The notes under the pieces are model-generated. The model saw nothing but the letters and a program-made list of their open reading frames with translations, searched no databases and was not told where the DNA came from. The position numbers were made by a program, and so were the translations under genes. Shown here piece after piece: positions 1 through 60,325 of a stretch of 60,325 nucleotides of DNA. This DNA is from an uncultured Candidatus Saccharibacteria bacterium (lineage in GTDB: Bacteria > Patescibacteriota > CPR2 > UBA1875 > CAIMLA01). The stretch covers positions 1 through 60,325 of the forward strand of contig CAZXMN010000003.1 in the NCBI GenBank assembly GCA_964641375.1, read 5' to 3'. The number at the start of each line of letters is the position of its first letter. Within the stretch, counting starts at the first letter, position 1.

Positions 1-1466
1 TTATTACTGTGCCGGCATATTTCAATGACTCACAACGTCAAGCGACCAAAGATGCCGGTAAGATAGCCGGTCTCGATGTGAAGCGCATCATCAACGAGCC
101 AACCGCAGCCGCTTTGGCTTATGGTTTGGACAAAAAGAAAGAAGAAAAGATTGCCGTCTATGACCTAGGTGGCGGTACTTTCGATATCTCTGTCCTTGAG
201 CTCGGTGAAGGCGTCTTCGAAGTGAAATCCACGAATGGTGATACACATCTTGGTGGTGATGACTTTGACCAGAAGATCATGAACTATCTCGTCGATGAAT
301 TCAAAAAAGACCAGGGCATTGATCTAACTAGCGATACGGCCGCGCTTCAGCGTCTCAAGGAAGCTGCTGAGAATGCCAAGATTGAACTTTCTAGCAAAAA
401 CGAGAGTGAAATCAACATTCCGTTTATCACTGCTGACGCTAGTGGTCCGAAGCATCTCAATATCAAACTGACACGTGCTACCCTCGAGAACATTGTTGAG
501 GATCTAATCAAGAAAACTATTGATCCTTGTAAAACAGCTCTCAAGGACGCAGGTGTCAAAGTGGGCGACATTAACGAAGTTATTCTCGTCGGTGGTATGA
601 CTCGTATGCCGGCTGTGGTCGCTGCTGTCAAAGAATTCTTTGGCAAGGAGCCTCTCAAAGGTGTAAACCCAGATGAAGTGGTTGCTGTCGGTGCTGCTAT
701 CCAGGGTGGCGTACTTGGTGGAGAAGTGAAAGACGTCCTTCTGCTCGACGTGACACCTCTCTCACTCGGTATTGAGACACTTGGTGGGGTATTCACGAAG
801 CTAATCGAGAAGAACACCACTATTCCAACGAGTGCGTCTCAGGTATTCTCGACCGCTGCCGACAATCAGACATCGGTAGAGATACATGTTCTTCAAGGTG
901 AACGTGAGTTTGCCGCTGACAACAAGTCTCTAGGTAGATTCATCCTCGATGGCATTCCACCAGCACCCCGTGGCATTCCTCAGGTCGAGGTGAAATTCGA
1001 CATCGATGCCAATGGTATCGCGCATGTTACCGCAACCGACAAGGCGACTGGTAAGGAGCAGAAGATTACCATCACGGCATCATCTGGCCTCTCTGACGAG
1101 GAAATCAAGCAAATGCAGAAGGACGCTGAGTCTCACGCCGAGGAAGATAAGAAGCGCAAAGAACTTGTAGATCTCAAGAATATGTCTGATGCCCTAGTCT
1201 ACACCGCCGAAAAGACCTTGAAGGATGCCGGCGATAAAGCTAAGGAAGAAGACAAAAAGGCTACAGAAGAAAAGATTGAAGCTCTGAAGGGCGTGAAAGA
1301 TGGCGATGACAAAGACGCTATCCAAAAGGCTTATGACGAACTCTCGGAAGCTATTCAGAAAGTTGGCGCCGCTATGTACGAGCAACCAGCTGCTGAGGCT
1401 ACGCCTGAAGAGCCAAAGACCGAAGAACCGGTTGAAGGCGAAGTAGTCGACGAAGAGAAGAAATAA
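1..1466 (+). CDS. dnaK: Molecular chaperone DnaK (Hsp70), 5' part lies outside the window
   Basis: Frame open from the window edge ([19 protein letters not shown]); Hsp70 motifs [43 protein letters not shown]; acidic C-tail. Confidence 0.98.
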
Positions 1467-1480
1467 TCATTTCTCCAATT

Positions 1481-1506
1481 AGGCCCGATGAAACATCGTC
1501 GGGCCT
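1481..1506 (+). terminator. GC-rich hairpin between dnaK and dnaJ (attenuator or mRNA-stabilising stem)
   Basis: aggcccga...tcgggcct 8-bp arms; weak U-tract. Confidence 0.45.
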
Positions 1507-1525
1507 ATTGGATAAAGGAAAATAA

Positions 1526-2641
1526 ATGGCAAAACGCGATTATTACGAAGTTCTGGGCGTCCCGAAGGGTGCTACCTCTGATGAAATCAAGAAATCCTAT
1601 CGTAAGATGGCGATGAAGTATCATCCCGATAAAGGTGGTGGCAAAGAGGACGAAGAGAAGTTTAAGGAAGCCAACGAGGCCTACTCCGTGCTTTCTGACC
1701 CCGAAAAACGGAAAAGTTACGATCAATTTGGTCATGCCAATCCAAATGGAACCGGAAACGGTGCAGCTGGGGGCGGTTATCAGCAATATGGTGGTTTCGG
1801 CGGCTTTGGCGGCCAAGGCTATAACATAAATATGGATGACCTCGGCGGCTTTGGTGATATCTTTGAAACCTTTTTTGGTGGTGGCGGGGGCGGCTCGCGT
1901 TCGCGTGCTAGTAAAGGCGCTGATATTGAGGTTGAGATTCGCATTAGTTTCGAGGAAGCTGTTTTTGGCACCGAAAAGGACTTTAGTTTACTTAAAATGA
2001 ATACCTGTGACCGTTGTAGGGGTAATGGAGCTGAGCCAGGAACGGGACAAAAGACTTGCCCGACTTGTCATGGTCGTGGCCAGATACAGACCGAACAACG
2101 CACGATCTTTGGCACGTTTGCGAGCACTCAGGTGTGTCCGGAATGTCATGGCAGTGGCAAAGTACCAGAGAAAAAATGTACGAAATGTAAGGGCGAGGGC
2201 CGATTGCGTGAGCAAGTGACGGTGAAGGTGAAGATTCCGGCAGGAGTGGATAACGGCCAGACAATTCGAGTAGCTGGGAAGGGCGAAGCTGGGGAAATTG
2301 GCGAACAATCGGGAGATTTGTACTTGCATGTTTCAGTGAGTCCTGACAGACGTTTTGTCAGAGATGGTTTTGATATCGAGAATGAGGTGGAGATTACCTT
2401 CCCACAAGCCGCGCTTGGTACGACTGTAGAAATACCAACTCTACAAGGTGAAGTGAAGCTGAAAGTACCCGCTGGTACACAGAGCGGCAAAGTGTTCAAA
2501 CTTACGAATAAAGGTGTACCGCGCCTGGACGGACGATCACGGGGTGATCAGTTGGTCACCGTAAATGTGAAAACGCCAACGAAATTAACTTCAAAACAGA
2601 AGAAACTCCTCGAAGACTTTGATAAGGGCGGCTGGTTCTAG
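1526..2641 (+). CDS. dnaJ: Molecular chaperone DnaJ
   Basis: J-domain with HPD (KYHPDK), G/F-rich linker, four CxxCxGxG repeats. Confidence 0.98.
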
Positions 2642-2704
2642 GCATCATTTGACTACAGAAGGTCATCGTCCTATAATTTTCTTAGTACTAATATAAGGAA
2701 TCTT

Positions 2705-3205
2705 ATGACCCCCTCTTGGGACCTTTTTATCATTCTTTTCTTCGTGATTATGACCGTTTACGGTTTACTTTTGGGTCGCGGGCGAGTATTTAACATCCTT
2801 ATCAACTCCTATGTCGGTTATGTGGTTGCTTATGAGCTAGGTGGTTTTGCTTTTCAGTACTTGTCTCGGATTACTGAACTCTCTCATTCTGTAAACGTAA
2901 CCATGTTCGGTGCTAAAGTATTTGTTTTCGCTTTTGTTCTCTTTATCTTGACTCTGAATAGTGAGCTAGCCGGTATGCGCGATGATGGTCTTACAAGTGG
3001 AGCTTTCACGATTGCCTATGGCGTACTCGCAGCTGGGCTCATTCTCTCAAGTATTTTCCTATTTATGGGTGATGCCGAGAGGGCAAACCTTTTCGCTAGT
3101 AGTACTCTAGCTAGTCGGGTGTACGATTTCCGTATAGTTTGGCTGATTGGTCCGATAGCGACAGTACTGCTGGGAAATATAATCGGTAAATTTGGCAAGA
3201 AATAG
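2705..3205 (+). CDS. Multi-pass membrane protein (CvpA-like appearance)
   Basis: 166 aa, 4-5 hydrophobic segments, WDLFII...YGLLLGR N-terminus. Confidence 0.7.
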   Translation: MTPSWDLFIILFFVIMTVYGLLLGRGRVFNILINSYVGYVVAYELGGFAFQYLSRITELSHSVNVTMFGAKVFVFAFVLFILTLNSELAGMRDDGLTSGAFTIAYGVLAAGLILSSIFLFMGDAERANLFASSTLASRVYDFRIVWLIGPIATVLLGNIIGKFGKK

Positions 3206-3209
3206 AAAT

Positions 3210-3236
3210 AAAAAAGGAGCCGAAAGGCTCTTTTTT
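3210..3236. terminator. Bidirectional intrinsic terminator
   Basis: aaaaaaggagcc-gaaa-ggctcttttttt between the + strand CDS and the - strand tRNAs. Confidence 0.85.
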
Positions 3237-3246
3237 GATATATCAT

Positions 3247-3321
3247 TGGTGGCTGCGGGTGGATTTGAACCACCGACCAATAGCTTATGAGTCTACTGCT
3301 CTACCCCTGAGCTACGCAGCC
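3247..3321 (-). tRNA. tRNA-Met(CAT), elongator type (Ile2 not fully excluded)
   Basis: Reverse complement GGCTGCGTAGCTCAGGGGTAGAGCAGTAGACTCATAAGCTATTGGTCGGTGGTTCAAATCCACCCGCAGCCACCA; cloverleaf, CAT anticodon, encoded CCA; acceptor stem G1G2C3U4 resembles elongator Met. Confidence 0.9.
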
Positions 3322-3335
3322 ATGTGGTTACTTTT

Positions 3336-3411
3336 TGGAGGGCCCGGTGGGACTCGAACCCACGACCAGTTGCTTAAAAGGCAATTGCTCTACCGACTGA
3401 GCTACGGGCCC
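3336..3411 (-). tRNA. tRNA-Lys(TTT)
   Basis: Reverse complement GGGCCCGTAGCTCAGTCGGTAGAGCAATTGCCTTTTAAGCAACTGGTCGTGGGTTCGAGTCCCACCGGGCCCTCCA; anticodon loop CT-TTT-AA. Confidence 0.95.
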
Positions 3412-3512
3412 GCAGGTGCGGGATCTCACTGTTTTCTAATCGCTCGAAATAAGACGGAAACTTTCCGCTACTAACCCATACTTACGAGGTGAGAAAACTT
3501 TGAAACATGAGT

Positions 3513-3541
3513 ATTATATCGAATTTCGCGCTTATAGTCAA
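3513..3541 (-). promoter_or_regulatory. sigma70 promoter for the tRNA-Lys/tRNA-Met pair
   Basis: Minus strand TTGACT-17 nt-TATAAT. Confidence 0.75.
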
Positions 3542-3569
3542 TGTAAACCTGCTCTGCTATAATGTGAAT

Positions 3570-3923
3570 GTGAAGAAAAACAATGGTTATCTCAGAATTA
3601 TTATTGGTCTTGCGGTTTTGTATCTGTTCTACGTAGCAGGTAAAACACTTTATCAGAGTTATCAAGTTCGTAAAGAGGTTGATGACCTTAAAGTTTCAAT
3701 TACCGAGTTGCAACAAAGCAATAAAGACCTTGGGGCTCAAATTCTTTACTATCAAAGCCCTTCTTATCAGGAAAAGATAGCTAGAGAACGTATGGGACTT
3801 ATGAAACCCGGCGAACAAGTAATCGTAATATTACCTGAGGCAAAAAACCAAGTTGCTGAAAAAGATCCTGACGATGCATTACCAAACTACCAGAAGTGGT
3901 GGAATTTCTTCTTCAAGTCTTGA
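3570..3923 (+). CDS. Septum formation initiator family protein (FtsB/DivIC-like)
   Basis: One TM helix, then a coiled coil and the EKIARERMGLMKPGEQV motif; start moved to GTG 3570, just after an extended -10 TGCTATAAT (3555-3563). Confidence 0.85.
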   Translation: MKKNNGYLRIIIGLAVLYLFYVAGKTLYQSYQVRKEVDDLKVSITELQQSNKDLGAQILYYQSPSYQEKIARERMGLMKPGEQVIVILPEAKNQVAEKDPDDALPNYQKWWNFFFKS

Positions 3924-3963
3924 CTCTAAGCACAAAATGTGTTAGCATTAACTCTGTTCATAA

Positions 3964-4038
3964 CGCGGGGTAGAGCAGCGGCAGCTCGTCGGGCTCATAA
4001 CCCGGAGGTCGTAGGTTCGAATCCTACCCCCGCTACCA
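3964..4038 (+). tRNA. Initiator tRNA-fMet(CAT)
   Basis: CGCGGGG...GGG-CTCATAA-CCC...CCCCGCTACCA; unpaired C1:72, three G-C pairs in the anticodon stem; upstream TTGACT-17-TAGCAT (3920-3948). Confidence 0.97.
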
Positions 4039-4215
4039 AAAATGAGTCAATTAGTTTACTAGTTGACTCATTTTTGTATTGTTATAGCTTTTTTTGCATA
4101 ATTGTGTTATAGTGTACTTGGCCAAATTTAGGAACAGACAAAGGTCATCCCCAATCTGCACTAAGTCGAAGCCCCACTCCCATGAGGAGAATCCATTGAA
4201 AGGAGACACAATAAC

Positions 4216-4488
4216 ATGAGTTTTGAGGACAAGACACTCAAATGTGCTGATTGTGGTGAAGACTTCATTTTCACAGTACGTGAACAGGAATTCTACGCCG
4301 AAAAAGGCTTTGAAAACGAGCCAAAACGTTGCCCTGATTGCCGCCGTAAGGCCAAGGATCAGCGTAATGAAAGACGCAGCTTTGAAGTAGTATGTGCTGA
4401 CTGTGGTCAGACAACTACCGTGCCATTTGAACCAAAGACAGACCGCCCAGTTTACTGTCGCGACTGCTTTGCTAAGCACAGAGCCTAA
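4216..4488 (+). CDS. Double zinc-ribbon protein (zf-trcl-like plus CxxC-x17-CxxC domain)
   Basis: CADC...EQEFYAEKGFENEPKRCPDC and CADC-x17-CRDC; SD aaggag. Confidence 0.88.
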   Translation: MSFEDKTLKCADCGEDFIFTVREQEFYAEKGFENEPKRCPDCRRKAKDQRNERRSFEVVCADCGQTTTVPFEPKTDRPVYCRDCFAKHRA

Positions 4489-4506
4489 TTAATTTTAGTT
4501 TCAAAC

Positions 4507-4533
4507 AAAGAACCCCAGAAATGGGGTTCTTTT
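4507..4533 (+). terminator. Intrinsic terminator
   Basis: aaagaacccca-gaaa-tggggttctttt. Confidence 0.85.
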
Positions 4534-4563
4534 GTTAATATTCGTCCCAGAAGTAGTATCTAA

Positions 4564-4722
4564 TTAGGGCATTCCGTAATTTCGGTCGGTAAAGATAATC
4601 AATTTGGTCATCCGAACAAAGAAGCACTGAACATTTTGACAGGCACAATCCTATATAGAACTGACTATGACAACGACGTGAAATTCGAGTTGACTCCAGA
4701 TAGTGTGGTTGCTAAGATGTAA
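4564..4722 (+). pseudogene. 3' remnant of a ComEC/Rec2-type MBL-fold gene
   Basis: Translates LGHSVISVGKDNQFGHPNKEALNILTGTILYRTDYDNDVKFELTPDSVVAKM*; ISVGxxNxxGHP...YRTD is the characteristic ComEC MBL C-terminus; stop codon directly upstream, no start. Confidence 0.75.
4690..4718 (+). promoter_or_regulatory. sigma70 promoter for the small membrane protein
   Basis: TTGACT-17 nt-TAAGAT with TGn extension. Confidence 0.65.
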
Positions 4723-4724
4723 TT

Positions 4725-4841
4725 ATGTTAGTGATAATCTCCACATTACTTCTAGTATGCGTTCTCGTTCTTGCTATTATTGGAAGTTACCACGAGGTTG
4801 TCACGGAAAGCGCAGAGGCAGAACCAGAACCCGAGGAATAA
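4725..4841 (+). CDS. 38-aa single-pass small membrane protein (not in ORF track)
   Basis: MLVIISTLLLVCVLVLAIIGSYHEVVTESAEAEPEPEE*; ATG 6 nt after the -10 (leaderless geometry); terminator at 4856-4878. Confidence 0.7.
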   Translation: MLVIISTLLLVCVLVLAIIGSYHEVVTESAEAEPEPEE

Positions 4842-4855
4842 ATATTTACCCGATT

Positions 4856-4878
4856 AGTCGCTTTCAGGCGATTTTTTT
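4856..4878 (+). terminator. Intrinsic terminator
   Basis: agtcgc-tttcag-gcgatt followed by a T run. Confidence 0.7.
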
Positions 4879-4993
4879 GTGGTAAAATAGAGCAGTAAAC
4901 TGCTCGAGTTGAAAGAAGAAAAGTTTATAAAGTTGTAAAGCCGTAAAACTTTTTACTTTTAACTTTGAACTTGAGCCTCTGAAAGGAGCGAAT

Positions 4994-5746
4994 ATGTCAG
5001 GACACAGTAAATGGGCCGGAATCAAGCACAAAAAAGCTATTATCGATGCCAAAAAAGGTAAGGAATTTACCAAGGCCGCGGCCATGATTACGATTGCAGC
5101 CAAACAAGGCGGTGGTGACCCGAAGATGAACTTTGCTTTACGGCTTGCAATTGACAAAGCCAAAGCAGCCAATATGCCGTCTGTGAACATTGAGCGCTCA
5201 ATCAAGAAGGGCACCGGCGAACTAGGTGGAGCCGCTCCTGATGAGCTGACTTATGAAGGTTATGCTCAAGCTGGTGTGGCCGTACTGGTCGAAGCGATGA
5301 CTGATAACAGGAACCGAACTGCAAGCGAGGTACGTAGTACTTTTACCAAATATGGCGGTAATATGGCTGAAACCGGCGCTGTCGCTTATCTTTTTGAGAA
5401 AAAAGGCCAGATTTATCTGAATTCACATGATCAGAAAGCAACCCCGGATGACATTGAACTTGCCATTATCGACTCTGGTGCAGAAGATTTCGACCTCTCT
5501 GATGGCGTTTATACTATTACAACCAGGGCAGTTGACCTACAAAGCGTGAAAGAAGCGCTCGAAACTGCCGATCTCAAAGTAGATGATGCTGAGCTTACCT
5601 TCATTCCGAAAACCGAGGTGAAGGTGGCTGATGAAACGACCGCGGGTAAGATTCTGCGTCTTGTTGACGCTCTGGAAGATCTTGAGGATGTGACGTCGGT
5701 TCACGCCAATTTCGATATCCCAGAAGAAATACTGGAAAAACTATAA
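4994..5746 (+). CDS. yebC: YebC/PmpR family protein
   Basis: MSGHSKWAGIKHKK, YEGYA, VAVLVEAMTDNRNRT. Confidence 0.96.
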   Translation: MSGHSKWAGIKHKKAIIDAKKGKEFTKAAAMITIAAKQGGGDPKMNFALRLAIDKAKAANMPSVNIERSIKKGTGELGGAAPDELTYEGYAQAGVAVLVEAMTDNRNRTASEVRSTFTKYGGNMAETGAVAYLFEKKGQIYLNSHDQKATPDDIELAIIDSGAEDFDLSDGVYTITTRAVDLQSVKEALETADLKVDDAELTFIPKTEVKVADETTAGKILRLVDALEDLEDVTSVHANFDIPEEILEKL

Positions 5747-6228
5747 TGATTATTCTAGGAATCGACCCCGGCACTGCTACTACTGGATATGGCGTTATCG
5801 AGGAAAAAAGTGGTAATTTGTCTCTGGTTGACTTTGGGGTCATTCTCACGAAACCTGATCACACTCTTGAACAGCGACTCGAGATTCTTTACGATCAGCT
5901 TTCAGATATCATCGATGAATATAATCCGGACGAAATAGCCATCGAGGAACTGTTTTTCAGCACTAATGTCAAAACTGCCATGTCTGTCAGCCATGCTAGA
6001 GGTGTAATACTTCTAGCTACACAAAAGGCGGGCATTCCAATGTCTGAATATACCCCAAACCAGGTAAAAAATGGTATCTGCGGCTACGGTAGCGCTGACA
6101 AGAAACAAGTACAGAAAATGGTTCAAATGCTGCTCAAGCTCACCGAGATACCTCAGCCCGATGATGCTGCTGATGCTCTCGCAATAGCCATATGTCACGC
6201 GAGTTCAAGAAAATATAACAACCTCTAA
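5746..6228 (+). CDS. ruvC: Holliday junction resolvase RuvC
   Basis: ILGIDPG, AIEELFF, PDDAADALAIAICH. Confidence 0.97.
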   Translation: MIILGIDPGTATTGYGVIEEKSGNLSLVDFGVILTKPDHTLEQRLEILYDQLSDIIDEYNPDEIAIEELFFSTNVKTAMSVSHARGVILLATQKAGIPMSEYTPNQVKNGICGYGSADKKQVQKMVQMLLKLTEIPQPDDAADALAIAICHASSRKYNNL

Positions 6229-6292
6229 AGGTGTTCAACCTACGGAATCAAAAAGAACTATTCTGGAAAGACCTTCCTGGTTATGCCAGGCT

Positions 6293-7402
6293 CTATAGGA
6301 AATCCCAATAATTACCCTTTGTTACACCTTCGACGACAACGCCTGGATATGCAGATAAAAATCCTTTGGGCACTCTGGGTGGTTTGTTCCACTTGCATTC
6401 ATAAGCAGAAAGTTCATCGCCGGATTCTTCAATTAGATCGATTTCCTGTTTATCACGTGATCGCCAATAGTAACTCCGGACATACTTTTGTTCTGACTGG
6501 TTCCTTTTCAGCCTTTCAACAATAACAAAATTTTCCCAAAGTGCACCAATATCACCGCGAAGCTTAATGGGTCTAAAGTCGTCAACTAATGCGTTTCTCA
6601 TTCCAAGATCGTAAAAATATATTTTTCGTAAGCGTCCAATTTGGACTCTTTGATTTTTCCGGAATTGAGGCAATCTGAATACGATAAAGGCCTTCTCGAG
6701 CAAGTCGATATATCTCATAATTGTATTTTTGCTAATCTCGAGACTGCTGGCAAGTTCGTTATAACTAACTTCGCTACCCACCTGGTGAGCTAATAACCTC
6801 AGTAGATTATCAATAACTGTTTGGTTATAAATGGTGCCTAGGGCAAATGCGTCTTTGTACAAGTAGCGATTCGCAATATCTCTGGCCAACTCGGCAGATT
6901 CAGCCTCTCTTAATGACCATAGCCCTGGATAACCACCATAAACTAATAAACGTTGTATGTATCCGTCACCTTCTATTATGTTGCTTGCTACTTCTTTTAG
7001 ACTCAGGGGATAAAGGAGAAATTCTTTTGAACGTCCGGTGAGAGGTTCTTTAATTTTGTTTGCTAAATCCAGGCTAGAACTGCCAGTGAGAAGTAGCTTT
7101 ATATCGGGCATACTATCATGAATAAGTTTTGCAGTTAAGCCAATGTTCTCGACACGCTGAGCCTCGTCTATCACAACGAGTTTTGCGTTGGTTATAATTG
7201 CACGCAGGCCAGCGAGTGATTGACCCTGAAGGCGTGATAATACGGCGGGATCGTCACAATTTAAATACAGACCCTCTTTGCTTGTGGAGAGTATTTTCTC
7301 TGCAAGTGTTGTCTTCCCAACCTGTCTCGCACCATACAATATTGTGACAAAACCATCGTTTAGCGATTTGATAATTTGTTTTTCTAAATATCTTTCAATC
7401 AT
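6293..7402 (-). CDS. AAA_14 ATPase with C-terminal DUF4143 domain
   Basis: Walker A GARQVGKT, Walker B VVIDEAQ, LTGSSS, RKIYFYDLG, GALWENFV, YYWRSRDKQEIDL...ECKW. Confidence 0.9.
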   Translation of the reverse strand: MIERYLEKQIIKSLNDGFVTILYGARQVGKTTLAEKILSTSKEGLYLNCDDPAVLSRLQGQSLAGLRAIITNAKLVVIDEAQRVENIGLTAKLIHDSMPDIKLLLTGSSSLDLANKIKEPLTGRSKEFLLYPLSLKEVASNIIEGDGYIQRLLVYGGYPGLWSLREAESAELARDIANRYLYKDAFALGTIYNQTVIDNLLRLLAHQVGSEVSYNELASSLEISKNTIMRYIDLLEKAFIVFRLPQFRKNQRVQIGRLRKIYFYDLGMRNALVDDFRPIKLRGDIGALWENFVIVERLKRNQSEQKYVRSYYWRSRDKQEIDLIEESGDELSAYECKWNKPPRVPKGFLSAYPGVVVEGVTKGNYWDFL

Positions 7403-7408
7403 AATACT

Positions 7409-7459
7409 ATTATAAACACGTGATTATTGGTTGTCAAGTATCAATAATCACGTGTTTAT
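7409..7459 (-). promoter_or_regulatory. Consensus promoter of the AAA/DUF4143 gene embedded in an 18-bp inverted repeat
   Basis: Minus TTGACA (7432-7437)-17-TATAAT (7409-7414); perfect IR ataaacacgtgattattg (7412-7429) / caataatcacgtgtttat (7442-7459). Confidence 0.8.
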
Positions 7460-7537
7460 TGATATTATGTCGCCAAAAGAGCGTTATTAGATAACATGTC
7501 TACTTGTTTTATCATGTTACGCTGCTAAAATAGCCTT

Positions 7538-8110
7538 ATGATTGGATTTCTCGAGGGGAAAGTTGAATTTGTTCGGGATGGCTCGGCCGTTATCAACGTC
7601 GGCGGAGTTGGCTATAAGGTTGGAATTGGTCCGGACCTCACTAGCAGGCTTCATCCTGAAGAAAACGTTAAACTCTACATTTATACTCAGGTTCGCGAGG
7701 ACATTTTGGCTCTTTATGGTTTTGAAACCTTGGAAGGGTTAGATTTCTTCGAACTTCTCATCTCGGTCTCAGGGATTGGTCCCAAAGCCGCTATGGGTAT
7801 ACTGGCTGCGGCCTCAGTTGAGAAAATTCGAGCAAGTATCGTAAATCAGGATCCGACACTACTCTCGAGTGTGTCTGGAGTTGGCAAGAAAACTGCTGAA
7901 AAAGTTGTTATTGAACTGAAGAATAAAGTTGGTGCGACAGCTTCACTCTTTGATGTTGGTGGGAAAGCTGAAGACGTTTATGAAGCTCTCCTTCAGCTAG
8001 GTTTCAAACCGAATGAGGCCAGGGACGCTATTGCTGATTTACCTGCCGAGTGTGTTGGACCAGAAAAACAGTTGAAATATTGCTTATCAATTTTGAATAA
8101 GGTGAAGTAA
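7538..8110 (+). CDS. ruvA: Holliday junction DNA-binding protein RuvA
   Basis: [34 protein letters not shown]. Confidence 0.97.
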
Positions 8111-9132
8111 TGGCAGATGACATTGATCACATTCTAGAAAGTATTGAACTTCCGGAAGAGGAAAAATTCGAGGAAACCCTGCGCCCACGAAAGTTCGATG
8201 AGTATATAGGACAAAAGAAAGTCAAAGAGGGACTTCATATCATGATTGAGGCAGCCAAAACTCGTCAGGAACCGATTGATCATGTCCTTCTCTATGGCCC
8301 GCCAGGACTGGGTAAAACAACGCTTGCGAACGTGATTGCTGCTGAAATTGGTGCTCAAATACGTGTCACGTCGGGCCCCGCTATTGAACGGGCTGGCGAT
8401 TTGGCCTCAATCCTAACTAATCTGGCCGAAGGCGACATTCTATTCATAGACGAGATTCATAGGTTGAACCGAACTGTTGAGGAAGTGCTTTATCCAGCAA
8501 TGGAAGACTTTGTGCTTGATATCGTGATTGGTAAGGGCCCAGCGGCACGTTCAATCCGCTTGGATTTGCCTAAATTTACGATAATTGGCGCAACAACCAG
8601 GATTGGTAGCATTAGTTCACCTCTTCGCGATCGCTTTGGTTTAGTTAATCGACTAGAATTCTATACTGATGAGGAAGTGGAGAGAATCATCAAACGTTCA
8701 GCCAAGATATTAAACATCGAAATTAGCGAAGACGGAGCTTCTGAAATTGCGAAAAGAGCTCGCAAGACACCTCGTATTGCCAACAGACTGCTGAAACGGG
8801 TGCGAGATTATGCCCAAGTGAAGGCAAAAGGTGTGATAGATGCAGAAATAGCCAATAAGGCTCTAGATATGCTGGAAGTAGACGAGTGTGGACTGGATAA
8901 TACCGATCGCAGACTCCTAGCTACTATTATCGAGAATTTCAAGGGTGGACCAGTCGGACTCTCTACTCTCGCAGCCGCGACAAGCGAGGAAATTGAAACC
9001 ATTGAAGACGTCTACGAACCATATTTGATTCAAATCGGCTTTCTTGAACGCACTCCAAGGGGGCGCAAAGTGACCGCGAAGGGACATAAACACCTTGGGT
9101 ATGACCTAAAAGAGCAAAACACTCTGTTATAA
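8110..9132 (+). CDS. ruvB: Holliday junction branch-migration ATPase RuvB
   Basis: [45 protein letters not shown]. Confidence 0.98.
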
Positions 9133-9139
9133 TAGACTT

Positions 9140-9706
9140 ATGAATAAGTTTGCATCAGAACTGATACTGAAACCGGTTCTTGTCCGGGATGCTATAACTC
9201 GTGGTGAAGGAGCTATGGTTGGACTTGTCGAATCACTGATTATTTGTCCTGACGATGGCGGTCTTGCCGGCATTACGATTCGAGAAGGTTTTGGAAAGAA
9301 AAATCTCAAAACACTCTCGGCCAAAGACATTCTTGGTATTTCCTCTGAGTTTTATCTAGTGCCGAGTTATGAAAAATTGGGTGATTTGGACGAAATTGTC
9401 AGACTGAAAGAGATCATGGATCGTGATGTACCTATCACTGGAAATAAAGTCTATACCCAAGGTGGCACTTTGCTCGGCAAGGTTTTCGACTATACACTTG
9501 ATTTGACGTCTTTCAAAATTACCCGTATTTACGTGAAGCCGACACTTCTCAGTGGTTTTGCTAAACAATATATTATTAGTTATAAGAATATTATCTCTAT
9601 AGAAAAAGATAAGATTGTCGTTGAGGATGCGTTGGTAAAGGGTGCCGAACCGCTACTTTCCAAGAATGTCGCCAGACAGAGTGCATCTGAATTCAGTGAA
9701 TGCTGA
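9140..9706 (+). CDS. PRC-barrel domain protein
   Basis: Two PRC-like halves; VYTQGGTLLGKVFDYTLD motif. Confidence 0.7.
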   Translation: MNKFASELILKPVLVRDAITRGEGAMVGLVESLIICPDDGGLAGITIREGFGKKNLKTLSAKDILGISSEFYLVPSYEKLGDLDEIVRLKEIMDRDVPITGNKVYTQGGTLLGKVFDYTLDLTSFKITRIYVKPTLLSGFAKQYIISYKNIISIEKDKIVVEDALVKGAEPLLSKNVARQSASEFSEC

Positions 9707-9709
9707 ACG

Positions 9710-9738
9710 TTGACATTCTGGCCTGAATTTGCTATAAT
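9710..9738 (+). promoter_or_regulatory. Perfect-consensus sigma70 promoter of the rpsF operon
   Basis: TTGACA-17 nt-TATAAT with TGn extension. Confidence 0.9.
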
Positions 9739-9766
9739 CAGGTCACAAATTATTAATGACTTAACT

Positions 9767-9829
9767 TTCGCTTCTAATCGCTCTAGTGAAAAATCTAGAG
9801 CTCGCAAAAAGCGATCCGCGAGAAAGGAG
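9767..9829 (+). promoter_or_regulatory. Candidate S6:S18 ribosomal-protein leader RNA
   Basis: Pairings ttcgc/gcgag and atcgct/agcgat with CCG at the junction, just before the GGAG SD of rpsF. Confidence 0.45.
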
Positions 9830-9837
9830 TTTTTTTA

Positions 9838-10401
9838 ATGCAAAAAAACTATGAACTCCTCTACATAGTCCATCCGGACCTAGAGGGCTCAACAGAAAAA
9901 GTTACCGATAAAGTTGTCGCCTCCATCACGAAGGCCGAGGGCAAGGTAACAAATCAAGAAGATTGGGGCAAGCGTAAACTAGCCTACAAAATCGCCAAAA
10001 ACGATTTCGGAGTTTATGTTCTGATTAACTTCACGGTTGATTCAGAGAGGCTGCATCTTATCGAGCGTGATATTCGTCTCTCTGAGGAAATCTTGCGTTC
10101 TATGATCGTGGCTGTTCCTGATATCAAGGAACTTGTCCCTAGGCGTGAAAAGCCAGCTGAGGTAGAAGAAAAAGTAGAAGAGCCAGCTTCTATCATAGTT
10201 GCTGAGGAAAAACCGGCCAAAAAGATAGTCAAGAAGGCTACAGAGAAGGCTGAAAAAGACGTAGAAGAAAAGGCTAGCGTAGTAGAGAAAAAGGCAGCTC
10301 CAAAGAAAGTTGCAGTCAAAAAACCTGCAAAATCTGCTGAAGCAGATGAAAAAGAGCGACTAAAGAAGCTCGACGAGAAGCTCGACGAGCTACTAAAGTA
10401 A
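9838..10401 (+). CDS. rpsF: 30S ribosomal protein S6 with long charged C-terminal extension
   Basis: NYELLYIVHP, WGKRKLAYKI, EEILRSMI; about 90-aa K/E/A-rich tail. Confidence 0.96.
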   Translation: MQKNYELLYIVHPDLEGSTEKVTDKVVASITKAEGKVTNQEDWGKRKLAYKIAKNDFGVYVLINFTVDSERLHLIERDIRLSEEILRSMIVAVPDIKELVPRREKPAEVEEKVEEPASIIVAEEKPAKKIVKKATEKAEKDVEEKASVVEKKAAPKKVAVKKPAKSAEADEKERLKKLDEKLDELLK

Positions 10402-10411
10402 GGAGAATACT

Positions 10412-10852
10412 ATGAAAAGCGTAAACATGGTAATACTCATGGGCAATATGACCCGCGATGCCGAACTCCGTTATACTCCAAATGGCAAAGCAGTAGCTAG
10501 CTTCGGTCTAGCAATCAACAGAACTTACAAAGATGCCGCCGGCGAACGCAAAGAGGAAGTAGATTTCTTTGATGTTGTTGCTTGGGGCAAGTTGGCTGAA
10601 ATTATCAGCCAATATGGTGGCAAAGGCCAAGGCGTTCACGTCACCGGCCGTTTGCAGAACCGTAACTGGGAAGCTCAGGATGGTACGAAGAGAAACAAAA
10701 CCGAAGTGGTTGCCACAGACATCTCTCTTGTTGGCAGTCCAAAAGGTAGCGGCAAGACTCCCGTAGCAGCTGAAGGTACTGACAAACCGGCTCCAGAGGT
10801 CGAAACACAGGTTTCAGACGAAGAAATTAATATTGATGATATCCCATTCTAA
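10412..10852 (+). CDS. ssb: Single-stranded DNA-binding protein
   Basis: VNMVILMGNMTRDAELRYT; acidic C-terminus DDIPF. Confidence 0.98.
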   Translation: MKSVNMVILMGNMTRDAELRYTPNGKAVASFGLAINRTYKDAAGERKEEVDFFDVVAWGKLAEIISQYGGKGQGVHVTGRLQNRNWEAQDGTKRNKTEVVATDISLVGSPKGSGKTPVAAEGTDKPAPEVETQVSDEEINIDDIPF

Positions 10853-10861
10853 GGAGAAATA

Positions 10862-11098
10862 ATGGCACGAGAACAAAAAGAACAAACATTTTTCACGCGT
10901 AAAACTTGCCGATTTTGTGAAGCCAGACTCGAATACATCGACTACAAGGATGTGAAGAGCCTGCAGAAATTCACTTCAAGTATGGGCAAGATTGACACTC
11001 GCAAAAAGAGCGGTACCTGCCCAAAGCACCAACGCGCCCTAGCTACTGCAATCAAGCGTGCTAGGATTATGGCACTTCTTCCATTTATCAACAGATAA
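10862..11098 (+). CDS. rpsR: 30S ribosomal protein S18 (Zn-binding C+ type)
   Basis: CRFC...IDYKD...GTCPKHQR...ARIMALLPF. Confidence 0.98.
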   Translation: MAREQKEQTFFTRKTCRFCEARLEYIDYKDVKSLQKFTSSMGKIDTRKKSGTCPKHQRALATAIKRARIMALLPFINR

Positions 11099-11108
11099 GG
11101 AGACGTAA

Positions 11109-11669
11109 ATGTACGGAATAAACGATCTCAAAAACGGAACGACTTTCGAGCTTGATGGTCAGCCTTTCGTTGTCCTGGATTACCAGCACTCCAAACAGGG
11201 ACGAAGCGGTGCCGTTTTGCGTACGAAAATCAAAAACTTGATTACTGGCGCAATCGTCCAGAGAACTTTCTCTGGTAGTGAAAAGTTCAGTGAAGTGCAG
11301 ATAGACCGTAAAAAGGTCCAATATCTCTATGCCGATAGCGATCATTATTATTTCATGGATCAGAATGATTACAGCCAGTTTGATTTGCCGGCTGAAGAAC
11401 TTGGTAATAGTATTCACTATCTCAAGGATGGCGAAGTCGTCCAATTCCAGTTTTACGGCGATAAACCAATCAACCTCGATTTGCCTGTAAAAATGGATTT
11501 TTTGGTTACGGAAGCTGGTGAAGGTCTGAAGGGCGATACTGCTAGTGGCTCAACAAAGGTAGTCACTATCGAAACTGGACTCAAAGTGAACGTACCACTC
11601 TTTATTAAAGAAGGTGAAAAAATTCGCATTAATACGACCGACGGCAGCTATGTCGAACGAGCAAAATAA
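11109..11669 (+). CDS. efp: Elongation factor P
   Basis: DLKNG, HSKQGRSGA loop (Arg at the modified position), KGDTA, VPLFIKEGEKIRINT. Confidence 0.97.
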   Translation: MYGINDLKNGTTFELDGQPFVVLDYQHSKQGRSGAVLRTKIKNLITGAIVQRTFSGSEKFSEVQIDRKKVQYLYADSDHYYFMDQNDYSQFDLPAEELGNSIHYLKDGEVVQFQFYGDKPINLDLPVKMDFLVTEAGEGLKGDTASGSTKVVTIETGLKVNVPLFIKEGEKIRINTTDGSYVERAK

Positions 11670-12387
11670 AAAGCGTTTAGACCAGATACTAGTTGATAGG
11701 GGTCTAGCTGAGAGTAAAACAAAAGCCCAGGCTCTTATTATGGCTGGACAGGTCACAGTCGATGGTCGGATTTCAGATAAATCAGGAAAATCTATTCCTG
11801 ATGGTGCTGAAGTTATTGTCCGAGAAGCTTTTCCCTATGTTTCCAGGGGAGCACTCAAACTCGAGAAAGCATTTACTGAGTTTGGGATTGGTTTTGAAGG
11901 GAAAATAATCTGTGATATTGGTTCATCCACTGGGGGTTTTACAGATTTTGCACTGCAGCACGGGGCAGCGAAAGTGTTCGCCGTTGACGTTGGTACGGGA
12001 CAACTAGCTCAGAAGATACGAGAAGATAAACGGGTAGTGGTGATGGAGCGGACGGACTTTCGTGATATTACTTTACCTGAGTCAATTGACATATTCGTCT
12101 GCGATGTATCGTTCATCTCACTAAAGAAAATTATTCCGAAGGTCAAAACACTTATCACAAAACCAGCTGAAATTATTTTGCTCATAAAACCTCAGTTTGA
12201 AGCTGGAGTGAAGGAAGTCTCAAAGGGTAAAGGTGTAATTCGCGACGAAGCCTTGAGGACTGAAATTGTCGAGGAAATAACAGTATTTGCTAAATGTGAA
12301 GGTTTTGAAGTCAATGGACTTACAGAATCTCCAATTACGGGCGCAAAAGGTAACGTAGAATATCTACTATACTTGACAGGGGTTTAA
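11650..12387 (+). CDS. tlyA: TlyA family rRNA methyltransferase
   Basis: S4 domain RLDQILVDRG, YVSRGALKL, DIGSSTGGFT, DVSFISL, LIKPQFE, GAKGNVEY; start moved to ATG 11650. Confidence 0.95.
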   Translation: MSNEQNKKRLDQILVDRGLAESKTKAQALIMAGQVTVDGRISDKSGKSIPDGAEVIVREAFPYVSRGALKLEKAFTEFGIGFEGKIICDIGSSTGGFTDFALQHGAAKVFAVDVGTGQLAQKIREDKRVVVMERTDFRDITLPESIDIFVCDVSFISLKKIIPKVKTLITKPAEIILLIKPQFEAGVKEVSKGKGVIRDEALRTEIVEEITVFAKCEGFEVNGLTESPITGAKGNVEYLLYLTGV

Positions 12388-12418
12388 CTATATAATTTAC
12401 CTATAATTTGCGAGGGTT

Positions 12419-15400
12419 GTGAAAAGACGTCACGTAAATACGAAACGTAGGATGGGGACCGTGGGGGGATTGTCTCTAAACGGTTTCTTGAATGTTCTCA
12501 AAAATGGACTCAAGACTGTCAAGAAGAACTATGTTCAGGTTAACTTGGCGTGGCTTTCAGCTGGATACTTCTTCCATCTATGGATTCGAATGTTACATGA
12601 CAAAACCTACGAGAAGGTGCCGGTTTACAAGAAATACTCTGATGCGCCAATCAGTAGTACTGTGCACAAGACTGTCATGTGGGCTTTTGTTGCGTCTTTC
12701 ACTTTCTTTACTTTATTTCAGTATGTTTTACCTAATATTTTTCCTGCTAACAAAGCCTATGCGTCATCTAACACAAAGACGTGGACTACGAATGCAGACT
12801 TTGCAAACAACAAGTCATCAATTTGCGGTGCTCTTACAAGTGATGGAAATGTCACAGTAAATCCTTCCTACAATGATCCCTCATGTGCTCAGAATGAATC
12901 AGATGGAAGCGCCACTTTATCCTTCGGATACCAGAAATTGACTGGGATTACGAAGATTGCGGTTTCTGCTGTGAGTTCCGATGTTGTCGCCTTACGTGGC
13001 TCAGATGGCGCCGTCTTTACTTGGGGTGATAACACCTATGGTCAACTCGGAGATAACACCACCACTTCACGGAATACACCTGTCCAGGTACTTGGAGTTG
13101 GTGGTTCTGGCAACCTGACCAGCATTACCGCTATTGCATCGGGGAGTTCTTATTCGCTTGCATTACGTAGTTCTGATGGTGCAGTTTTTGCCTGGGGACT
13201 AAACAGCAGTGGTCAACTTGGTGATAATACTACAACACAGAGGAACACACCGGTCCAGGTACTTGGAGTTGGTGGTTCTGGCAACCTGACTGGTATCACC
13301 GCTATCGCGGCTGGAGATCATACTGTCGCCCTTCGCGGCTCAGATGGAGCAGTTTTTGACTGGGGGACAAATGGCAGCGGTCAACTTGGTGACAACACCA
13401 CTACTCAGCGGAATACACCTGTACAAGTCCTTGGAGTTGGCGGTACCGGCAATCTTACAGGCATCACAGCTATTGCATCGGGGAGTTCTTTTTCGCTCGC
13501 TGCCCGTGGTTCCGACGGCGCCGTCTTTGCTTGGGGGACCAACAGCAGTGGTCAGCTTGGTGATAATACCACGACACAGAGAAATACACCTGTCCAGGTT
13601 CTTGGAGTAGGTGGCAGTGGCAATCTGACTGGCATCACAGCTGTCGCGGCCGGGTATTCTCACGCCGTCGGCCTTCGTGGTTCCGACGGCGCCGTCTTTG
13701 CTTGGGGTTACAACAATGTCGGTCAGCTTGGTGATAACACTTCAATACAAAGGAAAACACCTGTCCAAGTTCTCGGTGTTGGTGGTACCGGTAACCTGAC
13801 CGGCATTACCGCTATTGCGGCTGGGTATTACCACACTGTCGCTCTCCGCGGCTCTGACGGTGCAGTTTTTGACTGGGGAAATAACGCTTATGGCAGTCTT
13901 GGAGATAATACTAGTAGCCAGAGGAATACACCCATCCAAGTCCTCGGTGTTGGCGGTACTGGCAACCTCACAGGAATTACCTCTATCGCAGCAGGAGACT
14001 ACCAAACCGCCGTTGTTCGTGGCTCGGACAAAACTGTCTTTGCTTGGGGGTACAACAATGTCGGTCAGCTTGGTATAAATTCTTCAGATTCTAACTCTCA
14101 TGCGACCCCCGTCCAGACTGTTGCCCCGGCGAGCATAGGAACATTAACCGGTATTACTAAAATATCAGCCAAATATCAACATGTTCTAGCAATACGTGGC
14201 TCCGATGGTGCAGTCTTTGCATGGGGTTTAAATGGTCAGGGTCAACTCGGTGATGGAACTACTACGGCCAGAAATTACCCTGTCCAGGTACGTTATGGTT
14301 TAGGATATTTAACTGGTATTACGGAGATTTCTGCAGGTGGTTCAAACAGTGGATATAGTAGTACGGATTTCGGTTCTTCCTTTGCGATACGTGGTTCAGA
14401 TGGTGCGGTATTTTCTTGGGGGAATATGTCAGGAACGTATGTGCCCGTACAAGTAGCTGGTGTTGGTGGAAATGGATATTTAACTGGCATAACAAAAATA
14501 GTATCGAGTGGATTTCATACCCTAGCAATACGTGGCTCAGACGGAGCCGTCTTTGCTTGGGGTCAAAACACTTATGGTCAGCTCGGTGATAACACTACAA
14601 CTCAGAGGAGTACACCTGTCCAAGTCCTTGGTGTTGGTGGTACCGGTAACCTGACCGGCATAACCTCAATAGACTGTAGTGCCTACGATCCATCTGTTTA
14701 TTATTATGCTTCTTCCTATGCGGTTAGAGGGTCGGATGGTGCTGTTTTCGCCTGGGGCTATAATGGTAGCGGTCAACTTGGTGACAATACCACTATTCAG
14801 CGGAATACACCTGTCCAGGTCCTTGGAGTTGGCGGGACGGGTAACTTGTTTGGGATGACAACGGTTTCAAGTAATGCTACATCTGCTCTAGTACTACGAG
14901 GATCAGATGGTGCTCTTTTTGGCTGGGGGACTAACAGCAGCGGTCAACTTGGTGATAATACTACTACTCAGCGGAATACACCCGTCCAGGTCCTTGGAGT
15001 TGGCGGTACCGGCAATCTGACCGGTATTGCCGCAGTTTCGGCCGGCTGGGGTCATACAGTCGCTCTTCGTGGCTCAGACGGAGCTGTCTTTGCGTGGGGG
15101 TCTAATTACCAGGGTCAACTTGGTGATAATACTACTACTCAGCGGAATACACCCGTCCAGGTTCTTGGAGTTGGCGGGACGGGCAATCTGACCGGTATGA
15201 CCATGATCCAGGGGGGGAGTTTCTACTCGCTTGCGTTACGTAATTCTGATGGTGCTGTCTTTGCCTGGGGATACAACAACTATGGTCAGCTCGGTGTCGA
15301 CACGGCCAGTCAGATCAACACGCCGGTTCATACAAGTACACGATCTCTCTCGATAGACAATAATACATATCAATACTCCGGCAGTGTGGACGGTTACATT

Positions 15401-18400
15401 ATTGATACTGGGGCTGGTAGTAAGGCATATTGGAACACTGTTTCGTGGAATGCCACTACACCTACGAATACTTCGGTAAAATTCAACGTCCGAACCAGCG
15501 ATAATGGTACTTCCTGGTCTAGCTGGAGCAGCGATCTCGTTACACCTGGTGGCTCAGCAATCACTGCAAGCCAATCCAGATACTTGGATATACAATATAC
15601 TCTGTCTTCTGATGGGACAGCTACATCAACCCTGAACGATTTTTCTCTTAATTACAACTCTGTCGAGGCCCCGATAAATACCAACACAACTATTTATAAG
15701 TCAGATGGGTCTACTCCTCTAAAAAGTTCCGCGGGATCTATCTTGTCTGCTGGTGCGGCAGGTGGCTATACCAATGAATCGAGCGTGAAAATTAAGACTA
15801 CCAGCCTTTCCTGTTCTGGTTGTGGTACATTTACCAATCCATATACTCAGGTCGAGTACAAGCCTGTCGGAATTGCTTTTACCGGAACAACTAACTTAAT
15901 AAATGGTGCCGTCGATAGTGGCAATCAGTCTACAGCCACAATTACTGGACTGTCCTCTGGCACTAGTTATCATTTTCAGATGCGTACGTTGGATGCTCAA
16001 GGCCGACAATCAGGATGGACTAGTTATGGCACTACTCCGGAAGACGTTAATGAGGCGGATATTACTGTCGATACTACAAAACCTACAGTTGTAGTCACCA
16101 TTAACGGCGGTGCTCAGTTCACACCACAGAACGCTACTATTAATGTGGTGGCCGCTGATGCAGGCGGTTCGAATCTCGGTAAGTTGTATTTCTCAAACGA
16201 TGGGTCGAATTGGACTGATGTCACACCTGCCAGCGGATTTACTGGTCAATCAAGTTACTCCGGAAATGTTCCCTGGACGCTTACTGGCGGAGATGGAACA
16301 AAAAGTGTCTATACGAAAATAGCTGATAACGCCGGTAATACTAATGCAGATAACAAAACATGGACTACTAATGCTGATTTTAGTTATAATAAGGCATCTA
16401 TTTGCGGTTCGATTATCAATAATGGGAATGCAGCTGTTAGTCCTTCTTATACAGATCCTACATGTGCTGCCAATACCGCAGACGGAACTGTTACATTAAC
16501 ATTTGGTCCCCAAAACCTGACAGGCATCACTGCTATTTCGGCAGAATGGAGCCATACCATTGCTGTTCGCGGTTCAGACGGTGCAGTCTTTGCCTGGGGC
16601 TCTAATGGCAGTGGTCAACTCGGTGATAATACTACTACTCAGAGGAATATCCCTGTCCAAGTACTCGGTGTCGGAGGCACCGGTTATCTTACTGGTATTA
16701 CTGCCGTCTCGGCTGGAGGTAGTTATTCACTCGCCTTACGTGGCTCAGATGGCGCTGTATTTTCTTGGGGGGACAATGGCTGGAGTCAACTGGGTAATAA
16801 TTCAGTCGGTGGAAGCACTCGTACACCGGCGCAGGTTGTGGGAGTTGGCGGGAGCGGTTATCTAACCGGCATTACCTCAATCTCTGCTGGTTCAGAACAC
16901 TCGCTTGCCCTGAGAGGTTCCGATGGTGCTATTTTTGCATGGGGCCGCAATGCAGCTGGACAATTGGGTGACAATACAACCACCCAGAGGAATGCGCCCG
17001 TTCAAGTAGTGGGGGTAGGGGGTAGTGGTTTCCTAACTGGTAACTCCATGGTTTCTTCGGGCTTTGATCCTAATGGTAACGGATATGATTATTCTCTTTC
17101 TGTGCGAAGTTCGGATGGTGCTGTTTTTGCCTGGGGCTATAATGGCTACGGTGAGCTTGGTGATAATACAACCACCCAGAGGAATGCGCCTGTCCAAGTA
17201 AAGGGGTTAGGAGGGATTGGTAACCTTGTTGGGATAGCCGCTGTCGCTACGGGGAGCAGTCACTCTATTGCATTGCGAAGTTCTGATAGTGCAGTCTTTG
17301 CTTGGGGTAACAATAACTACGGCCAACTCGGAGATAATACTGTTACTCAAAGAAACGTTCCAATACAGGTTTTAGGAGTTGGCGGTAGTGGTAATCTAGT
17401 AGGAATTACGGCTATTTCAGCAGGGAAGGATGGTTCTTCGCTTGCCTTGCGTGGTTCTGATGGGGCTCTGTTTGATTGGGGCTATAACGGATATGGCCAA
17501 TTAGGAATAAATTCATCAGATTCAAATTCTCACGCTGTTCCAATCCAAGTTCTTGGGGTTGGTGGGAGTGGTAACTTGACTGGAATGACAACAATAACAA
17601 GTGGAGGCGATTATTCTGTTGCAAGGCGTAGTTCTGATGGTGCTGTTTTTGCCTGGGGCTATAATTCATATGGCAATCTCGGTGATAATACTACTTCTCA
17701 AAGAAATGTTCCGGTACAAACGATTTCAGTGCCTGTGATTTATAACACACTGGGCACCATTTCTGGATATAAGTTGGATGCAGGCGTAGGAGCAAAGCAA
17801 AAGTGGGGTAACATCTCTTGGAATAGTGTGGCCTTACCGGCCGGTACAAGTATCAAGTTTCAGGCCAGGACTAGTGATGATGGGGTGATTTGGAGTGATC
17901 CTAGTTGGGGTAATACAGGTGCCACTCAGTCCACAACTGGCTCTACAACCGGAAGTCTAGACAACTCTAGTCTCGTAGGTTCAAGATATTTTGATGTCCA
18001 AGTTACCCTAGCAACCACTAATAATCTTGTCACGCCAACCCTTAACGATTTTACGCTTGGTTCTACTTATGGCTATGCCTCTGCTATTATAGATTCCAGC
18101 CCCCCGAACGATATTTCTACTATTTTGGGTTACTCCCAATCTGGTGGTACAGCTTTAACCTCTAACAACTGGTACGGCTACAACGTAAACGGTTCTAAAC
18201 CATTCTTCTCCTGGACCGCTCCATCTGACAATGGTCTGGCTGGTGTCTACGGTTATTGTGTCTACTGGGGTACTGCGGGTATAACCGATCCTGGCACTGG
18301 CTGTACCACAGCGAATGCCCAGACGGCTACTAACTTTTCAAATAACCAAACTCTCGTCTCCGGCTCGACCTATTATCTCAACGTTAAAGCAATAGATAAT

Positions 18401-21400
18401 GCCGGAAACGCCTCTAGTACCAGTGCTCAATTTATTTACAAATATGACAACGTCGCTCCAACGACCACCTTGAATGTTAGTCCGTCGACTCCCTCTGGGG
18501 ATAATAGCTGGTACAAAATTGGGAAGCCAGTTGTTAGTTTCAGCGCTGCGGATTCGGGATCAAAAACAAATAAAATTTATTATCGCTTTGATACAGATGC
18601 TGCGCCATATACCCAGCTATCGAATACAAATGGGGATGACCCATATATACAAACGCTCGATGCCTCAAACCTACCGGAAGGCACTCATACCCTCTATTGG
18701 TATGCTGATGACGTATCCGGTAATGCAGAAACACATCACTCTCAGCAGTTCAAGATAGATGTCCAGGCACCAACCACTGGTTACGCCATTAGTCCAACCA
18801 GTCCAAATGGTGATAATGGTTGGTATGTCACTAACGCCCCAGTTATTACTTTGGCTCCAACGGACCCAAATAGTGGAAACAATTCTGGTGTAGCAAGCAC
18901 GTATTACCAGTGGGATTCCAACTCTGGTACTTGGAGCACTTACACTTCTACGCTTACTGTCAGTCAGGGTGCCCACACCCTTTACTATTACACCAAAGAC
19001 ACGGCTGGAAATGCTGAAGGTCAGCAACAGCAAACTATCAATTTCAATGCTTTTGTGCCGAATGCTCCATCTGGTTTCAGGGCTCCAGCCTCTGACCCAA
19101 ATACAGACAGTACCCATATTCAACTCTATTGGAATTCAGTTAGCGGCACTGCTCCTACGGTTGCGTATCAGACACGCAGAATATTGGCAACTGGGACATG
19201 GGGCGTGAATGAAGTTGTTGTTAACCATGGAAGTTCAGACATTTCTTACTTGGACAGTACCGGCCTTCAACCAGGCCTGAGATACAAATACGAAATTAGA
19301 ACCCAAGATAATTCCGGACTTTGGGGCAGTTGGTCTGATCCAATTGATGGTCTCACTACGGATTCTTTGTCACCAACCCCCGTAGTTGGTGTTTTGACTA
19401 CTGCTTGCGATGGAACTACTGGGAATATCCCAACTACTTCCGTTCCTGTTTGTTCAAATACCGCAAACAAAGGATTTGAAATTGCCCTGACGTGGACACC
19501 TTCGAATGATTATGGTGTGGGAATGTCTCGATATTTGATTTATCGTTCAACAACAAACTCTATTGACCCAGCTGACTGGCAGATTGTCGGTACACTCGAT
19601 GCGACTTCCGTACTCACTAATCCAGTCTATTATGATAACGACACAAATAATGACGCTACTTTCGGCACTGACAAACCAGTAGCTACTGACAGACTCAATG
19701 ATTCAACGACATATTTCTATCGTGTCACCGCTCTTGATTTATCCCCAACCGGCAACCCAACCGGCTTAATCCCACTCAATCCATTCGATAATCTGAATAC
19801 GGCCACCACACCAGACATTACGGCACCAACTGTACCTACAAACGTTGTTGCTTCTCCGATGGGTCTGGATTCTTCTGGAAGCCATCAGAGAATTCATCTG
19901 ACTTGGACTGCTTCAATCGACTACAAAGCTAGAAGTGAAGAGGTAGTCCCCGGCACTATTACTTACAAAATATTTGAAGCGACCACAGAAGGCGGCTCAT
20001 ATACACAGGTTGCCACTACGACTAGTCTAACCACTGACCTCAATGGTAAAGATGAATTCACTGACTATTATTATCAGATTAATGCCTCTGATGCTTCCCC
20101 AGCCCACAACGAATCAGCCCATTCTACTGACGCCCATGTCCATACAGCCTCTAACTCGGTTCCAACTACTCCAACAGAAGTGAATGTTACTGCAGCTACT
20201 GGTAACCCAAACACCGATTCGTCTGTTGGGCATCAAATCACTGTCACTTTCTTTGGTTCTCTCGCAAAAAACTGCGATAAATTGGCGAACGTTCGATGTC
20301 TGACTAAATATGAAGTCTATCGCTCGACAACAAATTACGCTGACGATGCTTCTTGGACAGCAAATGCTACGAAAATTGCCGAAGTGGCTCCGACCAAGAT
20401 TGATGATGATCGCAAGAAGAATGATGCAGACCAACCGCATTCAGTCACAGATACTGGTCAAACTTTTCCGGCTACATCTGGCACGGGCCTCACTGATGCC
20501 ACTACTTACTATTACAAAGTAATGGCCATCGACAACACACCAGTCACTCCAGACGGTGGACCTTTCCATTCACCAATGTCGACGATTGCTTATCCGGGCT
20601 CCTTGCATATCGGTTGGGATAACACACCGGATGCTACAGCTCCGGCTCTACCAAGCAATGTCATCATCCATGATATTCACGGAGATGGTGTGAGTTACCT
20701 CAGAAATATTATCAGTTGGTCAAGAATCCCTGATCCAAACAGAAATGGCATAAATGACTTCAAAGAGTATCGGATCTATCGATCGGTTGATGGGTTATTT
20801 TGGCAACAGATTTGCACTAAAGGACTTGAATCAAGCGGTTGTTCAGTAAATGATCCAAACCCACTCTATAATGTTGATCAAAATATGGCGATGGGAAATA
20901 ACTATTATATTGATCCAATCAGCTCGGATCCACAGATAGCTAATCAGATGTACTACTACTATGTAACCTCAGCGGACAACGCAAGCACCACATATAAATA
21001 TCCCACGCCAAATGGAAACTTAGTCGTCAACGCAGTCACTAACGAGTCTAAGCCGCCGAGAGATTCGAATAATAAAATCACGAATGCGGTTTCTCTAAAT
21101 CCGGCCACAACTCAGCCAAGTATTTGTGATATTGGGACTGACCCTTGTACCGTGACCGCTGGGGGGCAAAAGGCCGACCTAACTAACATCGGTGTGGCCA
21201 CAGCCACAATTAATTGGACAACCGATCAGCCAGCCGACTCAATGGTAGAGTTCCGCAAGGCTGGTACTGATGATGCATATAAACAAATTGGAGACGGGGA
21301 TAGCAGTCGTAACCTAGGTATGGTAACTTCGCACAGTGTTGACCTTTTTGGACTTCAACCAAGTACCTCATATCAGTACATTATTGTTTCTAGAAACTTC

Positions 21401-22753
21401 CTCTCGAATGCAGTTACTGCAGAAACATCAAATTTACCAACACTTACTACTACTGGCTTCAACATCACCCCGGGCACAGTCACAACTACTACATCAACAG
21501 CAGAGATCAATTGGACCACAAACCTTGATGCTTCATCTGCCTTTATTGAGTATCAGCTGCAAACTCAGCCAGGTGATGATCCTCAGGGTGGTACTTCTGG
21601 AGTTGATCCGAGTGTCTTAGCCTTAAATCCTCAGAAGCATCAGGTTGTCATCAAAGGTCTTCGTTCTAATAGAACCTATACCTACAAAATTAAATCAATC
21701 TCAATGGATGGCTATCTAGCCGAGAATCCAATTGGTTCATTCTCAAATTTCAAGACCAGAAACTTCGACTCAGCCCAGTTCTCGCTGGCTCCAGCCTCTT
21801 CGAATGTCGCCGATCGTAACATTACCTCAACCACGGCTCAAATTATCTGGCAAACAGCCACTGAGACTACCTCTTGGGTTGATTATGGTACAGTTTCTGG
21901 TGTCTATGGTATCTCCTCTGGCGATGACAATCTGACCACAACTCATCTAGTCACACTAGAAGGCTTGGTCCCTGGTACTACCTATTACTATCACGTCCGC
22001 GTGAAGGACGCTAATGAAGTCGAATTTACTTCACAAGAATATTCATTCACCGCTGTCATCAAACCAAAGATTTCTAACCTTCAGGTTAAGAATGTGACTC
22101 CATATTCCATCACCATTGCTTGGGATACTAATGTTGATACTGAAACTGTCCTAAATTGGGGTAAAACAGCTAGTTATGGCACGAAAGAAGGTACTTCTGA
22201 TGTCTCTCAAGTCCACCAAGTAACCGTCGATAATCTCGACGACAATACTGAATATCACTATCAGATTGTGGCTCATGATGCGGTCGGGAACGAAGTTGTC
22301 GGCAGTGACGGTATTGTGAGAACTCCACTTGATACCGAAGGGCCGAAAGTTACTAACGTCAAACTGGATGTCCTTCCTATGGGTGAAAGTGACACGACAG
22401 CCTCTATTATCGTCTCCTGGCAGACTAACAAACCTTCAACTACTTTAGTCCAATATGACGAAGGTGTAGTTGGTGGAACTTATAGCAAGAGTTCTGTACT
22501 CGATACCACTTTAAACAACTCCCATACCGTTATTATTAAAGATCTTGCTCCTGCCAGCTCATATCATTATCGTCTAGTTTCAGCAGACAAACGTAACAAC
22601 ACTACGACGACCCAAGATTACACCTTCGTAACTCCAACAAAGGAACAATCTATTCTTCAGTTGATTCTGAAGTCATTTGAGGATACCTTCGCCTGGACCG
22701 GTAACATGAATCAATTCTTCGGCAATGTTGGCAAGAGGCTAACAGGGAAATAA
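12419..22753 (+). CDS. Giant (3444 aa) surface protein: N-terminal TM/signal, 21 RCC1-like repeats, Ig-like and FN3/PAP-N-like repeats
   Basis: GTG start after gaggg; hydrophobic segment ending NKAYA; repeats GAVFAWGxNxxGQLGDNTTTQRNTPVQVLGVGGTGNLTGITAIAAG; HTLYYYxKDxAGNAE-type Ig repeats; five (I/V)xWxT...Y/WG repeats at the C-terminus. Confidence 0.92.
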   Translation: MKRRHVNTKRRMGTVGGLSLNGFLNVLKNGLKTVKKNYVQVNLAWLSAGYFFHLWIRMLHDKTYEKVPVYKKYSDAPISSTVHKTVMWAFVASFTFFTLFQYVLPNIFPANKAYASSNTKTWTTNADFANNKSSICGALTSDGNVTVNPSYNDPSCAQNESDGSATLSFGYQKLTGITKIAVSAVSSDVVALRGSDGAVFTWGDNTYGQLGDNTTTSRNTPVQVLGVGGSGNLTSITAIASGSSYSLALRSSDGAVFAWGLNSSGQLGDNTTTQRNTPVQVLGVGGSGNLTGITAIAAGDHTVALRGSDGAVFDWGTNGSGQLGDNTTTQRNTPVQVLGVGGTGNLTGITAIASGSSFSLAARGSDGAVFAWGTNSSGQLGDNTTTQRNTPVQVLGVGGSGNLTGITAVAAGYSHAVGLRGSDGAVFAWGYNNVGQLGDNTSIQRKTPVQVLGVGGTGNLTGITAIAAGYYHTVALRGSDGAVFDWGNNAYGSLGDNTSSQRNTPIQVLGVGGTGNLTGITSIAAGDYQTAVVRGSDKTVFAWGYNNVGQLGINSSDSNSHATPVQTVAPASIGTLTGITKISAKYQHVLAIRGSDGAVFAWGLNGQGQLGDGTTTARNYPVQVRYGLGYLTGITEISAGGSNSGYSSTDFGSSFAIRGSDGAVFSWGNMSGTYVPVQVAGVGGNGYLTGITKIVSSGFHTLAIRGSDGAVFAWGQNTYGQLGDNTTTQRSTPVQVLGVGGTGNLTGITSIDCSAYDPSVYYYASSYAVRGSDGAVFAWGYNGSGQLGDNTTIQRNTPVQVLGVGGTGNLFGMTTVSSNATSALVLRGSDGALFGWGTNSSGQLGDNTTTQRNTPVQVLGVGGTGNLTGIAAVSAGWGHTVALRGSDGAVFAWGSNYQGQLGDNTTTQRNTPVQVLGVGGTGNLTGMTMIQGGSFYSLALRNSDGAVFAWGYNNYGQLGVDTASQINTPVHTSTRSLSIDNNTYQYSGSVDGYIIDTGAGSKAYWNTVSWNATTPTNTSVKFNVRTSDNGTSWSSWSSDLVTPGGSAITASQSRYLDIQYTLSSDGTATSTLNDFSLNYNSVEAPINTNTTIYKSDGSTPLKSSAGSILSAGAAGGYTNESSVKIKTTSLSCSGCGTFTNPYTQVEYKPVGIAFTGTTNLINGAVDSGNQSTATITGLSSGTSYHFQMRTLDAQGRQSGWTSYGTTPEDVNEADITVDTTKPTVVVTINGGAQFTPQNATINVVAADAGGSNLGKLYFSNDGSNWTDVTPASGFTGQSSYSGNVPWTLTGGDGTKSVYTKIADNAGNTNADNKTWTTNADFSYNKASICGSIINNGNAAVSPSYTDPTCAANTADGTVTLTFGPQNLTGITAISAEWSHTIAVRGSDGAVFAWGSNGSGQLGDNTTTQRNIPVQVLGVGGTGYLTGITAVSAGGSYSLALRGSDGAVFSWGDNGWSQLGNNSVGGSTRTPAQVVGVGGSGYLTGITSISAGSEHSLALRGSDGAIFAWGRNAAGQLGDNTTTQRNAPVQVVGVGGSGFLTGNSMVSSGFDPNGNGYDYSLSVRSSDGAVFAWGYNGYGELGDNTTTQRNAPVQVKGLGGIGNLVGIAAVATGSSHSIALRSSDSAVFAWGNNNYGQLGDNTVTQRNVPIQVLGVGGSGNLVGITAISAGKDGSSLALRGSDGALFDWGYNGYGQLGINSSDSNSHAVPIQVLGVGGSGNLTGMTTITSGGDYSVARRSSDGAVFAWGYNSYGNLGDNTTSQRNVPVQTISVPVIYNTLGTISGYKLDAGVGAKQKWGNISWNSVALPAGTSIKFQARTSDDGVIWSDPSWGNTGATQSTTGSTTGSLDNSSLVGSRYFDVQVTLATTNNLVTPTLNDFTLGSTYGYASAIIDSSPPNDISTILGYSQSGGTALTSNNWYGYNVNGSKPFFSWTAPSDNGLAGVYGYCVYWGTAGITDPGTGCTTANAQTATNFSNNQTLVSGSTYYLNVKAIDNAGNASSTSAQFIYKYDNVAPTTTLNVSPSTPSGDNSWYKIGKPVVSFSAADSGSKTNKIYYRFDTDAAPYTQLSNTNGDDPYIQTLDASNLPEGTHTLYWYADDVSGNAETHHSQQFKIDVQAPTTGYAISPTSPNGDNGWYVTNAPVITLAPTDPNSGNNSGVASTYYQWDSNSGTWSTYTSTLTVSQGAHTLYYYTKDTAGNAEGQQQQTINFNAFVPNAPSGFRAPASDPNTDSTHIQLYWNSVSGTAPTVAYQTRRILATGTWGVNEVVVNHGSSDISYLDSTGLQPGLRYKYEIRTQDNSGLWGSWSDPIDGLTTDSLSPTPVVGVLTTACDGTTGNIPTTSVPVCSNTANKGFEIALTWTPSNDYGVGMSRYLIYRSTTNSIDPADWQIVGTLDATSVLTNPVYYDNDTNNDATFGTDKPVATDRLNDSTTYFYRVTALDLSPTGNPTGLIPLNPFDNLNTATTPDITAPTVPTNVVASPMGLDSSGSHQRIHLTWTASIDYKARSEEVVPGTITYKIFEATTEGGSYTQVATTTSLTTDLNGKDEFTDYYYQINASDASPAHNESAHSTDAHVHTASNSVPTTPTEVNVTAATGNPNTDSSVGHQITVTFFGSLAKNCDKLANVRCLTKYEVYRSTTNYADDASWTANATKIAEVAPTKIDDDRKKNDADQPHSVTDTGQTFPATSGTGLTDATTYYYKVMAIDNTPVTPDGGPFHSPMSTIAYPGSLHIGWDNTPDATAPALPSNVIIHDIHGDGVSYLRNIISWSRIPDPNRNGINDFKEYRIYRSVDGLFWQQICTKGLESSGCSVNDPNPLYNVDQNMAMGNNYYIDPISSDPQIANQMYYYYVTSADNASTTYKYPTPNGNLVVNAVTNESKPPRDSNNKITNAVSLNPATTQPSICDIGTDPCTVTAGGQKADLTNIGVATATINWTTDQPADSMVEFRKAGTDDAYKQIGDGDSSRNLGMVTSHSVDLFGLQPSTSYQYIIVSRNFLSNAVTAETSNLPTLTTTGFNITPGTVTTTTSTAEINWTTNLDASSAFIEYQLQTQPGDDPQGGTSGVDPSVLALNPQKHQVVIKGLRSNRTYTYKIKSISMDGYLAENPIGSFSNFKTRNFDSAQFSLAPASSNVADRNITSTTAQIIWQTATETTSWVDYGTVSGVYGISSGDDNLTTTHLVTLEGLVPGTTYYYHVRVKDANEVEFTSQEYSFTAVIKPKISNLQVKNVTPYSITIAWDTNVDTETVLNWGKTASYGTKEGTSDVSQVHQVTVDNLDDNTEYHYQIVAHDAVGNEVVGSDGIVRTPLDTEGPKVTNVKLDVLPMGESDTTASIIVSWQTNKPSTTLVQYDEGVVGGTYSKSSVLDTTLNNSHTVIIKDLAPASSYHYRLVSADKRNNTTTTQDYTFVTPTKEQSILQLILKSFEDTFAWTGNMNQFFGNVGKRLTGK
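12938..15335 (+). repeat. RCC1 repeat block 1: 14 units of about 57 aa
   Basis: 14 xxxFxWG units counted in the translation; 171-nt period between units at 14942 and 15113. Confidence 0.9.
16517..17722 (+). repeat. RCC1 repeat block 2: 7 units
   Basis: 7 xxxFxWG units counted in the translation. Confidence 0.9.
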
Positions 22754-22777
22754 AAACCCCGCCGACTGGCGAGATAT

Positions 22778-23224
22778 TTATAATTCGTTGTTTCTGAATT
22801 CTATGAGAAGCTGACCTGGACCTTGGATTTTGAATCCTTTCGATTCGTCTATATTGAAGCTAGAAATTATTCTATCAGCAAATAGTTTCTCTATTTCCGT
22901 AAGTTTTGTTGTCCGGAAAGCGACGTGTTCAACAAAACAATCAAACTGAAGGAAGACCTGGCCGGGATGAGGTTCGATGAGTTCCATTTTGTCCTCTTTG
23001 CCATAGCCGAGATAAAACTTGCCGAGCCTTCTGTTGTGGAAGTGGATTTCTCCCTCAAATTTAGCTCTGACGATGAAGTAACCTTTTAAATCCCAATACT
23101 CATCTGAGCTGAGAGTTTGTAAGCCAAAATGATCGAAAGTAAGTTCATCGGCCATCTCGTAATCGGCTAAATATTTGCGAGCAGCGAGTTCATTATTCTT
23201 GATTTCTTGCTTAGTAATCTTCAT
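22778..23224 (-). CDS. Hypothetical protein, possibly VOC/YecM-like fold
   Basis: Abuts the ychF stop; FHNRRLGKF...MELIEP...VEHVAF pattern resembles YecM/VOC proteins. Confidence 0.5.
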   Translation of the reverse strand: MKITKQEIKNNELAARKYLADYEMADELTFDHFGLQTLSSDEYWDLKGYFIVRAKFEGEIHFHNRRLGKFYLGYGKEDKMELIEPHPGQVFLQFDCFVEHVAFRTTKLTEIEKLFADRIISSFNIDESKGFKIQGPGQLLIEFRNNEL

Positions 23225-24297
23225 TAAACATTAAACTTAAATATCATTACATCGCCATTATTCACAACATAATCTCGGCCTTCAAGGCGAACCTTGCCGG
23301 CAGACTTGGCGCCTATCCAGCCTTTGTATTCTATAAGGTCTTTATAGTTCACTACTTCGGCTTTGATAAAACCTCGTTCAAAATCACCATGAATAACGCC
23401 GGCAGCTTGCGGTGCAGTCCAGCCCTTTTTAATTGTCCAGGCTTTGATTTCTTTTTCACCGGCCGTGAAATATGTTTGTAATCCGAGTAGTGCGAAGCCC
23501 TTTTTTACTAACGAATCAAGTCCGGTTTCGTTTTGACCGAGCTCTTTTAGGTACTCTCTTTTTTCATTGTCACTAAGTTCATTGAGTTCAGCTTCGACTT
23601 TTGCGGAAATAATAACGGTTTCATCAGGTTTCAGGTGATATTTGGTAACATCTAATGATTTTAAGTGTTCTTCGTCCCCATTCAAGATATAGATGTGAGG
23701 CTTGGCAGTCAGCAGATTTAAATCTCTGATGCATTCGGTTTCTTTTTCGTTAAGGATTTGGTCTCTGACTGGCATGCCAGAATCAAGCTCTGTCGCAATT
23801 TTATTAATTATACCTAAGACTGTTTTTGCCTTTGGGTCGGACTTAGCTTCCTTTTCGAGTTTTTGAGCTCTACGCTGTACTGTTTCTAGGTCGGCTAGAA
23901 TTAGCTCTGTTTTTATGGTTTCGATATCCGAGATTGGATTGATTTCGCCAGCAACATGTAAGACATTCTTGTCATTAAAAACGCGAACTACTTCGGCAAT
24001 TGCGTCACAACTTCTGATATTGGATAGAAATTTGTTGCCAAGTCCTTCACCAGTGCTAGCACCTTTGACTATACCGGCAATATCGATAAATTCAACGACA
24101 GCAGGTACTAATTGCTTAGTTGGTATTACTTGAGCCAATTCTGTGAGTCTATTATCAGGCACACCAACAATGCCAACATTTGGGTCGATCGTGCAGAATG
24201 GATAGTTCTGTGCCTCGACTTCATTTTTGGTTATAGCGTTGAATAGTGTCGATTTACCAACATTAGGCAAGCCAACGATACCGACAGATAGTCCCAT
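23224..24297 (-). CDS. ychF: Redox-regulated ATPase YchF
   Basis: GIVGLPNVGKST, NYPFCTI, DIAGIVKGAS, GLGNKFL, C-terminal TGS (AGVIHGDF); start moved to 24297. Confidence 0.97.
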   Translation of the reverse strand: MGLSVGIVGLPNVGKSTLFNAITKNEVEAQNYPFCTIDPNVGIVGVPDNRLTELAQVIPTKQLVPAVVEFIDIAGIVKGASTGEGLGNKFLSNIRSCDAIAEVVRVFNDKNVLHVAGEINPISDIETIKTELILADLETVQRRAQKLEKEAKSDPKAKTVLGIINKIATELDSGMPVRDQILNEKETECIRDLNLLTAKPHIYILNGDEEHLKSLDVTKYHLKPDETVIISAKVEAELNELSDNEKREYLKELGQNETGLDSLVKKGFALLGLQTYFTAGEKEIKAWTIKKGWTAPQAAGVIHGDFERGFIKAEVVNYKDLIEYKGWIGAKSAGKVRLEGRDYVVNNGDVMIFKFNV

Positions 24298-24392
24298 ATA
24301 TCTCCTTTTGAGCCACAACATACTAGCATAAAAAACTTGTTGATACCAGGAAAAGTTGTATAATTAAGTTAGTTAAAAAAACGGAGGGTTTT

Positions 24393-26981
24393 ATGACTAA
24401 AGAGAATCCCGCTGCAAAAGCGTTAGGGTTTTTGAATAAGCACTCGAAAAATATTCTAATCGGTCTAGCTTTCCTCGGCATCGTGATATTAATTGCTAGT
24501 GGGGGACTTTGGTACTACTACAAGGTTATGAACAAGGACATTGTTGCTCGAGTTGGTAATGATGTAATTACGACAACCGAATACGCGAGCCAAAAAACTC
24601 TGTGTACTGCTGGGCAAAATTTTGCTGGCAGCAAACCTGATCAAACCGCGGTTGGCTCGACTTCTTGTGACGACAAGGCACTCGAAGATTTGATTTATCT
24701 GAAGTCACTTCGTGCAGATGCGGAAAAATATGGTATTAATGTTGATTCAAAAGTGCAATCTGATTACCAGGATACAGTTGCGACATATAAAGATGAAGCC
24801 ACCATGCTTGCTGCTTTCCAGCAGAATCTAGCTGAGTCTAAAAATGATATTTTGAATGCATTCGAAGTGAGGGAACTTGAAGACGCATTATCTGACAAAC
24901 TTATCAAAAAGGTGCATGTAGTTGGTACTTTTGTCCGAGATGATGCCTGGGGTGATACAAATATTGATCAGGAAAAACAAGACGCCCTAGATCTTGTAAA
25001 AAAGTATTATGAAGAACCAATGAAGAATGGGACTTCAATCGCAGATTTAGAGACAATCGCTGATACTCTACGTCGAGAAAATCCGAAATATGATAATGAA
25101 TCGAAAACACTTACCGGCATAAATAATATGCTCGATTCACTAAACGATGGTAATATCAGCGAGTGGTTTAATGAGGGCAATACGACAGACTGGGATGCGA
25201 TAAAGAAGCTAAGTAAAGTTGGTGATGTTACTCCTGTCTTTGTCTCGCCCGATGGAGAGGCAGTTATGTGGAGGCTCGTTGGTGTGAACTCGGGCACTTA
25301 CAATAGCTGGACTGATTATAGAAATGCAGTTGTTTCAAAATCAACAACTTATCTAGTCAGTTACAATGTCAAACGTGCCGGCGCTTATGCATTGGCACTT
25401 CTAGCCCCATTAAAAGCATTCGCATCTTGTTCTGGTCATAACGCAAAGATGACACTAGAACATATCTATTATACTGGCACTACCACGACTGTGGGTAACA
25501 CAAACGTGAAAGATTCCTTCTCTGCTACTTCAGATGACTACACTTTGGGCTGTTCGTCCTCCATCAAATCCGGTACTAATGACCCGATAAGTTCCAATCT
25601 TGATATAGGAAATGATTCTACTTACCTCAATTGTGGTACGATGTGGAATCTAACATATGAATCAAAGAACGGTACCTTCTTTCCATTAGAGTATTTTAAA
25701 CGATCATTCATTACGAATGGCTCAAATGTCAGAGCTGATAATCATCTTGTTGACTGTTGGAATAATGGCACGAGTAACTGTGCTGCTTATGCTAGGAGAT
25801 TCTTTGGTGCGGGAAGTTCGGACTATTACACAATTAATAACGACACGAATGAGGAAAGTGATAATGACGGCATTATTGTAGTAGATGAGAATTTTCCTCC
25901 GACTGTGAGTTATGTTACGCCCGTTGCGGATGTTCCCTTTGTCACGGCCTCGATAGGTGGAAATGCCACTATAGGACGTTTAACTGTGAAAACAGCTGAT
26001 ACCAACTCTGGAGATTCGAATAGTGTAAAGATTGAATATCGAAAGACCAAAGATGCGTCAGGAAACGTCATTGCGAACCCAACCTGGGTGAATTTCGGTT
26101 GTGCTACGAGTTCTTCACCGGACGGAGTGAATCTAAGTAGCGCTATTACTCCTACAGATTGTGTTGCTGCAGCTAATGATAGAAAGGCTAATAATTCAGG
26201 TTGGTATCATTCTACGGCTGGTGATCAAGCACAAGACTTTTTTGCTCAAGGAACTACGGTTTCACAGGGTAGCGCATCGTTTTCTTTACCGGCTGGAACC
26301 TATGAGTGGGCCGCACAAGCCGAAGACGACTCCAATACATTTGGACCCTGGATCACCGGGAGACTATTCACTGTTAAAGATCCAAGCCCTGTCCTTGGTG
26401 TTACGCTGACTGCTACCCCAAACAGTGGTATCACAACGTTTAGTTCAACCCTGCTTGCTACAGTTACCGGTACTGCTACAGGCACGATTCAATATCAATT
26501 TGATTGTGATGGCAATAATACCTGGGATTTTACTAATACGTCAACAACAAACACAAATAGTGTTAGTTGTGCTTATCCTACTGCTGGGTTTTTCACCGCC
26601 AAGGTACTAGTGACTCGCCCATTCCCTGGAACCAATACGGCGACAAATACAGCCTTGGTTACTGCGACCGCTCCGCCCGCAACTTGCACAATTAATGCGA
26701 CCCCAAGTAACGGGCTTAGCCCCCTAGTTGTAAAGGTGACAGTAATTCCGACAGGCAACCTTGACCCGAACTCGTATACATATAATATGGGTAATGGTGA
26801 AGCGGCACTATCGGGCAGAGGTACTGTTCTTTACTACACCTACTCCACGGCAGGCACCTATAAGATTACTGTAGCAAACGGTTCATCGAATGTGACAACC
26901 TGCAGTGCTAGTGCTACTGGTAGTGATCAGGTAACAGTTGGAGATACGACTAGTGGTACTGGTAACGAAGTATCACCATAA
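24393..26981 (+). CDS. Membrane-anchored SurA-N/parvulin-like foldase fused to a Cys-containing passenger and two PKD-like domains
   Basis: TM helix, IVARVGNDVIT...LEDLIY...AEKYGI (SurA_N-like); internal ALALLAPLKAFA segment; C-terminal ATPNSG...YQFDCDG...YPTAG and ATPSNGLSPL...YNMGNG...YSTAGTY PKD-like units. Confidence 0.65.
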   Translation: MTKENPAAKALGFLNKHSKNILIGLAFLGIVILIASGGLWYYYKVMNKDIVARVGNDVITTTEYASQKTLCTAGQNFAGSKPDQTAVGSTSCDDKALEDLIYLKSLRADAEKYGINVDSKVQSDYQDTVATYKDEATMLAAFQQNLAESKNDILNAFEVRELEDALSDKLIKKVHVVGTFVRDDAWGDTNIDQEKQDALDLVKKYYEEPMKNGTSIADLETIADTLRRENPKYDNESKTLTGINNMLDSLNDGNISEWFNEGNTTDWDAIKKLSKVGDVTPVFVSPDGEAVMWRLVGVNSGTYNSWTDYRNAVVSKSTTYLVSYNVKRAGAYALALLAPLKAFASCSGHNAKMTLEHIYYTGTTTTVGNTNVKDSFSATSDDYTLGCSSSIKSGTNDPISSNLDIGNDSTYLNCGTMWNLTYESKNGTFFPLEYFKRSFITNGSNVRADNHLVDCWNNGTSNCAAYARRFFGAGSSDYYTINNDTNEESDNDGIIVVDENFPPTVSYVTPVADVPFVTASIGGNATIGRLTVKTADTNSGDSNSVKIEYRKTKDASGNVIANPTWVNFGCATSSSPDGVNLSSAITPTDCVAAANDRKANNSGWYHSTAGDQAQDFFAQGTTVSQGSASFSLPAGTYEWAAQAEDDSNTFGPWITGRLFTVKDPSPVLGVTLTATPNSGITTFSSTLLATVTGTATGTIQYQFDCDGNNTWDFTNTSTTNTNSVSCAYPTAGFFTAKVLVTRPFPGTNTATNTALVTATAPPATCTINATPSNGLSPLVVKVTVIPTGNLDPNSYTYNMGNGEAALSGRGTVLYYTYSTAGTYKITVANGSSNVTTCSASATGSDQVTVGDTTSGTGNEVSP

Positions 26982-26995
26982 GATTGAAAGGATAA

Positions 26996-28027
26996 ATGGG
27001 AATATTCACAGACGATAATGACTTTGTTGGGATAGAGATCAGTAGTACAGCTATCAAGCTGGTACAGCTGCGTAAGGTTAATGGTGCTTATAATCTGACT
27101 GCCTTTGGTACAGCACAACTGCCACCAAATCTATCTCAGAGTGATAGTAAGCTTGATATGCAGAAAGTTGCTAATGTCCTAGCACAACTCGTGAAATCTT
27201 CACGTGTCATGACTAAGAACGTTGCAACAGCGCTACCTGGTTCTGCTGTTTTCTCTACAGTTATCAAGATGCCGCCAATGAACCAGACTGAGCTAGCTCA
27301 AGCCGTGAAGTATCAAGCGGAACAAAACATTCCACTAAAGATTGAGGATGTACGCATTGATTGGCAAGTAATCCGTGAGAATCCAAATACCAAGGAGACA
27401 GCCGTCATGGTTGTTAGTGCTCCAAATCAGAAAGTAAGCAGGGTTATGGAAATGTTTGGGATGGCAGAGATGGAAGTTGTTTATCTCGAAACTTCCCCAA
27501 TCGCTGTAGCTAGAGCTTTAGCAAACCCAAGCGATCCATTAGTTATGATTGTTGATTTTGGTTCGGCTGGCACCGAGCTTTCTGTTGTTGAAAACGGCGT
27601 TGTTTCGCACGTCCGCAGTCTGCCAGCTGGTGGAGCGGCTCTAACTCGTGCAATTGCTCAGAATCTAGGACTTGACGATGCTCAGGCAGAACAATTCAAA
27701 CGTAAATTTGGACTTTCTCAGGATAAGCTTGAAGGACAAGTATCGAAGGCGATGCACCCAATTATTTCGAACATTACAGCTGAGATACAGCGTTCAATCA
27801 AATTCTATAGTGAACAATACGGCGGCAATGTCCAAAAGATTGTACTCACTGGTGGTGGGGCCAAGATGCCAGAGATGATTAGTTACTTGAAATCACTTTT
27901 AGGTATTGAAGTCGTTTATGGTAATCCTTGGACCAAAGTAAAATATCAGCCTGACGTTGAAAACCAGCTTTCGCAGCTAGCTTTTGAGTTTGCGGAAGTT
28001 ATTGGCCTAGCAATGAGGGAGAACTAA
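26996..28027 (+). CDS. pilM: Type IV pilus assembly protein PilM
   Basis: VGIEISSTAIKLVQL, IVDFGS, VLTGGGAKM; actin-like fold. Confidence 0.93.
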   Translation: MGIFTDDNDFVGIEISSTAIKLVQLRKVNGAYNLTAFGTAQLPPNLSQSDSKLDMQKVANVLAQLVKSSRVMTKNVATALPGSAVFSTVIKMPPMNQTELAQAVKYQAEQNIPLKIEDVRIDWQVIRENPNTKETAVMVVSAPNQKVSRVMEMFGMAEMEVVYLETSPIAVARALANPSDPLVMIVDFGSAGTELSVVENGVVSHVRSLPAGGAALTRAIAQNLGLDDAQAEQFKRKFGLSQDKLEGQVSKAMHPIISNITAEIQRSIKFYSEQYGGNVQKIVLTGGGAKMPEMISYLKSLLGIEVVYGNPWTKVKYQPDVENQLSQLAFEFAEVIGLAMREN

Positions 28028-28582
28028 ATGCAGAAGATAAATCTAATTCCTGAAGTCAAACAGCGGCAGATCAAGACCAGAAAGAATAATCTTGTGGCTA
28101 CCACAGTTGCTGTTGTTACTGCTATTATACTTGGAGCCGTTATTCTGGTACTTGTGAGTTATATTGTTGCTAGAAAAGCACAGGTTGCGAGCGTGAATTC
28201 ACAAGAAACTACTTTGAATCAACAGCTCAAAGCGTACTCTGACCTTGAGAAAACCGTTACGTCACTCGAGACAGGACTTGCGGATATCAAAACCATCACG
28301 AGTGCTAATCCAACTTGGCTGAATATCTTTGAGGAAATTGAAAAATCAACGCCAGCCGATACGAGGTTTAAGAGTATGAAAATAGCAACTGACAATTCTG
28401 TTTCAGCGGAAGTTGAAGGTAAGGATGTGACCTCAATTGATAGATTTATTAAGTCATTTAGTGGTGCTCAGACAGATAAAAAATTGAATGCTTTTACCGG
28501 ACTTGAAGTTAATGGCTATACTTCAGACAGCGGTACAGTCTCCTTTGCAGTTAAATTTACGATAAATAAGGACGCTTTCTAA
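28028..28582 (+). CDS. pilN: Type IV pilus assembly protein PilN
   Basis: INLIP motif, TM, coiled coil; follows pilM. Confidence 0.85.
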   Translation: MQKINLIPEVKQRQIKTRKNNLVATTVAVVTAIILGAVILVLVSYIVARKAQVASVNSQETTLNQQLKAYSDLEKTVTSLETGLADIKTITSANPTWLNIFEEIEKSTPADTRFKSMKIATDNSVSAEVEGKDVTSIDRFIKSFSGAQTDKKLNAFTGLEVNGYTSDSGTVSFAVKFTINKDAF

Positions 28583-29154
28583 TGGATTATGCAGAATTGA
28601 TAAAGAAAAAGAATAATTATTCAATTTTACTAATTGCGGGGACTATTGTAATCGGTTTATTAATCATTGGTCTCGTGGTCTATCCTTTGTACAATTCCGC
28701 TGCCTCGGCAACAAAAGAAGCCAATCAAAAATCGACAGAGCTCACAGATCTCAAAAATAAAAAGAATGTATTGGATGGTTTGAAGGACAAAGAGACAGAA
28801 TTACAAAAAAGCGCAGCTTTGGTTTCCTCTGCTTTGCCAGAGGGTAAGGATGTTGGTAGCTTATTCATCCAAGTAAACGCTTTGGCGACACAGAACAATG
28901 GAGAGGTACATTCAATTATGGGTTCTGGCCCAGCAAATGCGTCGACTCAGACAGTTGCAACAGGTTTTAATGGCATCCAAAAATATACTTACAGTGTACC
29001 GGTAGCTTTTAATAATTACATTTCCTTGAAAAGCTTTATTCAAAACTCAAAGTCGGCACTTAGACTGTTAAATATTGATGATATCTCCATCTCAGCTACA
29101 GACACGGGTAGTTTAGATGTCAACTTGGACATAACAACGTATGCGAGGAATTAG
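28582..29154 (+). CDS. pilO: Type IV pilus assembly protein PilO
   Basis: TM, coiled coil, ALPEGKD...RLLNIDDI; synteny. Confidence 0.82.
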   Translation: MDYAELIKKKNNYSILLIAGTIVIGLLIIGLVVYPLYNSAASATKEANQKSTELTDLKNKKNVLDGLKDKETELQKSAALVSSALPEGKDVGSLFIQVNALATQNNGEVHSIMGSGPANASTQTVATGFNGIQKYTYSVPVAFNNYISLKSFIQNSKSALRLLNIDDISISATDTGSLDVNLDITTYARN

Positions 29155-29412
29155 ATGAAGAAAAAAGATATTGTTACTCTTGCTGTATGTGCTGTATTCA
29201 TTATTGGGGCCTTCGTCGTTATCTACTTTATGCTTTTTCCACCTACCCCAAAGGCTACAGTTACAAATACAAATTCTACTGTAGGTCAGCAGACTACGAT
29301 AAGTGGTAATCTGGACCAAACCACACTGAATAGAATCAACGATCTGAAAAACTATGTCTCAACAAATCTTGATAATATAGGTAGAACCGATCCATTCGGG
29401 CCTCTGAATTAG
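29155..29412 (+). CDS. Small single-TM protein in the PilP position
   Basis: TM and C-terminal GRTDPF, resembling the RDPF motif of PilP-like proteins. Confidence 0.6.
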   Translation: MKKKDIVTLAVCAVFIIGAFVVIYFMLFPPTPKATVTNTNSTVGQQTTISGNLDQTTLNRINDLKNYVSTNLDNIGRTDPFGPLN

Positions 29413-31179
29413 ATGTTTGTAAAAGATGAAAAGAAGTTTGAAGAGACCCTAGAAAGTCTCCAATTGCTGAAGCCCGAGCAATTGGAAATGGTTCGAATAG
29501 AAAGTGCTAGGAGTGGTAAGGATTTTGAGTCTGTCATTCGTGATCTCAACATGATGGATCCCGAGCTCTTGATAAAGGCTAAGGCCATTTCAATGAACTT
29601 ACCATATATAGATCTCTCCAGTACACATGTTGATCAATCAATTCTAAATTTTTTTACGAAGGATTTGGCAGAAAAGTATATGGCGGTGCCTTTTGGTTTT
29701 ACTGGTGGCAATATCAGTGTGGCCATGACAGATCCGAATGATGTTCAGGTTATCGAATTTATCGAGAAGAAAAGTGGCTATCCTGTCTCACCGTATATGG
29801 CTTCGGAAAGTAGTATCAAGAAGGTTATCGAAGAATACCAAGATATTTCAGGAGAAGTTGGCGAGGCTTTGAAAGAAGTTGATCTCGGACCAAAGATTGA
29901 GATCAAAAATAGTGACGACTCGCAGAATCTGGCACAGGACGCGCCGGTTACCAGGGCTTTAAATACCATACTTGAGTACGCCGCCAAGTCACTTGCTTCA
30001 GACGTTCATATTGAACCGAGAGAGAAACAAATCAAAGTTCGTTATCGAATTGACGGCGTTTTGCATGATACCATGAATCTGCCTTCACATATTTTGCCGG
30101 CTCTCGTTTCTAGAATAAAAATTCTTTCAAATATGAAGATTGACGAACATCGCGTGCCTCAGGATGGACGTTTCGATATCAGTGTTGATGGCAGAGATAT
30201 CGATCTTCGTGTTTCTCTTTCGCCGACGGTTTATGGTGAAAAAGTCGTAATTCGTCTTCTCGACAAATCGGGAGGCGTCATCACCCTGGAGGATCTGGGT
30301 ATTAGGGGTCGTGCCTACAAAATAATCGAAGCTGGTACTAAACGTCCGCACGGGATGATTCTGGCGACTGGACCTACGGGCTCAGGTAAATCAACCACGT
30401 TATATGCACTTTTAACTAAGATGAATAAACCTGAAGTCAACATTATTACACTTGAGGATCCTGTAGAATACCAAGTGGATGGGGTCAATCAGATTCAGAT
30501 CAATACTCAAGTTGGATTGACGTTTGCTTCAGGTTTACGCTCAATTCTCCGTCAAGATCCAGATGTCATAATGGTTGGTGAGATTCGTGATGCTGAGACA
30601 GCGAGTTTGGCTGTGCAGTCGGCCTTGACAGGCCATACGGTACTTTCAACAATTCATACGAATAATGCTGCCGGTGTTTTGCCTAGGCTATTAGACATGG
30701 AGATTGAACCATTTTTAATTGCATCTACTGTCTCAACCGTTATTGGCCAGCGCTTAGTCAGGCGACTTTGTCCGAAATGTAAAGAAGCCTATAAAGCATC
30801 TCCAAGTCTAGTAGCTGCAATCAAGAAAGATTTAGCCGGACTTCTTCCGAATAAAAAAGATATTGATGCTAAGGAAAAATTTGAGAATGTCGGCTATGAT
30901 AAACTTCCATTCAACGATGATTTAGAATTCACTTTATACAAAGCAAAAGGTTGTGAAGCTTGTCGAAATACCGGGTATTCAGGACGTATTGGTATCTATG
31001 AGGTTTTCCCTGTATCGAATGTCATGGAAAAACTGTTGTTATCTCACGCAACCACCTCAGAGATTCAGGACGCGGCCGTCAAGGAAGGTATGATTACCAT
31101 GCGACAGGATGGGTTTTTGAAGGCTCTTACTGGAGTAACTTCCATCGAAGAAGTTGTTTCTAAGGCCTCAGAGTATTAG
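29413..31179 (+). CDS. pilB: Type IV pilus extension ATPase PilB (GspE/PulE family)
   Basis: ASDVHIEP, PQDGR, GPTGSGKST, TLEDPVEY, LRQDPD, tetracysteine CPKC...CEAC. Confidence 0.96.
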   Translation: MFVKDEKKFEETLESLQLLKPEQLEMVRIESARSGKDFESVIRDLNMMDPELLIKAKAISMNLPYIDLSSTHVDQSILNFFTKDLAEKYMAVPFGFTGGNISVAMTDPNDVQVIEFIEKKSGYPVSPYMASESSIKKVIEEYQDISGEVGEALKEVDLGPKIEIKNSDDSQNLAQDAPVTRALNTILEYAAKSLASDVHIEPREKQIKVRYRIDGVLHDTMNLPSHILPALVSRIKILSNMKIDEHRVPQDGRFDISVDGRDIDLRVSLSPTVYGEKVVIRLLDKSGGVITLEDLGIRGRAYKIIEAGTKRPHGMILATGPTGSGKSTTLYALLTKMNKPEVNIITLEDPVEYQVDGVNQIQINTQVGLTFASGLRSILRQDPDVIMVGEIRDAETASLAVQSALTGHTVLSTIHTNNAAGVLPRLLDMEIEPFLIASTVSTVIGQRLVRRLCPKCKEAYKASPSLVAAIKKDLAGLLPNKKDIDAKEKFENVGYDKLPFNDDLEFTLYKAKGCEACRNTGYSGRIGIYEVFPVSNVMEKLLLSHATTSEIQDAAVKEGMITMRQDGFLKALTGVTSIEEVVSKASEY

Positions 31180-31202
31180 AATAGTAGTATTGGAGGGTAT
31201 CA

Positions 31203-32267
31203 ATGGCAGAGCTTAAAATCGAAACATTACTCGAAGAGGTTGTAAAGAAGAATTCCTCTGATCTTCACTTGTCCGTCGGTGCTCCTCCGATGCTTCGTAT
31301 CGACGGTAGCCTTGTACCAGTGACGGGAGCTGAAGCTCTGACTGAAGATGATGTCGAGCAGCTTATCTACTCTGTTGTCGATGATGTACAGAAGGATATT
31401 TTACTCAAAGATAAGGAAGTCGATTTTTCCTTCGCTTTTGGTGACATTGCCCGTTTCCGTGCAAATGCGTTTCATCAGAAGGGGAATCTCGGGTTATCAC
31501 TCCGTTTGATACCCACGAAGCTTCGTTCGATTGCTGAACTTGGACTCCCAGAGTCTATAGAGAAGTTTACTTCTGTTCCCCGTGGACTAGTTCTCGTGAC
31601 TGGTCCTACTGGATCAGGTAAATCTACCACTCTTGCTGCTCTTATCGATAAGATAAACACCGAGAAAAGCGTACACATCATCACGATTGAAGATCCTATA
31701 GAGTATACTCATAATAATAAAAAATCTTTGATTGAACAGCGTGAAGTTCACTACGATACACGTTCTTTCGCGGCCGCTTTACGCAGTGCGCTTCGTGAGG
31801 ATCCGGATGTAGTGCTTATCGGTGAAATGCGTGATCTAGAGACTATTTCTGCCGCTATCACGATTGCAGAAACGGGTCACTTGGTTCTGGCGACACTCCA
31901 CACAAATAATGCAGCTCAGTCTATCGATCGTATGATTGATGTGTTTCCGCCATATCAGCAGCAACAGATTCGTGTTCAGCTTTCTAATATTCTACAAGGT
32001 GTCGTTTCACAGAGGCTCATCCCTTCCATTGGTGGTGGACGTGTAGCGGCGGCTGAAATTATGATTTCGACACCAGCTGTCCGTAATATTGTTCGCGAAG
32101 GTAAAACCCATCAACTTGATGCTGTCATTCAGACTGGCGCTGATCAGGGCATGATTCAAATGGACAAAGCCTTGGTTCAGTTGGTGAAAACCGGTCGCAT
32201 CACTGAGGACGAGGCCAAGGGTTATTGTATTGATACCGAGGAATTTTCGAGATTACTACATGGATAA
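31203..32267 (+). CDS. pilT: Type IV pilus retraction ATPase PilT
   Basis: SDLHLS, GPTGSGKST, LREDPD, ATLHTN, AVRNIVRE (AIRNLIRE motif). Confidence 0.96.
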   Translation: MAELKIETLLEEVVKKNSSDLHLSVGAPPMLRIDGSLVPVTGAEALTEDDVEQLIYSVVDDVQKDILLKDKEVDFSFAFGDIARFRANAFHQKGNLGLSLRLIPTKLRSIAELGLPESIEKFTSVPRGLVLVTGPTGSGKSTTLAALIDKINTEKSVHIITIEDPIEYTHNNKKSLIEQREVHYDTRSFAAALRSALREDPDVVLIGEMRDLETISAAITIAETGHLVLATLHTNNAAQSIDRMIDVFPPYQQQQIRVQLSNILQGVVSQRLIPSIGGGRVAAAEIMISTPAVRNIVREGKTHQLDAVIQTGADQGMIQMDKALVQLVKTGRITEDEAKGYCIDTEEFSRLLHG

Positions 32268-32273
32268 AACAAG

Positions 32274-33470
32274 ATGATAGAATACAACTATAAAGCGAAA
32301 ACAAAAGATGGGGACATTCAAACAGGTGTAGTCGAAGCGGAGAACGAATCCGCTGCGGCTAAGGTTCTAACTTCGAAGGATCTCTTTCCAATTCTAGTAA
32401 CGACTAGAGAATCACATTCATTCAATTTCTTGAAAAACGTACCAGTGAAACAGAAAGTGGTTTTTGTTCGTCAGCTAGCTACCACAATCACGGCTGGTTT
32501 GCCTATTGCTCAGGCTATTAATATGATCAAGGATCAAGTTTCAAATGAAAATTTGAAAAATATCTTGGTTCAAGTGGGCAGAGATATTGAAGGTGGTTCA
32601 TCTCTCTCGGCTTCACTTAATCGTTTTCCTGGGACTTTCTCCCAAGTCGATATAACTTTAATAGCAGCTGGGGAGACCAGTGGTTCCCTAGATAAAGTCC
32701 TGATGAGGCTTGCAGATACTACAGAAAGTGATTATCAAATTTCTAGAAAAATGAGAAGTGCCTTTATCTATCCGGGATTTGTACTGGCGGTTGTTATTGG
32801 GGTTGTGATACTGATGTCTGTGTATGTAATGCCACAAATGCAGGGGTTGTTTGATAGTTTTAATGCAAAGTTACCATTGGTAACTAGGATTGTTATAGGT
32901 ACTAGTAATGCTATTAATCATTACGGCCTAATGCTCGTAGCTATAATTGCCGCGATTGTTGGTGCTATCTATTGGTATGTTCGTACTCCGGATGGTCGTT
33001 TTTTGAAGGACAGACTTGTTATAAAAATACCAGTTATTGGGGGATTCCTTATCAAAGTCTATACTTCTAGACTGACCCATACACTAGCAGGACTGGTGGG
33101 TTCGGGCGTGTCTTTAGTCGATGCTTTAGCAATTTCCTCTCGGGCAATGGGTAATAAGGTTTATGAAAATTCGATAAAAGCTGCTAGTGAAAAAGTGAAA
33201 ACTGGCGTAGCCTTATCGGCTTATGTCAATCATGATCATCTATTTGACGCAATGGTACCGCAGATGATTAAAGTCGGCGAAGAAACTGGTGAGCTCGATA
33301 CTATGCTGACAAACCTAGCTAATTATTTTGACGAGGAAGTTGATAATTTTGTAAAAAGTTTATCTAGTATTATAGAGCCAGTTTTGATAGTTGTTATGGG
33401 TGTGTTTGTAGCAATAATCCTGGTAGCCATAATGTTGCCTATTTATAGCATCGGACAATATATCAAATAA
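32274..33470 (+). CDS. pilC: Type IV pilus platform protein PilC (GspF family)
   Basis: Two T2SSF repeats (AGETSGSLD, VGEETGELD...EP), three TMs. Confidence 0.95.
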   Translation: MIEYNYKAKTKDGDIQTGVVEAENESAAAKVLTSKDLFPILVTTRESHSFNFLKNVPVKQKVVFVRQLATTITAGLPIAQAINMIKDQVSNENLKNILVQVGRDIEGGSSLSASLNRFPGTFSQVDITLIAAGETSGSLDKVLMRLADTTESDYQISRKMRSAFIYPGFVLAVVIGVVILMSVYVMPQMQGLFDSFNAKLPLVTRIVIGTSNAINHYGLMLVAIIAAIVGAIYWYVRTPDGRFLKDRLVIKIPVIGGFLIKVYTSRLTHTLAGLVGSGVSLVDALAISSRAMGNKVYENSIKAASEKVKTGVALSAYVNHDHLFDAMVPQMIKVGEETGELDTMLTNLANYFDEEVDNFVKSLSSIIEPVLIVVMGVFVAIILVAIMLPIYSIGQYIK

Positions 33471-33473
33471 GTC

Positions 33474-33501
33474 TTGACTTCAATAACTGTAAGTTTATAC
33501 T
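33474..33501 (+). promoter_or_regulatory. Promoter of pilin copy 1
   Basis: TTGACT-16 nt-TATACT. Confidence 0.6.
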
Positions 33502-33527
33502 TGAGATAAGTAAAAGGAGAGGGAATA

Positions 33528-33956
33528 ATGACACAAAACAAACAGGGTTTTACACTTATTGAATTAGTTGTCGTAATGGCAATTATTGCAGTCTTGGCTG
33601 CATTAATGGTTGCAGCCATTACTGGAGCTAGGACTCAATCTGTAAATACACAGAGGATGGGTCAAGCCAAGACTATTGAGACTGCACTCGAGACCTATGC
33701 AAGTAAACATGCCAATATCTATCCAACATCTGCTGACGTGGTAGCTCTAATGACGGCCTTAGTCACAGACAAGGATCTTAGTACCACAATTTCTAGCGTT
33801 ACGACAGCGAACTTTACTTATCTTTCTGGAAATTCGGGCTCAAACTATGGTTTTGCCGCATGTGCGAATAATAATACTGCTGCACCAACAATCACTTTGC
33901 CAAGTACTGCAGGTGGTTGTACGGGGAGTAGTGTTATTTACTCTACATTCAGATAA
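33528..33956 (+). CDS. Major type IV pilin, copy 1
   Basis: KQG|FTLIEL class III signal with E5; C-terminal Cys pair; strong SD. Confidence 0.93.
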   Translation: MTQNKQGFTLIELVVVMAIIAVLAALMVAAITGARTQSVNTQRMGQAKTIETALETYASKHANIYPTSADVVALMTALVTDKDLSTTISSVTTANFTYLSGNSGSNYGFAACANNNTAAPTITLPSTAGGCTGSSVIYSTFR

Positions 33957-33970
33957 TATAGTAAGATATC

Positions 33971-34000
33971 ATTTAAAAGGCCCTGAGGGGCCTTTTAAAT
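33971..34000. terminator. Hairpin terminator between the pilin copies
   Basis: 13-bp arms atttaaaaggccc / gggccttttaaat, loop tgag. Confidence 0.8.
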
Positions 34001-34050
34001 TTCAAATGGGTATTTGTATTACTATCTTATGGCTTTTAAACAGTGTTTTA

Positions 34051-34078
34051 TTGACTTGTTTAACATAGGGAATATAAT
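34051..34078 (+). promoter_or_regulatory. Promoter of pilin copy 2
   Basis: TTGACT-16 nt-TATAAT. Confidence 0.65.
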
Positions 34079-34101
34079 GAAGATAGTTCTTGGAGGGAAT
34101 A

Positions 34102-34530
34102 ATGACACAAAACAAACAGGGTTTTACACTTATTGAATTAGTTGTCGTAATGGCAATTATTGCAGTCTTGGCTGCATTAATGGTTGCAGCCATTACTGGA
34201 GCTAGGACTCAATCTGTAAATACACAGAGGATGGGTCAAGCCAAGACTATTGAGACTGCACTCGAGACCTATGCAAGTAAACATGCCAATATCTATCCAA
34301 CATCTGCTGACGTGGTAGCTCTAATGACGGCCTTAGTCACAGACAAGGATCTTAGTACCACAATTTCTAGCGTTACGACAGCGAACTTTACTTATCTTTC
34401 TGGAAATTCGGGCTCAAACTATGGTTTTGCCGCATGTGCGAATAATAATACTGCTGCACCAACAATCACTTTGCCAAGTACTGCAAGTGGTTGTGCGGGG
34501 AGTAGTGTTATTTACTCTACATTCAGATAG
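34102..34530 (+). CDS. Major type IV pilin, copy 2 (near-identical to copy 1)
   Basis: Identical to 33528-33956 (offset 574) except 34486, 34495 and the stop codon; start moved to ATG 34102. Confidence 0.93.
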   Translation: MTQNKQGFTLIELVVVMAIIAVLAALMVAAITGARTQSVNTQRMGQAKTIETALETYASKHANIYPTSADVVALMTALVTDKDLSTTISSVTTANFTYLSGNSGSNYGFAACANNNTAAPTITLPSTASGCAGSSVIYSTFR

Positions 34531-34583
34531 ATGCAACTCAAGAGACTTTTTATTGTTTCTAAAATCAAATATAATAAGGGCAC

Positions 34584-35390
34584 ATGCTATTAGAAATCTC
34601 CATTTTGATATTTATTTCGGGCCTCGTTTTTGGCAGCTTTATTAATGCTCTCGAATATCGCATTGAAGAAAAAAAATCAATTGGTGGTCGTTCTTTTTGC
34701 CCCAAATGCAAACATCAATTATCTTGGTTAGATCTATTTCCGCTTATTAGTTTTGTTTATCTAAAGGGAAAATGTAGATATTGTGGTAAAAAGATATCGA
34801 TTCAATACCCTATTATTGAACTTGTAACAGGGCTTTCGTTCTTAGGATTATTTTGGCGTTTCGGGCTGCCTATCGACTTGAGGTCTGTGTTTGTTTTGCT
34901 CCTACTAATATTCATAGCCTTTGTGGCTATTCTTGTCGGCCTCCATGACTACAAGACTACATACATTCTATCAAGATGGGTATACACCGGAATTTTGGCT
35001 GCGATTATTATGATAACAATAAATTACGGCGGCGTATTATCATGGCAACCAATGGTAAACTACATATCTCCTTTTGTTCTTTCTGCATTTATCCCTGGGT
35101 TAATATTTTATTCCATCTATTTTTTTTCCAAAGGGCGCTGGATGGGTGAGGGAGAGTATGAACTGGCAGCTTTGATGGGACTTGCTCTTGGCTTTCCACT
35201 TATCTTGCCGGCATATTACTTTGGTTTTATTGTGGGTAGTATAATAGGACTGATTTTGGTTTACGGTAGTAAGAAAAAGAAAATGAACTCAGAAATTCCA
35301 TTTGGCCCATACTTGATGGCGGGACTCATCTTCGCGCTCATTTTTGGGCAGCAAATTGTCAATCTTTATGCTAGAATATTCTTAGGATAA
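34584..35390 (+). CDS. pilD: Prepilin peptidase (A24)
   Basis: GSFINAL, RSFCPKC...W.D..PLISF...GKCRYC, GEGEYELAA, IPFGPYL; first catalytic Asp in LHDY, second position reads EGE rather than GD. Confidence 0.9.
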   Translation: MLLEISILIFISGLVFGSFINALEYRIEEKKSIGGRSFCPKCKHQLSWLDLFPLISFVYLKGKCRYCGKKISIQYPIIELVTGLSFLGLFWRFGLPIDLRSVFVLLLLIFIAFVAILVGLHDYKTTYILSRWVYTGILAAIIMITINYGGVLSWQPMVNYISPFVLSAFIPGLIFYSIYFFSKGRWMGEGEYELAALMGLALGFPLILPAYYFGFIVGSIIGLILVYGSKKKKMNSEIPFGPYLMAGLIFALIFGQQIVNLYARIFLG

Positions 35391-35404
35391 TATGCGGGGG
35401 TGTC

Positions 35405-36076
35405 TTGGTCCCAAAGGTAAAACATGGGTTCACATTAATCGAAATGATGGTCGTACTTGGTATCATCTCTATTTTAAGTTTGATTTCGGTTGGAGCATTA
35501 CTGGCAAATAGCAATTACCAGAGGCTCAACCAATCAGTGGAACAAATTGTTTCCCTTGTCCGTACTGCCCAAAATCGCTCAGAGGCCATTACCATGGATC
35601 CGAATCTTCCTAGCGGTTCTACTACAAAGGCATGGGAATTCAAGATGGACTCAACCGGAAACTATAGCATTGTCCCATTAAACTCTGATGGTAGTGTACT
35701 TAATGAGCAACAGAGTACTATTATTCCAGATCAAGATAAGGGGAGCTTACCAGCCGGTTCTAATCCCCCGGTAGTAACTATCGGAGGAAACTCGGCCAAT
35801 AATACTTTTTCAGCAGTTTTTACATCACCTTTTGCGAGAGACTATCTGGCGACAACCTTTGATTTTACTCGTACTCAACAATCTGGTTGTGCTTGGATAG
35901 ACGGGAGTGCAGATGCAACAAAAAGACCTGCTAATGATTGGTACTTTGACCCCAGCTGTTCTAGCCAAACAACATATAGCCCTTCGAATCCTGGTTCCGT
36001 GACAATTCTTTTAACTTATAAAAGTAATACAGTAACAATAACGGTGAATAGCAATGGCGATATTTCATATCAATAA
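35405..36076 (+). CDS. Minor pilin (FimT/GspH-like)
   Basis: KHG|FTLIEM N-methylation motif. Confidence 0.85.
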   Translation: MVPKVKHGFTLIEMMVVLGIISILSLISVGALLANSNYQRLNQSVEQIVSLVRTAQNRSEAITMDPNLPSGSTTKAWEFKMDSTGNYSIVPLNSDGSVLNEQQSTIIPDQDKGSLPAGSNPPVVTIGGNSANNTFSAVFTSPFARDYLATTFDFTRTQQSGCAWIDGSADATKRPANDWYFDPSCSSQTTYSPSNPGSVTILLTYKSNTVTITVNSNGDISYQ

Positions 36077-36512
36077 GGGAATAAAGAAGGGCCAAAGTCT
36101 TGTGGAAGTTATGGTGGCGATGTTGGTCATGATGCTCGTTTTTGTAGCGACTGCGACTCTTATTATCCAATCATTAAATCTCGTGACCGTTTCTAGGACA
36201 AAAACCGAAGTTGCCGCTATTGCACAAAGAGCTATGACCGAAGCTATAATTCAAATTAAGACTTCTTGCCCAGTCTATGGCGGGGCCTCAACAATTCCTC
36301 TTTCTTTTACACCAACACCAGCGGGCAAATATACTATTGCTGTCACAACTACCTCCGTCGAACTTCCGGCCAGCGGCGTGACACAGGGCTACACCTACTC
36401 TTTCGATGCATCGGGTTTTTATGAAGTGAAAGTGGCGATGTCATGGAAAGATAAAGGGGCAACAAACCAGAGTACTTACAACCTAACACAATTGGTGGCA
36501 CCAAGTGAGTAA
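36054..36512 (+). CDS. Minor pilin (PilV-like)
   Basis: KKG|QSLVEV motif, VKVAMSW. Confidence 0.8.
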   Translation: MAIFHINKGIKKGQSLVEVMVAMLVMMLVFVATATLIIQSLNLVTVSRTKTEVAAIAQRAMTEAIIQIKTSCPVYGGASTIPLSFTPTPAGKYTIAVTTTSVELPASGVTQGYTYSFDASGFYEVKVAMSWKDKGATNQSTYNLTQLVAPSE

Positions 36513-37098
36513 AAAGGGCATCACATTGATTGAGATACTTGTCGCATCAGCGGTATTTATGACTTTGATGGGTTTGGTTGTTGGCTCCTTTATTGCACTT
36601 ACTAACGCAAAATCATTGAGCGTAAGGATGAGAAACTCTCAAGAGAAATTAAGAGTGTCTCTGGATATGATCTCAAGGCTTTCTAGACAAGCAAGCGATG
36701 TAAATATAGTTGTAGCAGGAGGAGAACAAAGACTTATTCTAACAAATAACCCAACGGACGGACAATCGATCGAAACAGGAGCCCAATTTATCATTGAGGC
36801 ACCTAACTCAGCGGGTTTAAGTAACCTTTATTATCTGGAATGTTCGGGATTAGCAGATTGTTCGAATAGTTTCAGTACAAGATCTAAAACGCTTGGACAA
36901 AATCTTCTTGGAGGAGCTAGTAGCGATGTAAAGCTGATTGTTGGTGGGAGCAACGGCAGCACTTTCAAAAGGACTTTTGTGGATAATATTCCATATTTAG
37001 ATGTTATTTTGAATAGTAGCACTGGTAGCCAGACAAAAAGTGACTACAGTGACAGTCTTTATCTGGAAACAGGGGTGGTTATAGGGGAATCTTACTGA
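36505..37098 (+). CDS. Minor pilin (PilW-like)
   Basis: KKG|ITLIEI motif. Confidence 0.8.
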   Translation: MSKKGITLIEILVASAVFMTLMGLVVGSFIALTNAKSLSVRMRNSQEKLRVSLDMISRLSRQASDVNIVVAGGEQRLILTNNPTDGQSIETGAQFIIEAPNSAGLSNLYYLECSGLADCSNSFSTRSKTLGQNLLGGASSDVKLIVGGSNGSTFKRTFVDNIPYLDVILNSSTGSQTKSDYSDSLYLETGVVIGESY

Positions 37099-39434
37099 TG
37101 AAGCAGACAATTACAAAAGGATTTGCACTCATATGGTCGTTAATACTCATAACGATTTTGCTTATTGTTTCTACGACTGTAGCAACAGCTATCGTCAAAG
37201 AATCTAGAATGTCATTAAACTCTACGGATTCGTTGAGGGCATACTCTGCAGCCCAAACTGGTGTCGATTTAGCCAGAACGCAATTTGTAAATGGCATCGA
37301 AAATTGGCGCAAGACAAACGGGAATACCGATGATGTGTCATATGATTTTAACGGTTTGCTGGCAGGTAATAACGCCAGTTATTCTGTAAAATATTGGCCA
37401 AGTCCGAAATCTCTTATAGAATCAACAGGGACAGTTGGTACGATAAGCAGAAAAATTGATTATACAATGGCAGCTCCTACAGAAGTCACACCAAATAGTG
37501 ACTTAAATGATGCCATCAATGGTCAGAATAATAAACAACTTGTAGCAGATAAGAGCTTTTCTCTATCATTTGACTACTGGGCCCCTACATCGGGTTCAAC
37601 CAACTATATAAGGATACAAAATTCGAACGGTTATATTAATATCGGTCTTACGGTATTTAGCCAAAGTGTAAACGTAGTCTTGTACGAGCACATTAATTCA
37701 ACAGGAACAAATGTGCCAACTCCTGTAGCTGATACAATCTCATCTTTTAATGCGCCTTTGAACACTTTTTCGAATACTCCTTATTCTTATAACATCAAAG
37801 TTGATTATGAATATGATGCTTATTTGAAATATACATTTACAACAAAGGACTCAAATATGAATCCGAAGTGTGCCAAAACGAATGTTTATGATGTATCCGC
37901 AGCCCCTGCATTAGATCTTTCAGGTAATGACAGCCTGGTTTTCTCACCAGCCGTTAGTTTGTATACACCGACAAGCTCTGACAATTTCACTAAGCCAGTC
38001 TTTACAAGTGGTGGCATCTATATGGATAACTTCATAGGAGTTGGCATCGGAGTATCCACGCCTAGACAAATTCTGACAATTTCTAATCCAATTGTCGGTG
38101 GTACTGTGAGCACGGCTGACAACTATATTAATTGTGGAACAGGGGGCAATTCTTGCCAAAATAATTTCGTCAAGGGCGCCGCAGTAACCCTAACGGCCGT
38201 CGCTGATACCGGCTATTCGTTTGGCAGCTGGTCCGGTGGAACTTGTAGCGGAACCGACAGTCAGCCTTGTACATTCACAATAAATTCTGATATAACCGTT
38301 GGGGCCAGTTTCACGACCGGTTCACAGTCCAATCTTATAACCAACGGCGACTTTTCGAACGGTTTCACGAGTTGGAGTGTGGTTAACTTCAGTGGCCCTA
38401 GTTGGCAGCTGGGAAATGAGTCAGGAAACAATTATATTAGCATTACTCATACTGCAGGAACAAATTGGAGTGCCATCGGTCAGGATATGACAAGCAAAAT
38501 GTCATCGAACACAAATTATCAATTAACATTTAGATATAAAGCCGCAGTTGGTACTACTGGTTCGGCAAACTTTAGGCTTGGTGATAGTACTATGGTAAAT
38601 GTTGCGACTATACTTGGCGGTTTCCCAGTAACAGCAGACGGTGCTTGGCATAGTGCCGAGATTGATTTCACTACTACAACATTCCCGCCGGTTTCTGGAC
38701 GTAGTATGCCAATGCTCGGTATTTGGTTCGATTATAATCAGCTAGGAACTTATTACTTTGATGATCTGAGTCTTGTTGCTGGTACACCTTCGGGTGGTGG
38801 GGGAAGCGGAACAAGTCCCGTTATTCTCACTTCTGGCTCTGGTAGTTGGACCGCACCCGCAGGCGTTACATCGGTCACTGTTTATGCCTGGGGGGCTGGT
38901 GGTTCCAATGAAGGTAATCACGGTTATGACCAAGGCGGGGGAGGAGGTGGTGCTTTCACAAAGTCAGTAATGTCTGTTGTTCCCGGTAATACTTATAATT
39001 ATTCAGTTGGGATGGCCAGTACTGGGAATGCTGGAGGTGATACCTGGTTTGTCAATGCTTCTACGGTTCTTGCAAGGGGTGGCGGTTATGCTGGTGATAG
39101 TGGTGGAGCAGCCGGTGGGCAGGCTTCTGGCTGTATTCCTAGCGCTGGTGCCTATTCAGGTGGTAATGGTGGTTACGCCGATACTTCAGATGACTGGGGC
39201 GGTGGTGGTGGTGGAGGAGCAGGCTCTGGCGGAGCAGGTGGGCGTGGCTATGCTGGTGGCGATGCTGGTGGCTCTGGTGGTGCTGGTGGAACAGGAACTT
39301 ACTCAGGAGGATCTGGTTCTGATGGCTCAAATTATTCTGATGCTAGCGCCCCAGGTGGGGGTGGCGGCGGAGATGACGCCTATGGTGATATGGGAGGTAA
39401 TGGGGCTAACGGTCAAATTATCCTAGTGTTCTAA
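37098..39434 (+). CDS. Large PilX-like minor pilin with InlB-B-repeat-like, CBM-like and glycine-rich domains
   Basis: TKG|FALIW (no E5, as in PilX/GspK); AYSAAQTGV; VTLTAVADTGYSFGSWSG...CTFTINSDITVGASF; NLITNGDFSNGFTSW; SGSWTAPAGVTSVTVYAWGAGG followed by Gly runs. Confidence 0.82.
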   Translation: MKQTITKGFALIWSLILITILLIVSTTVATAIVKESRMSLNSTDSLRAYSAAQTGVDLARTQFVNGIENWRKTNGNTDDVSYDFNGLLAGNNASYSVKYWPSPKSLIESTGTVGTISRKIDYTMAAPTEVTPNSDLNDAINGQNNKQLVADKSFSLSFDYWAPTSGSTNYIRIQNSNGYINIGLTVFSQSVNVVLYEHINSTGTNVPTPVADTISSFNAPLNTFSNTPYSYNIKVDYEYDAYLKYTFTTKDSNMNPKCAKTNVYDVSAAPALDLSGNDSLVFSPAVSLYTPTSSDNFTKPVFTSGGIYMDNFIGVGIGVSTPRQILTISNPIVGGTVSTADNYINCGTGGNSCQNNFVKGAAVTLTAVADTGYSFGSWSGGTCSGTDSQPCTFTINSDITVGASFTTGSQSNLITNGDFSNGFTSWSVVNFSGPSWQLGNESGNNYISITHTAGTNWSAIGQDMTSKMSSNTNYQLTFRYKAAVGTTGSANFRLGDSTMVNVATILGGFPVTADGAWHSAEIDFTTTTFPPVSGRSMPMLGIWFDYNQLGTYYFDDLSLVAGTPSGGGGSGTSPVILTSGSGSWTAPAGVTSVTVYAWGAGGSNEGNHGYDQGGGGGGAFTKSVMSVVPGNTYNYSVGMASTGNAGGDTWFVNASTVLARGGGYAGDSGGAAGGQASGCIPSAGAYSGGNGGYADTSDDWGGGGGGGAGSGGAGGRGYAGGDAGGSGGAGGTGTYSGGSGSDGSNYSDASAPGGGGGGDDAYGDMGGNGANGQIILVF

Positions 39435-39444
39435 ATACAAATCT

Positions 39445-40386
39445 TTACTTATCTGAATGAAATGCCTTATGTACTTCTCGTAGTTGTTTATTCGTAATGT
39501 GAGTATAGATTTGCGTGGTTGTGATAGAAGAGTGTCCCAACATGTCCTGTACGCTGCGGATGTCCGCCCCATTTATTAGTAGATCGGTGGCAAATGAATG
39601 CCTGAGTACGTGTGGAGTCACATCCTTTACTATTCCTGCGAGTTTCGCGTATTTCTTGATGATTCGTTGGACACTTCTTGGTGTTAAACGCATAAACTCA
39701 CCATCTTCATAATCTTCGCCTAGTCCGCCATAATGGATGAAGAGTGGTTTAAAATCGTCTTTGCGGGTCTTCAGATAGTCAGAAATGGCGTCCTTCGCAC
39801 CGTCGGAGAGGAAGACAAGCCTCTCTTTATCACCCTTACCACGTACCATGAACTCACCCCGTTCCATATTGATGCTGTCTATATCTAGGCCGGTTAGTTC
39901 GCTAACACGAAGGCCGGTGGAAAACAGAGTTTCAAGGATTGCTTTATCACGGAGAGTGATCCCGCTGTCTTTGTTCGGATTTTTTTCTGGCGCTCCGAGA
40001 AGTTCTTCCACTTCAGTGATTTCCAGAAAGGTGAATGATTTTCTGGTGGCGTCAGCAAGCTCCAGTTTTTCTGCAGCGAGACAAGGGATGTCGCGGCGGG
40101 CGAGATATTTCAGAAAGGCCCGAAGAGCTATGATGTGATAGTTTTGAGTAATCTTCTTCAGGGTTTCGCCGGCATTGGTATCGATTCTATTTAGATAAAG
40201 TCTGTACTTACGGGTGAGTTCCTGGGTAATATCAGAGACCTTGACGTTTTCTTTCCGTTTCTCGTTTCTGGTAAATTCCAAAAACCGAGTGAGGTAGTGT
40301 TCATAGTTTCGAATGGTAAGTTCACTGTGGCCACGCTCAATCTCACAATATTCGAGGAACTCATTAATAAGTGTTTCTAGGTCCAT
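39445..40386 (-). CDS. XerC/XerD-like tyrosine recombinase
   Basis: TGLRVSEL, GKGDKER, TPHVLRHSFAT, LGHSSITTTQIY; N-terminal SAM-like domain. Confidence 0.93.
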   Translation of the reverse strand: MDLETLINEFLEYCEIERGHSELTIRNYEHYLTRFLEFTRNEKRKENVKVSDITQELTRKYRLYLNRIDTNAGETLKKITQNYHIIALRAFLKYLARRDIPCLAAEKLELADATRKSFTFLEITEVEELLGAPEKNPNKDSGITLRDKAILETLFSTGLRVSELTGLDIDSINMERGEFMVRGKGDKERLVFLSDGAKDAISDYLKTRKDDFKPLFIHYGGLGEDYEDGEFMRLTPRSVQRIIKKYAKLAGIVKDVTPHVLRHSFATDLLINGADIRSVQDMLGHSSITTTQIYTHITNKQLREVHKAFHSDK

Positions 40387-40453
40387 GATTTATATTGTAC
40401 GACGCAAAAAGACTTCTCGCAATGGGGAGAAGTAAATGTTAAAATATAAAAAC

Positions 40454-41257
40454 ATGAATATTATACAGGCTATTTGGCTAGGAATAATTCAGGGATTCAC
40501 GGAAATGTTGCCGATCTCTAGTTCGGCTCATCTAATTCTTTATCCATGGCTTTTTCATTTTCCTGATCCTGGTCTTGCATTCGATGTTGCCCTCCATGTC
40601 GGCTCGCTTGTCGCTATTCTTGGTTTTTTCTGGCGTGAATGGTGGAGCCTGATACAAAACTTTTTCAAACTCGTACGGGATCGAAAGGTTACAACATTCG
40701 AGCAAAAATTCCTTGGTTACCTGTTAATTGCTAGCATCCCGGGAGCGACTTTCGGTATCCTTCTGGACAAATATGCCGAAAATGCTCTTCGTAATCCGCT
40801 TCTGATTGCCTTTACTTTGGCAGCCTTTGGAGCCGTTCTCTGGTTTGCTGATCATCATGATGCAGGCAAGAGAACTATAAAAGATGTAAAGATTAAGGAT
40901 TCAATCTTGCTCGGTGTCTCTCAAGCTGCTGCAATCATCCCGGGTATTTCAAGATCCGGCATCACTATGACTACCGGTCTTTTTGCCGGGTTAAAGCGTG
41001 AAGATGCAGCTCGTTTTTCCTTTCTCATGTCGGCACCTATCATTGCTGGTGCTGCTCTCGTGAAGCTTAAGGATATAGAATCTGGCATGCTGACGCTTCC
41101 GACCTTTTGGATAGCGATCATTGTAACCGTAATTACTTCGATTATCGCCATTAGCTTCCTCTTGAAGTATTTACAGAAGCATAGTTTTAGCATTTTTGTT
41201 TATTACCGCTTCGCACTTGCTGCACTGATAGTCGCAGTTTACCTAGCGAGGAGGTAA
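40454..41257 (+). CDS. uppP: Undecaprenyl-diphosphate phosphatase UppP/BacA
   Basis: GIIQGFTEMLPISSSAH, PGISRSG, RFSFLMS; alternative start at 40436. Confidence 0.95.
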   Translation: MNIIQAIWLGIIQGFTEMLPISSSAHLILYPWLFHFPDPGLAFDVALHVGSLVAILGFFWREWWSLIQNFFKLVRDRKVTTFEQKFLGYLLIASIPGATFGILLDKYAENALRNPLLIAFTLAAFGAVLWFADHHDAGKRTIKDVKIKDSILLGVSQAAAIIPGISRSGITMTTGLFAGLKREDAARFSFLMSAPIIAGAALVKLKDIESGMLTLPTFWIAIIVTVITSIIAISFLLKYLQKHSFSIFVYYRFALAALIVAVYLARR

Positions 41258-41258
41258 T

Positions 41259-41720
41259 TTGTTACTGAAATACATTGAAGTTTTTCTACTTGCTGCTACG
41301 CCAATAATTGAGCTACGTGGAGCTTTGCCGGTAGCCATTCTCGGCTTCCATTTACAAATCTGGCAAGCGTATCTACTCTGCGTAATTGGTAGCTTTGCCC
41401 CAACCATAGTAATCGTTTATCTGCTTGGACCAGTTTCAGATTTCTTACGTAAATATATCAAGTTTTTTGAGTGGTTTTTCTCAAAATTATTCCAGTATGC
41501 TCGTGACAAGAATTCCAAGAAGATTGAAGCGCTCAAGGAATCGTCTGTTTTCATTATTGCAGCCCTGCCGATTCCGCTAGCCGGAGCTTGGAGCGCGGCT
41601 CTGGCCGCATTTGTCTTTGACATCCCACCGAGGAAGTCACTTCCGCTAATGTTTCTCGGTACCGCAGTCGCTGGTGGTATAGTATTATTACTAACATTAT
41701 CAGCAAAGGCAATTTTCTAA
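41259..41720 (+). CDS. Small multi-drug export family membrane protein (COG2426-like)
   Basis: PIIELRGALP...PIPLAGAWSAAL. Confidence 0.85.
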   Translation: MLLKYIEVFLLAATPIIELRGALPVAILGFHLQIWQAYLLCVIGSFAPTIVIVYLLGPVSDFLRKYIKFFEWFFSKLFQYARDKNSKKIEALKESSVFIIAALPIPLAGAWSAALAAFVFDIPPRKSLPLMFLGTAVAGGIVLLLTLSAKAIF

Positions 41721-42973
41721 TGCGAGAATATGAACTTACAAATGGGATTAAGGTCATTGAGGACCCGATTTCGGATGCTGCATCATTCACGATACTTGTG
41801 ATGTTCAAAACCGGTTCAAGGAACGAGACTCCCAATATTTGGGGTATTTCACATTTTCTGGAGCATATGGCTTTCAAGGGAACACCTAGCTATCCGAATG
41901 CGGCACTACTCGCCAAGGAACTAGACGGGCTTGGTGCTCTCTATAACGCCTTTACCTCGAAAGAATATACCGGCTATTTTATAAAAGGATCCAGAAAAAT
42001 CCTTCCTAAGGCAATAAGTATTATATCCGAAATGACACTTAGCCCAATCATTCTTGATGAAGAAGTCGACAAAGAACGTGGTACAATCGTCGAAGAAGTT
42101 CATATGTCAGAAGATGATCCAAGACGAAGGGTTTATGACCTTTTTGAAGAGTCGATTTATGAAAACAAACAAATTTCTCAAGATACGCTAGGAACAGAAG
42201 CCTCTCTCTCAGGTATTCACGCCAAAGAAATCATAGACTATAGAGAGAAATATTATCGTTCAGGTAATGCAGTTATCGCCGTCTCTGGATTTGTGCCTTC
42301 TGATTTAGAAGAAACTTTAGAAAAGTCTTTTTCTGCCATGTTGGAAGGAAAAAATAAGTACTTAACTTCTATTCTTGAAACCAGAAAGCAGATCAATATT
42401 ACCTACAAAGAGACTCAACAGACGCATCTGGCTATCGGCTTCCCAGGCGTAGACGTTCATAACAAAGACAGAGTAACTGCGCAAGTATTATCAATTTTAC
42501 TTGGTGGCAATATGAGTTCCCGTATGTTTAGTGAAGTTCGTGAAGAGCGTGGGCTCGCATATTATGTCAATACTTATAGTGATAATATGGATGATGCTGG
42601 TATCTTGGTGACCTTTGCTGGTGTAAATAATGAGAAAGCCCTGGAAGCCATCCGAATAATTCGTGATGTTTACAAAAGTGTTCTCACTGAGATACCAGAA
42701 GAAGAGATTCAAAAGACCAAAGATTACATTTCCGGTATGATTACTTTAAGTTATGAGGATAGTGAGAAACGTAGTGAGGTAAATGCTATTACCGAACTGT
42801 ACGGCGAACAGCAGAAAACACTCGAACAACGTCTTTCTGAGATTGAAGCCGTAACCACCGAAGAAGTCGTTGTCCTCGCAAATAAGTTGTTTAATGACAA
42901 GAAAATATGCTTGGCCCTCATCGGACCCTTCAAAGATGAGGCAGAGTTTGCTAAAATATTAGGGCTTAAATAG
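41720..42973 (+). CDS. M16 (pitrilysin) family zinc peptidase
   Basis: GSRNE, HFLEH inverted zincin motif, NAFTSKEYT, SSRMFSEVREERGLAY. Confidence 0.93.
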   Translation: MREYELTNGIKVIEDPISDAASFTILVMFKTGSRNETPNIWGISHFLEHMAFKGTPSYPNAALLAKELDGLGALYNAFTSKEYTGYFIKGSRKILPKAISIISEMTLSPIILDEEVDKERGTIVEEVHMSEDDPRRRVYDLFEESIYENKQISQDTLGTEASLSGIHAKEIIDYREKYYRSGNAVIAVSGFVPSDLEETLEKSFSAMLEGKNKYLTSILETRKQINITYKETQQTHLAIGFPGVDVHNKDRVTAQVLSILLGGNMSSRMFSEVREERGLAYYVNTYSDNMDDAGILVTFAGVNNEKALEAIRIIRDVYKSVLTEIPEEEIQKTKDYISGMITLSYEDSEKRSEVNAITELYGEQQKTLEQRLSEIEAVTTEEVVVLANKLFNDKKICLALIGPFKDEAEFAKILGLK

Positions 42974-42983
42974 AGGAGAAATC

Positions 42984-43565
42984 ATGAAAGTCGAGAGAAC
43001 ATTCGTAATGGTGAAGCCCGATGGGGTGCAAAGAGGTTTGATAGGTGAGGTTATTCGTCGCTTTGAACAGCGAGGACTAAAGGTTGTCGCAATCAAAATG
43101 GTCAAACCAACACTCGAACATATAAGTCAGCATTACCCTACAGACGATGCGTGGATTACAAGACTTGGTGAAAAGGGTTTCAAGAGTTTCGCTGAACAAG
43201 GAATTGATCCAATGGAAGTGATGGGAACAACTGACCAAAAAGAGGCTGGTATTCAGGTTAGGCAGTGGCTTATGGACTATATGACTGAGTCACCAGTAGT
43301 ACCAATGGTTGTTGAAGGTCTCCATGCGATAGACATGGTTCGTAAAATAGCCGGCAATACGCTACCTTTCAAAGCAGAATTAGGTACAATCAGAGGTGAT
43401 TACTCTTCTGATTCACCGTCTTCAGCAAACGTTGAGAAAAGGGCAATCAAAAATATTGTGCATGCATCTGAAACACCGGAAGAAGCTGCGCATGAGATAT
43501 CTCATTGGTTTTCTGAAGAGGAAATATTTGACTGGGATAGACCTGATCACAAAGCGATGTATTAA
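42984..43565 (+). CDS. ndk: Nucleoside-diphosphate kinase (long-insert type)
   Basis: ERTFVMVKPDGVQRGL, GTIRGD, NIVHAS catalytic His. Confidence 0.96.
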   Translation: MKVERTFVMVKPDGVQRGLIGEVIRRFEQRGLKVVAIKMVKPTLEHISQHYPTDDAWITRLGEKGFKSFAEQGIDPMEVMGTTDQKEAGIQVRQWLMDYMTESPVVPMVVEGLHAIDMVRKIAGNTLPFKAELGTIRGDYSSDSPSSANVEKRAIKNIVHASETPEEAAHEISHWFSEEEIFDWDRPDHKAMY

Positions 43566-43594
43566 AAAAAGGCAGCCATCTGGCTGCTTTTTTT
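43564..43594. terminator. Bidirectional terminator after ndk
   Basis: aaaaaaaggcagcc-atct-ggctgcttttttt. Confidence 0.85.
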
Positions 43595-43785
43595 CTTGCT
43601 TTTTGGCGCCCCTTGGGTCACTTTCCATCGAACACCTTTTGACCTGGCTTGACAGGCTAATGAGAGCATATGATGAAAATGTCTAAAGGGATCAGGAGAC
43701 ATCATAACATCTTTTTTATTTGTTTTGTATACTTGTTTTGTCAGATAAATGATTCGATAATTTTAGATAATTAAGAGTAAGCAAT

Positions 43786-44277
43786 ATGTTAGAAAATAAT
43801 CGTTATAACTTAATTGTCCAGACGGCAGATCGACTGGCACTTGAAATCTATAAAGTGACAAGAGATTTTCCGGAAGAAGAGATTATGGGACTTACCAGTC
43901 AGATAAGGAAGGCGGCACTTTCAGTCCCTAGTAATGTTGTAGAAGGTTCCTTAAGGAGCGGCAGGAGAGATCAGATTCGATTTTATAACATTGCTGCAGC
44001 TTCTTTAGGAAAGCTAGAGTATTTTAATGAATTTGCAAAAAAACTTGAGTATATAAGTTCATCCACTGCAAATAATCTGATAAAACAGAAAGTGGAGGTT
44101 GATCGACTTGTTAAAGAGTTGATTTGCACTATAAAAACCCCCGGATTTAATAGAATAAACAACGAAAAGATATCGGATAGAGTGAGTAAACCGATTGAAA
44201 ACAGGCGCTGCGTTACTAACGAGCCAAGATATCGTAAAAAATTCAGTTTTGTAAGATTTATCTTAAGTCTTTTGTAA
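43786..44277 (+). CDS. Four-helix-bundle protein (23S rRNA IVP / Avd-related family) with C-terminal extension
   Basis: LALEIYKVTRDFPEEE..GLTSQIRKAALSVPSNVVEG...FYNIAAASL. Confidence 0.88.
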   Translation: MLENNRYNLIVQTADRLALEIYKVTRDFPEEEIMGLTSQIRKAALSVPSNVVEGSLRSGRRDQIRFYNIAAASLGKLEYFNEFAKKLEYISSSTANNLIKQKVEVDRLVKELICTIKTPGFNRINNEKISDRVSKPIENRRCVTNEPRYRKKFSFVRFILSLL

Positions 44278-44311
44278 CGAGAAAGATAAGCATATTTTGG
44301 CCAACCGTTGC

Positions 44312-44638
44312 CTAACGACTCAGGCGAGAGGCGACCGCAAAGTGCATGAGGTATTTGTCAATTGAGGTCAAATCGGAATGGTATTCTTTACGTTCGGCCA
44401 ATGAATCAATTAAGACTTCTCGGGTTCGGGCAATTTCTCTGAGTTGATGTTTTCTTCGTCCATCACTCATAGTCAGGTCAAAAAGCTCTAGCGCTCTATC
44501 CAAAGCATTGTTCATTGCTACCTGGTCATTCTGTTTTTTAGCACGAATAATGCGGCCAACTTCAGTGCCAATATTCCCCATCTGTTCATTTAGAGAAAGC
44601 TTAGACCATCCCCCGTTTTCTAGGGCTGAATGTTGCAC
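44312..44638 (-). CDS. Conserved helical hypothetical protein coupled to the DUF5674 gene
   Basis: GTG start abuts the stop of the upstream gene; W..LSL.EQMGNIG.EV.R...ALELFDLT...LREIAR. Confidence 0.75.
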   Translation of the reverse strand: MQHSALENGGWSKLSLNEQMGNIGTEVGRIIRAKKQNDQVAMNNALDRALELFDLTMSDGRRKHQLREIARTREVLIDSLAERKEYHSDLTSIDKYLMHFAVASRLSR

Positions 44639-44983
44639 CTATATCACCAGTTTCTTAACAATCGCCATGATCTTCTCCCTATTCTTGGGATTTTCAACCT
44701 CTCTTGAGCGGTTATTTTGAGAAGGTCTAATATTAATCATTGAATCAAATTCGATTGTCTCCGCGGGATCTCTTCCGAGATAATAGTTAATCCCCCACAG
44801 ATTATTTTGATCTGAACCTTTTTCAATTAAAATGGCCTCCTCGTCTGCTTGAAGGTCGCCGCCAATTGCCAAAATTTCTTTTTCCACATCAACCACAAAC
44901 TTGACCATGTCGCCAAATTGGTGATTAGCGATTTCTTGAACATCCGAGATTTTAATTGGTTTTTCTATAACTTTTATTGTCAT
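44639..44983 (-). CDS. DUF5674 family protein
   Basis: MVKFVVDVEK..LAIGG.L.AD.E..L...GS.Q.NLWG.N...IEFDSMINIRP.Q.NRS. Confidence 0.8.
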   Translation of the reverse strand: MTIKVIEKPIKISDVQEIANHQFGDMVKFVVDVEKEILAIGGDLQADEEAILIEKGSDQNNLWGINYYLGRDPAETIEFDSMINIRPSQNNRSREVENPKNREKIMAIVKKLVI

Positions 44984-45145
44984 GAGTCAATTTTAACATA
45001 TTTTGATTTCCATCGGAAGCCTTTAAAAAAGTTCATTTTGCTAAAAGATGCCTAGCGGATAGATAAATGTTTCCGAGCCCCTTGTATTAATGGAGACCGG
45101 GAGATTATACCAAAATACATGTCTTTAATCAAAGATTTTATGCCC

Positions 45146-46018
45146 TCATTCACCGATTTTCCAGACGCCTTTTTCCCTGAAAGCAGGAACGGTTTGCCTT
45201 TTAGCTTTATTCAGTAAACTATTCAAGGTTTCACTGGTTTTCTTCGCATGTTCAGACAACCGGATAATCTTTTCACCCTTTAGGTAAGTTATTCTTTTGT
45301 GGAAAGATTCAATCAGGGCTAGATAAAGGACTCTTTCCATCTCAATCGTCTTTTTGTCATCTTTATATTCTTGAAATGATTTATAATAAATCATTTTTTC
45401 TTTATCACGAATAATAATTGGAGGGAATCCCAGCTCCATTAGCTGGTAATTTATAATGACCCGACCAATTCTACCGTTTCCGTCGTTAAAGGGGTGAATG
45501 TGCTCGAATTCTAGATGAAATTTAGCTATCTTTTCCAAGAAATACTCAGCATGGTTACTGGAATATGTAAGTAGGGCAGAATCGACCATTAAGGGTACAT
45601 GTTCGGGAGCGGGTGCGATGTGCATTCCAACTCTTACATATTCACCTTCTTTTCTGAATCTACCCGCGATGCTATCGTTGATATTACTGATTAACATCCG
45701 ATGGAGTAGTAGAATGAATTCTTCGTCTAAGCCGTCCCTGACGGACTTAGCCTTAACAAATTCAAATACTCTAGCCAGGTTTTTTGCTTCAAAGACTTCT
45801 CTTACCGAAACCTCTCTAGAAACCTCCATCTCCATCAGGATCTTTTCCGTTTCGGCTATTGTAAGGGTGGAGTTCTCAATCGCATTTGAATTATAGACTG
45901 ATTCGGGAATTTCGGTTTCAAATATGGTCTCTAAAAGAGATTCCTTACCTTTTTTTAAGGAATCATACTCTCGCTTCAGGCTGTTTATTTTTTCTCTAAT
46001 GTCTTTGGATATAGTCAT
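45146..46018 (-). CDS. Fic family protein (probable AMPylase) with internal inhibitory motif and putative C-terminal HTH
   Basis: HPFNDGNGRIGR; SNAIEN matches the (S/T)xxxE(G/N) inhibitory motif. Confidence 0.93.
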   Translation of the reverse strand: MTISKDIREKINSLKREYDSLKKGKESLLETIFETEIPESVYNSNAIENSTLTIAETEKILMEMEVSREVSVREVFEAKNLARVFEFVKAKSVRDGLDEEFILLLHRMLISNINDSIAGRFRKEGEYVRVGMHIAPAPEHVPLMVDSALLTYSSNHAEYFLEKIAKFHLEFEHIHPFNDGNGRIGRVIINYQLMELGFPPIIIRDKEKMIYYKSFQEYKDDKKTIEMERVLYLALIESFHKRITYLKGEKIIRLSEHAKKTSETLNSLLNKAKRQTVPAFREKGVWKIGE

Positions 46019-46027
46019 AACATATCT

Positions 46028-46056
46028 ATTATATATTACTCACGCAATATTGTCAA
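46028..46056 (-). promoter_or_regulatory. Consensus promoter of the Fic gene (near-leaderless)
   Basis: Minus TTGACA-17-TATAAT, 9 nt from the ATG. Confidence 0.8.
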
Positions 46057-46356
46057 TATACCGTGAATCTATTCCATATCTTCACAATATTCACGGTGTA
46101 ATTCTTAATCCTGCAGTCTGGAAACGATAATCGTATCGCAATGATACGATTAGAGGTATGTTTTGATGCTTGGGTAGACACATGTCTAATTTGACCAGGC
46201 TGGGTTGATTTGAACACCAATAAAAAGGCTTTATGCAAGCATACTCATGTATTTTACTCTCTTGGTCATCCTTGTTTGGCAAAATCGTGAATATAGTCGA
46301 ACACAAAAAGACCCCTTCTGTGAGGCCTTTTTCTATGTGACGAATTGTGTATATCG

Positions 46357-46432
46357 TGGCGCCCTTGGAGGGAGTCGAACCCCCAACCTCTTCCTTAGGA
46401 CGGAATCGCTCTATCCATTGAGCTACAAGGGC
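46357..46432 (-). tRNA. tRNA-Arg(CCT)
   Basis: Reverse complement GCCCTTGTAGCTCAATGGATAGAGCGATTCCGTCCTAAGGAAGAGGTTGGGGGTTCGACTCCCTCCAAGGGCGCCA, 76 nt. Confidence 0.92.
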
Positions 46433-46505
46433 TTGTTGACGCTGCCTATTTTAGCACAGATTATCCCTCCTGTTAATTGATTTCCGTTAATTGTATAATG
46501 AGATT

Positions 46506-46997
46506 ATGAGTAACGTTATTACACCAATAGGGGGTGAAAAAGTCCTTCTGAATCTCAGAAAGAGCATTCTAACTTATCGTAAAGAAACTCTCAGATTTTT
46601 ACTTATGGTAATTATTGCCATTCTGGGAGCAATATTTCTATATAAATACTTTGTAGTCTTAATTATTTCTGCTGTTTTACTGTTTATAGCTCTAATTTAT
46701 GCTTTTTATCATTTCTTGATTTGGTTCTATGACCTCTATATTATCACGAACATGCGTCTCGTTTCCGTCTCAAAAAAGGGACTATTTACCCGTGAATTTA
46801 GCGAGATAGATTACCACGATGTCACCGACATCACCTATCGTATTAGCGGTGTTTTCGCTACACTTTTCCAGTACGGTACAGTTACTGTGAAAGGACCCAG
46901 CACAATCGAGCTTACTAATCTTTCTGATCCCAGTGAAATTCTAGAAATGTTGAAAGCCCTAGTGGATGCCACAAAACGAAAAACCACCCAAAAATAA
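46506..46997 (+). CDS. Bacterial PH-domain membrane protein
   Basis: Two TMs, then W..D.YIITN.RL....KGLF.RE...I.Y..V.D...YGTV; ATG 6 nt after TATAAT. Confidence 0.85.
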   Translation: MSNVITPIGGEKVLLNLRKSILTYRKETLRFLLMVIIAILGAIFLYKYFVVLIISAVLLFIALIYAFYHFLIWFYDLYIITNMRLVSVSKKGLFTREFSEIDYHDVTDITYRISGVFATLFQYGTVTVKGPSTIELTNLSDPSEILEMLKALVDATKRKTTQK

Positions 46998-47056
46998 TGT
47001 TGCCAACTACTGTAAATAAAAGTACTATATATTAGTAAGCATAAAGGAGAGGTGTC

Positions 47057-48043
47057 ATGGCTTTTGATCTCAAGAAAGCTACTAGTAATTTTCTCAAAGT
47101 CTTCAAAAGAGCGAAAAAAACCTCAGGCAATAAACCACGTAAATTGAATTTCAAAAATCCAAAATTAATCATCGGTTCACTAGTTGGACTTTTACTGATT
47201 TTTGTTTTTGTGATGGGTATTGGCATTTATGCATTCAATTGGGAAGATGGCTTCACTACCGGGGTTAGCAAGGTTGTTCCTTATCCAGCGGGCTTCGTAA
47301 ATGGACGCGTTATTTTCTATCACACATATCTTGAACAATTAGATATTGTGGAAAAATATCAGCAAGAGTTCAAAAAAGTCGATTTCAAAACTGCTGATGG
47401 CAAGAAAGTCTTGGCACAAGTCCGTAAAGATACAATGAATAATTTAGTTGAGGATACTTTGGTTAGTGCTGAGGCTGCTAACTTAAAGGTCGTGGTTTCA
47501 GACAAAGAACTCAATGATCAATTCGCTAGCCTAGTAAAGAGTAATGGTGGTGATACGAGCTTTTCTAGTGTTTTGAAACAATATTATGGTCTAACACCTA
47601 GCGAATTTAAGGACGAAATCTACAAGTCTAGGCTGCTCAGACAGAAGGTCGCCGATACGTTTGCAAACGACCCTACTGTCAATGCAGACGCTCAGAAACT
47701 AGCTAATGATGTTTTGACCAAGGTCAAGGCAGGCGGTGACTTCGCAACACTCGCCAAACAATATAGCCAGGATACCAGCGCCTCTAACGGTGGTGATATG
47801 GGATACTTTGGTAAAGGCAAGAATGTGCCGGAATTCGACAATGTAGCTTTCTCTCTAAAGGTCGGAGAGGTAAGTGGACTCGTAAAAACAGTTTATGGCT
47901 ACAGTATCATCAAAGTTACTGATATCAAAGATGACCAAATTCGCGCCTCACAGATTCTGATAAAGACTAAAGACTTTGATACGTGGCTCGCAGATGCTGT
48001 GAAGTCAGCAAAGAAAACAATCTATATCAAAGACGCAAAATAA
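47057..48043 (+). CDS. PrsA/SurA-like peptidylprolyl isomerase
   Basis: TM, SurA_N-like region, parvulin GGDFATLAKQYSQD...GGDMGYF...EFDNVAFSLKVGEVS..VKTVYGYSII. Confidence 0.9.
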   Translation: MAFDLKKATSNFLKVFKRAKKTSGNKPRKLNFKNPKLIIGSLVGLLLIFVFVMGIGIYAFNWEDGFTTGVSKVVPYPAGFVNGRVIFYHTYLEQLDIVEKYQQEFKKVDFKTADGKKVLAQVRKDTMNNLVEDTLVSAEAANLKVVVSDKELNDQFASLVKSNGGDTSFSSVLKQYYGLTPSEFKDEIYKSRLLRQKVADTFANDPTVNADAQKLANDVLTKVKAGGDFATLAKQYSQDTSASNGGDMGYFGKGKNVPEFDNVAFSLKVGEVSGLVKTVYGYSIIKVTDIKDDQIRASQILIKTKDFDTWLADAVKSAKKTIYIKDAK

Positions 48044-48050
48044 TCAGTTT

Positions 48051-48080
48051 AAAAAAGAGCCCAGTCTAGGGCTCTTTTTT
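48051..48080. terminator. Bidirectional terminator
   Basis: aaaaaagagccc-agtcta-gggctctttttt between convergent genes. Confidence 0.88.
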
Positions 48081-49995
48081 ATTTGCTAGCTAAATATTCT
48101 TTGAAGAGATTGTGTTTGATAAGCAGATCAACCGCATCTTGGATCTGATTACGTTTGTTAAGTATTGGGTTGCAGGTTGATAAATCCACAACCGCTGATT
48201 TTCCTTTTGTATATTTATAACAAGTCAAGTTAGCACCATTATTTAGGTATTTAAGGCTTCCGGAAATAATCTGTTCGAAGTCATTCTCGGACGTAGAAGT
48301 AAAGAAGAAGGTAGTAGCTTTTCCAAACAAATCTTTACCAAACATCGGTGAAGTTGGATGTGCTCCAACAAGATTAAGGATGGTTGGCATAATGTCTAAG
48401 TGTGAGGAAGGTGTTTGGTATTTTGCACCCACAGTTTGTTCAGGAAGTTTGATAAAAAGAGGAATTCTTTTCCCAGCTGTCGAATTTAGATCGACTCGAT
48501 TGCCGCTATCATCCGTAAAGGCATCATATTTTGCCGTGTGATCGCCGTAAAGTACAATTAGACTGTCGTCATACATACCAGTATCTTTAAGTTTTTGAAT
48601 AAAGTCACCCAGGGCACCATCAGTATAGTGAATTGCTTGTAAGTAATTCGCGGTGAGAGTCGTGTACTTGCCTGTCTGTAGATTCAGTCCTTTATCTTTG
48701 TCCGGGATTTCGAAAGAGAAGTGGCTAGAGAGCGTAATTAGGTAGTTGAAAGATAATAGCGGTTGGGACTGAATCTTGGCTATCGATTGGTCGAGAAAAT
48801 CCTTGTCAGAAAGTCCCATGTTTATTGTTTCACCTTTTTTGTAATTATCTTCGGCAAAAAAATTATCGAATCCCAAAGAACGGAAAACTGTGTCACGATT
48901 CCAGTATCCACGGCTATTTGCATGATAAGCGTCTGTTGCATATCCGATTGTTTTTAACTCTTTTTCTAAGCTAGTAAAACTATCTTTGCCGTATTCTACA
49001 AAAGCTGAAGCATCCACGAGGGGAGGGATTGAGGTATTCACACTGAAATCGGCATCAGATGTACCACCGGCTCCAAGCGTAAAGTAGTCGTCAGCAAAAT
49101 AATTGCTACTACTCATCAGTTTATTAAGGTTCGGTGTCACTTCCTGACCGTTAACCTTTTCACCAATGACAAAGTTATCGAGTGATTCCACTTGAATCAT
49201 AATAATTCGTTTCCCCTTTGCAACACCGGTCAGAGAATTGGGTGTAAGTGTGGTGGTATTTGCTCGAATTGTGGAGAAAGCAGCACTTTTCTCTGCTGGA
49301 GTTAATTTATCAAAGGCAACGGCAAAGTTACGCGAAATATCCATTATGTGAGCACCAATCACACCAATGTCTCTAGCGACAACCTTATTTTCGGAAATCT
49401 GAGTGTAGAGGTAAGGTAATTTTCCCTGTGAATCATAGATAAGTAAAGTGGCTATCAATATTAACGGAAGTAGTGCAAAAATAAAGGCCAGTCTTAGATG
49501 GTCATTTATACTTTGGTATTTGAAGAATTCCTTGAATTTTTTGAACTGATAAAGAATTATGATGATAATAAAATCAGCAATTAAGAAAAAGTCGGTCGGG
49601 GCAACCAGTAATGAAATCCATTTTCCTTCGTTACTGGTTAGTACTCCTGCGGAATTGATTATACTAACGACCGGGAGGGTGTCGAAAAACCTGAGGTAGA
49701 CAGTGTCGAAGGCTAGGATGAATGTAATAAGAATATCTATGATAAGCAAATAACGAAATTTATGTTTCTTTATGAAAAATGCTGGTATGAGAAAGATGGA
49801 GATTGTAGAGATATTGTAAAGTAGAAAGGAAAGGAGCTGACTGGTCCAGGGCCAAAGATCGTTCGTGGCGCTGAAGAAAAGCATTTTTACGAGTAAAATA
49901 GTTGCAAAAATGAAAACTAGAGCATTCGCTCTTAGGAAATCTTTCAGTATTTTGGCAAAATTGGAAAGCTTATCGATGATTGTCTTTCTTTGCAT
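48079..49995 (-). CDS. LTA synthase (LtaS) family sulfatase-fold membrane protein
   Basis: About 5 TMs; IQVES, GGTSDADF (catalytic Thr), FHxN-type AYHAN...WNR, ITLSSH, YTDGALG, LYGDH, DIMPTIL. Confidence 0.9.
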   Translation of the reverse strand: MQRKTIIDKLSNFAKILKDFLRANALVFIFATILLVKMLFFSATNDLWPWTSQLLSFLLYNISTISIFLIPAFFIKKHKFRYLLIIDILITFILAFDTVYLRFFDTLPVVSIINSAGVLTSNEGKWISLLVAPTDFFLIADFIIIIILYQFKKFKEFFKYQSINDHLRLAFIFALLPLILIATLLIYDSQGKLPYLYTQISENKVVARDIGVIGAHIMDISRNFAVAFDKLTPAEKSAAFSTIRANTTTLTPNSLTGVAKGKRIIMIQVESLDNFVIGEKVNGQEVTPNLNKLMSSSNYFADDYFTLGAGGTSDADFSVNTSIPPLVDASAFVEYGKDSFTSLEKELKTIGYATDAYHANSRGYWNRDTVFRSLGFDNFFAEDNYKKGETINMGLSDKDFLDQSIAKIQSQPLLSFNYLITLSSHFSFEIPDKDKGLNLQTGKYTTLTANYLQAIHYTDGALGDFIQKLKDTGMYDDSLIVLYGDHTAKYDAFTDDSGNRVDLNSTAGKRIPLFIKLPEQTVGAKYQTPSSHLDIMPTILNLVGAHPTSPMFGKDLFGKATTFFFTSTSENDFEQIISGSLKYLNNGANLTCYKYTKGKSAVVDLSTCNPILNKRNQIQDAVDLLIKHNLFKEYLASK

Positions 49996-50022
49996 TATTT
50001 AATAATACCAAATTTGTGGCAT

Positions 50023-50436
50023 TTACCGAATTGTAATATTTCTTGCAGTTACGCTTCCGTCCGAATTTGTTGTTCCCATTACCGTGACTGTTTGACCGGC
50101 AGCGAGATCGCTTGCGGCCATTGTCTGGCTTTTTGTAATGGTGGTGCTATCGCCAAGTGTAATCGTTTTGGTGCTGCCATCGGTGGCTGTAACGGTTATG
50201 GTGCTACCAGAGATTGAAGCTATAGTCCCACTAGTACCGCCGCCACGGAAACTTGAACCAGAACCGGGCGTGAAACCTTGGCCACCCCCACGATTAAACC
50301 CAGTAGTTGAACTGTCAGAAACTTGTGTACTTCCAGGTTTTTGATTTTTTTGATAAATAGTCCCTGCAAAAAAAGCGCCAGCGGCAACTATCAGCACTAG
50401 GCATGCGACTGCAATGTTTTTATTCTTGTTTCCCAT
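50023..50436 (-). CDS. Membrane-anchored Gly-rich protein with DUF5666-like small beta domain
   Basis: TM, GGGQG linker, GTIASISGSTITV...DLAAGQTVTVMG...DGSVTARNI; start moved to 50436. Confidence 0.8.
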   Translation of the reverse strand: MGNKNKNIAVACLVLIVAAGAFFAGTIYQKNQKPGSTQVSDSSTTGFNRGGGQGFTPGSGSSFRGGGTSGTIASISGSTITVTATDGSTKTITLGDSTTITKSQTMAASDLAAGQTVTVMGTTNSDGSVTARNITIR

Positions 50437-50554
50437 TTTTCTCCTTTGTTGTGTAATAGTGTAATTTTGAAAACTGAGAGTCAGCTGATAAAACTTGGGA
50501 AAATTAGTGTCACGCCTCAGTTGTTTCTCAGAATAAGAAATTAACATACTCTCT

Positions 50555-51283
50555 GTGAGACAAAAACGATTTCATCAAAAGAAGGTCAATATAGTGCCAT
50601 TTGCCATTGGAACAGTCATGGTCGTTGTTATAGGTATCTTCTGTATGTATGAATGGGCTCAAGCACAGGCTTTTTCAAAGCCAGATGGCACAAGTAGTAC
50701 TACTAGCACTTCAGAGTCAACAGCGAGCGTTGTGAGTACCGAGAAGACTGTTTGCTTGGACCCTGGGCATGGGACAGATGCTGATCCCGGTGATGTGAAT
50801 GGGGACGTAGTTGAGAGAGACATTAACCTGATAGTCGCCAATAAAACAAAAGCTCTTCTAGAAATTGCCGGTTATAAGGTTGTTATGACTCGTACAAGTA
50901 ATGACCAAACCCTTGATAATACTGCCAGGGCTGATTATTGTAATTCACAATCAGCCGATATCATGTTATCCATTCATCACAATGGTTTTGATGACAATAC
51001 GACTGATTATGCCACGGCTCTTTACTACAAGCCAGAGGATCAAGCTCTAGCGCAAGCTATTCTGGATGCTACTTCTTCAAAACTCGGGGTTCCGAATGAC
51101 GGACTATCAACTTTAGAAGACAATGCGCTGGTGAAGTCAAATATGCCAGCAGCTCTCTCGGAGGCATTCTTTGTTTCAAGTGATGACGAAAAAGCTCAAA
51201 TTGATCAAGATGGTTCGACTAGACTTGATGATGAAGCAGCGGCATTAGTTACAGGTATTGAGAACTATTTCGCAAACAAATAA
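50555..51283 (+). CDS. N-acetylmuramoyl-L-alanine amidase (Amidase_3)
   Basis: TM, CLDPGHG, ERDINL, RADYCN, LSIHHN, ALSEAFF. Confidence 0.9.
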   Translation: MRQKRFHQKKVNIVPFAIGTVMVVVIGIFCMYEWAQAQAFSKPDGTSSTTSTSESTASVVSTEKTVCLDPGHGTDADPGDVNGDVVERDINLIVANKTKALLEIAGYKVVMTRTSNDQTLDNTARADYCNSQSADIMLSIHHNGFDDNTTDYATALYYKPEDQALAQAILDATSSKLGVPNDGLSTLEDNALVKSNMPAALSEAFFVSSDDEKAQIDQDGSTRLDDEAAALVTGIENYFANK

Positions 51284-51322
51284 TTAGTTTTTCGGAATTT
51301 TGTCACAGTTTCCATGAAACTT

Positions 51323-51535
51323 CTACTTATCAGAACTTTGTTTGGACATCCAGTCCATAAATCTCTTACGATGCTTATCGATCGACCAATCCGAGGTCTT
51401 AAATTCATTAGGATGCTCGATCTTGTATCTTTGACAGCTAAGCTCATTCGCCTTGCTGGCCGGAACGTTAAAAAGCAAATTATATTCTCGAATAAAGATA
51501 TTCATTTTTTCTATATTAGTGTCTTCCATAGACAC
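51323..51535 (-). CDS. Small hypothetical protein
   Basis: 70 aa, downstream of the two-component operon; WSIDKHRKRFMDWM. Confidence 0.55.
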   Translation of the reverse strand: MSMEDTNIEKMNIFIREYNLLFNVPASKANELSCQRYKIEHPNEFKTSDWSIDKHRKRFMDWMSKQSSDK

Positions 51536-51572
51536 ATCATATCACGAAAGTGCTAATTCTCCGAATGGGAGA

Positions 51573-51947
51573 CTAACCTTCAAGAACTTTTTTGATTCTT
51601 TCAACCACCTCAGGCATTGTTGTCTCTGATTTCGTGATGAAATCGGCTGCACCGAATTGTTTGGCTTTCTCGATGGTCTCTTTGTCCGATAGTGCAGATA
51701 GAACAATAATCTTTATTGCAGACGCTTCAGGTGTCGCTTTGATGATGTCGAGGATATCCATTCCGAAAATCTTTGGCATCATCATGTCTAACAGGATAAG
51801 GTCAGGTTTCACTTTATTGATTCTGATGTTTTCTAGTGCTTTTTCTCCATCCGGTTCCGCAGTTACATCGAAGCCGAGCGCTGACAGTGTTGATTGATAG
51901 ACGTCCCTGACACGTGGATCGTCGTCGATAATCATTATTTTTGACAT
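51573..51947 (-). CDS. Stand-alone response regulator (receiver only)
   Basis: IIDDD, DLILLDMMMP, LSA, FITK; 124 aa. Confidence 0.93.
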   Translation of the reverse strand: MSKIMIIDDDPRVRDVYQSTLSALGFDVTAEPDGEKALENIRINKVKPDLILLDMMMPKIFGMDILDIIKATPEASAIKIIVLSALSDKETIEKAKQFGAADFITKSETTMPEVVERIKKVLEG

Positions 51948-51969
51948 TGCTGTTCTCCTTTACCCAGTA

Positions 51970-53658
51970 TTATATATTATTTATGAATTCATGGAGCTGG
52001 ACGTCTTGTTTTTTCTCATTCTTGCCAGACTTGCTGAGAGGAAGGCTGAACCAGAATGTACTACCAGAGCCCTTTGTACTCTTGACTCCAATTTTTCCGC
52101 CTAATCTAGTCAAATAAGTCTTGGCAATATAAAGTCCCAGACCCGTTCCGCCTGTTTTTCTAGTCTGCCAATCTTCTGTTCTATAAAATTTCTTGAAAAT
52201 GTGTCCCTGGTCAGGCTTTGAGATACCGATTCCGGTATCTATCACACTAGTGATAATTTCTTGTTTGTCGTGGAGCTCTGCCCGCAAGGTTAAGGAGCCT
52301 TTATCGGTAAACTTCAAGGCGTTTTCAGTTAAGTTAGTTAATACTTCTGTAATCTTCTGCTGGTCTGTCATGAGGAGAGGCAGATTGTCAGGAACTTCTA
52401 CTAAAATCTTAATTCCCTGTTTCTTGGCCTTATCCTTGAATTTCACTTGAGTATCGAGAATTATTTTTTTGATGTCAGTTTTTTCCAGATTTACAACGAG
52501 ATGACCTTCGTCGGATTTGACCACGGCAAGAATGTCATTACTTAGATGAATCAGATCTTCGGCAGCACTGTAAGTTTTTTCGATATATTCAGAGGTTTTC
52601 TTGTCGTATTTTAATGCCTTGTCCGACATCAGATAATATAAGTAACCTTCAATTACTGTGAGGGGAGTTCTCAGCTCATGGGAGGCAATAGCTAAGAACT
52701 CGGATCTCTGTTCCTCTAGTTCAGACTGTGCGGTAATGTCGCGGAAAAGAACAATGGCACCTACCGGTTTATTGTGATCATCTATAATCGGCCTAGATTC
52801 AGTATGCAATTTTACGGTTAGATCATTTCGGATAATCTTGAGATCATTCCGTATTTCAGGACTATTTTTCATGATCGAACTTTCTACAACTGAGGTTTTG
52901 CCTTCTTCTGAAACTGAGATAAAAACATCATCAATATTTTTTCCGACGTAGTGTTCAAGTCGTTTCTCCAAACCAAGAATTTCGGTAACGCACTTATTCA
53001 TCAGTGTAATGTTTCTGTCTTGGTCAACAGCAATGATGCCCTCGCTCAAATTGTCAATCATTAGGTAAATATCACGTTTTTGGGCCATCAGCTCCTTTGT
53101 TTTCTCTGATTCGAGGAGTTCTTTACGTTTGAGTCTGTGTGTATCGATGGCAAGTATTCCAAATAACACACCGAAAGTAGCAAGCTCAATACCTTGGATT
53201 ACAATATCCTGCAAGCTAGCAACTCTCCAGTTATCGTTAATGGCATAAACAGTCAGTAGAGACACTACCGACGCCAAAAAAGTTATTGAATAAGCCCATA
53301 GTTCTTTGGAAAAGGCCGATATGGCCAATATCACGATGAGAAATAGCAGCAGAAAACTGGACTGACTTCTAAGGTTAATGGCCATGACTAGTACGGAGGT
53401 AACAAATATGAGATCTGGTACTGGTGCAAGTACAACATTTTCAGAAAATGTTGGTATAAAATAGAAAATTGTCACTGCAACGATTGTAGTAATCGCAGTA
53501 GTAATAATTATTAATATTGAACTTGTGCTACTACCGAAAAAAGAAAGTCCTGTCGCAACCAAGGTTGACAAAATCGTGATGCCACCGATGGTTCCCAAAG
53601 ATTTCCTGGCACTTGATGCGCTATCAGCTGCTACGTAGTTATCTTCTACCTTCGCCAT
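51970..53658 (-). CDS. Membrane PAS sensor histidine kinase
   Basis: N-terminal TMs, PAS (EGIIAVD), ASHELRTPL, NLTENALKF, DTGIG, GGTGLGL. Confidence 0.95.
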   Translation of the reverse strand: MAKVEDNYVAADSASSARKSLGTIGGITILSTLVATGLSFFGSSTSSILIIITTAITTIVAVTIFYFIPTFSENVVLAPVPDLIFVTSVLVMAINLRSQSSFLLLFLIVILAISAFSKELWAYSITFLASVVSLLTVYAINDNWRVASLQDIVIQGIELATFGVLFGILAIDTHRLKRKELLESEKTKELMAQKRDIYLMIDNLSEGIIAVDQDRNITLMNKCVTEILGLEKRLEHYVGKNIDDVFISVSEEGKTSVVESSIMKNSPEIRNDLKIIRNDLTVKLHTESRPIIDDHNKPVGAIVLFRDITAQSELEEQRSEFLAIASHELRTPLTVIEGYLYYLMSDKALKYDKKTSEYIEKTYSAAEDLIHLSNDILAVVKSDEGHLVVNLEKTDIKKIILDTQVKFKDKAKKQGIKILVEVPDNLPLLMTDQQKITEVLTNLTENALKFTDKGSLTLRAELHDKQEIITSVIDTGIGISKPDQGHIFKKFYRTEDWQTRKTGGTGLGLYIAKTYLTRLGGKIGVKSTKGSGSTFWFSLPLSKSGKNEKKQDVQLHEFINNI

Positions 53659-53660
53659 TC

Positions 53661-54023
53661 TTATTTCTGTATAACCTTACGTACTTCTGAAATAATTTCT
53701 CCGATAGACTTGTTTTTGTCTAGATACTCACAAGCCCCATAAACGGCAGCCTTCTTCTCTGCGGCACCATCTCTCAAATCTGTGAGAATAATGACGGGCA
53801 TGTTTTTGGTAGTAATTTTCTTCAGATTCTCGATAAAATGCGATTCGTCTAGATCTGGTACTCGAACATCTAGTAAAACTAGATCCGGGACAGACTTTTG
53901 GATAGTTTCCAACCCTTGTTTTGCGGTGCTGGCAGCAATGCTTTCAAAACTTTGAAACCTGAGAGCCATTTGGTAGAGGTAACGCGTGTCTTCATCACCT
54001 TCGATAATCAGTACCTTACTCAT
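53661..54023 (-). CDS. Stand-alone, partly degenerate response regulator
   Basis: IIEGD, DLVLLD, LT, YLDK; the usual PxxDG reads PDLDE. Confidence 0.85.
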   Translation of the reverse strand: MSKVLIIEGDEDTRYLYQMALRFQSFESIAASTAKQGLETIQKSVPDLVLLDVRVPDLDESHFIENLKKITTKNMPVIILTDLRDGAAEKKAAVYGACEYLDKNKSIGEIISEVRKVIQK

Positions 54024-54100
54024 ATTCTTCTCCTTATTCTAGATAATTATAATCTTGCAGCTTGTCCAAAAGCAAGTTATAAATGAGGTAAGGATAAGTT

Positions 54101-54772
54101 ATGATTACACTTTTTGTTTATATTTTAGACGGACTAGTTACAGGGTTTTTCACCTACAAGTTATTAAGGTCCCTTTTGAAAAAGTATAACCCGTTTATGT
54201 TGTATTTTGTCTTTGTCGCCGGCTTTTCATGCCTCAATTTCATTGCTTATGCGATTCTAATAACATATTCCATAAAGACAAATCAACCGGTATTCTTGTT
54301 CTGGGCCGATTATTTTGGTAGGTTCTTTGCCTATATTGCATCAATTTTTGCAATCCAGATACTACTCTATAAGTTAGTTCCCAAAAGGCCCGAGAGAATT
54401 TGGGGATCGATAATCATTGGTGCTTTAAGTTTATACCTTGCCATTTATAATCTCTTTCACCCGAACTTTCCGTATATTGATAAACTACAAATTATTCATT
54501 GGCAGTCACCACTTTGGCTCGGGCTTGGTCTCGCGGTCATACTTCTCGGTATATGGCTGCCAACTTCTGTTATTTTCCTTTTGGAGTACGTAAAGAGTAA
54601 GTTCAAACTTACAAAATCACTCTATCTCGGTTCTGGTTTCTTGATCGGTTCCATTGGCGCATCTTTTCAGGATTTTGGCACAAATGTTCCTTCGTACATC
54701 TTGATTAATTTCTTGTTTCTTATAGGTTTTGTCCTCATATTCATTGGTATTTTACTCAAAGGTACCGAATAA
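54101..54772 (+). CDS. Stand-alone membrane protein with about 7 TMs
   Basis: Seven hydrophobic segments; divergent from the RR-HK-RR operon. Confidence 0.75.
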   Translation: MITLFVYILDGLVTGFFTYKLLRSLLKKYNPFMLYFVFVAGFSCLNFIAYAILITYSIKTNQPVFLFWADYFGRFFAYIASIFAIQILLYKLVPKRPERIWGSIIIGALSLYLAIYNLFHPNFPYIDKLQIIHWQSPLWLGLGLAVILLGIWLPTSVIFLLEYVKSKFKLTKSLYLGSGFLIGSIGASFQDFGTNVPSYILINFLFLIGFVLIFIGILLKGTE

Positions 54773-54831
54773 AAAATACGAAAAAGTTTTAATTGTTGTA
54801 TAATAGTATGACTATATAAAAAGGAGTTTTC

Positions 54832-55194
54832 ATGCCAAAAGAATCAGACGTCTCAGTAATCGAAGCATCCAAGGGGAAATTAAAAGCATTTTTTCAGAAT
54901 AGAAAGAATAAGACTAAGACTAAGAATGATGCCGAAAGAAAAGATCGCTCATTACTTTGGGGTAAAATCGGGTTCGGTCTTGGTTTGGCCAGTGCAGTAG
55001 CTTGGCTTTATCCTCTAGCGGGTCTAGTTGTGGCCATAACCGGCCTCGTTTTCAATATTCTCGGGCTCCAGGCTAAGAAAGGCCGCTGGTTCGCAGTTGC
55101 CGGCCTGACACTCTCAATTGTTTTCTTGATGCTAACATTTGTTTACGCTTTCTACGGCATCTTGATTTCCATGTTCACGTCATCTGGGATCTAA
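54832..55194 (+). CDS. DUF4190-like membrane protein
   Basis: GFGLGLAS...GLVFNILGL...GRWFAVAGLTLS. Confidence 0.7.
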   Translation: MPKESDVSVIEASKGKLKAFFQNRKNKTKTKNDAERKDRSLLWGKIGFGLGLASAVAWLYPLAGLVVAITGLVFNILGLQAKKGRWFAVAGLTLSIVFLMLTFVYAFYGILISMFTSSGI

Positions 55195-55215
55195 ACCTAA
55201 AAAGCAGGTGGTCTT

Positions 55216-55246
55216 AGCATGTCGCTGATAACGACATGCTTTTTTT
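55216..55246 (+). terminator. Intrinsic terminator
   Basis: agcatgtcg-ctgataa-cgacatgct-tttttt. Confidence 0.85.
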
Positions 55247-55341
55247 GTCTGACATAGCCATTGTATCTTCAAACAAACTTTCGCCTTTGGAAGCACCCTA
55301 TATGATAAAATATATAGACCGCAAAAACTGAAATAGAAATT

Positions 55342-55746
55342 TTGGAGAACAAAATGACAAATCAAGAATTGGTTGAGATTGCAAAATCCGTCTCGTCCGA
55401 AAGTTTACCGACTCCTGCCGCAAAAATTGGTGGGGTTGGTTCGGCTCTGGTTTCTGAAAGTGGTCGAATCTACAAAGGAAAGAGTATCGATTGTTCCTGC
55501 GGCATTGGTTTTTGTGCTGAACATTCAGCCATTGCTGCTATGGTCACAGCGAATGAGAATAGAATCATGAAAATAGTTGCTGTTAACGAGGAAAGAGGCA
55601 TAGTACCACCTTGTGGCAGATGTCGTGAGTTAATAGCACAAATAAATTTTGCAAATTTAGCAACGCAGGTCATTCTGGAAAACGAGGTGGTTGAACTGCG
55701 AGAACTTCTGCCTCATTTTTGGCTGGAGAGGCATCTCATCAGGTAG
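55342..55746 (+). CDS. Cytidine deaminase-like zinc deaminase (three-Cys type)
   Basis: VGSAL, CAEHSAI, PPCGRCRE; alternative start ATG 55354. Confidence 0.9.
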   Translation: MENKMTNQELVEIAKSVSSESLPTPAAKIGGVGSALVSESGRIYKGKSIDCSCGIGFCAEHSAIAAMVTANENRIMKIVAVNEERGIVPPCGRCRELIAQINFANLATQVILENEVVELRELLPHFWLERHLIR

Positions 55747-55843
55747 CTATTTTTTATTGGAAGTTATTCTAGGAGAATCTTTCTTTATATAAAGTGAAAG
55801 CCGCCTCCCAGCGGACAATCACTTATCAAACAAATGATATAAC

Positions 55844-55871
55844 AAAAAATACCTTATTGCAGGTATTTTTT
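55844..55871. terminator. Bidirectional terminator
   Basis: aaaaaatacct-tattgc-aggtatttttt between convergent genes. Confidence 0.75.
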
Positions 55872-56289
55872 AGACCTTTAATTCCATTTTTACTAGATCT
55901 GCTATCTTCTGGTGAACATTTTTGTACGCGTCCCAGACAGACTGACACCAGGTGAATATGGCAGCGTCTCTTTCTGGCCCCGGTTGAGCCAACAGTACAT
56001 CTCTAGCGCTTATGTCTCCACGATACTCGGGCAGAACTATTTTTGGCCAAGTTTTTCGCTTCATTGCAAGCTCCATGTGGGCTAGTTGAGTCTGTCTACC
56101 GGTATAACCTTTTTCTAGACATAGGTATAGCCCAACCAAAGCGAAGACTATCTTTATTGGCTTTGTATCTTCGTTGGCATTTTGAGCCGCATAGGCATCG
56201 ACAATGTTCTGGTGGATGAAGGAAGGGTTCGGGTGCGCTAGCGTGTAGTACGCCAGCTGATGATATGCTTGATCTTCTGATTCTTCCAT
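55870..56289 (-). CDS. DUF5946 family protein
   Basis: FIHQNIVDAYAAQ...FALVGLYL.LEKG...QLAH...WCQSVW; start moved to 56289 (MEESEDQ). Confidence 0.75.
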   Translation of the reverse strand: MEESEDQAYHQLAYYTLAHPNPSFIHQNIVDAYAAQNANEDTKPIKIVFALVGLYLCLEKGYTGRQTQLAHMELAMKRKTWPKIVLPEYRGDISARDVLLAQPGPERDAAIFTWCQSVWDAYKNVHQKIADLVKMELKV

Positions 56290-56524
56290 GACTCCCTTAC
56301 TTAGTTCGCCAGTTAATTTCGAAGGAAATGGAAAATTTGTTAGGAATCTTCCATTTGGAAAATCGAAGGAAGAAAAACTGGAATTTATTCTCAGCGATTT
56401 TTCCAAAGCCGAATCTATTTAACGTTAGTTCGATATCTATAACCATAATATTTCCAATCTGACTAGATTCTAGCACAAAGTAGGCATATCCCTAAGGGTA
56501 TATAATTATATATAGAACTAAAAT

Positions 56525-56923
56525 ATGGAGAAACAGATGGCAAAAGGCGAGACAGAAGCAAATGCATGTACGGAAATTGACAAATTGATTGCTCTTCATC
56601 CTGACTGGCGCGGTAAGATGCTTGCGAAGGTTCGCAAGATCATTCTGGAGGCTGATTCTGAGATTCTCGAGCAGTGGAAATGGATGGGTTCACCGGTATG
56701 GGAAAAGAGCGGGATTATTTGTGTCGGAAATATTTTCAAGAACAAGGTTCAAATTGTTTTTAGAGACGGTGCAGCGCTCGAAGACCCCGACAAAATCTTT
56801 AATGCTGGCTTTGGCGGTAAGCAATGGCGAACTATCGATATTTTCGAGGGCGACGAAATCAACGAAACAGCGCTCAAGAATCTAGTTCGTGAGGCAATTA
56901 TTTACAATCAAGCAAAAAAATAG
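56525..56923 (+). CDS. DUF1801 (YdhG-like) protein
   Basis: WRGKMLAKVRKII..AD..I.E.WKWMGSPVW...F..GA.L.DP..IFN...R.IDI. Confidence 0.85.
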   Translation: MEKQMAKGETEANACTEIDKLIALHPDWRGKMLAKVRKIILEADSEILEQWKWMGSPVWEKSGIICVGNIFKNKVQIVFRDGAALEDPDKIFNAGFGGKQWRTIDIFEGDEINETALKNLVREAIIYNQAKK

Positions 56924-56936
56924 GAAGAAGAATAAA

Positions 56937-57269
56937 ATGGCAGAATCTATTAAACTTTTAGTCTATCCGGTGAAGGATTACGAAAAAGCCAAGGTTTTTT
57001 ACACCAAGTTTCTCGGAATCGAGCCCTACGTGGATAGCGAATACTATGTGGGCTACAAAGCTGGTGACTTGGAGATTGGGTTAGATTCACAAGCACAAGT
57101 CGGCCCTATTGCATATGTTGATGTAGAAGATATCAAGGCAAGCATCCAAGAAATGCTCACAGCTGGTGCCGAGCTAGTGCAAGATGCACATGAAGTCGGC
57201 GGCGGCTTGCTAGTCGCTCAGGTCAAGGATGCTGACGGCAACGTTGTTGGGTTCAGACAACAGTCCTAG
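56937..57269 (+). CDS. VOC/glyoxalase family protein
   Basis: YPVKDYEKAKVFY...YVDVEDI...DVGGG-type HEVGGG...KDADGNVVG; start moved to 56937. Confidence 0.88.
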   Translation: MAESIKLLVYPVKDYEKAKVFYTKFLGIEPYVDSEYYVGYKAGDLEIGLDSQAQVGPIAYVDVEDIKASIQEMLTAGAELVQDAHEVGGGLLVAQVKDADGNVVGFRQQS

Positions 57270-57514
57270 AACTTATTTATATGTGTGATTATTTTCCCAA
57301 TTGTTTTCCATATCCGCATGGTAATTTCTTTGCCGTATTCTTTTTCTAGTTGCCTCATTATTTGTGGTGTCCTTTTAATCTCTGGGTTAATCACGCTGGA
57401 GATTACCGTCTGAACATTGCTAAATCCCAATTCTTCAAAGAATTGCGTAAGTTTATCTCCGTGCATGTTGGGATTTTCAGGACCAACGCCCCTGATAAAT
57501 GCGACGTATTTCAT
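57266..57514 (-). pseudogene. DUF1697 family gene with a probable large in-frame internal deletion
   Basis: N-terminus MKYVAFIRG...LGFSNVQTVISS joined directly to a C-terminus like ...LEKEYGKEITMRIWKTIGKI; only 82 aa, GNV motif absent. Confidence 0.65.
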
Positions 57515-57522
57515 AATTATGA

Positions 57523-57978
57523 TTAAACAATTTTATTAATTAGATTTTTTGCCCAAGTTTTAGCTCTCTCAAGGTCTTTTTCGTTAGGATGTCCTTTTGC
57601 AAAGCCTCCAAAGGGCTTTGAAATTGGAGGATAAGTGTCAAAACCAAGGCACTCGAAAAAATCGATTATTTCAAACCCGGCATCTGTGAAAGTTTTTCTA
57701 AAATTGTTATGGAATTTATTGTAAAAAGCGTCAGGTCCACCGCTTGTGGCGATGATAAAACACCTTTTCTCATTATTGGTAAATAGTCTTTCGAAACCTA
57801 CGTGTGGCTTCGCAAAATAAACTCCACTGGCAAAACCTATCACGTCATAGTCGGCGAGCATTTCAGTCTTGGCCTTTGCGAGTGGAACTATCTCACAGTT
57901 AAGGACCTCGGCAACAGCCTTGACTACTTTTTCAGTATTCATGTGGTGAAATGATTGATAAATAATTACAGTTTTCAT
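57523..57978 (-). CDS. Flavodoxin family protein
   Basis: IIYQSFHHMNTEKV, YDVIGFASGVY, IATSG, CLGFDT...GHPNEKDL. Confidence 0.88.
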   Translation of the reverse strand: MKTVIIYQSFHHMNTEKVVKAVAEVLNCEIVPLAKAKTEMLADYDVIGFASGVYFAKPHVGFERLFTNNEKRCFIIATSGGPDAFYNKFHNNFRKTFTDAGFEIIDFFECLGFDTYPPISKPFGGFAKGHPNEKDLERAKTWAKNLINKIV

Positions 57979-58132
57979 GAATACAGTTTACCACAAAGAG
58001 TGCTGTTCTTTAGTTTCGTTTCTAGTTTTTCTTTGTTTGATATCCCTTGGTTTAAGTTTTCACGTTTTTCTAAGATCCAATGCACATATATTATATATAA
58101 GTATAGGTGTAGTAATTTTTTGTGATTTTAAG

Positions 58133-58190
58133 TTCAAAAAGGGCTAAAAAATATAGCAATAGGCTGCTATATTTTTTAGCCCTTTTTGAA
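58133..58190. repeat. Perfect 26-bp inverted repeat with 6-nt loop
   Basis: ttcaaaaagggctaaaaaatatagca-ataggc-tgctatattttttagccctttttgaa. Confidence 0.95.
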
Positions 58191-58270
58191 TTCTAAATCC
58201 AGACTTTTTATCGACCTGTAGTTATTAACAATGAGACGTGACAAATGCATTTAAATTCCTTCCTAAACAA

Positions 58271-58296
58271 ACTAGCAAGCCGATCGGCTTGCTAGT
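58271..58296. repeat. Perfect 26-nt palindrome
   Basis: actagcaagccgatcggcttgctagt is its own reverse complement. Confidence 0.95.
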
Positions 58297-58464
58297 CTTT
58301 GTAAGTCGACCAGATTAACTGGCCTTCATTGAATTATTGGAACTGTTTAGTTCCATCATGCGTACTTTGGCGAAGCGGCGCGCGCCAAGGCCTTTTTAAG
58401 CACAGAACGAGACAAACGAGACACTAAATCCAAGATGTCATAAGCCCTCTTGTGGGTGCCTGTA

Positions 58465-58493
58465 TTGACTAAGTATTAGGAAAGTAATATAAT
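58465..58493 (+). promoter_or_regulatory. sigma70 promoter of the radical SAM cassette
   Basis: TTGACT-17 nt-TATAAT. Confidence 0.8.
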
Positions 58494-58519
58494 GCCGCCA
58501 AGCTAGGCCGCCAAGCTAG
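58494..58519 (+). repeat. 13-bp direct tandem duplication at the predicted transcription start
   Basis: gccgccaagctag twice. Confidence 0.9.
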
Positions 58520-58589
58520 TCCGCTCCCCACATCATGTGGGGGGTTCTGTATACACAAACTAGTTCGCACCTTGAAAGGGTGATTACCG

Positions 58590-59885
58590 ATGCTGTACCG
58601 TCAGCTAAGGGCTCCTATTAGTGCCCAGATTGAGCTAACAACGGAGTGCTCAAACAACTGTCCGCACTGCTACAACTATCAGCGGCAAGACGACGATCCC
58701 GATACCACAATGTCCGTTGAGCAACTGCGAACTACATTCGCAGCGCTCGGTCGGGCAGGCGTCTTCTCCACCATTATCACTGGTGGGGAACCTGGTCTAC
58801 GACCTTCTCTGGTTGTGGAAGGGATTCGCTTGTGCTCAGAACTGAACATTTCATGCTCCATCAACACTAATCTGACGACTCTGACTGAAGAGACGTTGGT
58901 TAAGATGGTGGAGGCGGGTAAGTTCACGGTTCTGACCTCAATCGCATCTTTCCAGGAGTCGGTCCATGACGCGATGATGGGAAGAAGCGGTGCTTTTCGC
59001 AGAACCGTGCGGGGAGTTGAACTTCTTAAGCAGTACGGGGTTCCGTTCTCGGCGAACATGGTTGTGGCTCAAGCAAACGCTGGTCAAGTGTATGAGACTG
59101 GACTGTTTGCACACTCCCTAGGTGCCAGGTCATTCTCAGCCACAAAGGCGTCACCGCCGCTTGGGTGCAACGACTACTCGAAGGTTCAGCCGACACGCGA
59201 TCAAGTCCGACAATCTCTCGATGATCTACTCCGACTCAACGAAGAGACGGGGATGCCGGTTGATATCCTAGAGTGCTACCCGCTCTGTTTCTTCGGAAAT
59301 GTCGAGAAGTACAAGAGGTTCACTCGGCATAAGTGCTCGGCAGCAATTTTCTCGAGCGCGATTGGGGCTGACGGTCTGGTACGGCCGTGCTCTCACTCGA
59401 ACCGTACCTACGGCAATGTCTTCACGGAAGATCTCGACGTAATCTTCTCTCGAATGCTAGAGTGGAGGAGTGGAGATCTGCTTCCGGAGCAGTGTCTCAA
59501 CTGTAACTACTTCAGCCAATGTTCTGGTGGTTGTCGTTGTGAAGCTGAGCATGCGGGAGACATCGCTGGGATGGATCCATATGCACTTGGAGAGTCGAGT
59601 GTGATTCCCCAAGCAAGCGAGGTATCTGTCGAGTTCGCAGTAGCTGATGAGACTCGCTTCGGTATTGACGCTTCCGTACGCTTCCGCAAGGAAGGATTCG
59701 GCTATGTCGTCAAGGGTCGGGCTTCCTTCGCCATAGTCGGTCCGGAGGCAGGCGACCTGCTCATGAAGCTGCAGATGTCCGGTATGACTCTAGCCGAAGC
59801 AAGTCGCTATTCTGGCTTTGACCCCGATCAAGTTCTCGCGGTGTTGAAGGGCCTGGTTTCAAAGAGGATAGTGAGTTTTGTATAG
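58590..59885 (+). CDS. Radical SAM/SPASM enzyme with probable C-terminal PqqD/RRE-like domain (putative RiPP maturase)
   Basis: CSNNCPHC (Cx3Cx2C), TGGEP, SPASM C-x12-G-x4-C and Cx2Cx5Cx3C, about 80-aa beta/helix C-terminal extension. Confidence 0.92.
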   Translation: MLYRQLRAPISAQIELTTECSNNCPHCYNYQRQDDDPDTTMSVEQLRTTFAALGRAGVFSTIITGGEPGLRPSLVVEGIRLCSELNISCSINTNLTTLTEETLVKMVEAGKFTVLTSIASFQESVHDAMMGRSGAFRRTVRGVELLKQYGVPFSANMVVAQANAGQVYETGLFAHSLGARSFSATKASPPLGCNDYSKVQPTRDQVRQSLDDLLRLNEETGMPVDILECYPLCFFGNVEKYKRFTRHKCSAAIFSSAIGADGLVRPCSHSNRTYGNVFTEDLDVIFSRMLEWRSGDLLPEQCLNCNYFSQCSGGCRCEAEHAGDIAGMDPYALGESSVIPQASEVSVEFAVADETRFGIDASVRFRKEGFGYVVKGRASFAIVGPEAGDLLMKLQMSGMTLAEASRYSGFDPDQVLAVLKGLVSKRIVSFV

Positions 59886-59953
59886 CTCACTGAAGGCCGC
59901 ACCTCGGTAATGTGTCTACCCCGCTTGTCTGGGAACAGGAAGGAGGAAACGGG

Positions 59954-60067
59954 ATGGAGCTTCTCGGCATCGTGAATGGCGCGTCCGTCGATTCGATGGC
60001 GTCCAGTTGCGAGTGTGACAGCCCCAACTGCGACAGCGGTTGCGACTCCGACAACGACAACGACTAG
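59954..60067 (+). CDS. Putative RiPP precursor peptide, 37 aa, Cys/Asp-rich (not in ORF track)
   Basis: AGGAGG (59941-59946) 7 nt before the ATG; MELLGIVNGASVDSMASSCECDSPNCDSGCDSDNDND*; directly after the radical SAM gene and before a strong terminator. Confidence 0.85.
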   Translation: MELLGIVNGASVDSMASSCECDSPNCDSGCDSDNDND

Positions 60068-60101
60068 AAACCGGCGACACGAAGGACGTCGGTAGCACTG
60101 G

Positions 60102-60143
60102 GACCCGGTGCCCCTTTGGGGGTACCGGGTCTTTTCGTTTTTT
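60102..60143 (+). terminator. Strong intrinsic terminator closing the radical SAM-precursor operon
   Basis: 13-bp stem gacccggtgcccc-tttg-ggggtaccgggtc followed by ttttcgtttttt. Confidence 0.9.
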
Positions 60144-60325
60144 ACATAGCGGAACTATGAGATGTGGTGAGTGTGGCTCATTTATTATTGGTGAACGGAA
60201 GTTCAAGACTCTCAGAAAGTCCGGCAAAAAGACTATGTATATTTACTATCTTTGCTCAAAGTATTCACATCGGGAATGTAAGCAGCTTCCTATAAACGAG
60301 CAAGCTTTAATACCTCAACTTGTTA
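60139..60325 (+). pseudogene. 5'-truncated large serine recombinase fragment (zinc beta-ribbon), runs off the window
   Basis: FLHSGTMRCGECGSFIIGERKFKTLRKSGKKTMYIYYLCSKYSHRECKQLPINEQALIPQLV matches the CxxCG...YYxC...C...I.E pattern; no catalytic domain upstream in this frame. Confidence 0.75.

Follow-up and report, generated by a model that had tools for sequence, protein, structure and literature searches.

A radical SAM/SPASM maturase gene paired with a Cys/Asp-rich precursor peptide gene in a Saccharibacteria genome: a member of an apparently undescribed family of probable RiPP cassettes

Organization of the cassette

The window analysed here, a stretch of 60,325 nucleotides from an uncultured Candidatus Saccharibacteria bacterium, carries near its 3' end a genuine two-gene unit made up of a radical SAM enzyme and a Cys/Asp-rich small peptide. 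All of the features described below lie on the forward (+) strand, and every element listed by a first-pass annotation of this DNA (promoter, radical SAM gene, ribosome-binding site, 37-aa ORF and terminator) is present in the sequence.

A sigma-70-like promoter, TTGACT-17 nt-TATAAT (58465..58493), matches at 11 of 12 positions (TTGACT 58465-58470, TATAAT 58488-58493) and is located where the GC content begins to rise. At a looser threshold the scan returned 2 sites against 2.8 expected from shuffles, and the promoter call therefore depends only on the quality and position of this site. The promoters of related loci (designated here by L numbers) share no homology with it, since the similarity to those loci begins only at 58563. 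The 5' leader of about 90 nt (58494..58589) contains a tandem repeat (GCCGCCAAGCTAG x2, 58494-58519), a GC-rich hairpin (58523-58545) that appears in both the MFE and the centroid structures, and a conserved motif, GTTCGCACCTTGAAAGGGTGATTACCG (58563-58589), in which the weak Shine-Dalgarno sequence of the enzyme gene is found. The sequence ACCTTGAAAGG is unchanged across the window, L001, L002, L087, L089 and L209/L210. The overall z-score of the leader fold is only -0.95, and since a search of the leader against Rfam at E<=10 gave no match, it is not a known riboswitch; across the whole window at gathering threshold, Rfam reports 4 tRNAs and nothing else. A hairpin sequestering the ribosome-binding site in the conserved ACCUUGAAAGGG motif was considered and rejected, as a G-to-A substitution shared by L089, L002 and L209 disrupts one of its pairs and there is no covariation.

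The enzyme gene (58590..59885, 431 aa) is followed by the gene of a 37-aa peptide (59954..60067), whose AGGAGG Shine-Dalgarno sequence (59941-59946) lies 7 nt upstream of the ATG at 59954. In an alignment with L087, L089 and L002, AAGGAGG and its spacing to the peptide gene are invariant. The cassette closes with an intrinsic terminator (60100..60143) consisting of a 15-pair stem (60100-60133; previously given as 13 bp), a loop of 4 and a T run. In relatives, a GC-rich, hairpin-like sequence can be seen by eye between the peptide gene and the gene that follows it there, which encodes an HExxH protein.

A radical SAM/SPASM enzyme with a predicted C-terminal RRE

The enzyme was assigned as a radical SAM/SPASM peptide maturase from its ORF, Pfam and NCBIfam scans, an AF2 model, Foldseek and profile matches. 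Pfam Radical_SAM matches at 1.2e-25, the CX3CX2C motif of the SAM cluster (C20, C24, C27) is invariant in the family, and the AF2 model (pLDDT 92.6) resembles radical SAM structures, with their TIM-barrel core. The SPASM region (residues 233-317) belongs to a domain that Pfam detects in 40 of 40 aligned members. Its invariant cysteines are C233, C249, C267, C302, C305, C311 and C315, which form the patterns C249-X12-G262-X4-C267 (CX12GX4C) and C302-X2-C305-X5-C311-X3-C315 (CX2CX5CX3C), with C233 upstream. To speak of full SPASM cysteines, as had been done, is slightly generous: the other cysteines of the motif are present, but the canonical last one is not conserved in the family, which has an invariant D329 in the segment aligning with ...TDPAC of PqqE.

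Among solved structures, SkfB is the best profile match (3.7e-30), followed by PqqE (3.6e-22) and SuiB (3e-21), and Foldseek likewise matches the model to SkfB (4.2e-17), SuiB, anSME, PqqE and TigE; SuiB, PqqE, anSME and TigE each share about 20% identity with the enzyme. The profile alignment to PqqE spans residues 6-336 and includes the GDxxxxDP segment beyond the SPASM motif. The NCBIfam and Pfam scan gave no curated family above cut-off for the maturase. The top NCBIfam scores, NirJ2 (94 bits) and AhbD (91 bits), cover only the generic radical SAM core and have cut-offs of 500 bits. Cofactor-pathway models (PqqE 85.5 vs 381 bits, MftC 81.9 vs 265), sactipeptide models (AlbA 74.9 vs 850, SkfB 53.8 vs 300, StsB 53.2 vs 625) and PapB (NF047865, 51.8 bits vs 340) were also matched; no SCIFF maturase model is among the NCBIfam matches listed, all of which fall far under cut-off.

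The C-terminal domain (residues ~355-431, nt 59652-59882) is modelled as a winged helix and is, by its predicted fold, a RiPP recognition element (RRE). The AF2 domain model of the last ~90 residues (pLDDT 91.8) has four strands (E16-43) followed by three helices (H45-84), and its top Foldseek match is PqqD (5sxy, E 4.3e-04, TM 0.67). Nearly all of the best 50 Foldseek matches are RREs, others being those of ThcOx, MccB, TigE, PbtF, McbBCD, TruD, TbtB, lasso B1 proteins, SuiB, MibB and LynD. The call was decided by fold comparison only; at the sequence level, Pfam PqqD is detected in 1 of 40 members (E 0.23), a PDB profile search returns weak wHTH matches, and HMMER aligns residues 356-417 weakly to the N-terminal RRE of SuiB. 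The earlier pairing of a radical SAM/SPASM maturase with a leader-plus-core precursor is borne out, and the RRE is an additional feature of the enzyme.

The precursor peptide

Both the ORF and homologous peptides at the same position in relatives identify the precursor gene, whose span (59954-60067) agrees with the one first annotated. The full peptide, MELLGIVNGASVDSMASSCECDSPNCDSGCDSDNDND, has 4 Cys and 9 Asp/Glu; as initially counted, the core holds 4 Cys and 7 of the acidic residues. It divides into a leader, MELLGIVNGASVDSMAS(S), and a core, (S)CECDSPNCDSGCDSDNDND, and a nearly identical core, CECDSPNCDSGCDSDND, occurs in the closest relatives. Homologous peptides at the same position end in CECDSPNCDSGCDSDNDSD in L087 and read MELVSIMDG...CDCDHDNCDSGCDYDNDPA in L089, and further ones occur in L209 and L002. 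No match to the peptide was found in NCBIfam or Pfam.

The first-pass annotation would have been undermined if homologous radical SAM enzymes lacked adjoining peptides, and they do not. Under a strict rule (20-90 aa, at least 4 Cys in the last 25 residues), a same-strand Cys-rich ORF lies downstream in 47 of 73 related loci, compared with 0-3 of 60-73 in antisense, upstream, distal and shuffled controls; by a looser count, a small Cys-rich ORF is found just downstream in 58 of 77 loci. As a class, these ORFs are far beyond chance. The hydrophobic motif of the leader is kept among relatives (LGIV, LSIVE, GYVSLL, GFETIL) while the cores differ in length and Cys number, and within the syntenic trio L089/L002/L209 similar leaders are joined to cores that are set apart by indels. 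A conserved leader joined to a variable core is the usual RiPP pattern, and the adjacent precursor gene expected beside a RiPP maturase is found here in that form. Cys spacing in family cores is mostly CxC (101), CxxC (62) or CxxxC (34), and Asp directly follows Cys in 40% of cases. Cys is, however, the sole core residue common to the whole family, one entire branch having cores without any acidic residue (ACYCNCGCACHVTG).

The module was recovered on 16 contigs, and the six that were compared, drawn from six metagenome samples, have the same cassette DNA throughout. Because the recovered contigs are all near-identical, the comparison is uninformative about purifying selection within this population.

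The usual third gene is absent from the window

Of the three-gene cassette typical of the family, the window copy has the first two features, the radical SAM/SPASM enzyme with its C-terminal RRE and the Cys-rich peptide downstream. The third, a gene for an HExxH putative peptidase, lies adjacent in 62 of 76 relatives and is found in all of the closest relatives examined (L001, L002, L087, L089, L209, L212); the other 14 of the 76 loci have no HExxH gene nearby. One HExxH sequence class matches Peptidase_MA_2 (6.6e-12), and in the window's own subclade, whose HExxH proteins have no Pfam or NCBIfam match, the putative peptidase role is read from the motif alone. A tblastn search with 72 such proteins found no HExxH gene in the window or in contig extensions reaching 1.3-2.3 kb beyond it. 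Hence, the description of the locus as a self-contained, minimal pathway holds only in part, the usual putative metallopeptidase gene being missing. The M16 peptidase once proposed as a processing enzyme is encoded at a distance (41720-42973), and nothing ties it to the cassette.

Homology in blastn to L087, L089 and L002 runs only from 58563 to about 60065 and ends at the peptide stop; relatives have in common the UTR motif, the maturase and the precursor, and the chromosomal place differs. Beyond the terminator and outside the cassette, the 3' junction is marked by an N-terminally truncated large serine recombinase (60157..60325), which begins at its Zn-ribbon (MRCGECGS...), reaches 138 aa on the full contig and can be followed further on L081 and L083. 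Its residues 1-53 match Pfam Zn_ribbon_recom (1.6e-06, profile positions 6-51). GC content is back down to about 0.35 over the recombinase stretch, and the region downstream of the cassette varies between strains (L081 vs L083). No empty site was found via the adjoining flavodoxin-like gene, because Saccharibacteria genomes lack a close relative of that gene, the best ones (31-46% identity) being in Firmicutes and Archaea. The missing HExxH gene and the abutting truncated recombinase suggest that the window copy is a derived, reduced version of the cassette.

Proposed mechanism and alternative explanations

We consider it probable that the locus is a bicistronic RiPP module of a large, uncharacterised, Patescibacteria-centred family and that it acts in the following way. 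A single promoter would give one mRNA carrying the maturase gene and the gene of the 37-aa precursor, ended by the terminator after the latter, with translation starting from a weak, conserved ribosome-binding region for the maturase and from a perfect AGGAGG for the precursor. The hydrophobic N-terminal leader (MELLGIV...) would be bound by the maturase's own C-terminal RRE, and the Cys/Asp-rich core (SCECDSPNCDSGCDSDNDND) would thereby be offered to the radical SAM active site and the SPASM iron-sulfur clusters. The outcome would most likely be up to four intramolecular thioethers from Cys sulfur to carbon, at -2 Da each, with neighbouring Asp, Asn or Ser carbons as the probable acceptors. 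In the usual three-gene cassette, the adjoining cytoplasmic HExxH protein presumably cuts off the leader; here no such gene lies in the window or its contig extensions, and the module stops at the truncated serine recombinase, which borders a variable region. With no peptidase gene beside it, the module may yield a product that retains its leader, or may itself be decaying.

The 37-aa peptide is most likely the substrate of the neighbouring enzyme, and Cys thioether cross-links are most likely what is installed. SkfB, which forms thioethers and of all solved structures matches the maturase best in sequence, counts as a precedent. PapB joins Cys to Asp/Glu (PMC9413430). The family branch with acid-free cores indicates that Cys-to-Asp linkage cannot be the general rule. 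Assignment to a ranthipeptide- or sactipeptide-like pathway, as first suggested, is at most plausible; the maturase falls far below the cut-off of every curated thioether family.

The same pair of enzyme and peptide may instead perform another chemistry, either a C-C or C-O cross-link, an epimerisation, or a Cys oxidation of the formylglycine or another type, and the Cys left free and the carboxylates may then bind metal in a small metallophore- or metallothionein-like product. We regard this as possible but doubtful. C-C bonds are what SuiB and PqqE make, whereas anSME carries out a Cys oxidation, and these enzymes, together with TigE, are neighbours at a similarly low identity, the PqqE alignment covering nearly the whole catalytic part. 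The universal Cys and the CxC/CxxC spacing with Asp amount to a metal-binding composition, and there is no conserved exporter by the cassette. However, to our knowledge, every characterised radical SAM/SPASM enzyme whose substrate core combines several Cys with neighbouring acidic residues is a thioether former (QhpD, CteB and the SCIFF maturases), and SkfB is the top sequence match. PapB, which acts on a core of this kind, forms thioethers too (PMC9413430, PMC12373016). It is improbable that the pathway yields a peptide-derived cofactor or housekeeping molecule, comparable to PQQ or mycofactocin, rather than a secreted natural product. In favour of such a role, the best NCBIfam/PDB matches include PqqE and the mycofactocin maturase, the family cassette resembles these pathways in having a dedicated peptidase and no transporter, and the host organisms have a reduced metabolism. 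In cofactor precursors, though, the core is strictly conserved, while here even syntenic close relatives differ in the length of the core and in the number and spacing of its Cys; the distribution is patchy with sometimes two copies per genome, downstream tailoring genes are not conserved, and the PqqE and MftC scores are under cut-off.

Reduction of the cassette could also have left a non-functional two-gene remnant, in which rearrangement removed the peptidase and the mature product is no longer made. This would fit the absence here of a gene that every close relative examined has, the truncated recombinase at the junction and the strain-variable sequence beyond it. Nevertheless, such decay is unlikely, as both ORFs are intact with every family-invariant residue, the unit has its own promoter-like site, perfect ribosome-binding site and terminator, its DNA is unchanged in the samples compared, and the 14 other loci likewise have no HExxH gene nearby. 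Finally, the enzyme might be a stand-alone metabolic or antiviral radical SAM protein (heme/NirJ-like or viperin-like) beside a fortuitous small ORF, as the leading NirJ2 and AhbD scores and PADLOC pVip matches to residues 14-165 could suggest. The former, however, reflect the generic core far under 500 bits, and the RRE fold, the linkage to Cys-rich ORFs against its controls, and the conservation of peptide DNA, ribosome-binding site and spacing in relatives effectively refute a non-RiPP reading. The defence (prokaryotic viperin) assignment was rejected on the same grounds of coverage, the pVip models leaving out the SPASM and RRE portions present in the maturase.

Distribution and significance

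The family comprises 315 loci in species-representative genomes and 434 clusters (50% identity) at E<=1e-30. It is mostly found in Patescibacteria, with copies also in archaeal bins named as DPANN, and is patchily distributed, one genome (JAKAHO01) having two copies (L011, L015). HExxH genes are the sole conserved neighbours, no exporter, transporter or tailoring gene being conserved near the cassette. Carriage by phages was considered and dropped, the single IMG/VR match being marginal (24% identity over 94 aa). The first-pass view that such a pathway is unexpected in reduced genomes is overturned by this distribution, which makes it characteristic of them.

The usual picture of CPR/Patescibacteria is of organisms with hardly any biosynthetic gene clusters, and one survey reported none in its Patescibacteria MAGs (PMC11613949). 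Contrary to that view, a compact radical SAM peptide cassette with its own architecture, unnamed by standard family models, is widespread in Patescibacteria. A description of this cassette family was not found in a full-text literature search, in which not all papers are searchable, and a 15,000-member compendium of radical SAM RiPPs does not mention Patescibacteria. We read the cassette as one of a known kind, the radical SAM RiPP, but its family is apparently undescribed. More tentatively, the family may represent a distinct RiPP class, found as a lineage trait in ultra-small episymbionts (CPR and the DPANN-named bins). Its domain-permuted radical SAM/SPASM-RRE enzymes would make very compact, poly-bridged Cys/Asp peptides, whose role may lie in interaction with the host or in acquiring metal more than in classical antibiosis, and in one Saccharimonadales lineage some constraint would keep the enzyme and peptide genes rich in GC. 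Should cross-linked Cys/Asp peptides prove to be what these cassettes make, they would add a new family of scaffolds, from organisms attached to other microbes. The maturase, being small, equipped with an RRE of its own and tolerant of widely differing cores, is attractive for peptide engineering.

Comparison with known systems

Ranthipeptide systems (PapB/PapA freyrasin, CteB/CteA, SCIFF) share with the cassette a radical SAM/SPASM maturase with an RRE and a short multi-Cys precursor. The RRE is C-terminal in the window maturase, whereas it is N-terminal in SuiB and also in CteB. The core spacing is CxC/CxxC rather than a regular CX3D, the family has an HExxH gene and Patescibacteria hosts, and PapB scores well below cut-off, with no SCIFF or precursor model among the matches listed. 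The chemistry expected is likewise the formation of a thioether from Cys sulfur to a non-alpha carbon, the acceptors in PapA being Asp/Glu (PMC9413430, PMC12373016).

SkfB and AlbA form Cys thioethers and likewise combine a radical SAM core, an auxiliary cluster domain and an RRE, SkfB being the best match among solved structures in both sequence and Foldseek comparisons. They differ in identity (~20%), in NCBIfam scores below cut-off and in a permuted domain order, and the auxiliary domain of SkfB is of the twitch type, whereas the window maturase has a SPASM motif of full length, though with no conserved final Cys. PqqE/PqqD and MftC/MftB are similar in their radical SAM/SPASM enzyme and PqqD-type RRE, small acidic peptide, pathway peptidase and lack of an exporter. 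Here, however, the RRE is fused C-terminally, the cores are Cys-rich and hypervariable instead of carrying a fixed Glu/Tyr or Val-Tyr motif, and the other pathway genes are absent from the window cassette. The uncharacterised Haft-type cassettes (GeoRSP and SynChlorMet ScmE/F) were also defined bioinformatically from a radical SAM/SPASM enzyme and a small peptide; GeoRSP and ScmE/F are among the best NCBIfam matches (86 and 82 bits) but lie far under their 400-bit cut-offs and have other precursors in other taxa.

Cassette layout and genomic context

The elements that the first-pass annotation had placed between 58465 and 60143 were all found there, on the forward strand. A promoter-like site, TTGACT-17-TATAAT (58465-58493, 11 of 12 positions matching), is separated by a 5' leader of about 90 nt (58494-58589) from a 431-aa radical SAM/SPASM ORF (58590-59885), which is followed by AGGAGG (59941-59946) 7 nt 5' of the start codon of a 37-aa ORF (59954-60067; MELLGIVNGASVDSMASSCECDSPNCDSGCDSDNDND), and by a terminator hairpin of 15 pairs with a T run (60100-60143). 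The host genome belongs to Saccharibacteria (Patescibacteria), its RuvB being 86% and 79% identical to those of two uncultured Candidatus Saccharibacteria MAGs.

Just 5' of the cassette (55300-58000) lie small accessory genes for cytidine deaminase, DUF5946, DUF1801, a glyoxalase-like protein, a DUF1697 fragment and a flavodoxin-like protein, the nearest relatives of the last (31-46% identity) being from Firmicutes and Archaea and not from Saccharibacteria. Elsewhere in the window are a single ORF of 3444 aa (12419-22753, forward strand), type IV pilus/T2SS ATPase and platform genes (29413-33470) and an M16 peptidase (41720-42973), none with a link to the cassette.

Coupling of the maturase and peptide genes across the family

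By sequence similarity the maturase family is sizeable. A phmmer search of 1.84 billion cluster representatives returned 434 clusters at E<=1e-30, with almost every protein among the best 150 being full-length at 430-450 aa, and a scan by pattern and tblastn, with one genome per species, gave 315 loci encoding relatives. Peptide pathways had been considered unexpected in such reduced genomes; this view is reversed by the best 80 of the 315 loci, most of which carry the names Patescibacteria, Saccharibacteria, Parcubacteria, Paceibacterota, WWE3 or the like, so that the cassette is characteristic of reduced CPR genomes and not foreign to them.

Of 77 loci, 58 have a Cys-rich small ORF just 3' of the rSAM gene on the same strand. 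When a fixed rule was applied, requiring 20-90 aa and four or more Cys within the last 25 residues, 47 of 73 loci were positive, as compared with 2/73 for antisense, 1/66 and 0/66 for upstream, 1/60 and 0/60 for 2 kb away and 0-3/73 for shuffled controls. The small peptide gene is real and is coupled to the maturase across the family, which answers, in favour of the first-pass annotation, the question raised with it of whether homologous rSAMs lack neighbouring peptides. In the closest relatives, whose enzymes are 61-63% identical to the window maturase, the peptides are MKLVGIMDDTHAGSVTACVSPGCECDSPNCDSGCDSDNDSD (L087), MELVSIMDGAPVGSISAGCDCDHDNCDSGCDYDNDPA (L089) and MELLGILAGNSAASASSCEGIDCDSGCNCDCFDSGSCNEPD (L209), and the ribosome-binding region is kept, with AAGGAGG, its spacing to the start and the ATG invariant in the DNA alignment of the window with L087, L089 and L002.

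Near their N-termini the leaders have in common a hydrophobic motif (LGIV, LSIVE, GYVSLL, GFETIL, GFVSFV). The cores are very different in length and pattern (e.g., NCDCYDCDYNCEECD, ACYCNCGCACHVTG, GCDNSGCNVCQSGCHGG), with Cys spaced mainly as CxC (101), CxxC (62) and CxxxC (34) and followed directly by Asp in 40% of cases.

Two other groups of loci were observed. L019 (6071-6355) and three further loci have no Cys/Asp peptide but share, at +724 to +742 from the rSAM stop, a conserved protein of 94 aa that contains proline-cysteine repeats (…PPCVGKPPPPCVGKPPPPCYGAPPCVGVPPCFNTCYGG) and may be a different precursor class. Family members also occur in DPANN-named bins, taken here as named (L063 and L068; named archaeon/Nanoarchaeota), with peptides ending in ...DCHDTCDSCDCHGCDCYYD and ...NCDCDCNCDCDATCDFYD and an archaeal-type promoter architecture, i.e., TTTATATA or CTTATATA about 25-30 nt 5' of the ATG and no Shine-Dalgarno sequence.

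The maturase and its C-terminal RRE

The maturase matches Pfam Radical_SAM (1.2e-25) and SPASM, and both domains are present in 40 of 40 aligned homologues. C20/C24/C27 and seven further Cys (C233, C249-X12-G-X4-C267, C302-X2-C305-X5-C311-X3-C315) are invariant in the family. The first-pass annotation had described full SPASM cysteines, which is slightly generous, since the canonical last SPASM Cys is not conserved among family members. In the region concerned (residues 302-332, nt 59493-59585), Asp329-Pro330 shows little or no variation and falls in a segment that aligns with the C-terminal ...TDPAC of PqqE. The alignment thus suggests that one auxiliary cluster has a ligand other than Cys, or a site left open.

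The AF2 model of the maturase (pLDDT 92.6) is nearest to the solved structures of SkfB, SuiB, anSME, PqqE and TigE, at about 20% identity each, and the family profile ranks SkfB (3.7e-30) before PqqE (3.6e-22) and SuiB (3e-21). In the AF2 models, residues ~355-431 form four strands and then three helices. Modelled alone (pLDDT 91.8), this domain has PqqD as its best PDB match (E 4.3e-04, TM 0.67), and the next 49 matches are nearly all RREs, including those of ThcOx, MccB, TigE, PbtF, McbBCD, TruD, TbtB, lasso-peptide B1 proteins, SuiB, MibB and LynD. The C-terminal domain is accordingly an RRE by fold; sequence methods alone give only weak winged-helix similarity. Since the segment aligns in HMMER, weakly, with the RRE of SuiB, which is N-terminal, whereas that of the window maturase is C-terminal, the domain order is permuted relative to SuiB.

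No NCBIfam model came near its cut-off with the maturase, the best scores (bits/cut-off) being NirJ2 94/500, PqqE 85/381, AlbA 75/850 and PapB 52/340, and none of the curated NCBIfam and Pfam models names the enzyme or the peptide. No description of the family was found in a limited collection of full texts, a compendium of rSAM-RiPPs does not mention Patescibacteria, and a deadwood survey reported its own Patescibacteria MAGs to be without BGCs (PMC11613949). The system is of the rSAM/SPASM RiPP type, with features of its own in a permuted RRE, a precursor family and a putative peptidase.

Proposed chemistry

The data show genetic coupling between an rSAM/SPASM enzyme that carries an RRE and a peptide made up of leader and core. 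In the mechanism we propose, the leader would bind the RRE and the core would enter the active site, where the 5'-deoxyadenosyl radical would take a hydrogen from an acceptor carbon and a Cys sulfur would close a thioether, up to four times. Thioether formation is favoured because Cys is the sole universal core residue, because its Asp, Glu and Asn neighbours are acceptors used by PapB-type enzymes (PMC9413430, PMC12373016), and because the best sequence match, SkfB, forms thioethers. Two points weigh against it: structural neighbours as close as SkfB make C-C bonds or oxidise Cys, reactions that are a possible but less likely alternative here, and one family branch has cores without acidic residues. 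That the product is a cofactor seems quite improbable in view of the hypervariable cores. Neighbour-ORF clustering yielded no conserved transporter; lacking an exporter, the product may act inside or outside the cell.

A reduced, relocated module

The only widely conserved neighbours in that clustering are several clusters of HExxH proteins, mostly ~190-340 aa, one of which matches Pfam Peptidase_MA_2 (6.6e-12). Of 76 loci, 62 have an HExxH neighbour no more than 1.2 kb away, in most cases right after the peptide gene. In all of the closest relatives covered (L001, L002, L087, L089, L209 and L212) it lies 266-340 nt past the enzyme stop codon. Since the cluster beside the closest relatives of the window has no family match at all, its protein is a putative peptidase by its HExxH motif alone. 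With 72 HExxH neighbours as tblastn queries, none was found in the window and its contig extensions. The cassette had been called self-contained and minimal; it does have two genes with their own promoter, but the usual third gene is missing and the copy is reduced.

The exact maturase sequence is present on 16 metagenome contigs. On these contigs a large serine recombinase survives immediately 3' of the terminator as a fragment of 138 aa (60157-60325, continuing at 11568-11984 of L081, a contig extending the window), N-terminally truncated so that it starts at the Zn-ribbon (Zn_ribbon_recom, 1.6e-06, profile positions 6-51) and retains only this and the C-terminal part. Beyond it strains differ, with a VRR-NUC-like gene on L081 and an OLD/AriA/GajA-like ATPase on a second such contig, L083. 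A truncated recombinase adjoining the terminator, with strain-specific genes beyond, points to a mobile or defence region of variable content. Nucleotide homology to L087, L089 and L002 runs from 58563, 27 nt 5' of the enzyme ATG, to the peptide stop codon. This confinement, the absence of the HExxH gene and the recombinase junction together identify the window module as reduced and relocated, consisting of a UTR motif, enzyme and peptide under its own promoter. The HExxH gene may have been lost during rearrangement, or may never have arrived with the module.

GC content and the 5' leader

GC is ~0.52-0.55 over exactly the cassette stretch and ~0.35-0.42 on either side. GC3 of the enzyme and peptide genes, to which the enrichment is restricted, is 0.56-0.63 versus 0.28-0.40 for host genes (window 58430-60143, L087, L089, L002, L209). 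The pattern is not explained by a simple transfer with later amelioration, because the enrichment persists in the syntenic, vertically related L089, L002 and L209, whose flanks and enzyme gene have diverged to the same degree (64-78% nt identity), and because the adjoining HExxH gene is host-like (GC3 0.32 in L089 and L002; GC 0.34 for the L209 region containing it). One 60%-identical member is in a GC-rich genome (L211), which may be the kind of donor lineage for GC-rich copies; another member, L212, is AT-rich. On L211, the contig carrying P0008, the family gene lies between two further radical SAM genes with flanks of 0.59-0.62 GC, and a screen of ATG-start ORFs gave no obvious Cys-rich peptide.

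The 5' leader of the window had no Rfam match. Directly 5' of the enzyme ATG, ACCTTGAAAGG is invariant in the window, L001, L002, L087, L089 and L209/L210, and is preceded in each of these subclade members by an inverted repeat of differing sequence (judged by eye, with the window hairpin alone folded). L089 and L002 are ~90% similar over 190 nt upstream, as estimated by eye, versus ~73% identity in coding sequence. In the window, a tandem GCCGCCAAGCTAG x2 is located at the likely transcription start.

Follow-up and report, generated by a model that had tools for sequence, protein, structure and literature searches.

Near the 3′ end of the 60,325-nt stretch of Candidatus Saccharibacteria DNA analyzed here (the window), we identified a compact two-gene unit which, by sequence comparison, belongs to a large, unnamed family found mostly in ultra-small Patescibacteria/CPR bacteria. 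Taken as a whole, the unit is best explained as a self-contained RiPP unit, in which a radical SAM/SPASM maturase probably links the four Cys residues of a small precursor peptide through thioethers. A promoter-like site, the radical SAM gene, the peptide gene, and a terminator follow one another within ~1.7 kb (58465..60143):

58465..58493, + strand: promoter-like TTGACT-17-TATAAT, 11 of 12 consensus matches, 97 nt 5′ of the radical SAM start codon

58590..59885, + strand: radical SAM/SPASM peptide maturase gene, 431 aa (Pfam Radical_SAM PF04055, E 1.2e-25)

59940-59946, + strand: Shine-Dalgarno AAGGAGG, read from the sequence, 7 nt 5′ of the peptide ATG

59954..60007, + strand: leader region M1-S18, MELLGIVNGASVDSMASS, with the family N-terminal hydrophobic motif at L3-N8

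60008..60064, + strand: core C19-D37, CECDSPNCDSGCDSDNDND, with 4 Cys, 6 Asp, 1 Glu, and 3 Asn

60100..60143, + strand: intrinsic terminator, a 15-bp stem with 10 G-C pairs, then the T tract TTCGTTTTTT

The 37-codon frame is a genuine gene, encoding a small Cys/Asp-rich peptide. It extends from the ATG at 59954 to the TAG at 60065-60067 (59954..60067, + strand), its translated product is MELLGIVNGASVDSMASSCECDSPNCDSGCDSDNDND (37 aa), and it lies downstream of the radical SAM gene, from which it is separated by 68 nt. The leader/core boundary would fall at the onset of conservation and of the Cys residues, and the site at 58465..58493 may act as the promoter, given its match to the consensus. 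The gene pair is identical, with the same neighbors, in 16 independent metagenome contigs.

The upstream gene encodes an enzyme of the radical SAM/SPASM class, with three recognizable regions:

58647..58670, + strand: CX3CX2C radical SAM cluster motif (C20, C24, C27), all three Cys invariant in 40 homologs

59274..59540, + strand: SPASM-type auxiliary Fe-S region (C229, C233, C249, C267, C302-x2-C305-x5-C311-x3-C315)

59655..59882, + strand: C-terminal RRE, a PqqD-like winged helix (residues ~356-431), in which four strands are followed by three helices in the full-length and the separate model alike

In the SPASM region, C233, C249, C267, C302, C305, C311, and C315 are invariant across the 40 homologs and C229 is at least 90% conserved; the Pfam SPASM match of the enzyme is weak (19.8 bits vs. 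a cut-off of 21.5). Among NCBIfam models, whose relevant cut-offs range from 265 to 850, the enzyme reached the cut-off of none. Its top scores were for NirJ2 (94 bits) and for AhbD, GeoRSP, PqqE, ScmE, and MftC (82-91 bits), and the models of the thioether formers, namely, AlbA (74.9 bits, cut-off 850), SkfB (53.8, 300), StsB (53.2, 625), and PapB (NF047865; 51.8, 340), scored no better than those of NirJ2, AhbD, and PqqE. Assignment to a named family was rejected, the enzyme falling below every NCBIfam and Pfam family cut-off. The AlphaFold2 model of the enzyme (pLDDT 93.1) has as its best PDB fold neighbors the peptide maturases SkfB and SuiB together with anSME, all at ~20% identity, and the sequence search of solved structures returned distant SkfB, PqqE, and SuiB matches only. 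SkfB (6efn) was matched with an E-value of 2.8e-17 by fold and 9.1e-13 by sequence.

The C-terminal domain was recognized by structure alone, as Pfam PqqD gave no match on the C-terminal 97 residues of the enzyme. Modeled on its own (residues 338-431, pLDDT 89.6), it matched PqqD (5sxy) best in Foldseek (E 7.2e-4, TM 0.65), followed by the RRE-bearing ThcOx, MccB, PbtF, McbBCD, TruD, TbtB, TbiB1 (of the lasso B1 type), and SuiB. These matches of the model indicate that the enzyme carries a C-terminally fused RRE, and the sequence profile of the domain also matches winged-helix proteins. The thioether-forming maturases CteB, AlbA, and PapB have their RRE at the N-terminus; the domain order predicted here, with the RRE after SPASM, is unusual.

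Homologous enzyme-peptide pairs are widespread. Protein searches with the enzyme gave 128 scored matches from 63% identity downwards (P0002-P0120), the named sources being Patescibacteria or Saccharimonadales, and 315 relatives in species-representative genomes and at least 450 in JGI metagenomes passed a tblastn check. We kept 160 loci from the genome and metagenome scans, mostly Patescibacteria MAGs, and fetched 168 in all. In 128 of the 168, a Cys-rich short ORF lies 3′ of the enzyme gene on the same strand, usually 20-300 nt away and with a good Shine-Dalgarno site. This mining of short ORFs next to radical SAM homologs, which an earlier note on this DNA had suggested, yielded ~100 distinct peptides with Asp directly after Cys as their hallmark. 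The same note had taken the window peptide for the precursor of a radical SAM enzyme, and the enzyme domain, the RRE, and the recurrence of the pair across loci bear this out; the window peptide is very likely the substrate of the upstream enzyme.

The composition of the related cores was compared with composition-preserving shuffles. The cores contain 26% Cys and 21% Asp, with 2-10 Cys each, and the gaps between Cys residues are mostly 1-3 residues. Asp is strongly enriched beside Cys, both at Cys+1 (42%, z +15) and at Cys-1 (z +7), and the dipeptide C[DE] occurs in 92 of 107 related cores; Tyr is enriched at Cys+1 and Ser at Cys+2. Adjacency apart, no Cys-to-Asp spacing counts as enriched family-wide, Asp at Cys+4 (Cx3D) being weakly so (z +1.9). 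Asn is enriched only immediately before Cys and at no fixed distance after it. Not all cores are acidic: 14 of the 107 have one acidic residue or none (the CYCxCxCAC and CCQxCGT types), and the enzymes adjoining these Asp-poor types are 35-41% identical to the window enzyme. Asp-free subclasses beside homologous enzymes include ACYCNCGCACHVTG and the ACYCHCACACHVTG pair of locus L046.

At the N-terminus, 52 of 104 peptides carry the motif G/S-F/I/Y-V/E-S/T-L/I, where shuffles would give 4.8, and the remaining leaders show visible variants such as LSIVE, VGILRL, and LGIVN. The hydrophobic stretch LLGIVN of the window leader corresponds to this motif. It had been likened to an INVIAGV stretch in the leader of PapA, a stretch that the published leader, LKQINVIAGVKEPIRAYG, does contain (PMC10739248). 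An NCBIfam search with the window peptide and nine relatives, SCIFF precursor models included, gave no match even at E-values up to 10, and the family peptides are named “hypothetical protein”, or not named, in all source databases. A sigma-70 match of one relative peptide proved spurious. We found no description of the family in the literature on Patescibacteria/CPR radical SAM RiPPs, a search in which subscription journals were mostly outside coverage, so that a prior description is possible.

The closest clade shows how strongly the core is retained. Nearest-enzyme look-ups, combined with a profile search using three peptide sequences, added five distinct peptides related to that of the window:

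L169: ...CECDSPNCDSGCDSDNDSD

L171: ...CDCDHDNCDSGCDYDNDPA

P0141: ...CDCDGGPNCDSGCDYDNDKDND

P0142: ...CECDSPNCDSGCDSDNDRD

P0143: ...CQCDHDNCDSGCDYDQCDRD

At least four of these five adjoin enzymes 50-63% identical to that of the window (the context of P0141 is excluded from the count), P0142 and P0143 being encoded directly 3′ of 430-aa enzymes with 50-52% identity. All six distinct peptides, that of the window included, share CxCD...NCDSGCD[SY]D, and C19, C21, D22, N25, C26, D27, S28, G29, C30, D31, and D33 are invariant. The tail is kept only as D[SY]D[NQ][DC], and the spacing from the second Cys to the Asn is altered in P0141. Codons for Cys and Asp differ synonymously between these genes. 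As the six peptides keep this pattern though their enzymes fall to 50% identity, the core is under strong purifying selection, and a 15-residue core that is more conserved than its enzyme argues for selection on the product. Elsewhere, beside enzymes 61-62% identical to that of the window (L009, L010, and L089), the Cys/Asp cores are quite different, and the L174 enzyme (55% identical) goes with a peptide that has only two Cys. The family as a whole diversifies its cores.

The spacing of Cys, Asp, and Asn had been the starting point of the earlier note. Translation confirmed that CDS occurs three times in the window core (C21-D22-S23, C26-D27-S28, and C30-D31-S32); the pairs Cx2D (C19-D22, C30-D33) and Cx3N (C21-N25, C30-N34) are also there, and the core contains neither Cx3D nor NxxC. 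As a feature of the family, however, these pairings did not hold, since Asp at Cys+3 (z -4.0) and Asn at Cys+4 (z -2.8) are both depleted. The closest clade, with its invariant CxCD and CD[SY]D, is compatible with them. Thus, the expectation that homologs keep the Cys, Asp, and Asn positions stood for the six peptides of that clade and failed for the Cx2D and Cx3N spacings family-wide. As to the suggestion that the cross-link topology could be new, an unusual Cys-Asp spacing alone is no sign of new chemistry, given the spacing tolerance of PapB in vitro (PMC10739248).

Combining the domain content of the enzyme with the composition of the peptide, we propose a maturation pathway. The C-terminal PqqD-like RRE would bind the N-terminal leader of the peptide (MELLGIVN...), and SAM would be cleaved at the radical SAM cluster held by C20, C24, and C27, giving a 5′-deoxyadenosyl radical. 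With the assistance of two SPASM auxiliary clusters, C19, C21, C26, and C30 would then form intramolecular thioethers to carbons of nearby residues. The likeliest acceptors would be the abundant conserved Asp residues, attacked at Cβ as in ranthipeptides, and the resulting ring pattern would make a small, constrained, strongly anionic polycyclic peptide. In most related loci, the leader would probably be removed by an adjacent HExxH protein, whose gene is absent from the window.

Characterized SPASM enzymes acting on Cys-rich precursors mostly form thioethers, via a Cys thiolate bound to an auxiliary cluster (PMC10288494; PMC9389541), as for the Cys-Asn β-link made by NxxcB (PMC9389541) and the Cys-Asp β-link made by PapB. 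PapB makes thioethers from Cys S to Asp Cβ and accepts in vitro Cys/Asp pairs at distances ranging from adjacency to six residues (PMC10739248). By analogy with this chemistry, and with the spacing tolerance of PapB, thioethers would be the most economical reading, and we hold with moderate confidence that the product contains them. That Asp stands so often beside Cys suggests its involvement in the chemistry; more tentative, and not something we would call probable, is the proposal that Asp Cβ atoms are the acceptors. Asp cannot be the universal acceptor of the enzyme family, since acidic residues are absent, or limited to one, in 14 of 107 cores. The Asp-free subclasses, together with the failure of the enzyme to fall into a family, leave some probability to S-Cα links, to other chemistries, and to a metal-binding role. 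Against the thioether/Asp reading or its generality stand the scores of the enzyme, which stay under the cut-off for each of the thioether-forming families, the near absence of Asp and Glu from the Asp-poor cores, and the lack of enrichment of any Cys-to-Asp spacing but adjacency.

The window pair has the general attributes of a radical SAM/SPASM RiPP system, namely, CX3CX2C, the SPASM Cys residues, an RRE, and an adjacent conserved precursor with leader and core. On its sequence features it resembles a ranthipeptide or sactipeptide system, yet it lies outside the family criteria for PapB, SCIFF, sactisynthases, and NxxC. Freyrasin (PapA/PapB) is one of the closest parallels, likewise a SPASM radical SAM maturase with a short precursor that has repeated Cys and Asp in its core and a hydrophobic leader stretch (LKQINVIAGV... 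in PapA, MELLGIVN... here). The proposed reaction would be within known chemistry, as PapB tolerates Cys and Asp from adjacent to six apart (PMC10739248). However, the window enzyme reaches 51.8 bits on the PapB model against a cut-off of 340, and the window core has no Cx3D repeats, the hallmark of the family being Asp immediately after Cys. The related loci also differ in having an HExxH partner and Patescibacteria hosts. Finally, PapB and CteB carry the RRE N-terminally, unlike the window enzyme, where it follows SPASM.

As in SCIFF/thermocellin (CteA/CteB), a short Cys-rich precursor is encoded beside an RRE-bearing SPASM radical SAM enzyme, but the window peptide matches no SCIFF precursor and is Asp-rich, and the 25 best matches of the enzyme do not include the SCIFF maturase model. 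The window enzyme has some of its nearest relatives, in fold as in sequence, in AlbA, SkfB, and StsB, whose substrates are Cys-rich precursors; it differs from them in its identity of ~20%, in scores far under the cut-offs, and in its domain order. PqqE/PqqD and MftC/MftB also pair a SPASM enzyme with a required PqqD-type domain, and the PqqE and MftC models score 82-86 bits. Their cut-offs of 381 and 265 are not reached, the PqqD-like domain is here fused to the C-terminus of the enzyme, and the substrates of the family are Cys/Asp-rich, without a Glu-Tyr or Val-Tyr target. QhpD cross-links Cys to Asp/Glu in a QhpC-like protein subunit encoded in an amine dehydrogenase operon; it was not among the 25 NCBIfam matches listed for the enzyme, and the surroundings of the cassette showed no genes for an amine dehydrogenase. 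The streptococcal NxxcA/NxxcB system forms a Cys-Asn β-thioether, and Asn, Asp, Ala, and Gln are all tolerated at its acceptor position (PMC9389541). NxxcB is a radical SAM β-thioether former, as proposed for the window enzyme, but the window peptide has no NxxC, and the best 25 NCBIfam matches do not include NxxcB. Some of the graspetide clusters described in CPR bacteria by Makarova et al. in 2022 contain SPASM enzymes and zincin-type peptidases (PMC8939145). They are likewise RiPP loci of CPR bacteria, but their precursors are unrelated, and no ATP-grasp ligase was found among the conserved neighbor families of the loci studied here.

From a biological perspective, Patescibacteria have tiny genomes with few biosynthetic genes, and homologous enzyme-peptide pairs occur in hundreds of loci, mostly from these bacteria, with a core that outlasts the enzyme in the closest clade. 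Such retention suggests that the product is important to these episymbionts; it may serve in contacts with the host, in competition, or in the handling of metals. The sequences define an uncharacterized and widespread family of radical SAM RiPPs, centered on CPR bacteria, whose substrate motif and domain order set it apart. For enzymology, the interest would lie in a SPASM maturase with the RRE after SPASM and in substrates where Asp adjoins Cys, a logic that differs from that of PapA, SCIFF, NxxC, or sactipeptides; the natural variation, Asp-free subclasses included, could reveal how acceptor carbons are selected in radical thioether formation. We can only speculate that the pair is the founding example of a distinct Patescibacteria/CPR RiPP class, defined by a C-terminal-RRE SPASM enzyme and an undescribed cross-link pattern, a view that we regard as rather doubtful. 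Such a pattern might consist of very small repeated rings between Cys and the neighboring Asp (CD units) or of another Cys/Asp chemistry. If so, the pathway would yield a compact polyanionic peptide for the dealings of an episymbiont with its host bacterium or for metal capture, and NCDSGCD[SY]D would be a functional pharmacophore spread horizontally as a G+C-rich cassette.

Sactionine-type links are known from subtilosin, from SKF, and, between Cys and Gly, from StsA. It is possible, although unlikely, that the window enzyme joins Cys S to the α-carbon of its acceptors in this manner, and that Asp is enriched for solubility, charge, or target binding. The sactisynthase SkfB is among the best fold and sequence matches in solved structures, and the AlbA (74.9 bits), SkfB, and StsB models score at least as high as that of PapB, but all three scores are far under the family cut-offs. 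Asp-free subclasses such as ACYCNCGCACHVTG need non-Asp acceptors, which α-carbon chemistry permits; these subclasses, however, go with enzymes only 35-39% identical to that of the window, and the enrichment of Asp on both sides of Cys (z +15 and z +7) is easier to understand if Asp reacts.

An enzyme that forms no thioethers is a still less likely explanation. The free Cys and Asp residues would then bind a metal or an Fe-S cluster, in a peptide resembling a metallophore or metallothionein, and candidate reactions would include formylglycine formation (anSME-like), C-C or C-O cross-links, epimerization, and decarboxylation. Indeed, the fold search places anSME among its best matches, the non-thioether SPASM enzymes NirJ2, AhbD, PqqE, and MftC have the highest NCBIfam scores, metal sites typically combine CxC/CxxC spacing with carboxylates alongside, and the acidic DNDND tail of the peptide, for which the earlier note had suggested binding of Ca2+ or other metals, may bind metal. 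Nevertheless, anSME-type enzymes act on sulfatases and are not known to carry an RRE, and a Cys number and spacing as variable as that of the family (2-10 per core) is ill-suited to one metal site. The thioether habit of SPASM enzymes with Cys-rich precursors also speaks against it (PMC10288494; PMC9389541).

The thioether reading takes the two genes as a functional unit, and the surroundings of the cassette bear on this. The commonest neighbors of the family loci are related groups of 230-340-aa HExxH proteins (in 41, 41, 28, 14, and 8 loci), usually encoded just 3′ of the peptide gene. In Pfam and PDB sequence searches, a single group gave a match to Peptidase_MA_2, weak and under the cut-off, and the other groups had none; the protein may be the leader peptidase. 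Such a gene (HELMH or HESMH) is present in L169, L171, and L179. We found no homolog of this partner anywhere in the window, and neither a leader peptidase nor an exporter in its cassette, which counts against a complete unit; an M16 peptidase is encoded elsewhere in the window (41720..42973). The base composition of the region is also distinctive:

58350..60140, no strand: G+C-rich island with the whole two-gene unit inside, ~0.52-0.57 vs. ~0.30-0.48 in host DNA

The radical SAM gene has a G+C content of 0.532 and the peptide gene of 0.596, compared with 0.425 for the rest of the window. An assembly chimera behind this jump was rejected, as the junctions are shared by 16 contigs that come from different assemblies. 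By its DnaK, the host belongs to the Patescibacteria, with 85% identity to a “Patescibacteria group bacterium” and 81% to Candidatus Howlettbacteria. The close-clade cassettes of L010, L169, and L171 are also G+C-rich within low-G+C flanks, in differing genomic contexts, which points to horizontal spread of the cassette. Beyond the terminator lies the 3′ part of a serine recombinase gene, from the zinc ribbon onward (138 aa), followed in longer contigs by a VRR-NUC-like ORF. A search of IMG/VR for phage carriage of the cassette found no relative, and the flanks of the island contain no convincing direct or inverted repeats marking the ends of a mobile element.

A foreign G+C-rich insert beside a recombinase remnant could be an incomplete copy. 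The cassette would then be a recent acquisition whose peptide may be made and modified yet stay unprocessed, or a decaying unit of no function for the host, which is compatible with any of the chemistries discussed above and which we consider improbable. The cassette stands out at 0.53-0.60 G+C in a 0.42 genome, the recombinase gene next to it is reduced to its zinc-ribbon and C-terminal part, and the HExxH partner that L169, L171, L179, and ~100 further loci possess is missing throughout the window. Decay is also seen among relatives, with the HExxH gene split in L174 and no peptide ORF found in L175. However, both frames are intact here, with a promoter-like site, a Shine-Dalgarno site, and a terminator, and the same sequence is present in the 16 contigs, from several samples. 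The downstream view is also short, as the window ends 258 nt past the peptide stop and longer contigs add ~1-1.5 kb, and the M16 peptidase gene is to be considered.

Finally, that the short ORF is a chance frame and the enzyme acts on another substrate is effectively refuted: although short ORFs are common and gene callers missed the peptide gene in five of eight contigs examined (L001-L005), its position, strand, and composition are kept in 128 of 168 loci, its core is kept in six distinct peptides across enzymes 50-63% identical, a strong Shine-Dalgarno site precedes its ATG, and the enzyme bears an RRE.

Among related loci, the commonest neighbours of the pair formed by the radical SAM/SPASM enzyme gene and its Cys-rich peptide gene, present in at least 100 loci, encode uncharacterised HExxH proteins of 230-340 aa. 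Examples of their genes are as follows:
L169, 4074..4853
L171, 4063..4764
L179, 4207..4923
L098, 4326..5111
No Pfam family matched the HExxH proteins with a score above its cut-off; a single subgroup shows a weak resemblance to Peptidase_MA_2. They likely constitute a new family of leader peptidases. No gene for such a protein was found in the window, which encodes an M16 (insulinase-type) peptidase 16 kb from the cassette (41720..42973, + strand). Some RiPP precursors are processed by M16-family peptidases.

The L174 copy of the HExxH gene is broken into two reading frames (4015..4764), and the peptide there has two Cys only. A search 3′ of the enzyme gene in L175 (3800..4200) revealed no ORF for a Cys-rich peptide. 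We read both loci as decayed relatives.

Several loci have, beside the enzyme homolog, another radical SAM gene that differs from it and encodes 364-469 aa, as in the following:
L173, 350..1835, - strand
L177, 37..1538, + strand
L178, 539..1633, + strand
This second gene is accompanied by its own short peptide, MDIIVDDTSAESCDLSGGECNDCAPV in L173 and MVVVDNNVSAGSCDLSGGECNDCAPDISED in L177, and these look like a separate, putative precursor family. An Asp-free precursor subclass is encoded downstream of the enzyme homolog in L025, L035, L045-L048, L055, L056, L059, L110, and L144. Its C-terminal end reads (A/S)C(Y/F)C(N/H)C(G/A)CAC(H/Y/V)V.., its leader contains G-Y-V-S-L-L, and a very short Asp-free precursor reads MFVSIY..SFCCQ(S/N)CGT. 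The enzymes of this subclass are 35-41% identical to the window enzyme, and the subclass would be useful material for deducing acceptor rules, the acceptor being the residue whose carbon would join the Cys sulfur in the proposed thioether cross-link.

Repeated elements lie around or within the cassette:
58264..58303, a 20+20-nt palindrome, upstream of the tandem duplication
58494..58519, a perfect tandem duplication of GCCGCCAAGCTAG, directly 3′ of the -10 box of the cassette’s promoter-like site
59522..59540 and 60051..60069, the arms of a 19-nt inverted repeat with 89% complementarity
The duplication and the palindrome may be operator or regulatory sites; Rfam returned no family match in the window at either position. 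One arm of the inverted repeat falls in the enzyme gene, where it encodes the SPASM region, and the other in the peptide gene, where it encodes the Asp/Asn-rich tail; runs of GAC/AAC-rich and GTT/GTC-rich codons probably account for the repeat.

Immediately adjoining the G+C-rich cassette is the remnant of a serine recombinase gene, a 138-aa ORF (Pfam Zn_ribbon_recom, E 1.6e-6):
60157..60325, running past the end of the window
11568..11984, complete, in L001, a contig with an identical gene pair
The ORF opens with the zinc beta-ribbon of a large serine recombinase; the catalytic domain that would precede it at the N-terminus is missing, as if the 5′ part of the gene had been lost through insertion of the cassette or through a deletion.

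In the low-G+C host DNA, a flavodoxin-like gene lies on the strand opposite to the radical SAM gene and some 600 nt upstream of it (57523..57978, - strand; Pfam Flavodoxin_3, 28.0 bits against a cut-off of 27.5); its product could be a candidate reductant for the radical SAM enzyme. Further away are two large features:
12419..22753, + strand, a single giant ORF of 3444 aa
29413..33470 and 37098..39434, + strand, a type IV pilus gene set
The predicted 3444-aa product has the giant size typical of proteins with surface or adhesion roles in CPR bacteria. The pilus set encodes an ATPase resembling T2SSE/PilB, a protein resembling T2SSF/PilC, and a large protein in which PilX_N occurs together with CBM and Gly-rich domains; such a set is in keeping with the lifestyle of episymbiotic Patescibacteria.

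Follow-up and report, generated by a model that had tools for sequence, protein, structure and literature searches.

The frame that runs off the end of the 60,325-nt stretch of DNA analysed here (the window) is very probably what remains of a large serine recombinase (LSR, integrase) gene after loss of the first 275 codons, lying in a grounded integrative island at a tRNA-Asp gene. The window is the complete contig C3 of a 655 kb genome of an uncultured Candidatus Saccharibacteria bacterium (18 contigs, 96% complete), and the point at which the frame is cut, 60325, is the end of that contig and no biological boundary. As a class the feature is ordinary, a grounded integrative island whose integrase has been beheaded. 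The lineage that holds it is little studied, and the relatives recovered by homology are named Patescibacteria.

The last frame of the window is open from the stop codon at 60037-60039 to the contig end. Over 60157-60324 it matches the Pfam recombinase zinc ribbon (PF13408, Zn_ribbon_recom) with 30.6 bits (E 4.6e-7) against a cut-off of 25.3 bits; the longer frame 60040-60324 scores 33.1 bits, and the range over all searches is 30.6-33.7 bits. A six-frame search of the genome returned a single match above the cut-off, at the same locus. All four zinc-binding cysteines are kept (CGEC, YYLC and REC). An intact LSR of 421 aa (L007:673-1938) has a sole tblastn match in the genome, C3:60133-60324, which covers its residues 276-338 with 67% identity (E 1e-21), and across intact Patescibacteria LSRs the identity in the zinc-ribbon region is 67-75%. 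Homology to LSRs begins upstream of the ATG at 60157 at both the protein and the nucleotide level: the window reads F-R-F-L-H-S-G-T-M-R-C-G-E-C-G where intact proteins read E/N-F-D-Y/F-S-G-T/V-M-R-C-G-E-C-G, and nucleotide identity sets in at ~60139-60145. Intact proteins of the family have the methionine of 60157 as an internal residue (TMRCGECG or VMRCGECG). The resolvase domain with its catalytic serine nucleophile (PF00239), present in the intact relatives, is absent upstream of 60133 and elsewhere in the genome, and the recombinase domain (PF07508) has no match in the whole genome; tblastn and Pfam searches of the other genome contigs found neither the missing N-terminal nor the C-terminal parts of the LSR. 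The original prediction, made from the window alone, of a recombinase zinc ribbon with no catalytic or recombinase domain upstream is borne out on both counts.

The remnant begins in a terminator. Its stem (60100-60133, 15 pairs, fold energy -40.6 kcal/mol, z -5.1) is followed by the T-rich tail TTCGTTTTTT, which extends to 60143. A GC-rich hairpin followed by a T-run identifies it as Rho-independent, and it belongs to the gene for a small Cys/Asp-rich peptide that closes a radical-SAM cassette. The LSR breakpoint falls between 60133 and 60145, within the T-tract, which is where the frame had been predicted to start. The coordinates of the island and its borders are collected in Table 1.

Table 1. 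Features of the tRNA-Asp island, in the window (plain coordinates) and on the adjoining contigs L024 and C6
Feature	Position	Strand	Details
Repeat A, diverged second copy of the tRNA-Asp 3' flank; distal island border	58257..58373	-	79% identity over 122 aligned columns to L024:1983-2096
Hairpin/dyad GGAAC-N6-GTTCC	58337..58356		12-14 nt from the tRNA 3' end position
24-nt block identical in both repeat copies, GTTCCATCATGCGTACTTTGGCGA	58350..58373		24/24 to the C6 end and L024
GC-rich cassette	58374..60138	+	1765 bp, 53.8% GC
Promoter	58465-58493		predicted
Radical-SAM/SPASM gene	58590-59885	+	Pfam
Cys/Asp-rich peptide gene	59954-60067	+	
Terminator	60100-60143		
5'-truncated LSR gene, zinc-ribbon domain	60139..60325	+	residues ~276-338 of the 421-aa protein; runs off the contig
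PD-T4-2_B	L024:356-895		split into ORFs of 114 and 59 aa in one frame by an in-frame TAG at L024:551-553
PD-T4-2_A	L024:903-1976		intact; GmrSD_N/DUF262, E 3e-121 (PADLOC)
tRNA-Asp(GTC)	L024:2091-2167 = C6:32693-32769	opposite	

A scan of metagenome contigs with a protein pattern gave four loci, L022 and L024 among them, which carry the locus beyond the window. L022 (4555 bp) was assembled from a different sample and corresponds to window positions 55805-60325; it continues for 34 nt past the contig end, and its tail overlaps the start of L024 over 123 of 123 nt. L024 (2199 bp, unbinned) overlaps the window end directly over 89 nt with one mismatch, and its positions 2073-2199 are identical over 127 nt (100%) to the end of C6, another contig of this genome. 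These overlaps put the contigs in the order C3, L024, C6 reversed, with the 2-kb middle of L024 missing from the bin. The chain is built from contigs of different samples, which counts against it; the window end overlaps no other contig of the genome. A fragment in the last 190 bases of a contig, beside a sharp change in GC content, could in principle be the product of a chimeric assembly at the contig end, but such an artefact can practically be dismissed: the other-sample contig L022 runs across the two borders of the cassette and differs from the window at 2 of 4521 nt (99.956% identity), its overlap with L024 is perfect, and the sole shared repeat is the 24-nt block, too short to mislead a large-k assembler. 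The independent assembly of L022 and the overlap with L024 therefore make the junction real. Contigs of several of the family's metagenome-assembled genomes also break at or within tRNA-Asp (the ends of G000:C6, of G002:C12 and C24, and of G009:C8), a pattern consistent with strain-variable islands at this gene.

Downstream of the window, where inspection for the rest of the gene and for an attachment or tRNA site had been proposed, the LSR frame continues uninterrupted on L024:2-343 to a stop at L024:341-343. The continuation is 74.5% identical to residues 310-419 of the intact LSR of contig L023 and, by homology, would comprise the coiled coil and the C-terminal tail region. The remnant as a whole covers codons ~276-421, from 60139 to ~60579 in window-equivalent coordinates. 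A complete zinc-ribbon gene unrelated to recombinases and starting at ATG 60157, the outcome that the original prediction had named as fatal to it, is contradicted by this LSR C-terminal region. After the LSR stop and on the opposite strand follows a pair of defence genes resembling the PD-T4-2 system of PADLOC. The likeness lies in the match of the A gene and in a B gene that matches in two pieces; the difference is that B is broken here by an in-frame TAG, so the system may be dead, like the integrase. The island then adjoins the tRNA-Asp gene directly. Followed in the direction of the window, the locus consists of older accessory genes, repeat A, cassette, LSR remnant, PD-T4-2_B (TAG), PD-T4-2_A, repeat A', tRNA-Asp, C6.

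The second border of the island lies within the window. Repeat A' (L024:1983-2096) abuts the 3' end of tRNA-Asp directly, and repeat A is its diverged counterpart. The tRNA portion of these border repeats amounts to only 6 nt: repeat A ends in TGGCGA, the reverse complement of the last 6 nt of tRNA-Asp, beyond which no more of the tRNA is kept, and after TGGCGA the sequence continues into the tRNA body on L024 and into GC-rich DNA in the window. No further copies of repeat A exist in the genome. Left of the 24-nt block that is identical in both copies, repeat identity drops to ~75%, and the block is a candidate recombination core. The left edge of the cassette (58373/58374) coincides exactly with the end of repeat A. 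Because the copy of the tRNA-Asp flank ends precisely at the cassette edge, a ~3.9-kb island comprising the cassette, the LSR remnant and PD-T4-2 can be delimited, judging from these sequences, between direct repeats of the tRNA-Asp flank. The radical-SAM and peptide (RiPP) genes are hence tied to a decayed integrative element as predicted, with the remnant abutting the cassette terminator between the direct repeats. The other end of that element had been placed beyond the window, and this proved half right: the rest of the gene, PD-T4-2 and tRNA-Asp are on L024, but the distal end is inside the window, at 58373/58374.

The island would once have integrated at the tRNA-Asp 3' flank by means of this LSR. 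LSR attachment sites are usually shorter than the A/A' repeat (117 nt, 79% identical). No close relative among the 10 family genomes searched showed an empty site. The flavodoxin-like neighbour gene is absent from all 10, and the neighbour gene on C6 occurs among family genomes only in G001, with no adjoining tRNA-Asp. Around the intact LSR islands no flanking direct repeats were seen within ~6 kb.

A GGAAC/GTTCC hairpin with a loop of 3-8 nt recurs in the flank of tRNA-Asp in five islands that have a close LSR: the present genome has it in both repeat copies, and it is also found in L023, G004, G002 and G016, the last with the compensatory pair AGAAC/GTTCT. It was unseen in four tRNA-Asp flanks that have no close LSR, and the tRNA-Asp flank of G018 has a different hairpin. 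The hairpin may be part of the attachment site. Several further structures surround the left border. The left two-thirds of window positions 58310-58398 are the diverged copy of the tRNA-Asp 3' flank, hairpin included, and TTGGCG (58366-58371) could base-pair with CGCCAA (58382-58387) on the other side of the junction. Further left, positions 58124-58199 form an imperfect palindrome of 76 nt (20-bp stem) that looks like a terminator on either strand and has an 80% identical relative at G000:C7:12881-12970. Rfam returned only sub-threshold hairpin matches for this palindrome, and only sub-threshold hairpin noise for 57900-60325 as a whole.

The cassette differs in composition from everything around it. 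Sequence left of the repeat has a GC content of 40%; the value rises to 53.8% in 58374-60138 and falls to 33.8% in the LSR remnant, with 37.9% for the rest of L024 and the island, and the GC3 of the radical-SAM gene is 56.9%. Homologous pairs of a radical-SAM/SPASM gene and a Cys/Asp-rich peptide gene, with 61-62% amino acid identity, occur in two other Patescibacteria (L045:5001-6540 and L015:352-1930). Both are likewise GC-rich islands (~44-53% versus flanks of ~30-39%; in round figures ~50% versus ~32%), and each has its own terminator hairpin and different neighbours, with no adjoining LSR or tRNA. The presence of the same GC-rich module in these unrelated contexts makes the cassette a portable module of foreign composition, and its link to an LSR island is seen only in this genome. 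With protein identities of just 61-62%, the shared GC-richness suggests either that the cassettes were imported more than once or that the genes themselves maintain their composition. All three share a leader hairpin followed by (G)TTCGCACCTTGAAAGG just 5' of the start codon (window 58556-58589, L045:4973-5000 and L015:345-369), possibly a conserved translation or regulatory signal. A separate 30-nt motif, TTTTAAGCACAGAAYGAGACAAACGAGACA, lies just inside the left end of the cassette (window 58394-58423) and recurs with 97% identity in an intergenic region at G007:C45:1431-1460; a search of 400 genomes of the phylum with the cassette 5' leader gave this stretch of G007, a family relative, as its sole match.

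How the cassette came to lie against a beheaded integrase can be explained in two ways. In the simplest history, an LSR island would first have integrated at the tRNA-Asp 3' flank. An older island may already have ended at this flank, to judge by the genes on its left, which are accessory and absent from relatives. The island would have carried the cassette, or acquired it, at its distal end. A deletion reaching from the terminator T-tract to LSR codon 275 would then have taken away the promoter and the catalytic half of the gene; whether by deletion or by replacement, such an event would account for the loss of the first 275 codons with the catalytic and recombinase domains. The order of these events is what we infer from the layout. 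The rival is that the cassette is itself mobile and was inserted later into an intact island, taking the place of the whole stretch between the tRNA-flank core and LSR codon 275. Its foreign composition relative to the remnant, its own promoter and terminators, and its appearance as a compact GC-rich module in unrelated contexts of two other Patescibacteria would all fit a late arrival. Yet an insertion requires two breakpoints, one of them falling by chance exactly at the edge of the 24-nt block, no transposase, repeats or target duplication flank the cassette, and in the other two genomes it adjoins neither an LSR nor a tRNA. Later insertion is accordingly a serious though less likely alternative, and one deletion in a cassette-bearing island explains the layout at least as well. 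Of the two possibilities named in the original prediction, that the cassette replaced or that it interrupted the LSR gene, truncation or replacement stands, while interruption does not, the 5' part being wholly absent. The island has no working integrase, its gene being truncated; with the catalytic and recombinase domains gone, it has no enzyme of its own for excision or movement and is grounded under either history.

Is anything still made from the remnant? It is most likely a silent pseudogene, given the strong terminator directly upstream and the lack of a promoter or Shine-Dalgarno sequence; a search between the terminator and ATG 60157 found no promoter-like site and no Shine-Dalgarno sequence, and expression is thus presumably absent. 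Neither stop codons nor frameshifts interrupt the remaining 148 codons, in which every conserved residue is retained. The branch leading to the remnant has a dN of 0.119 compared with 0.069 for its sister (~1.7x), dS being saturated in every pair. The clean frame and the modest dN suggest a recent truncation; the frame, lacking visible decay, may also be compatible with some retained use. A stronger version of such use would have the 140-aa ORF from ATG 60157 work as a stand-alone protein, for example as a DNA-binding decoy at attachment sites or as a coiled-coil partner of incoming integrases that blocks integration or excision at tRNA-Asp. All 140 codons are open, the four cysteines and the conserved C-terminal motifs are kept, and a library of 1.8 billion proteins holds many short Met-initiated relatives of this region alone. 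We nevertheless regard this version as highly improbable. LSR homology extends 5' of the ATG (FxF..SGT), so that Met 60157, a conserved internal residue, is no new start, and the terminator ends just 24 nt upstream of an ATG that lacks promoter and ribosome-binding signals. The lengths of library homologues were considered as evidence of a stand-alone family and rejected as biased. Matches in the assembled genomes of relatives lie mostly in open frames of >400 aa, so that clustering and the fragmentary state of metagenome contigs best account for the excess of short matches. The same library contains other beheaded relatives: in P0006 a DnaJ J-domain-like N-terminus precedes the coiled coil and tail together with the latter half of the zinc ribbon, and P0004 has an unrelated N-terminus and degraded cysteine motifs.

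The search for intact homologues and their cargo, also proposed at the outset, was productive. Full-length homologues of 419-423 aa with resolvase, recombinase and zinc-ribbon domains are encoded on the metagenome contig L023 and in G016, G002, G004 and G018, and in all five tRNA-Asp lies 0.1-2.0 kb downstream on the opposite strand. More distant members show the same arrangement beside tRNA-Asn, tRNA-Met or tRNA-Trp. Among 33 relatives on viral contigs (41-51% identity), 14 downstream tRNAs were found on 13 contigs, all of them on the opposite strand and often at the extreme contig end; the lone same-strand tRNA lies beyond an opposite-strand one. The cargo in L023 includes Eco57I-type and MmeI-type methylases, a T5orf172/ResIII protein and an OLD-like ATPase, and that in G016 a type III restriction-modification system. 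The tRNA-Asp island of G004 carries a diversity-generating retroelement (DGR) with bAvd, reverse transcriptase and an Lcl_C-domain target protein (L029, G004:C9, 2247-5148). The nearest solved structure to the intact relatives is SPbeta SprA/YokA (9dxh; E 3.5e-11, zinc-ribbon region included), and the TP901-1 integrase also matches.

The locus can be set against known systems in several respects. The intact relatives have the resolvase, recombinase and zinc-ribbon order of large serine recombinases, and the window fragment is that zinc ribbon; unlike those enzymes, the window copy has neither catalytic nor recombinase domain and would not recombine DNA. The family is further set apart by its short length (~421 aa) and its position beside tRNA 3' ends. 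In mycobacterial prophages, tRNA-overlapping attB sites are used by tyrosine integrases, and serine integrases integrate elsewhere (PMC10654092). With the choice of tRNA sites usually tied to tyrosine integrases, the steady tRNA adjacency of this LSR clade is mildly unusual. The tycheposons of Prochlorococcus build tRNA islands by successive integrations, with partial tRNAs and fragmented integrases, LSRs being in the minority (bioRxiv 10.1101/2020.12.28.424599). Shared with them are a streamlined genome, an island at a tRNA gene, a partial tRNA at the borders, integrase fragments as remnants of older elements, and defence or niche cargo. However, the tRNA piece kept here measures only 6 nt, and most of the repeat consists of the flank downstream of that tRNA; the present element sits in a Patescibacterium, and its island showed no replication or packaging genes. 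In grounded (defective, immobilised) prophages and islands, reviewed in PMC6379469, an element that loses its integrase is fixed in the chromosome together with its cargo. Integrase loss would immobilise the element here too, but what is left of it is a ~3.9-kb remnant with no phage genes.

For the family as a whole we offer, tentatively and with doubts that outweigh our confidence, the following picture. The ~421-aa LSR clade would be the integrase of small cargo islands and proviruses of Patescibacteria that target tRNA 3' flanks, tRNA-Asp in the case of the closest members, possibly via the GGAAC/GTTCC hairpin and a core of ~24 nt. Such islands would move defence systems, DGRs and the radical-SAM cassette, and the window would hold a grounded member, the remnant of which might still interfere with related integrases. 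At the level of annotation, the frame should be corrected from a zinc-ribbon gene to a 5'-truncated integrase pseudogene, and C3 and C6 are joined via an unbinned contig of 2.2 kb. A compact LSR family with a predictable, tRNA-linked candidate site would be of interest to those who collect serine integrases, but only if the attachment sites are confirmed experimentally. Finally, a radical-SAM cassette inside a decayed mobile island at tRNA-Asp would provide a concrete route by which such cassettes spread among the Patescibacteria, a group whose means of gene exchange are poorly known.
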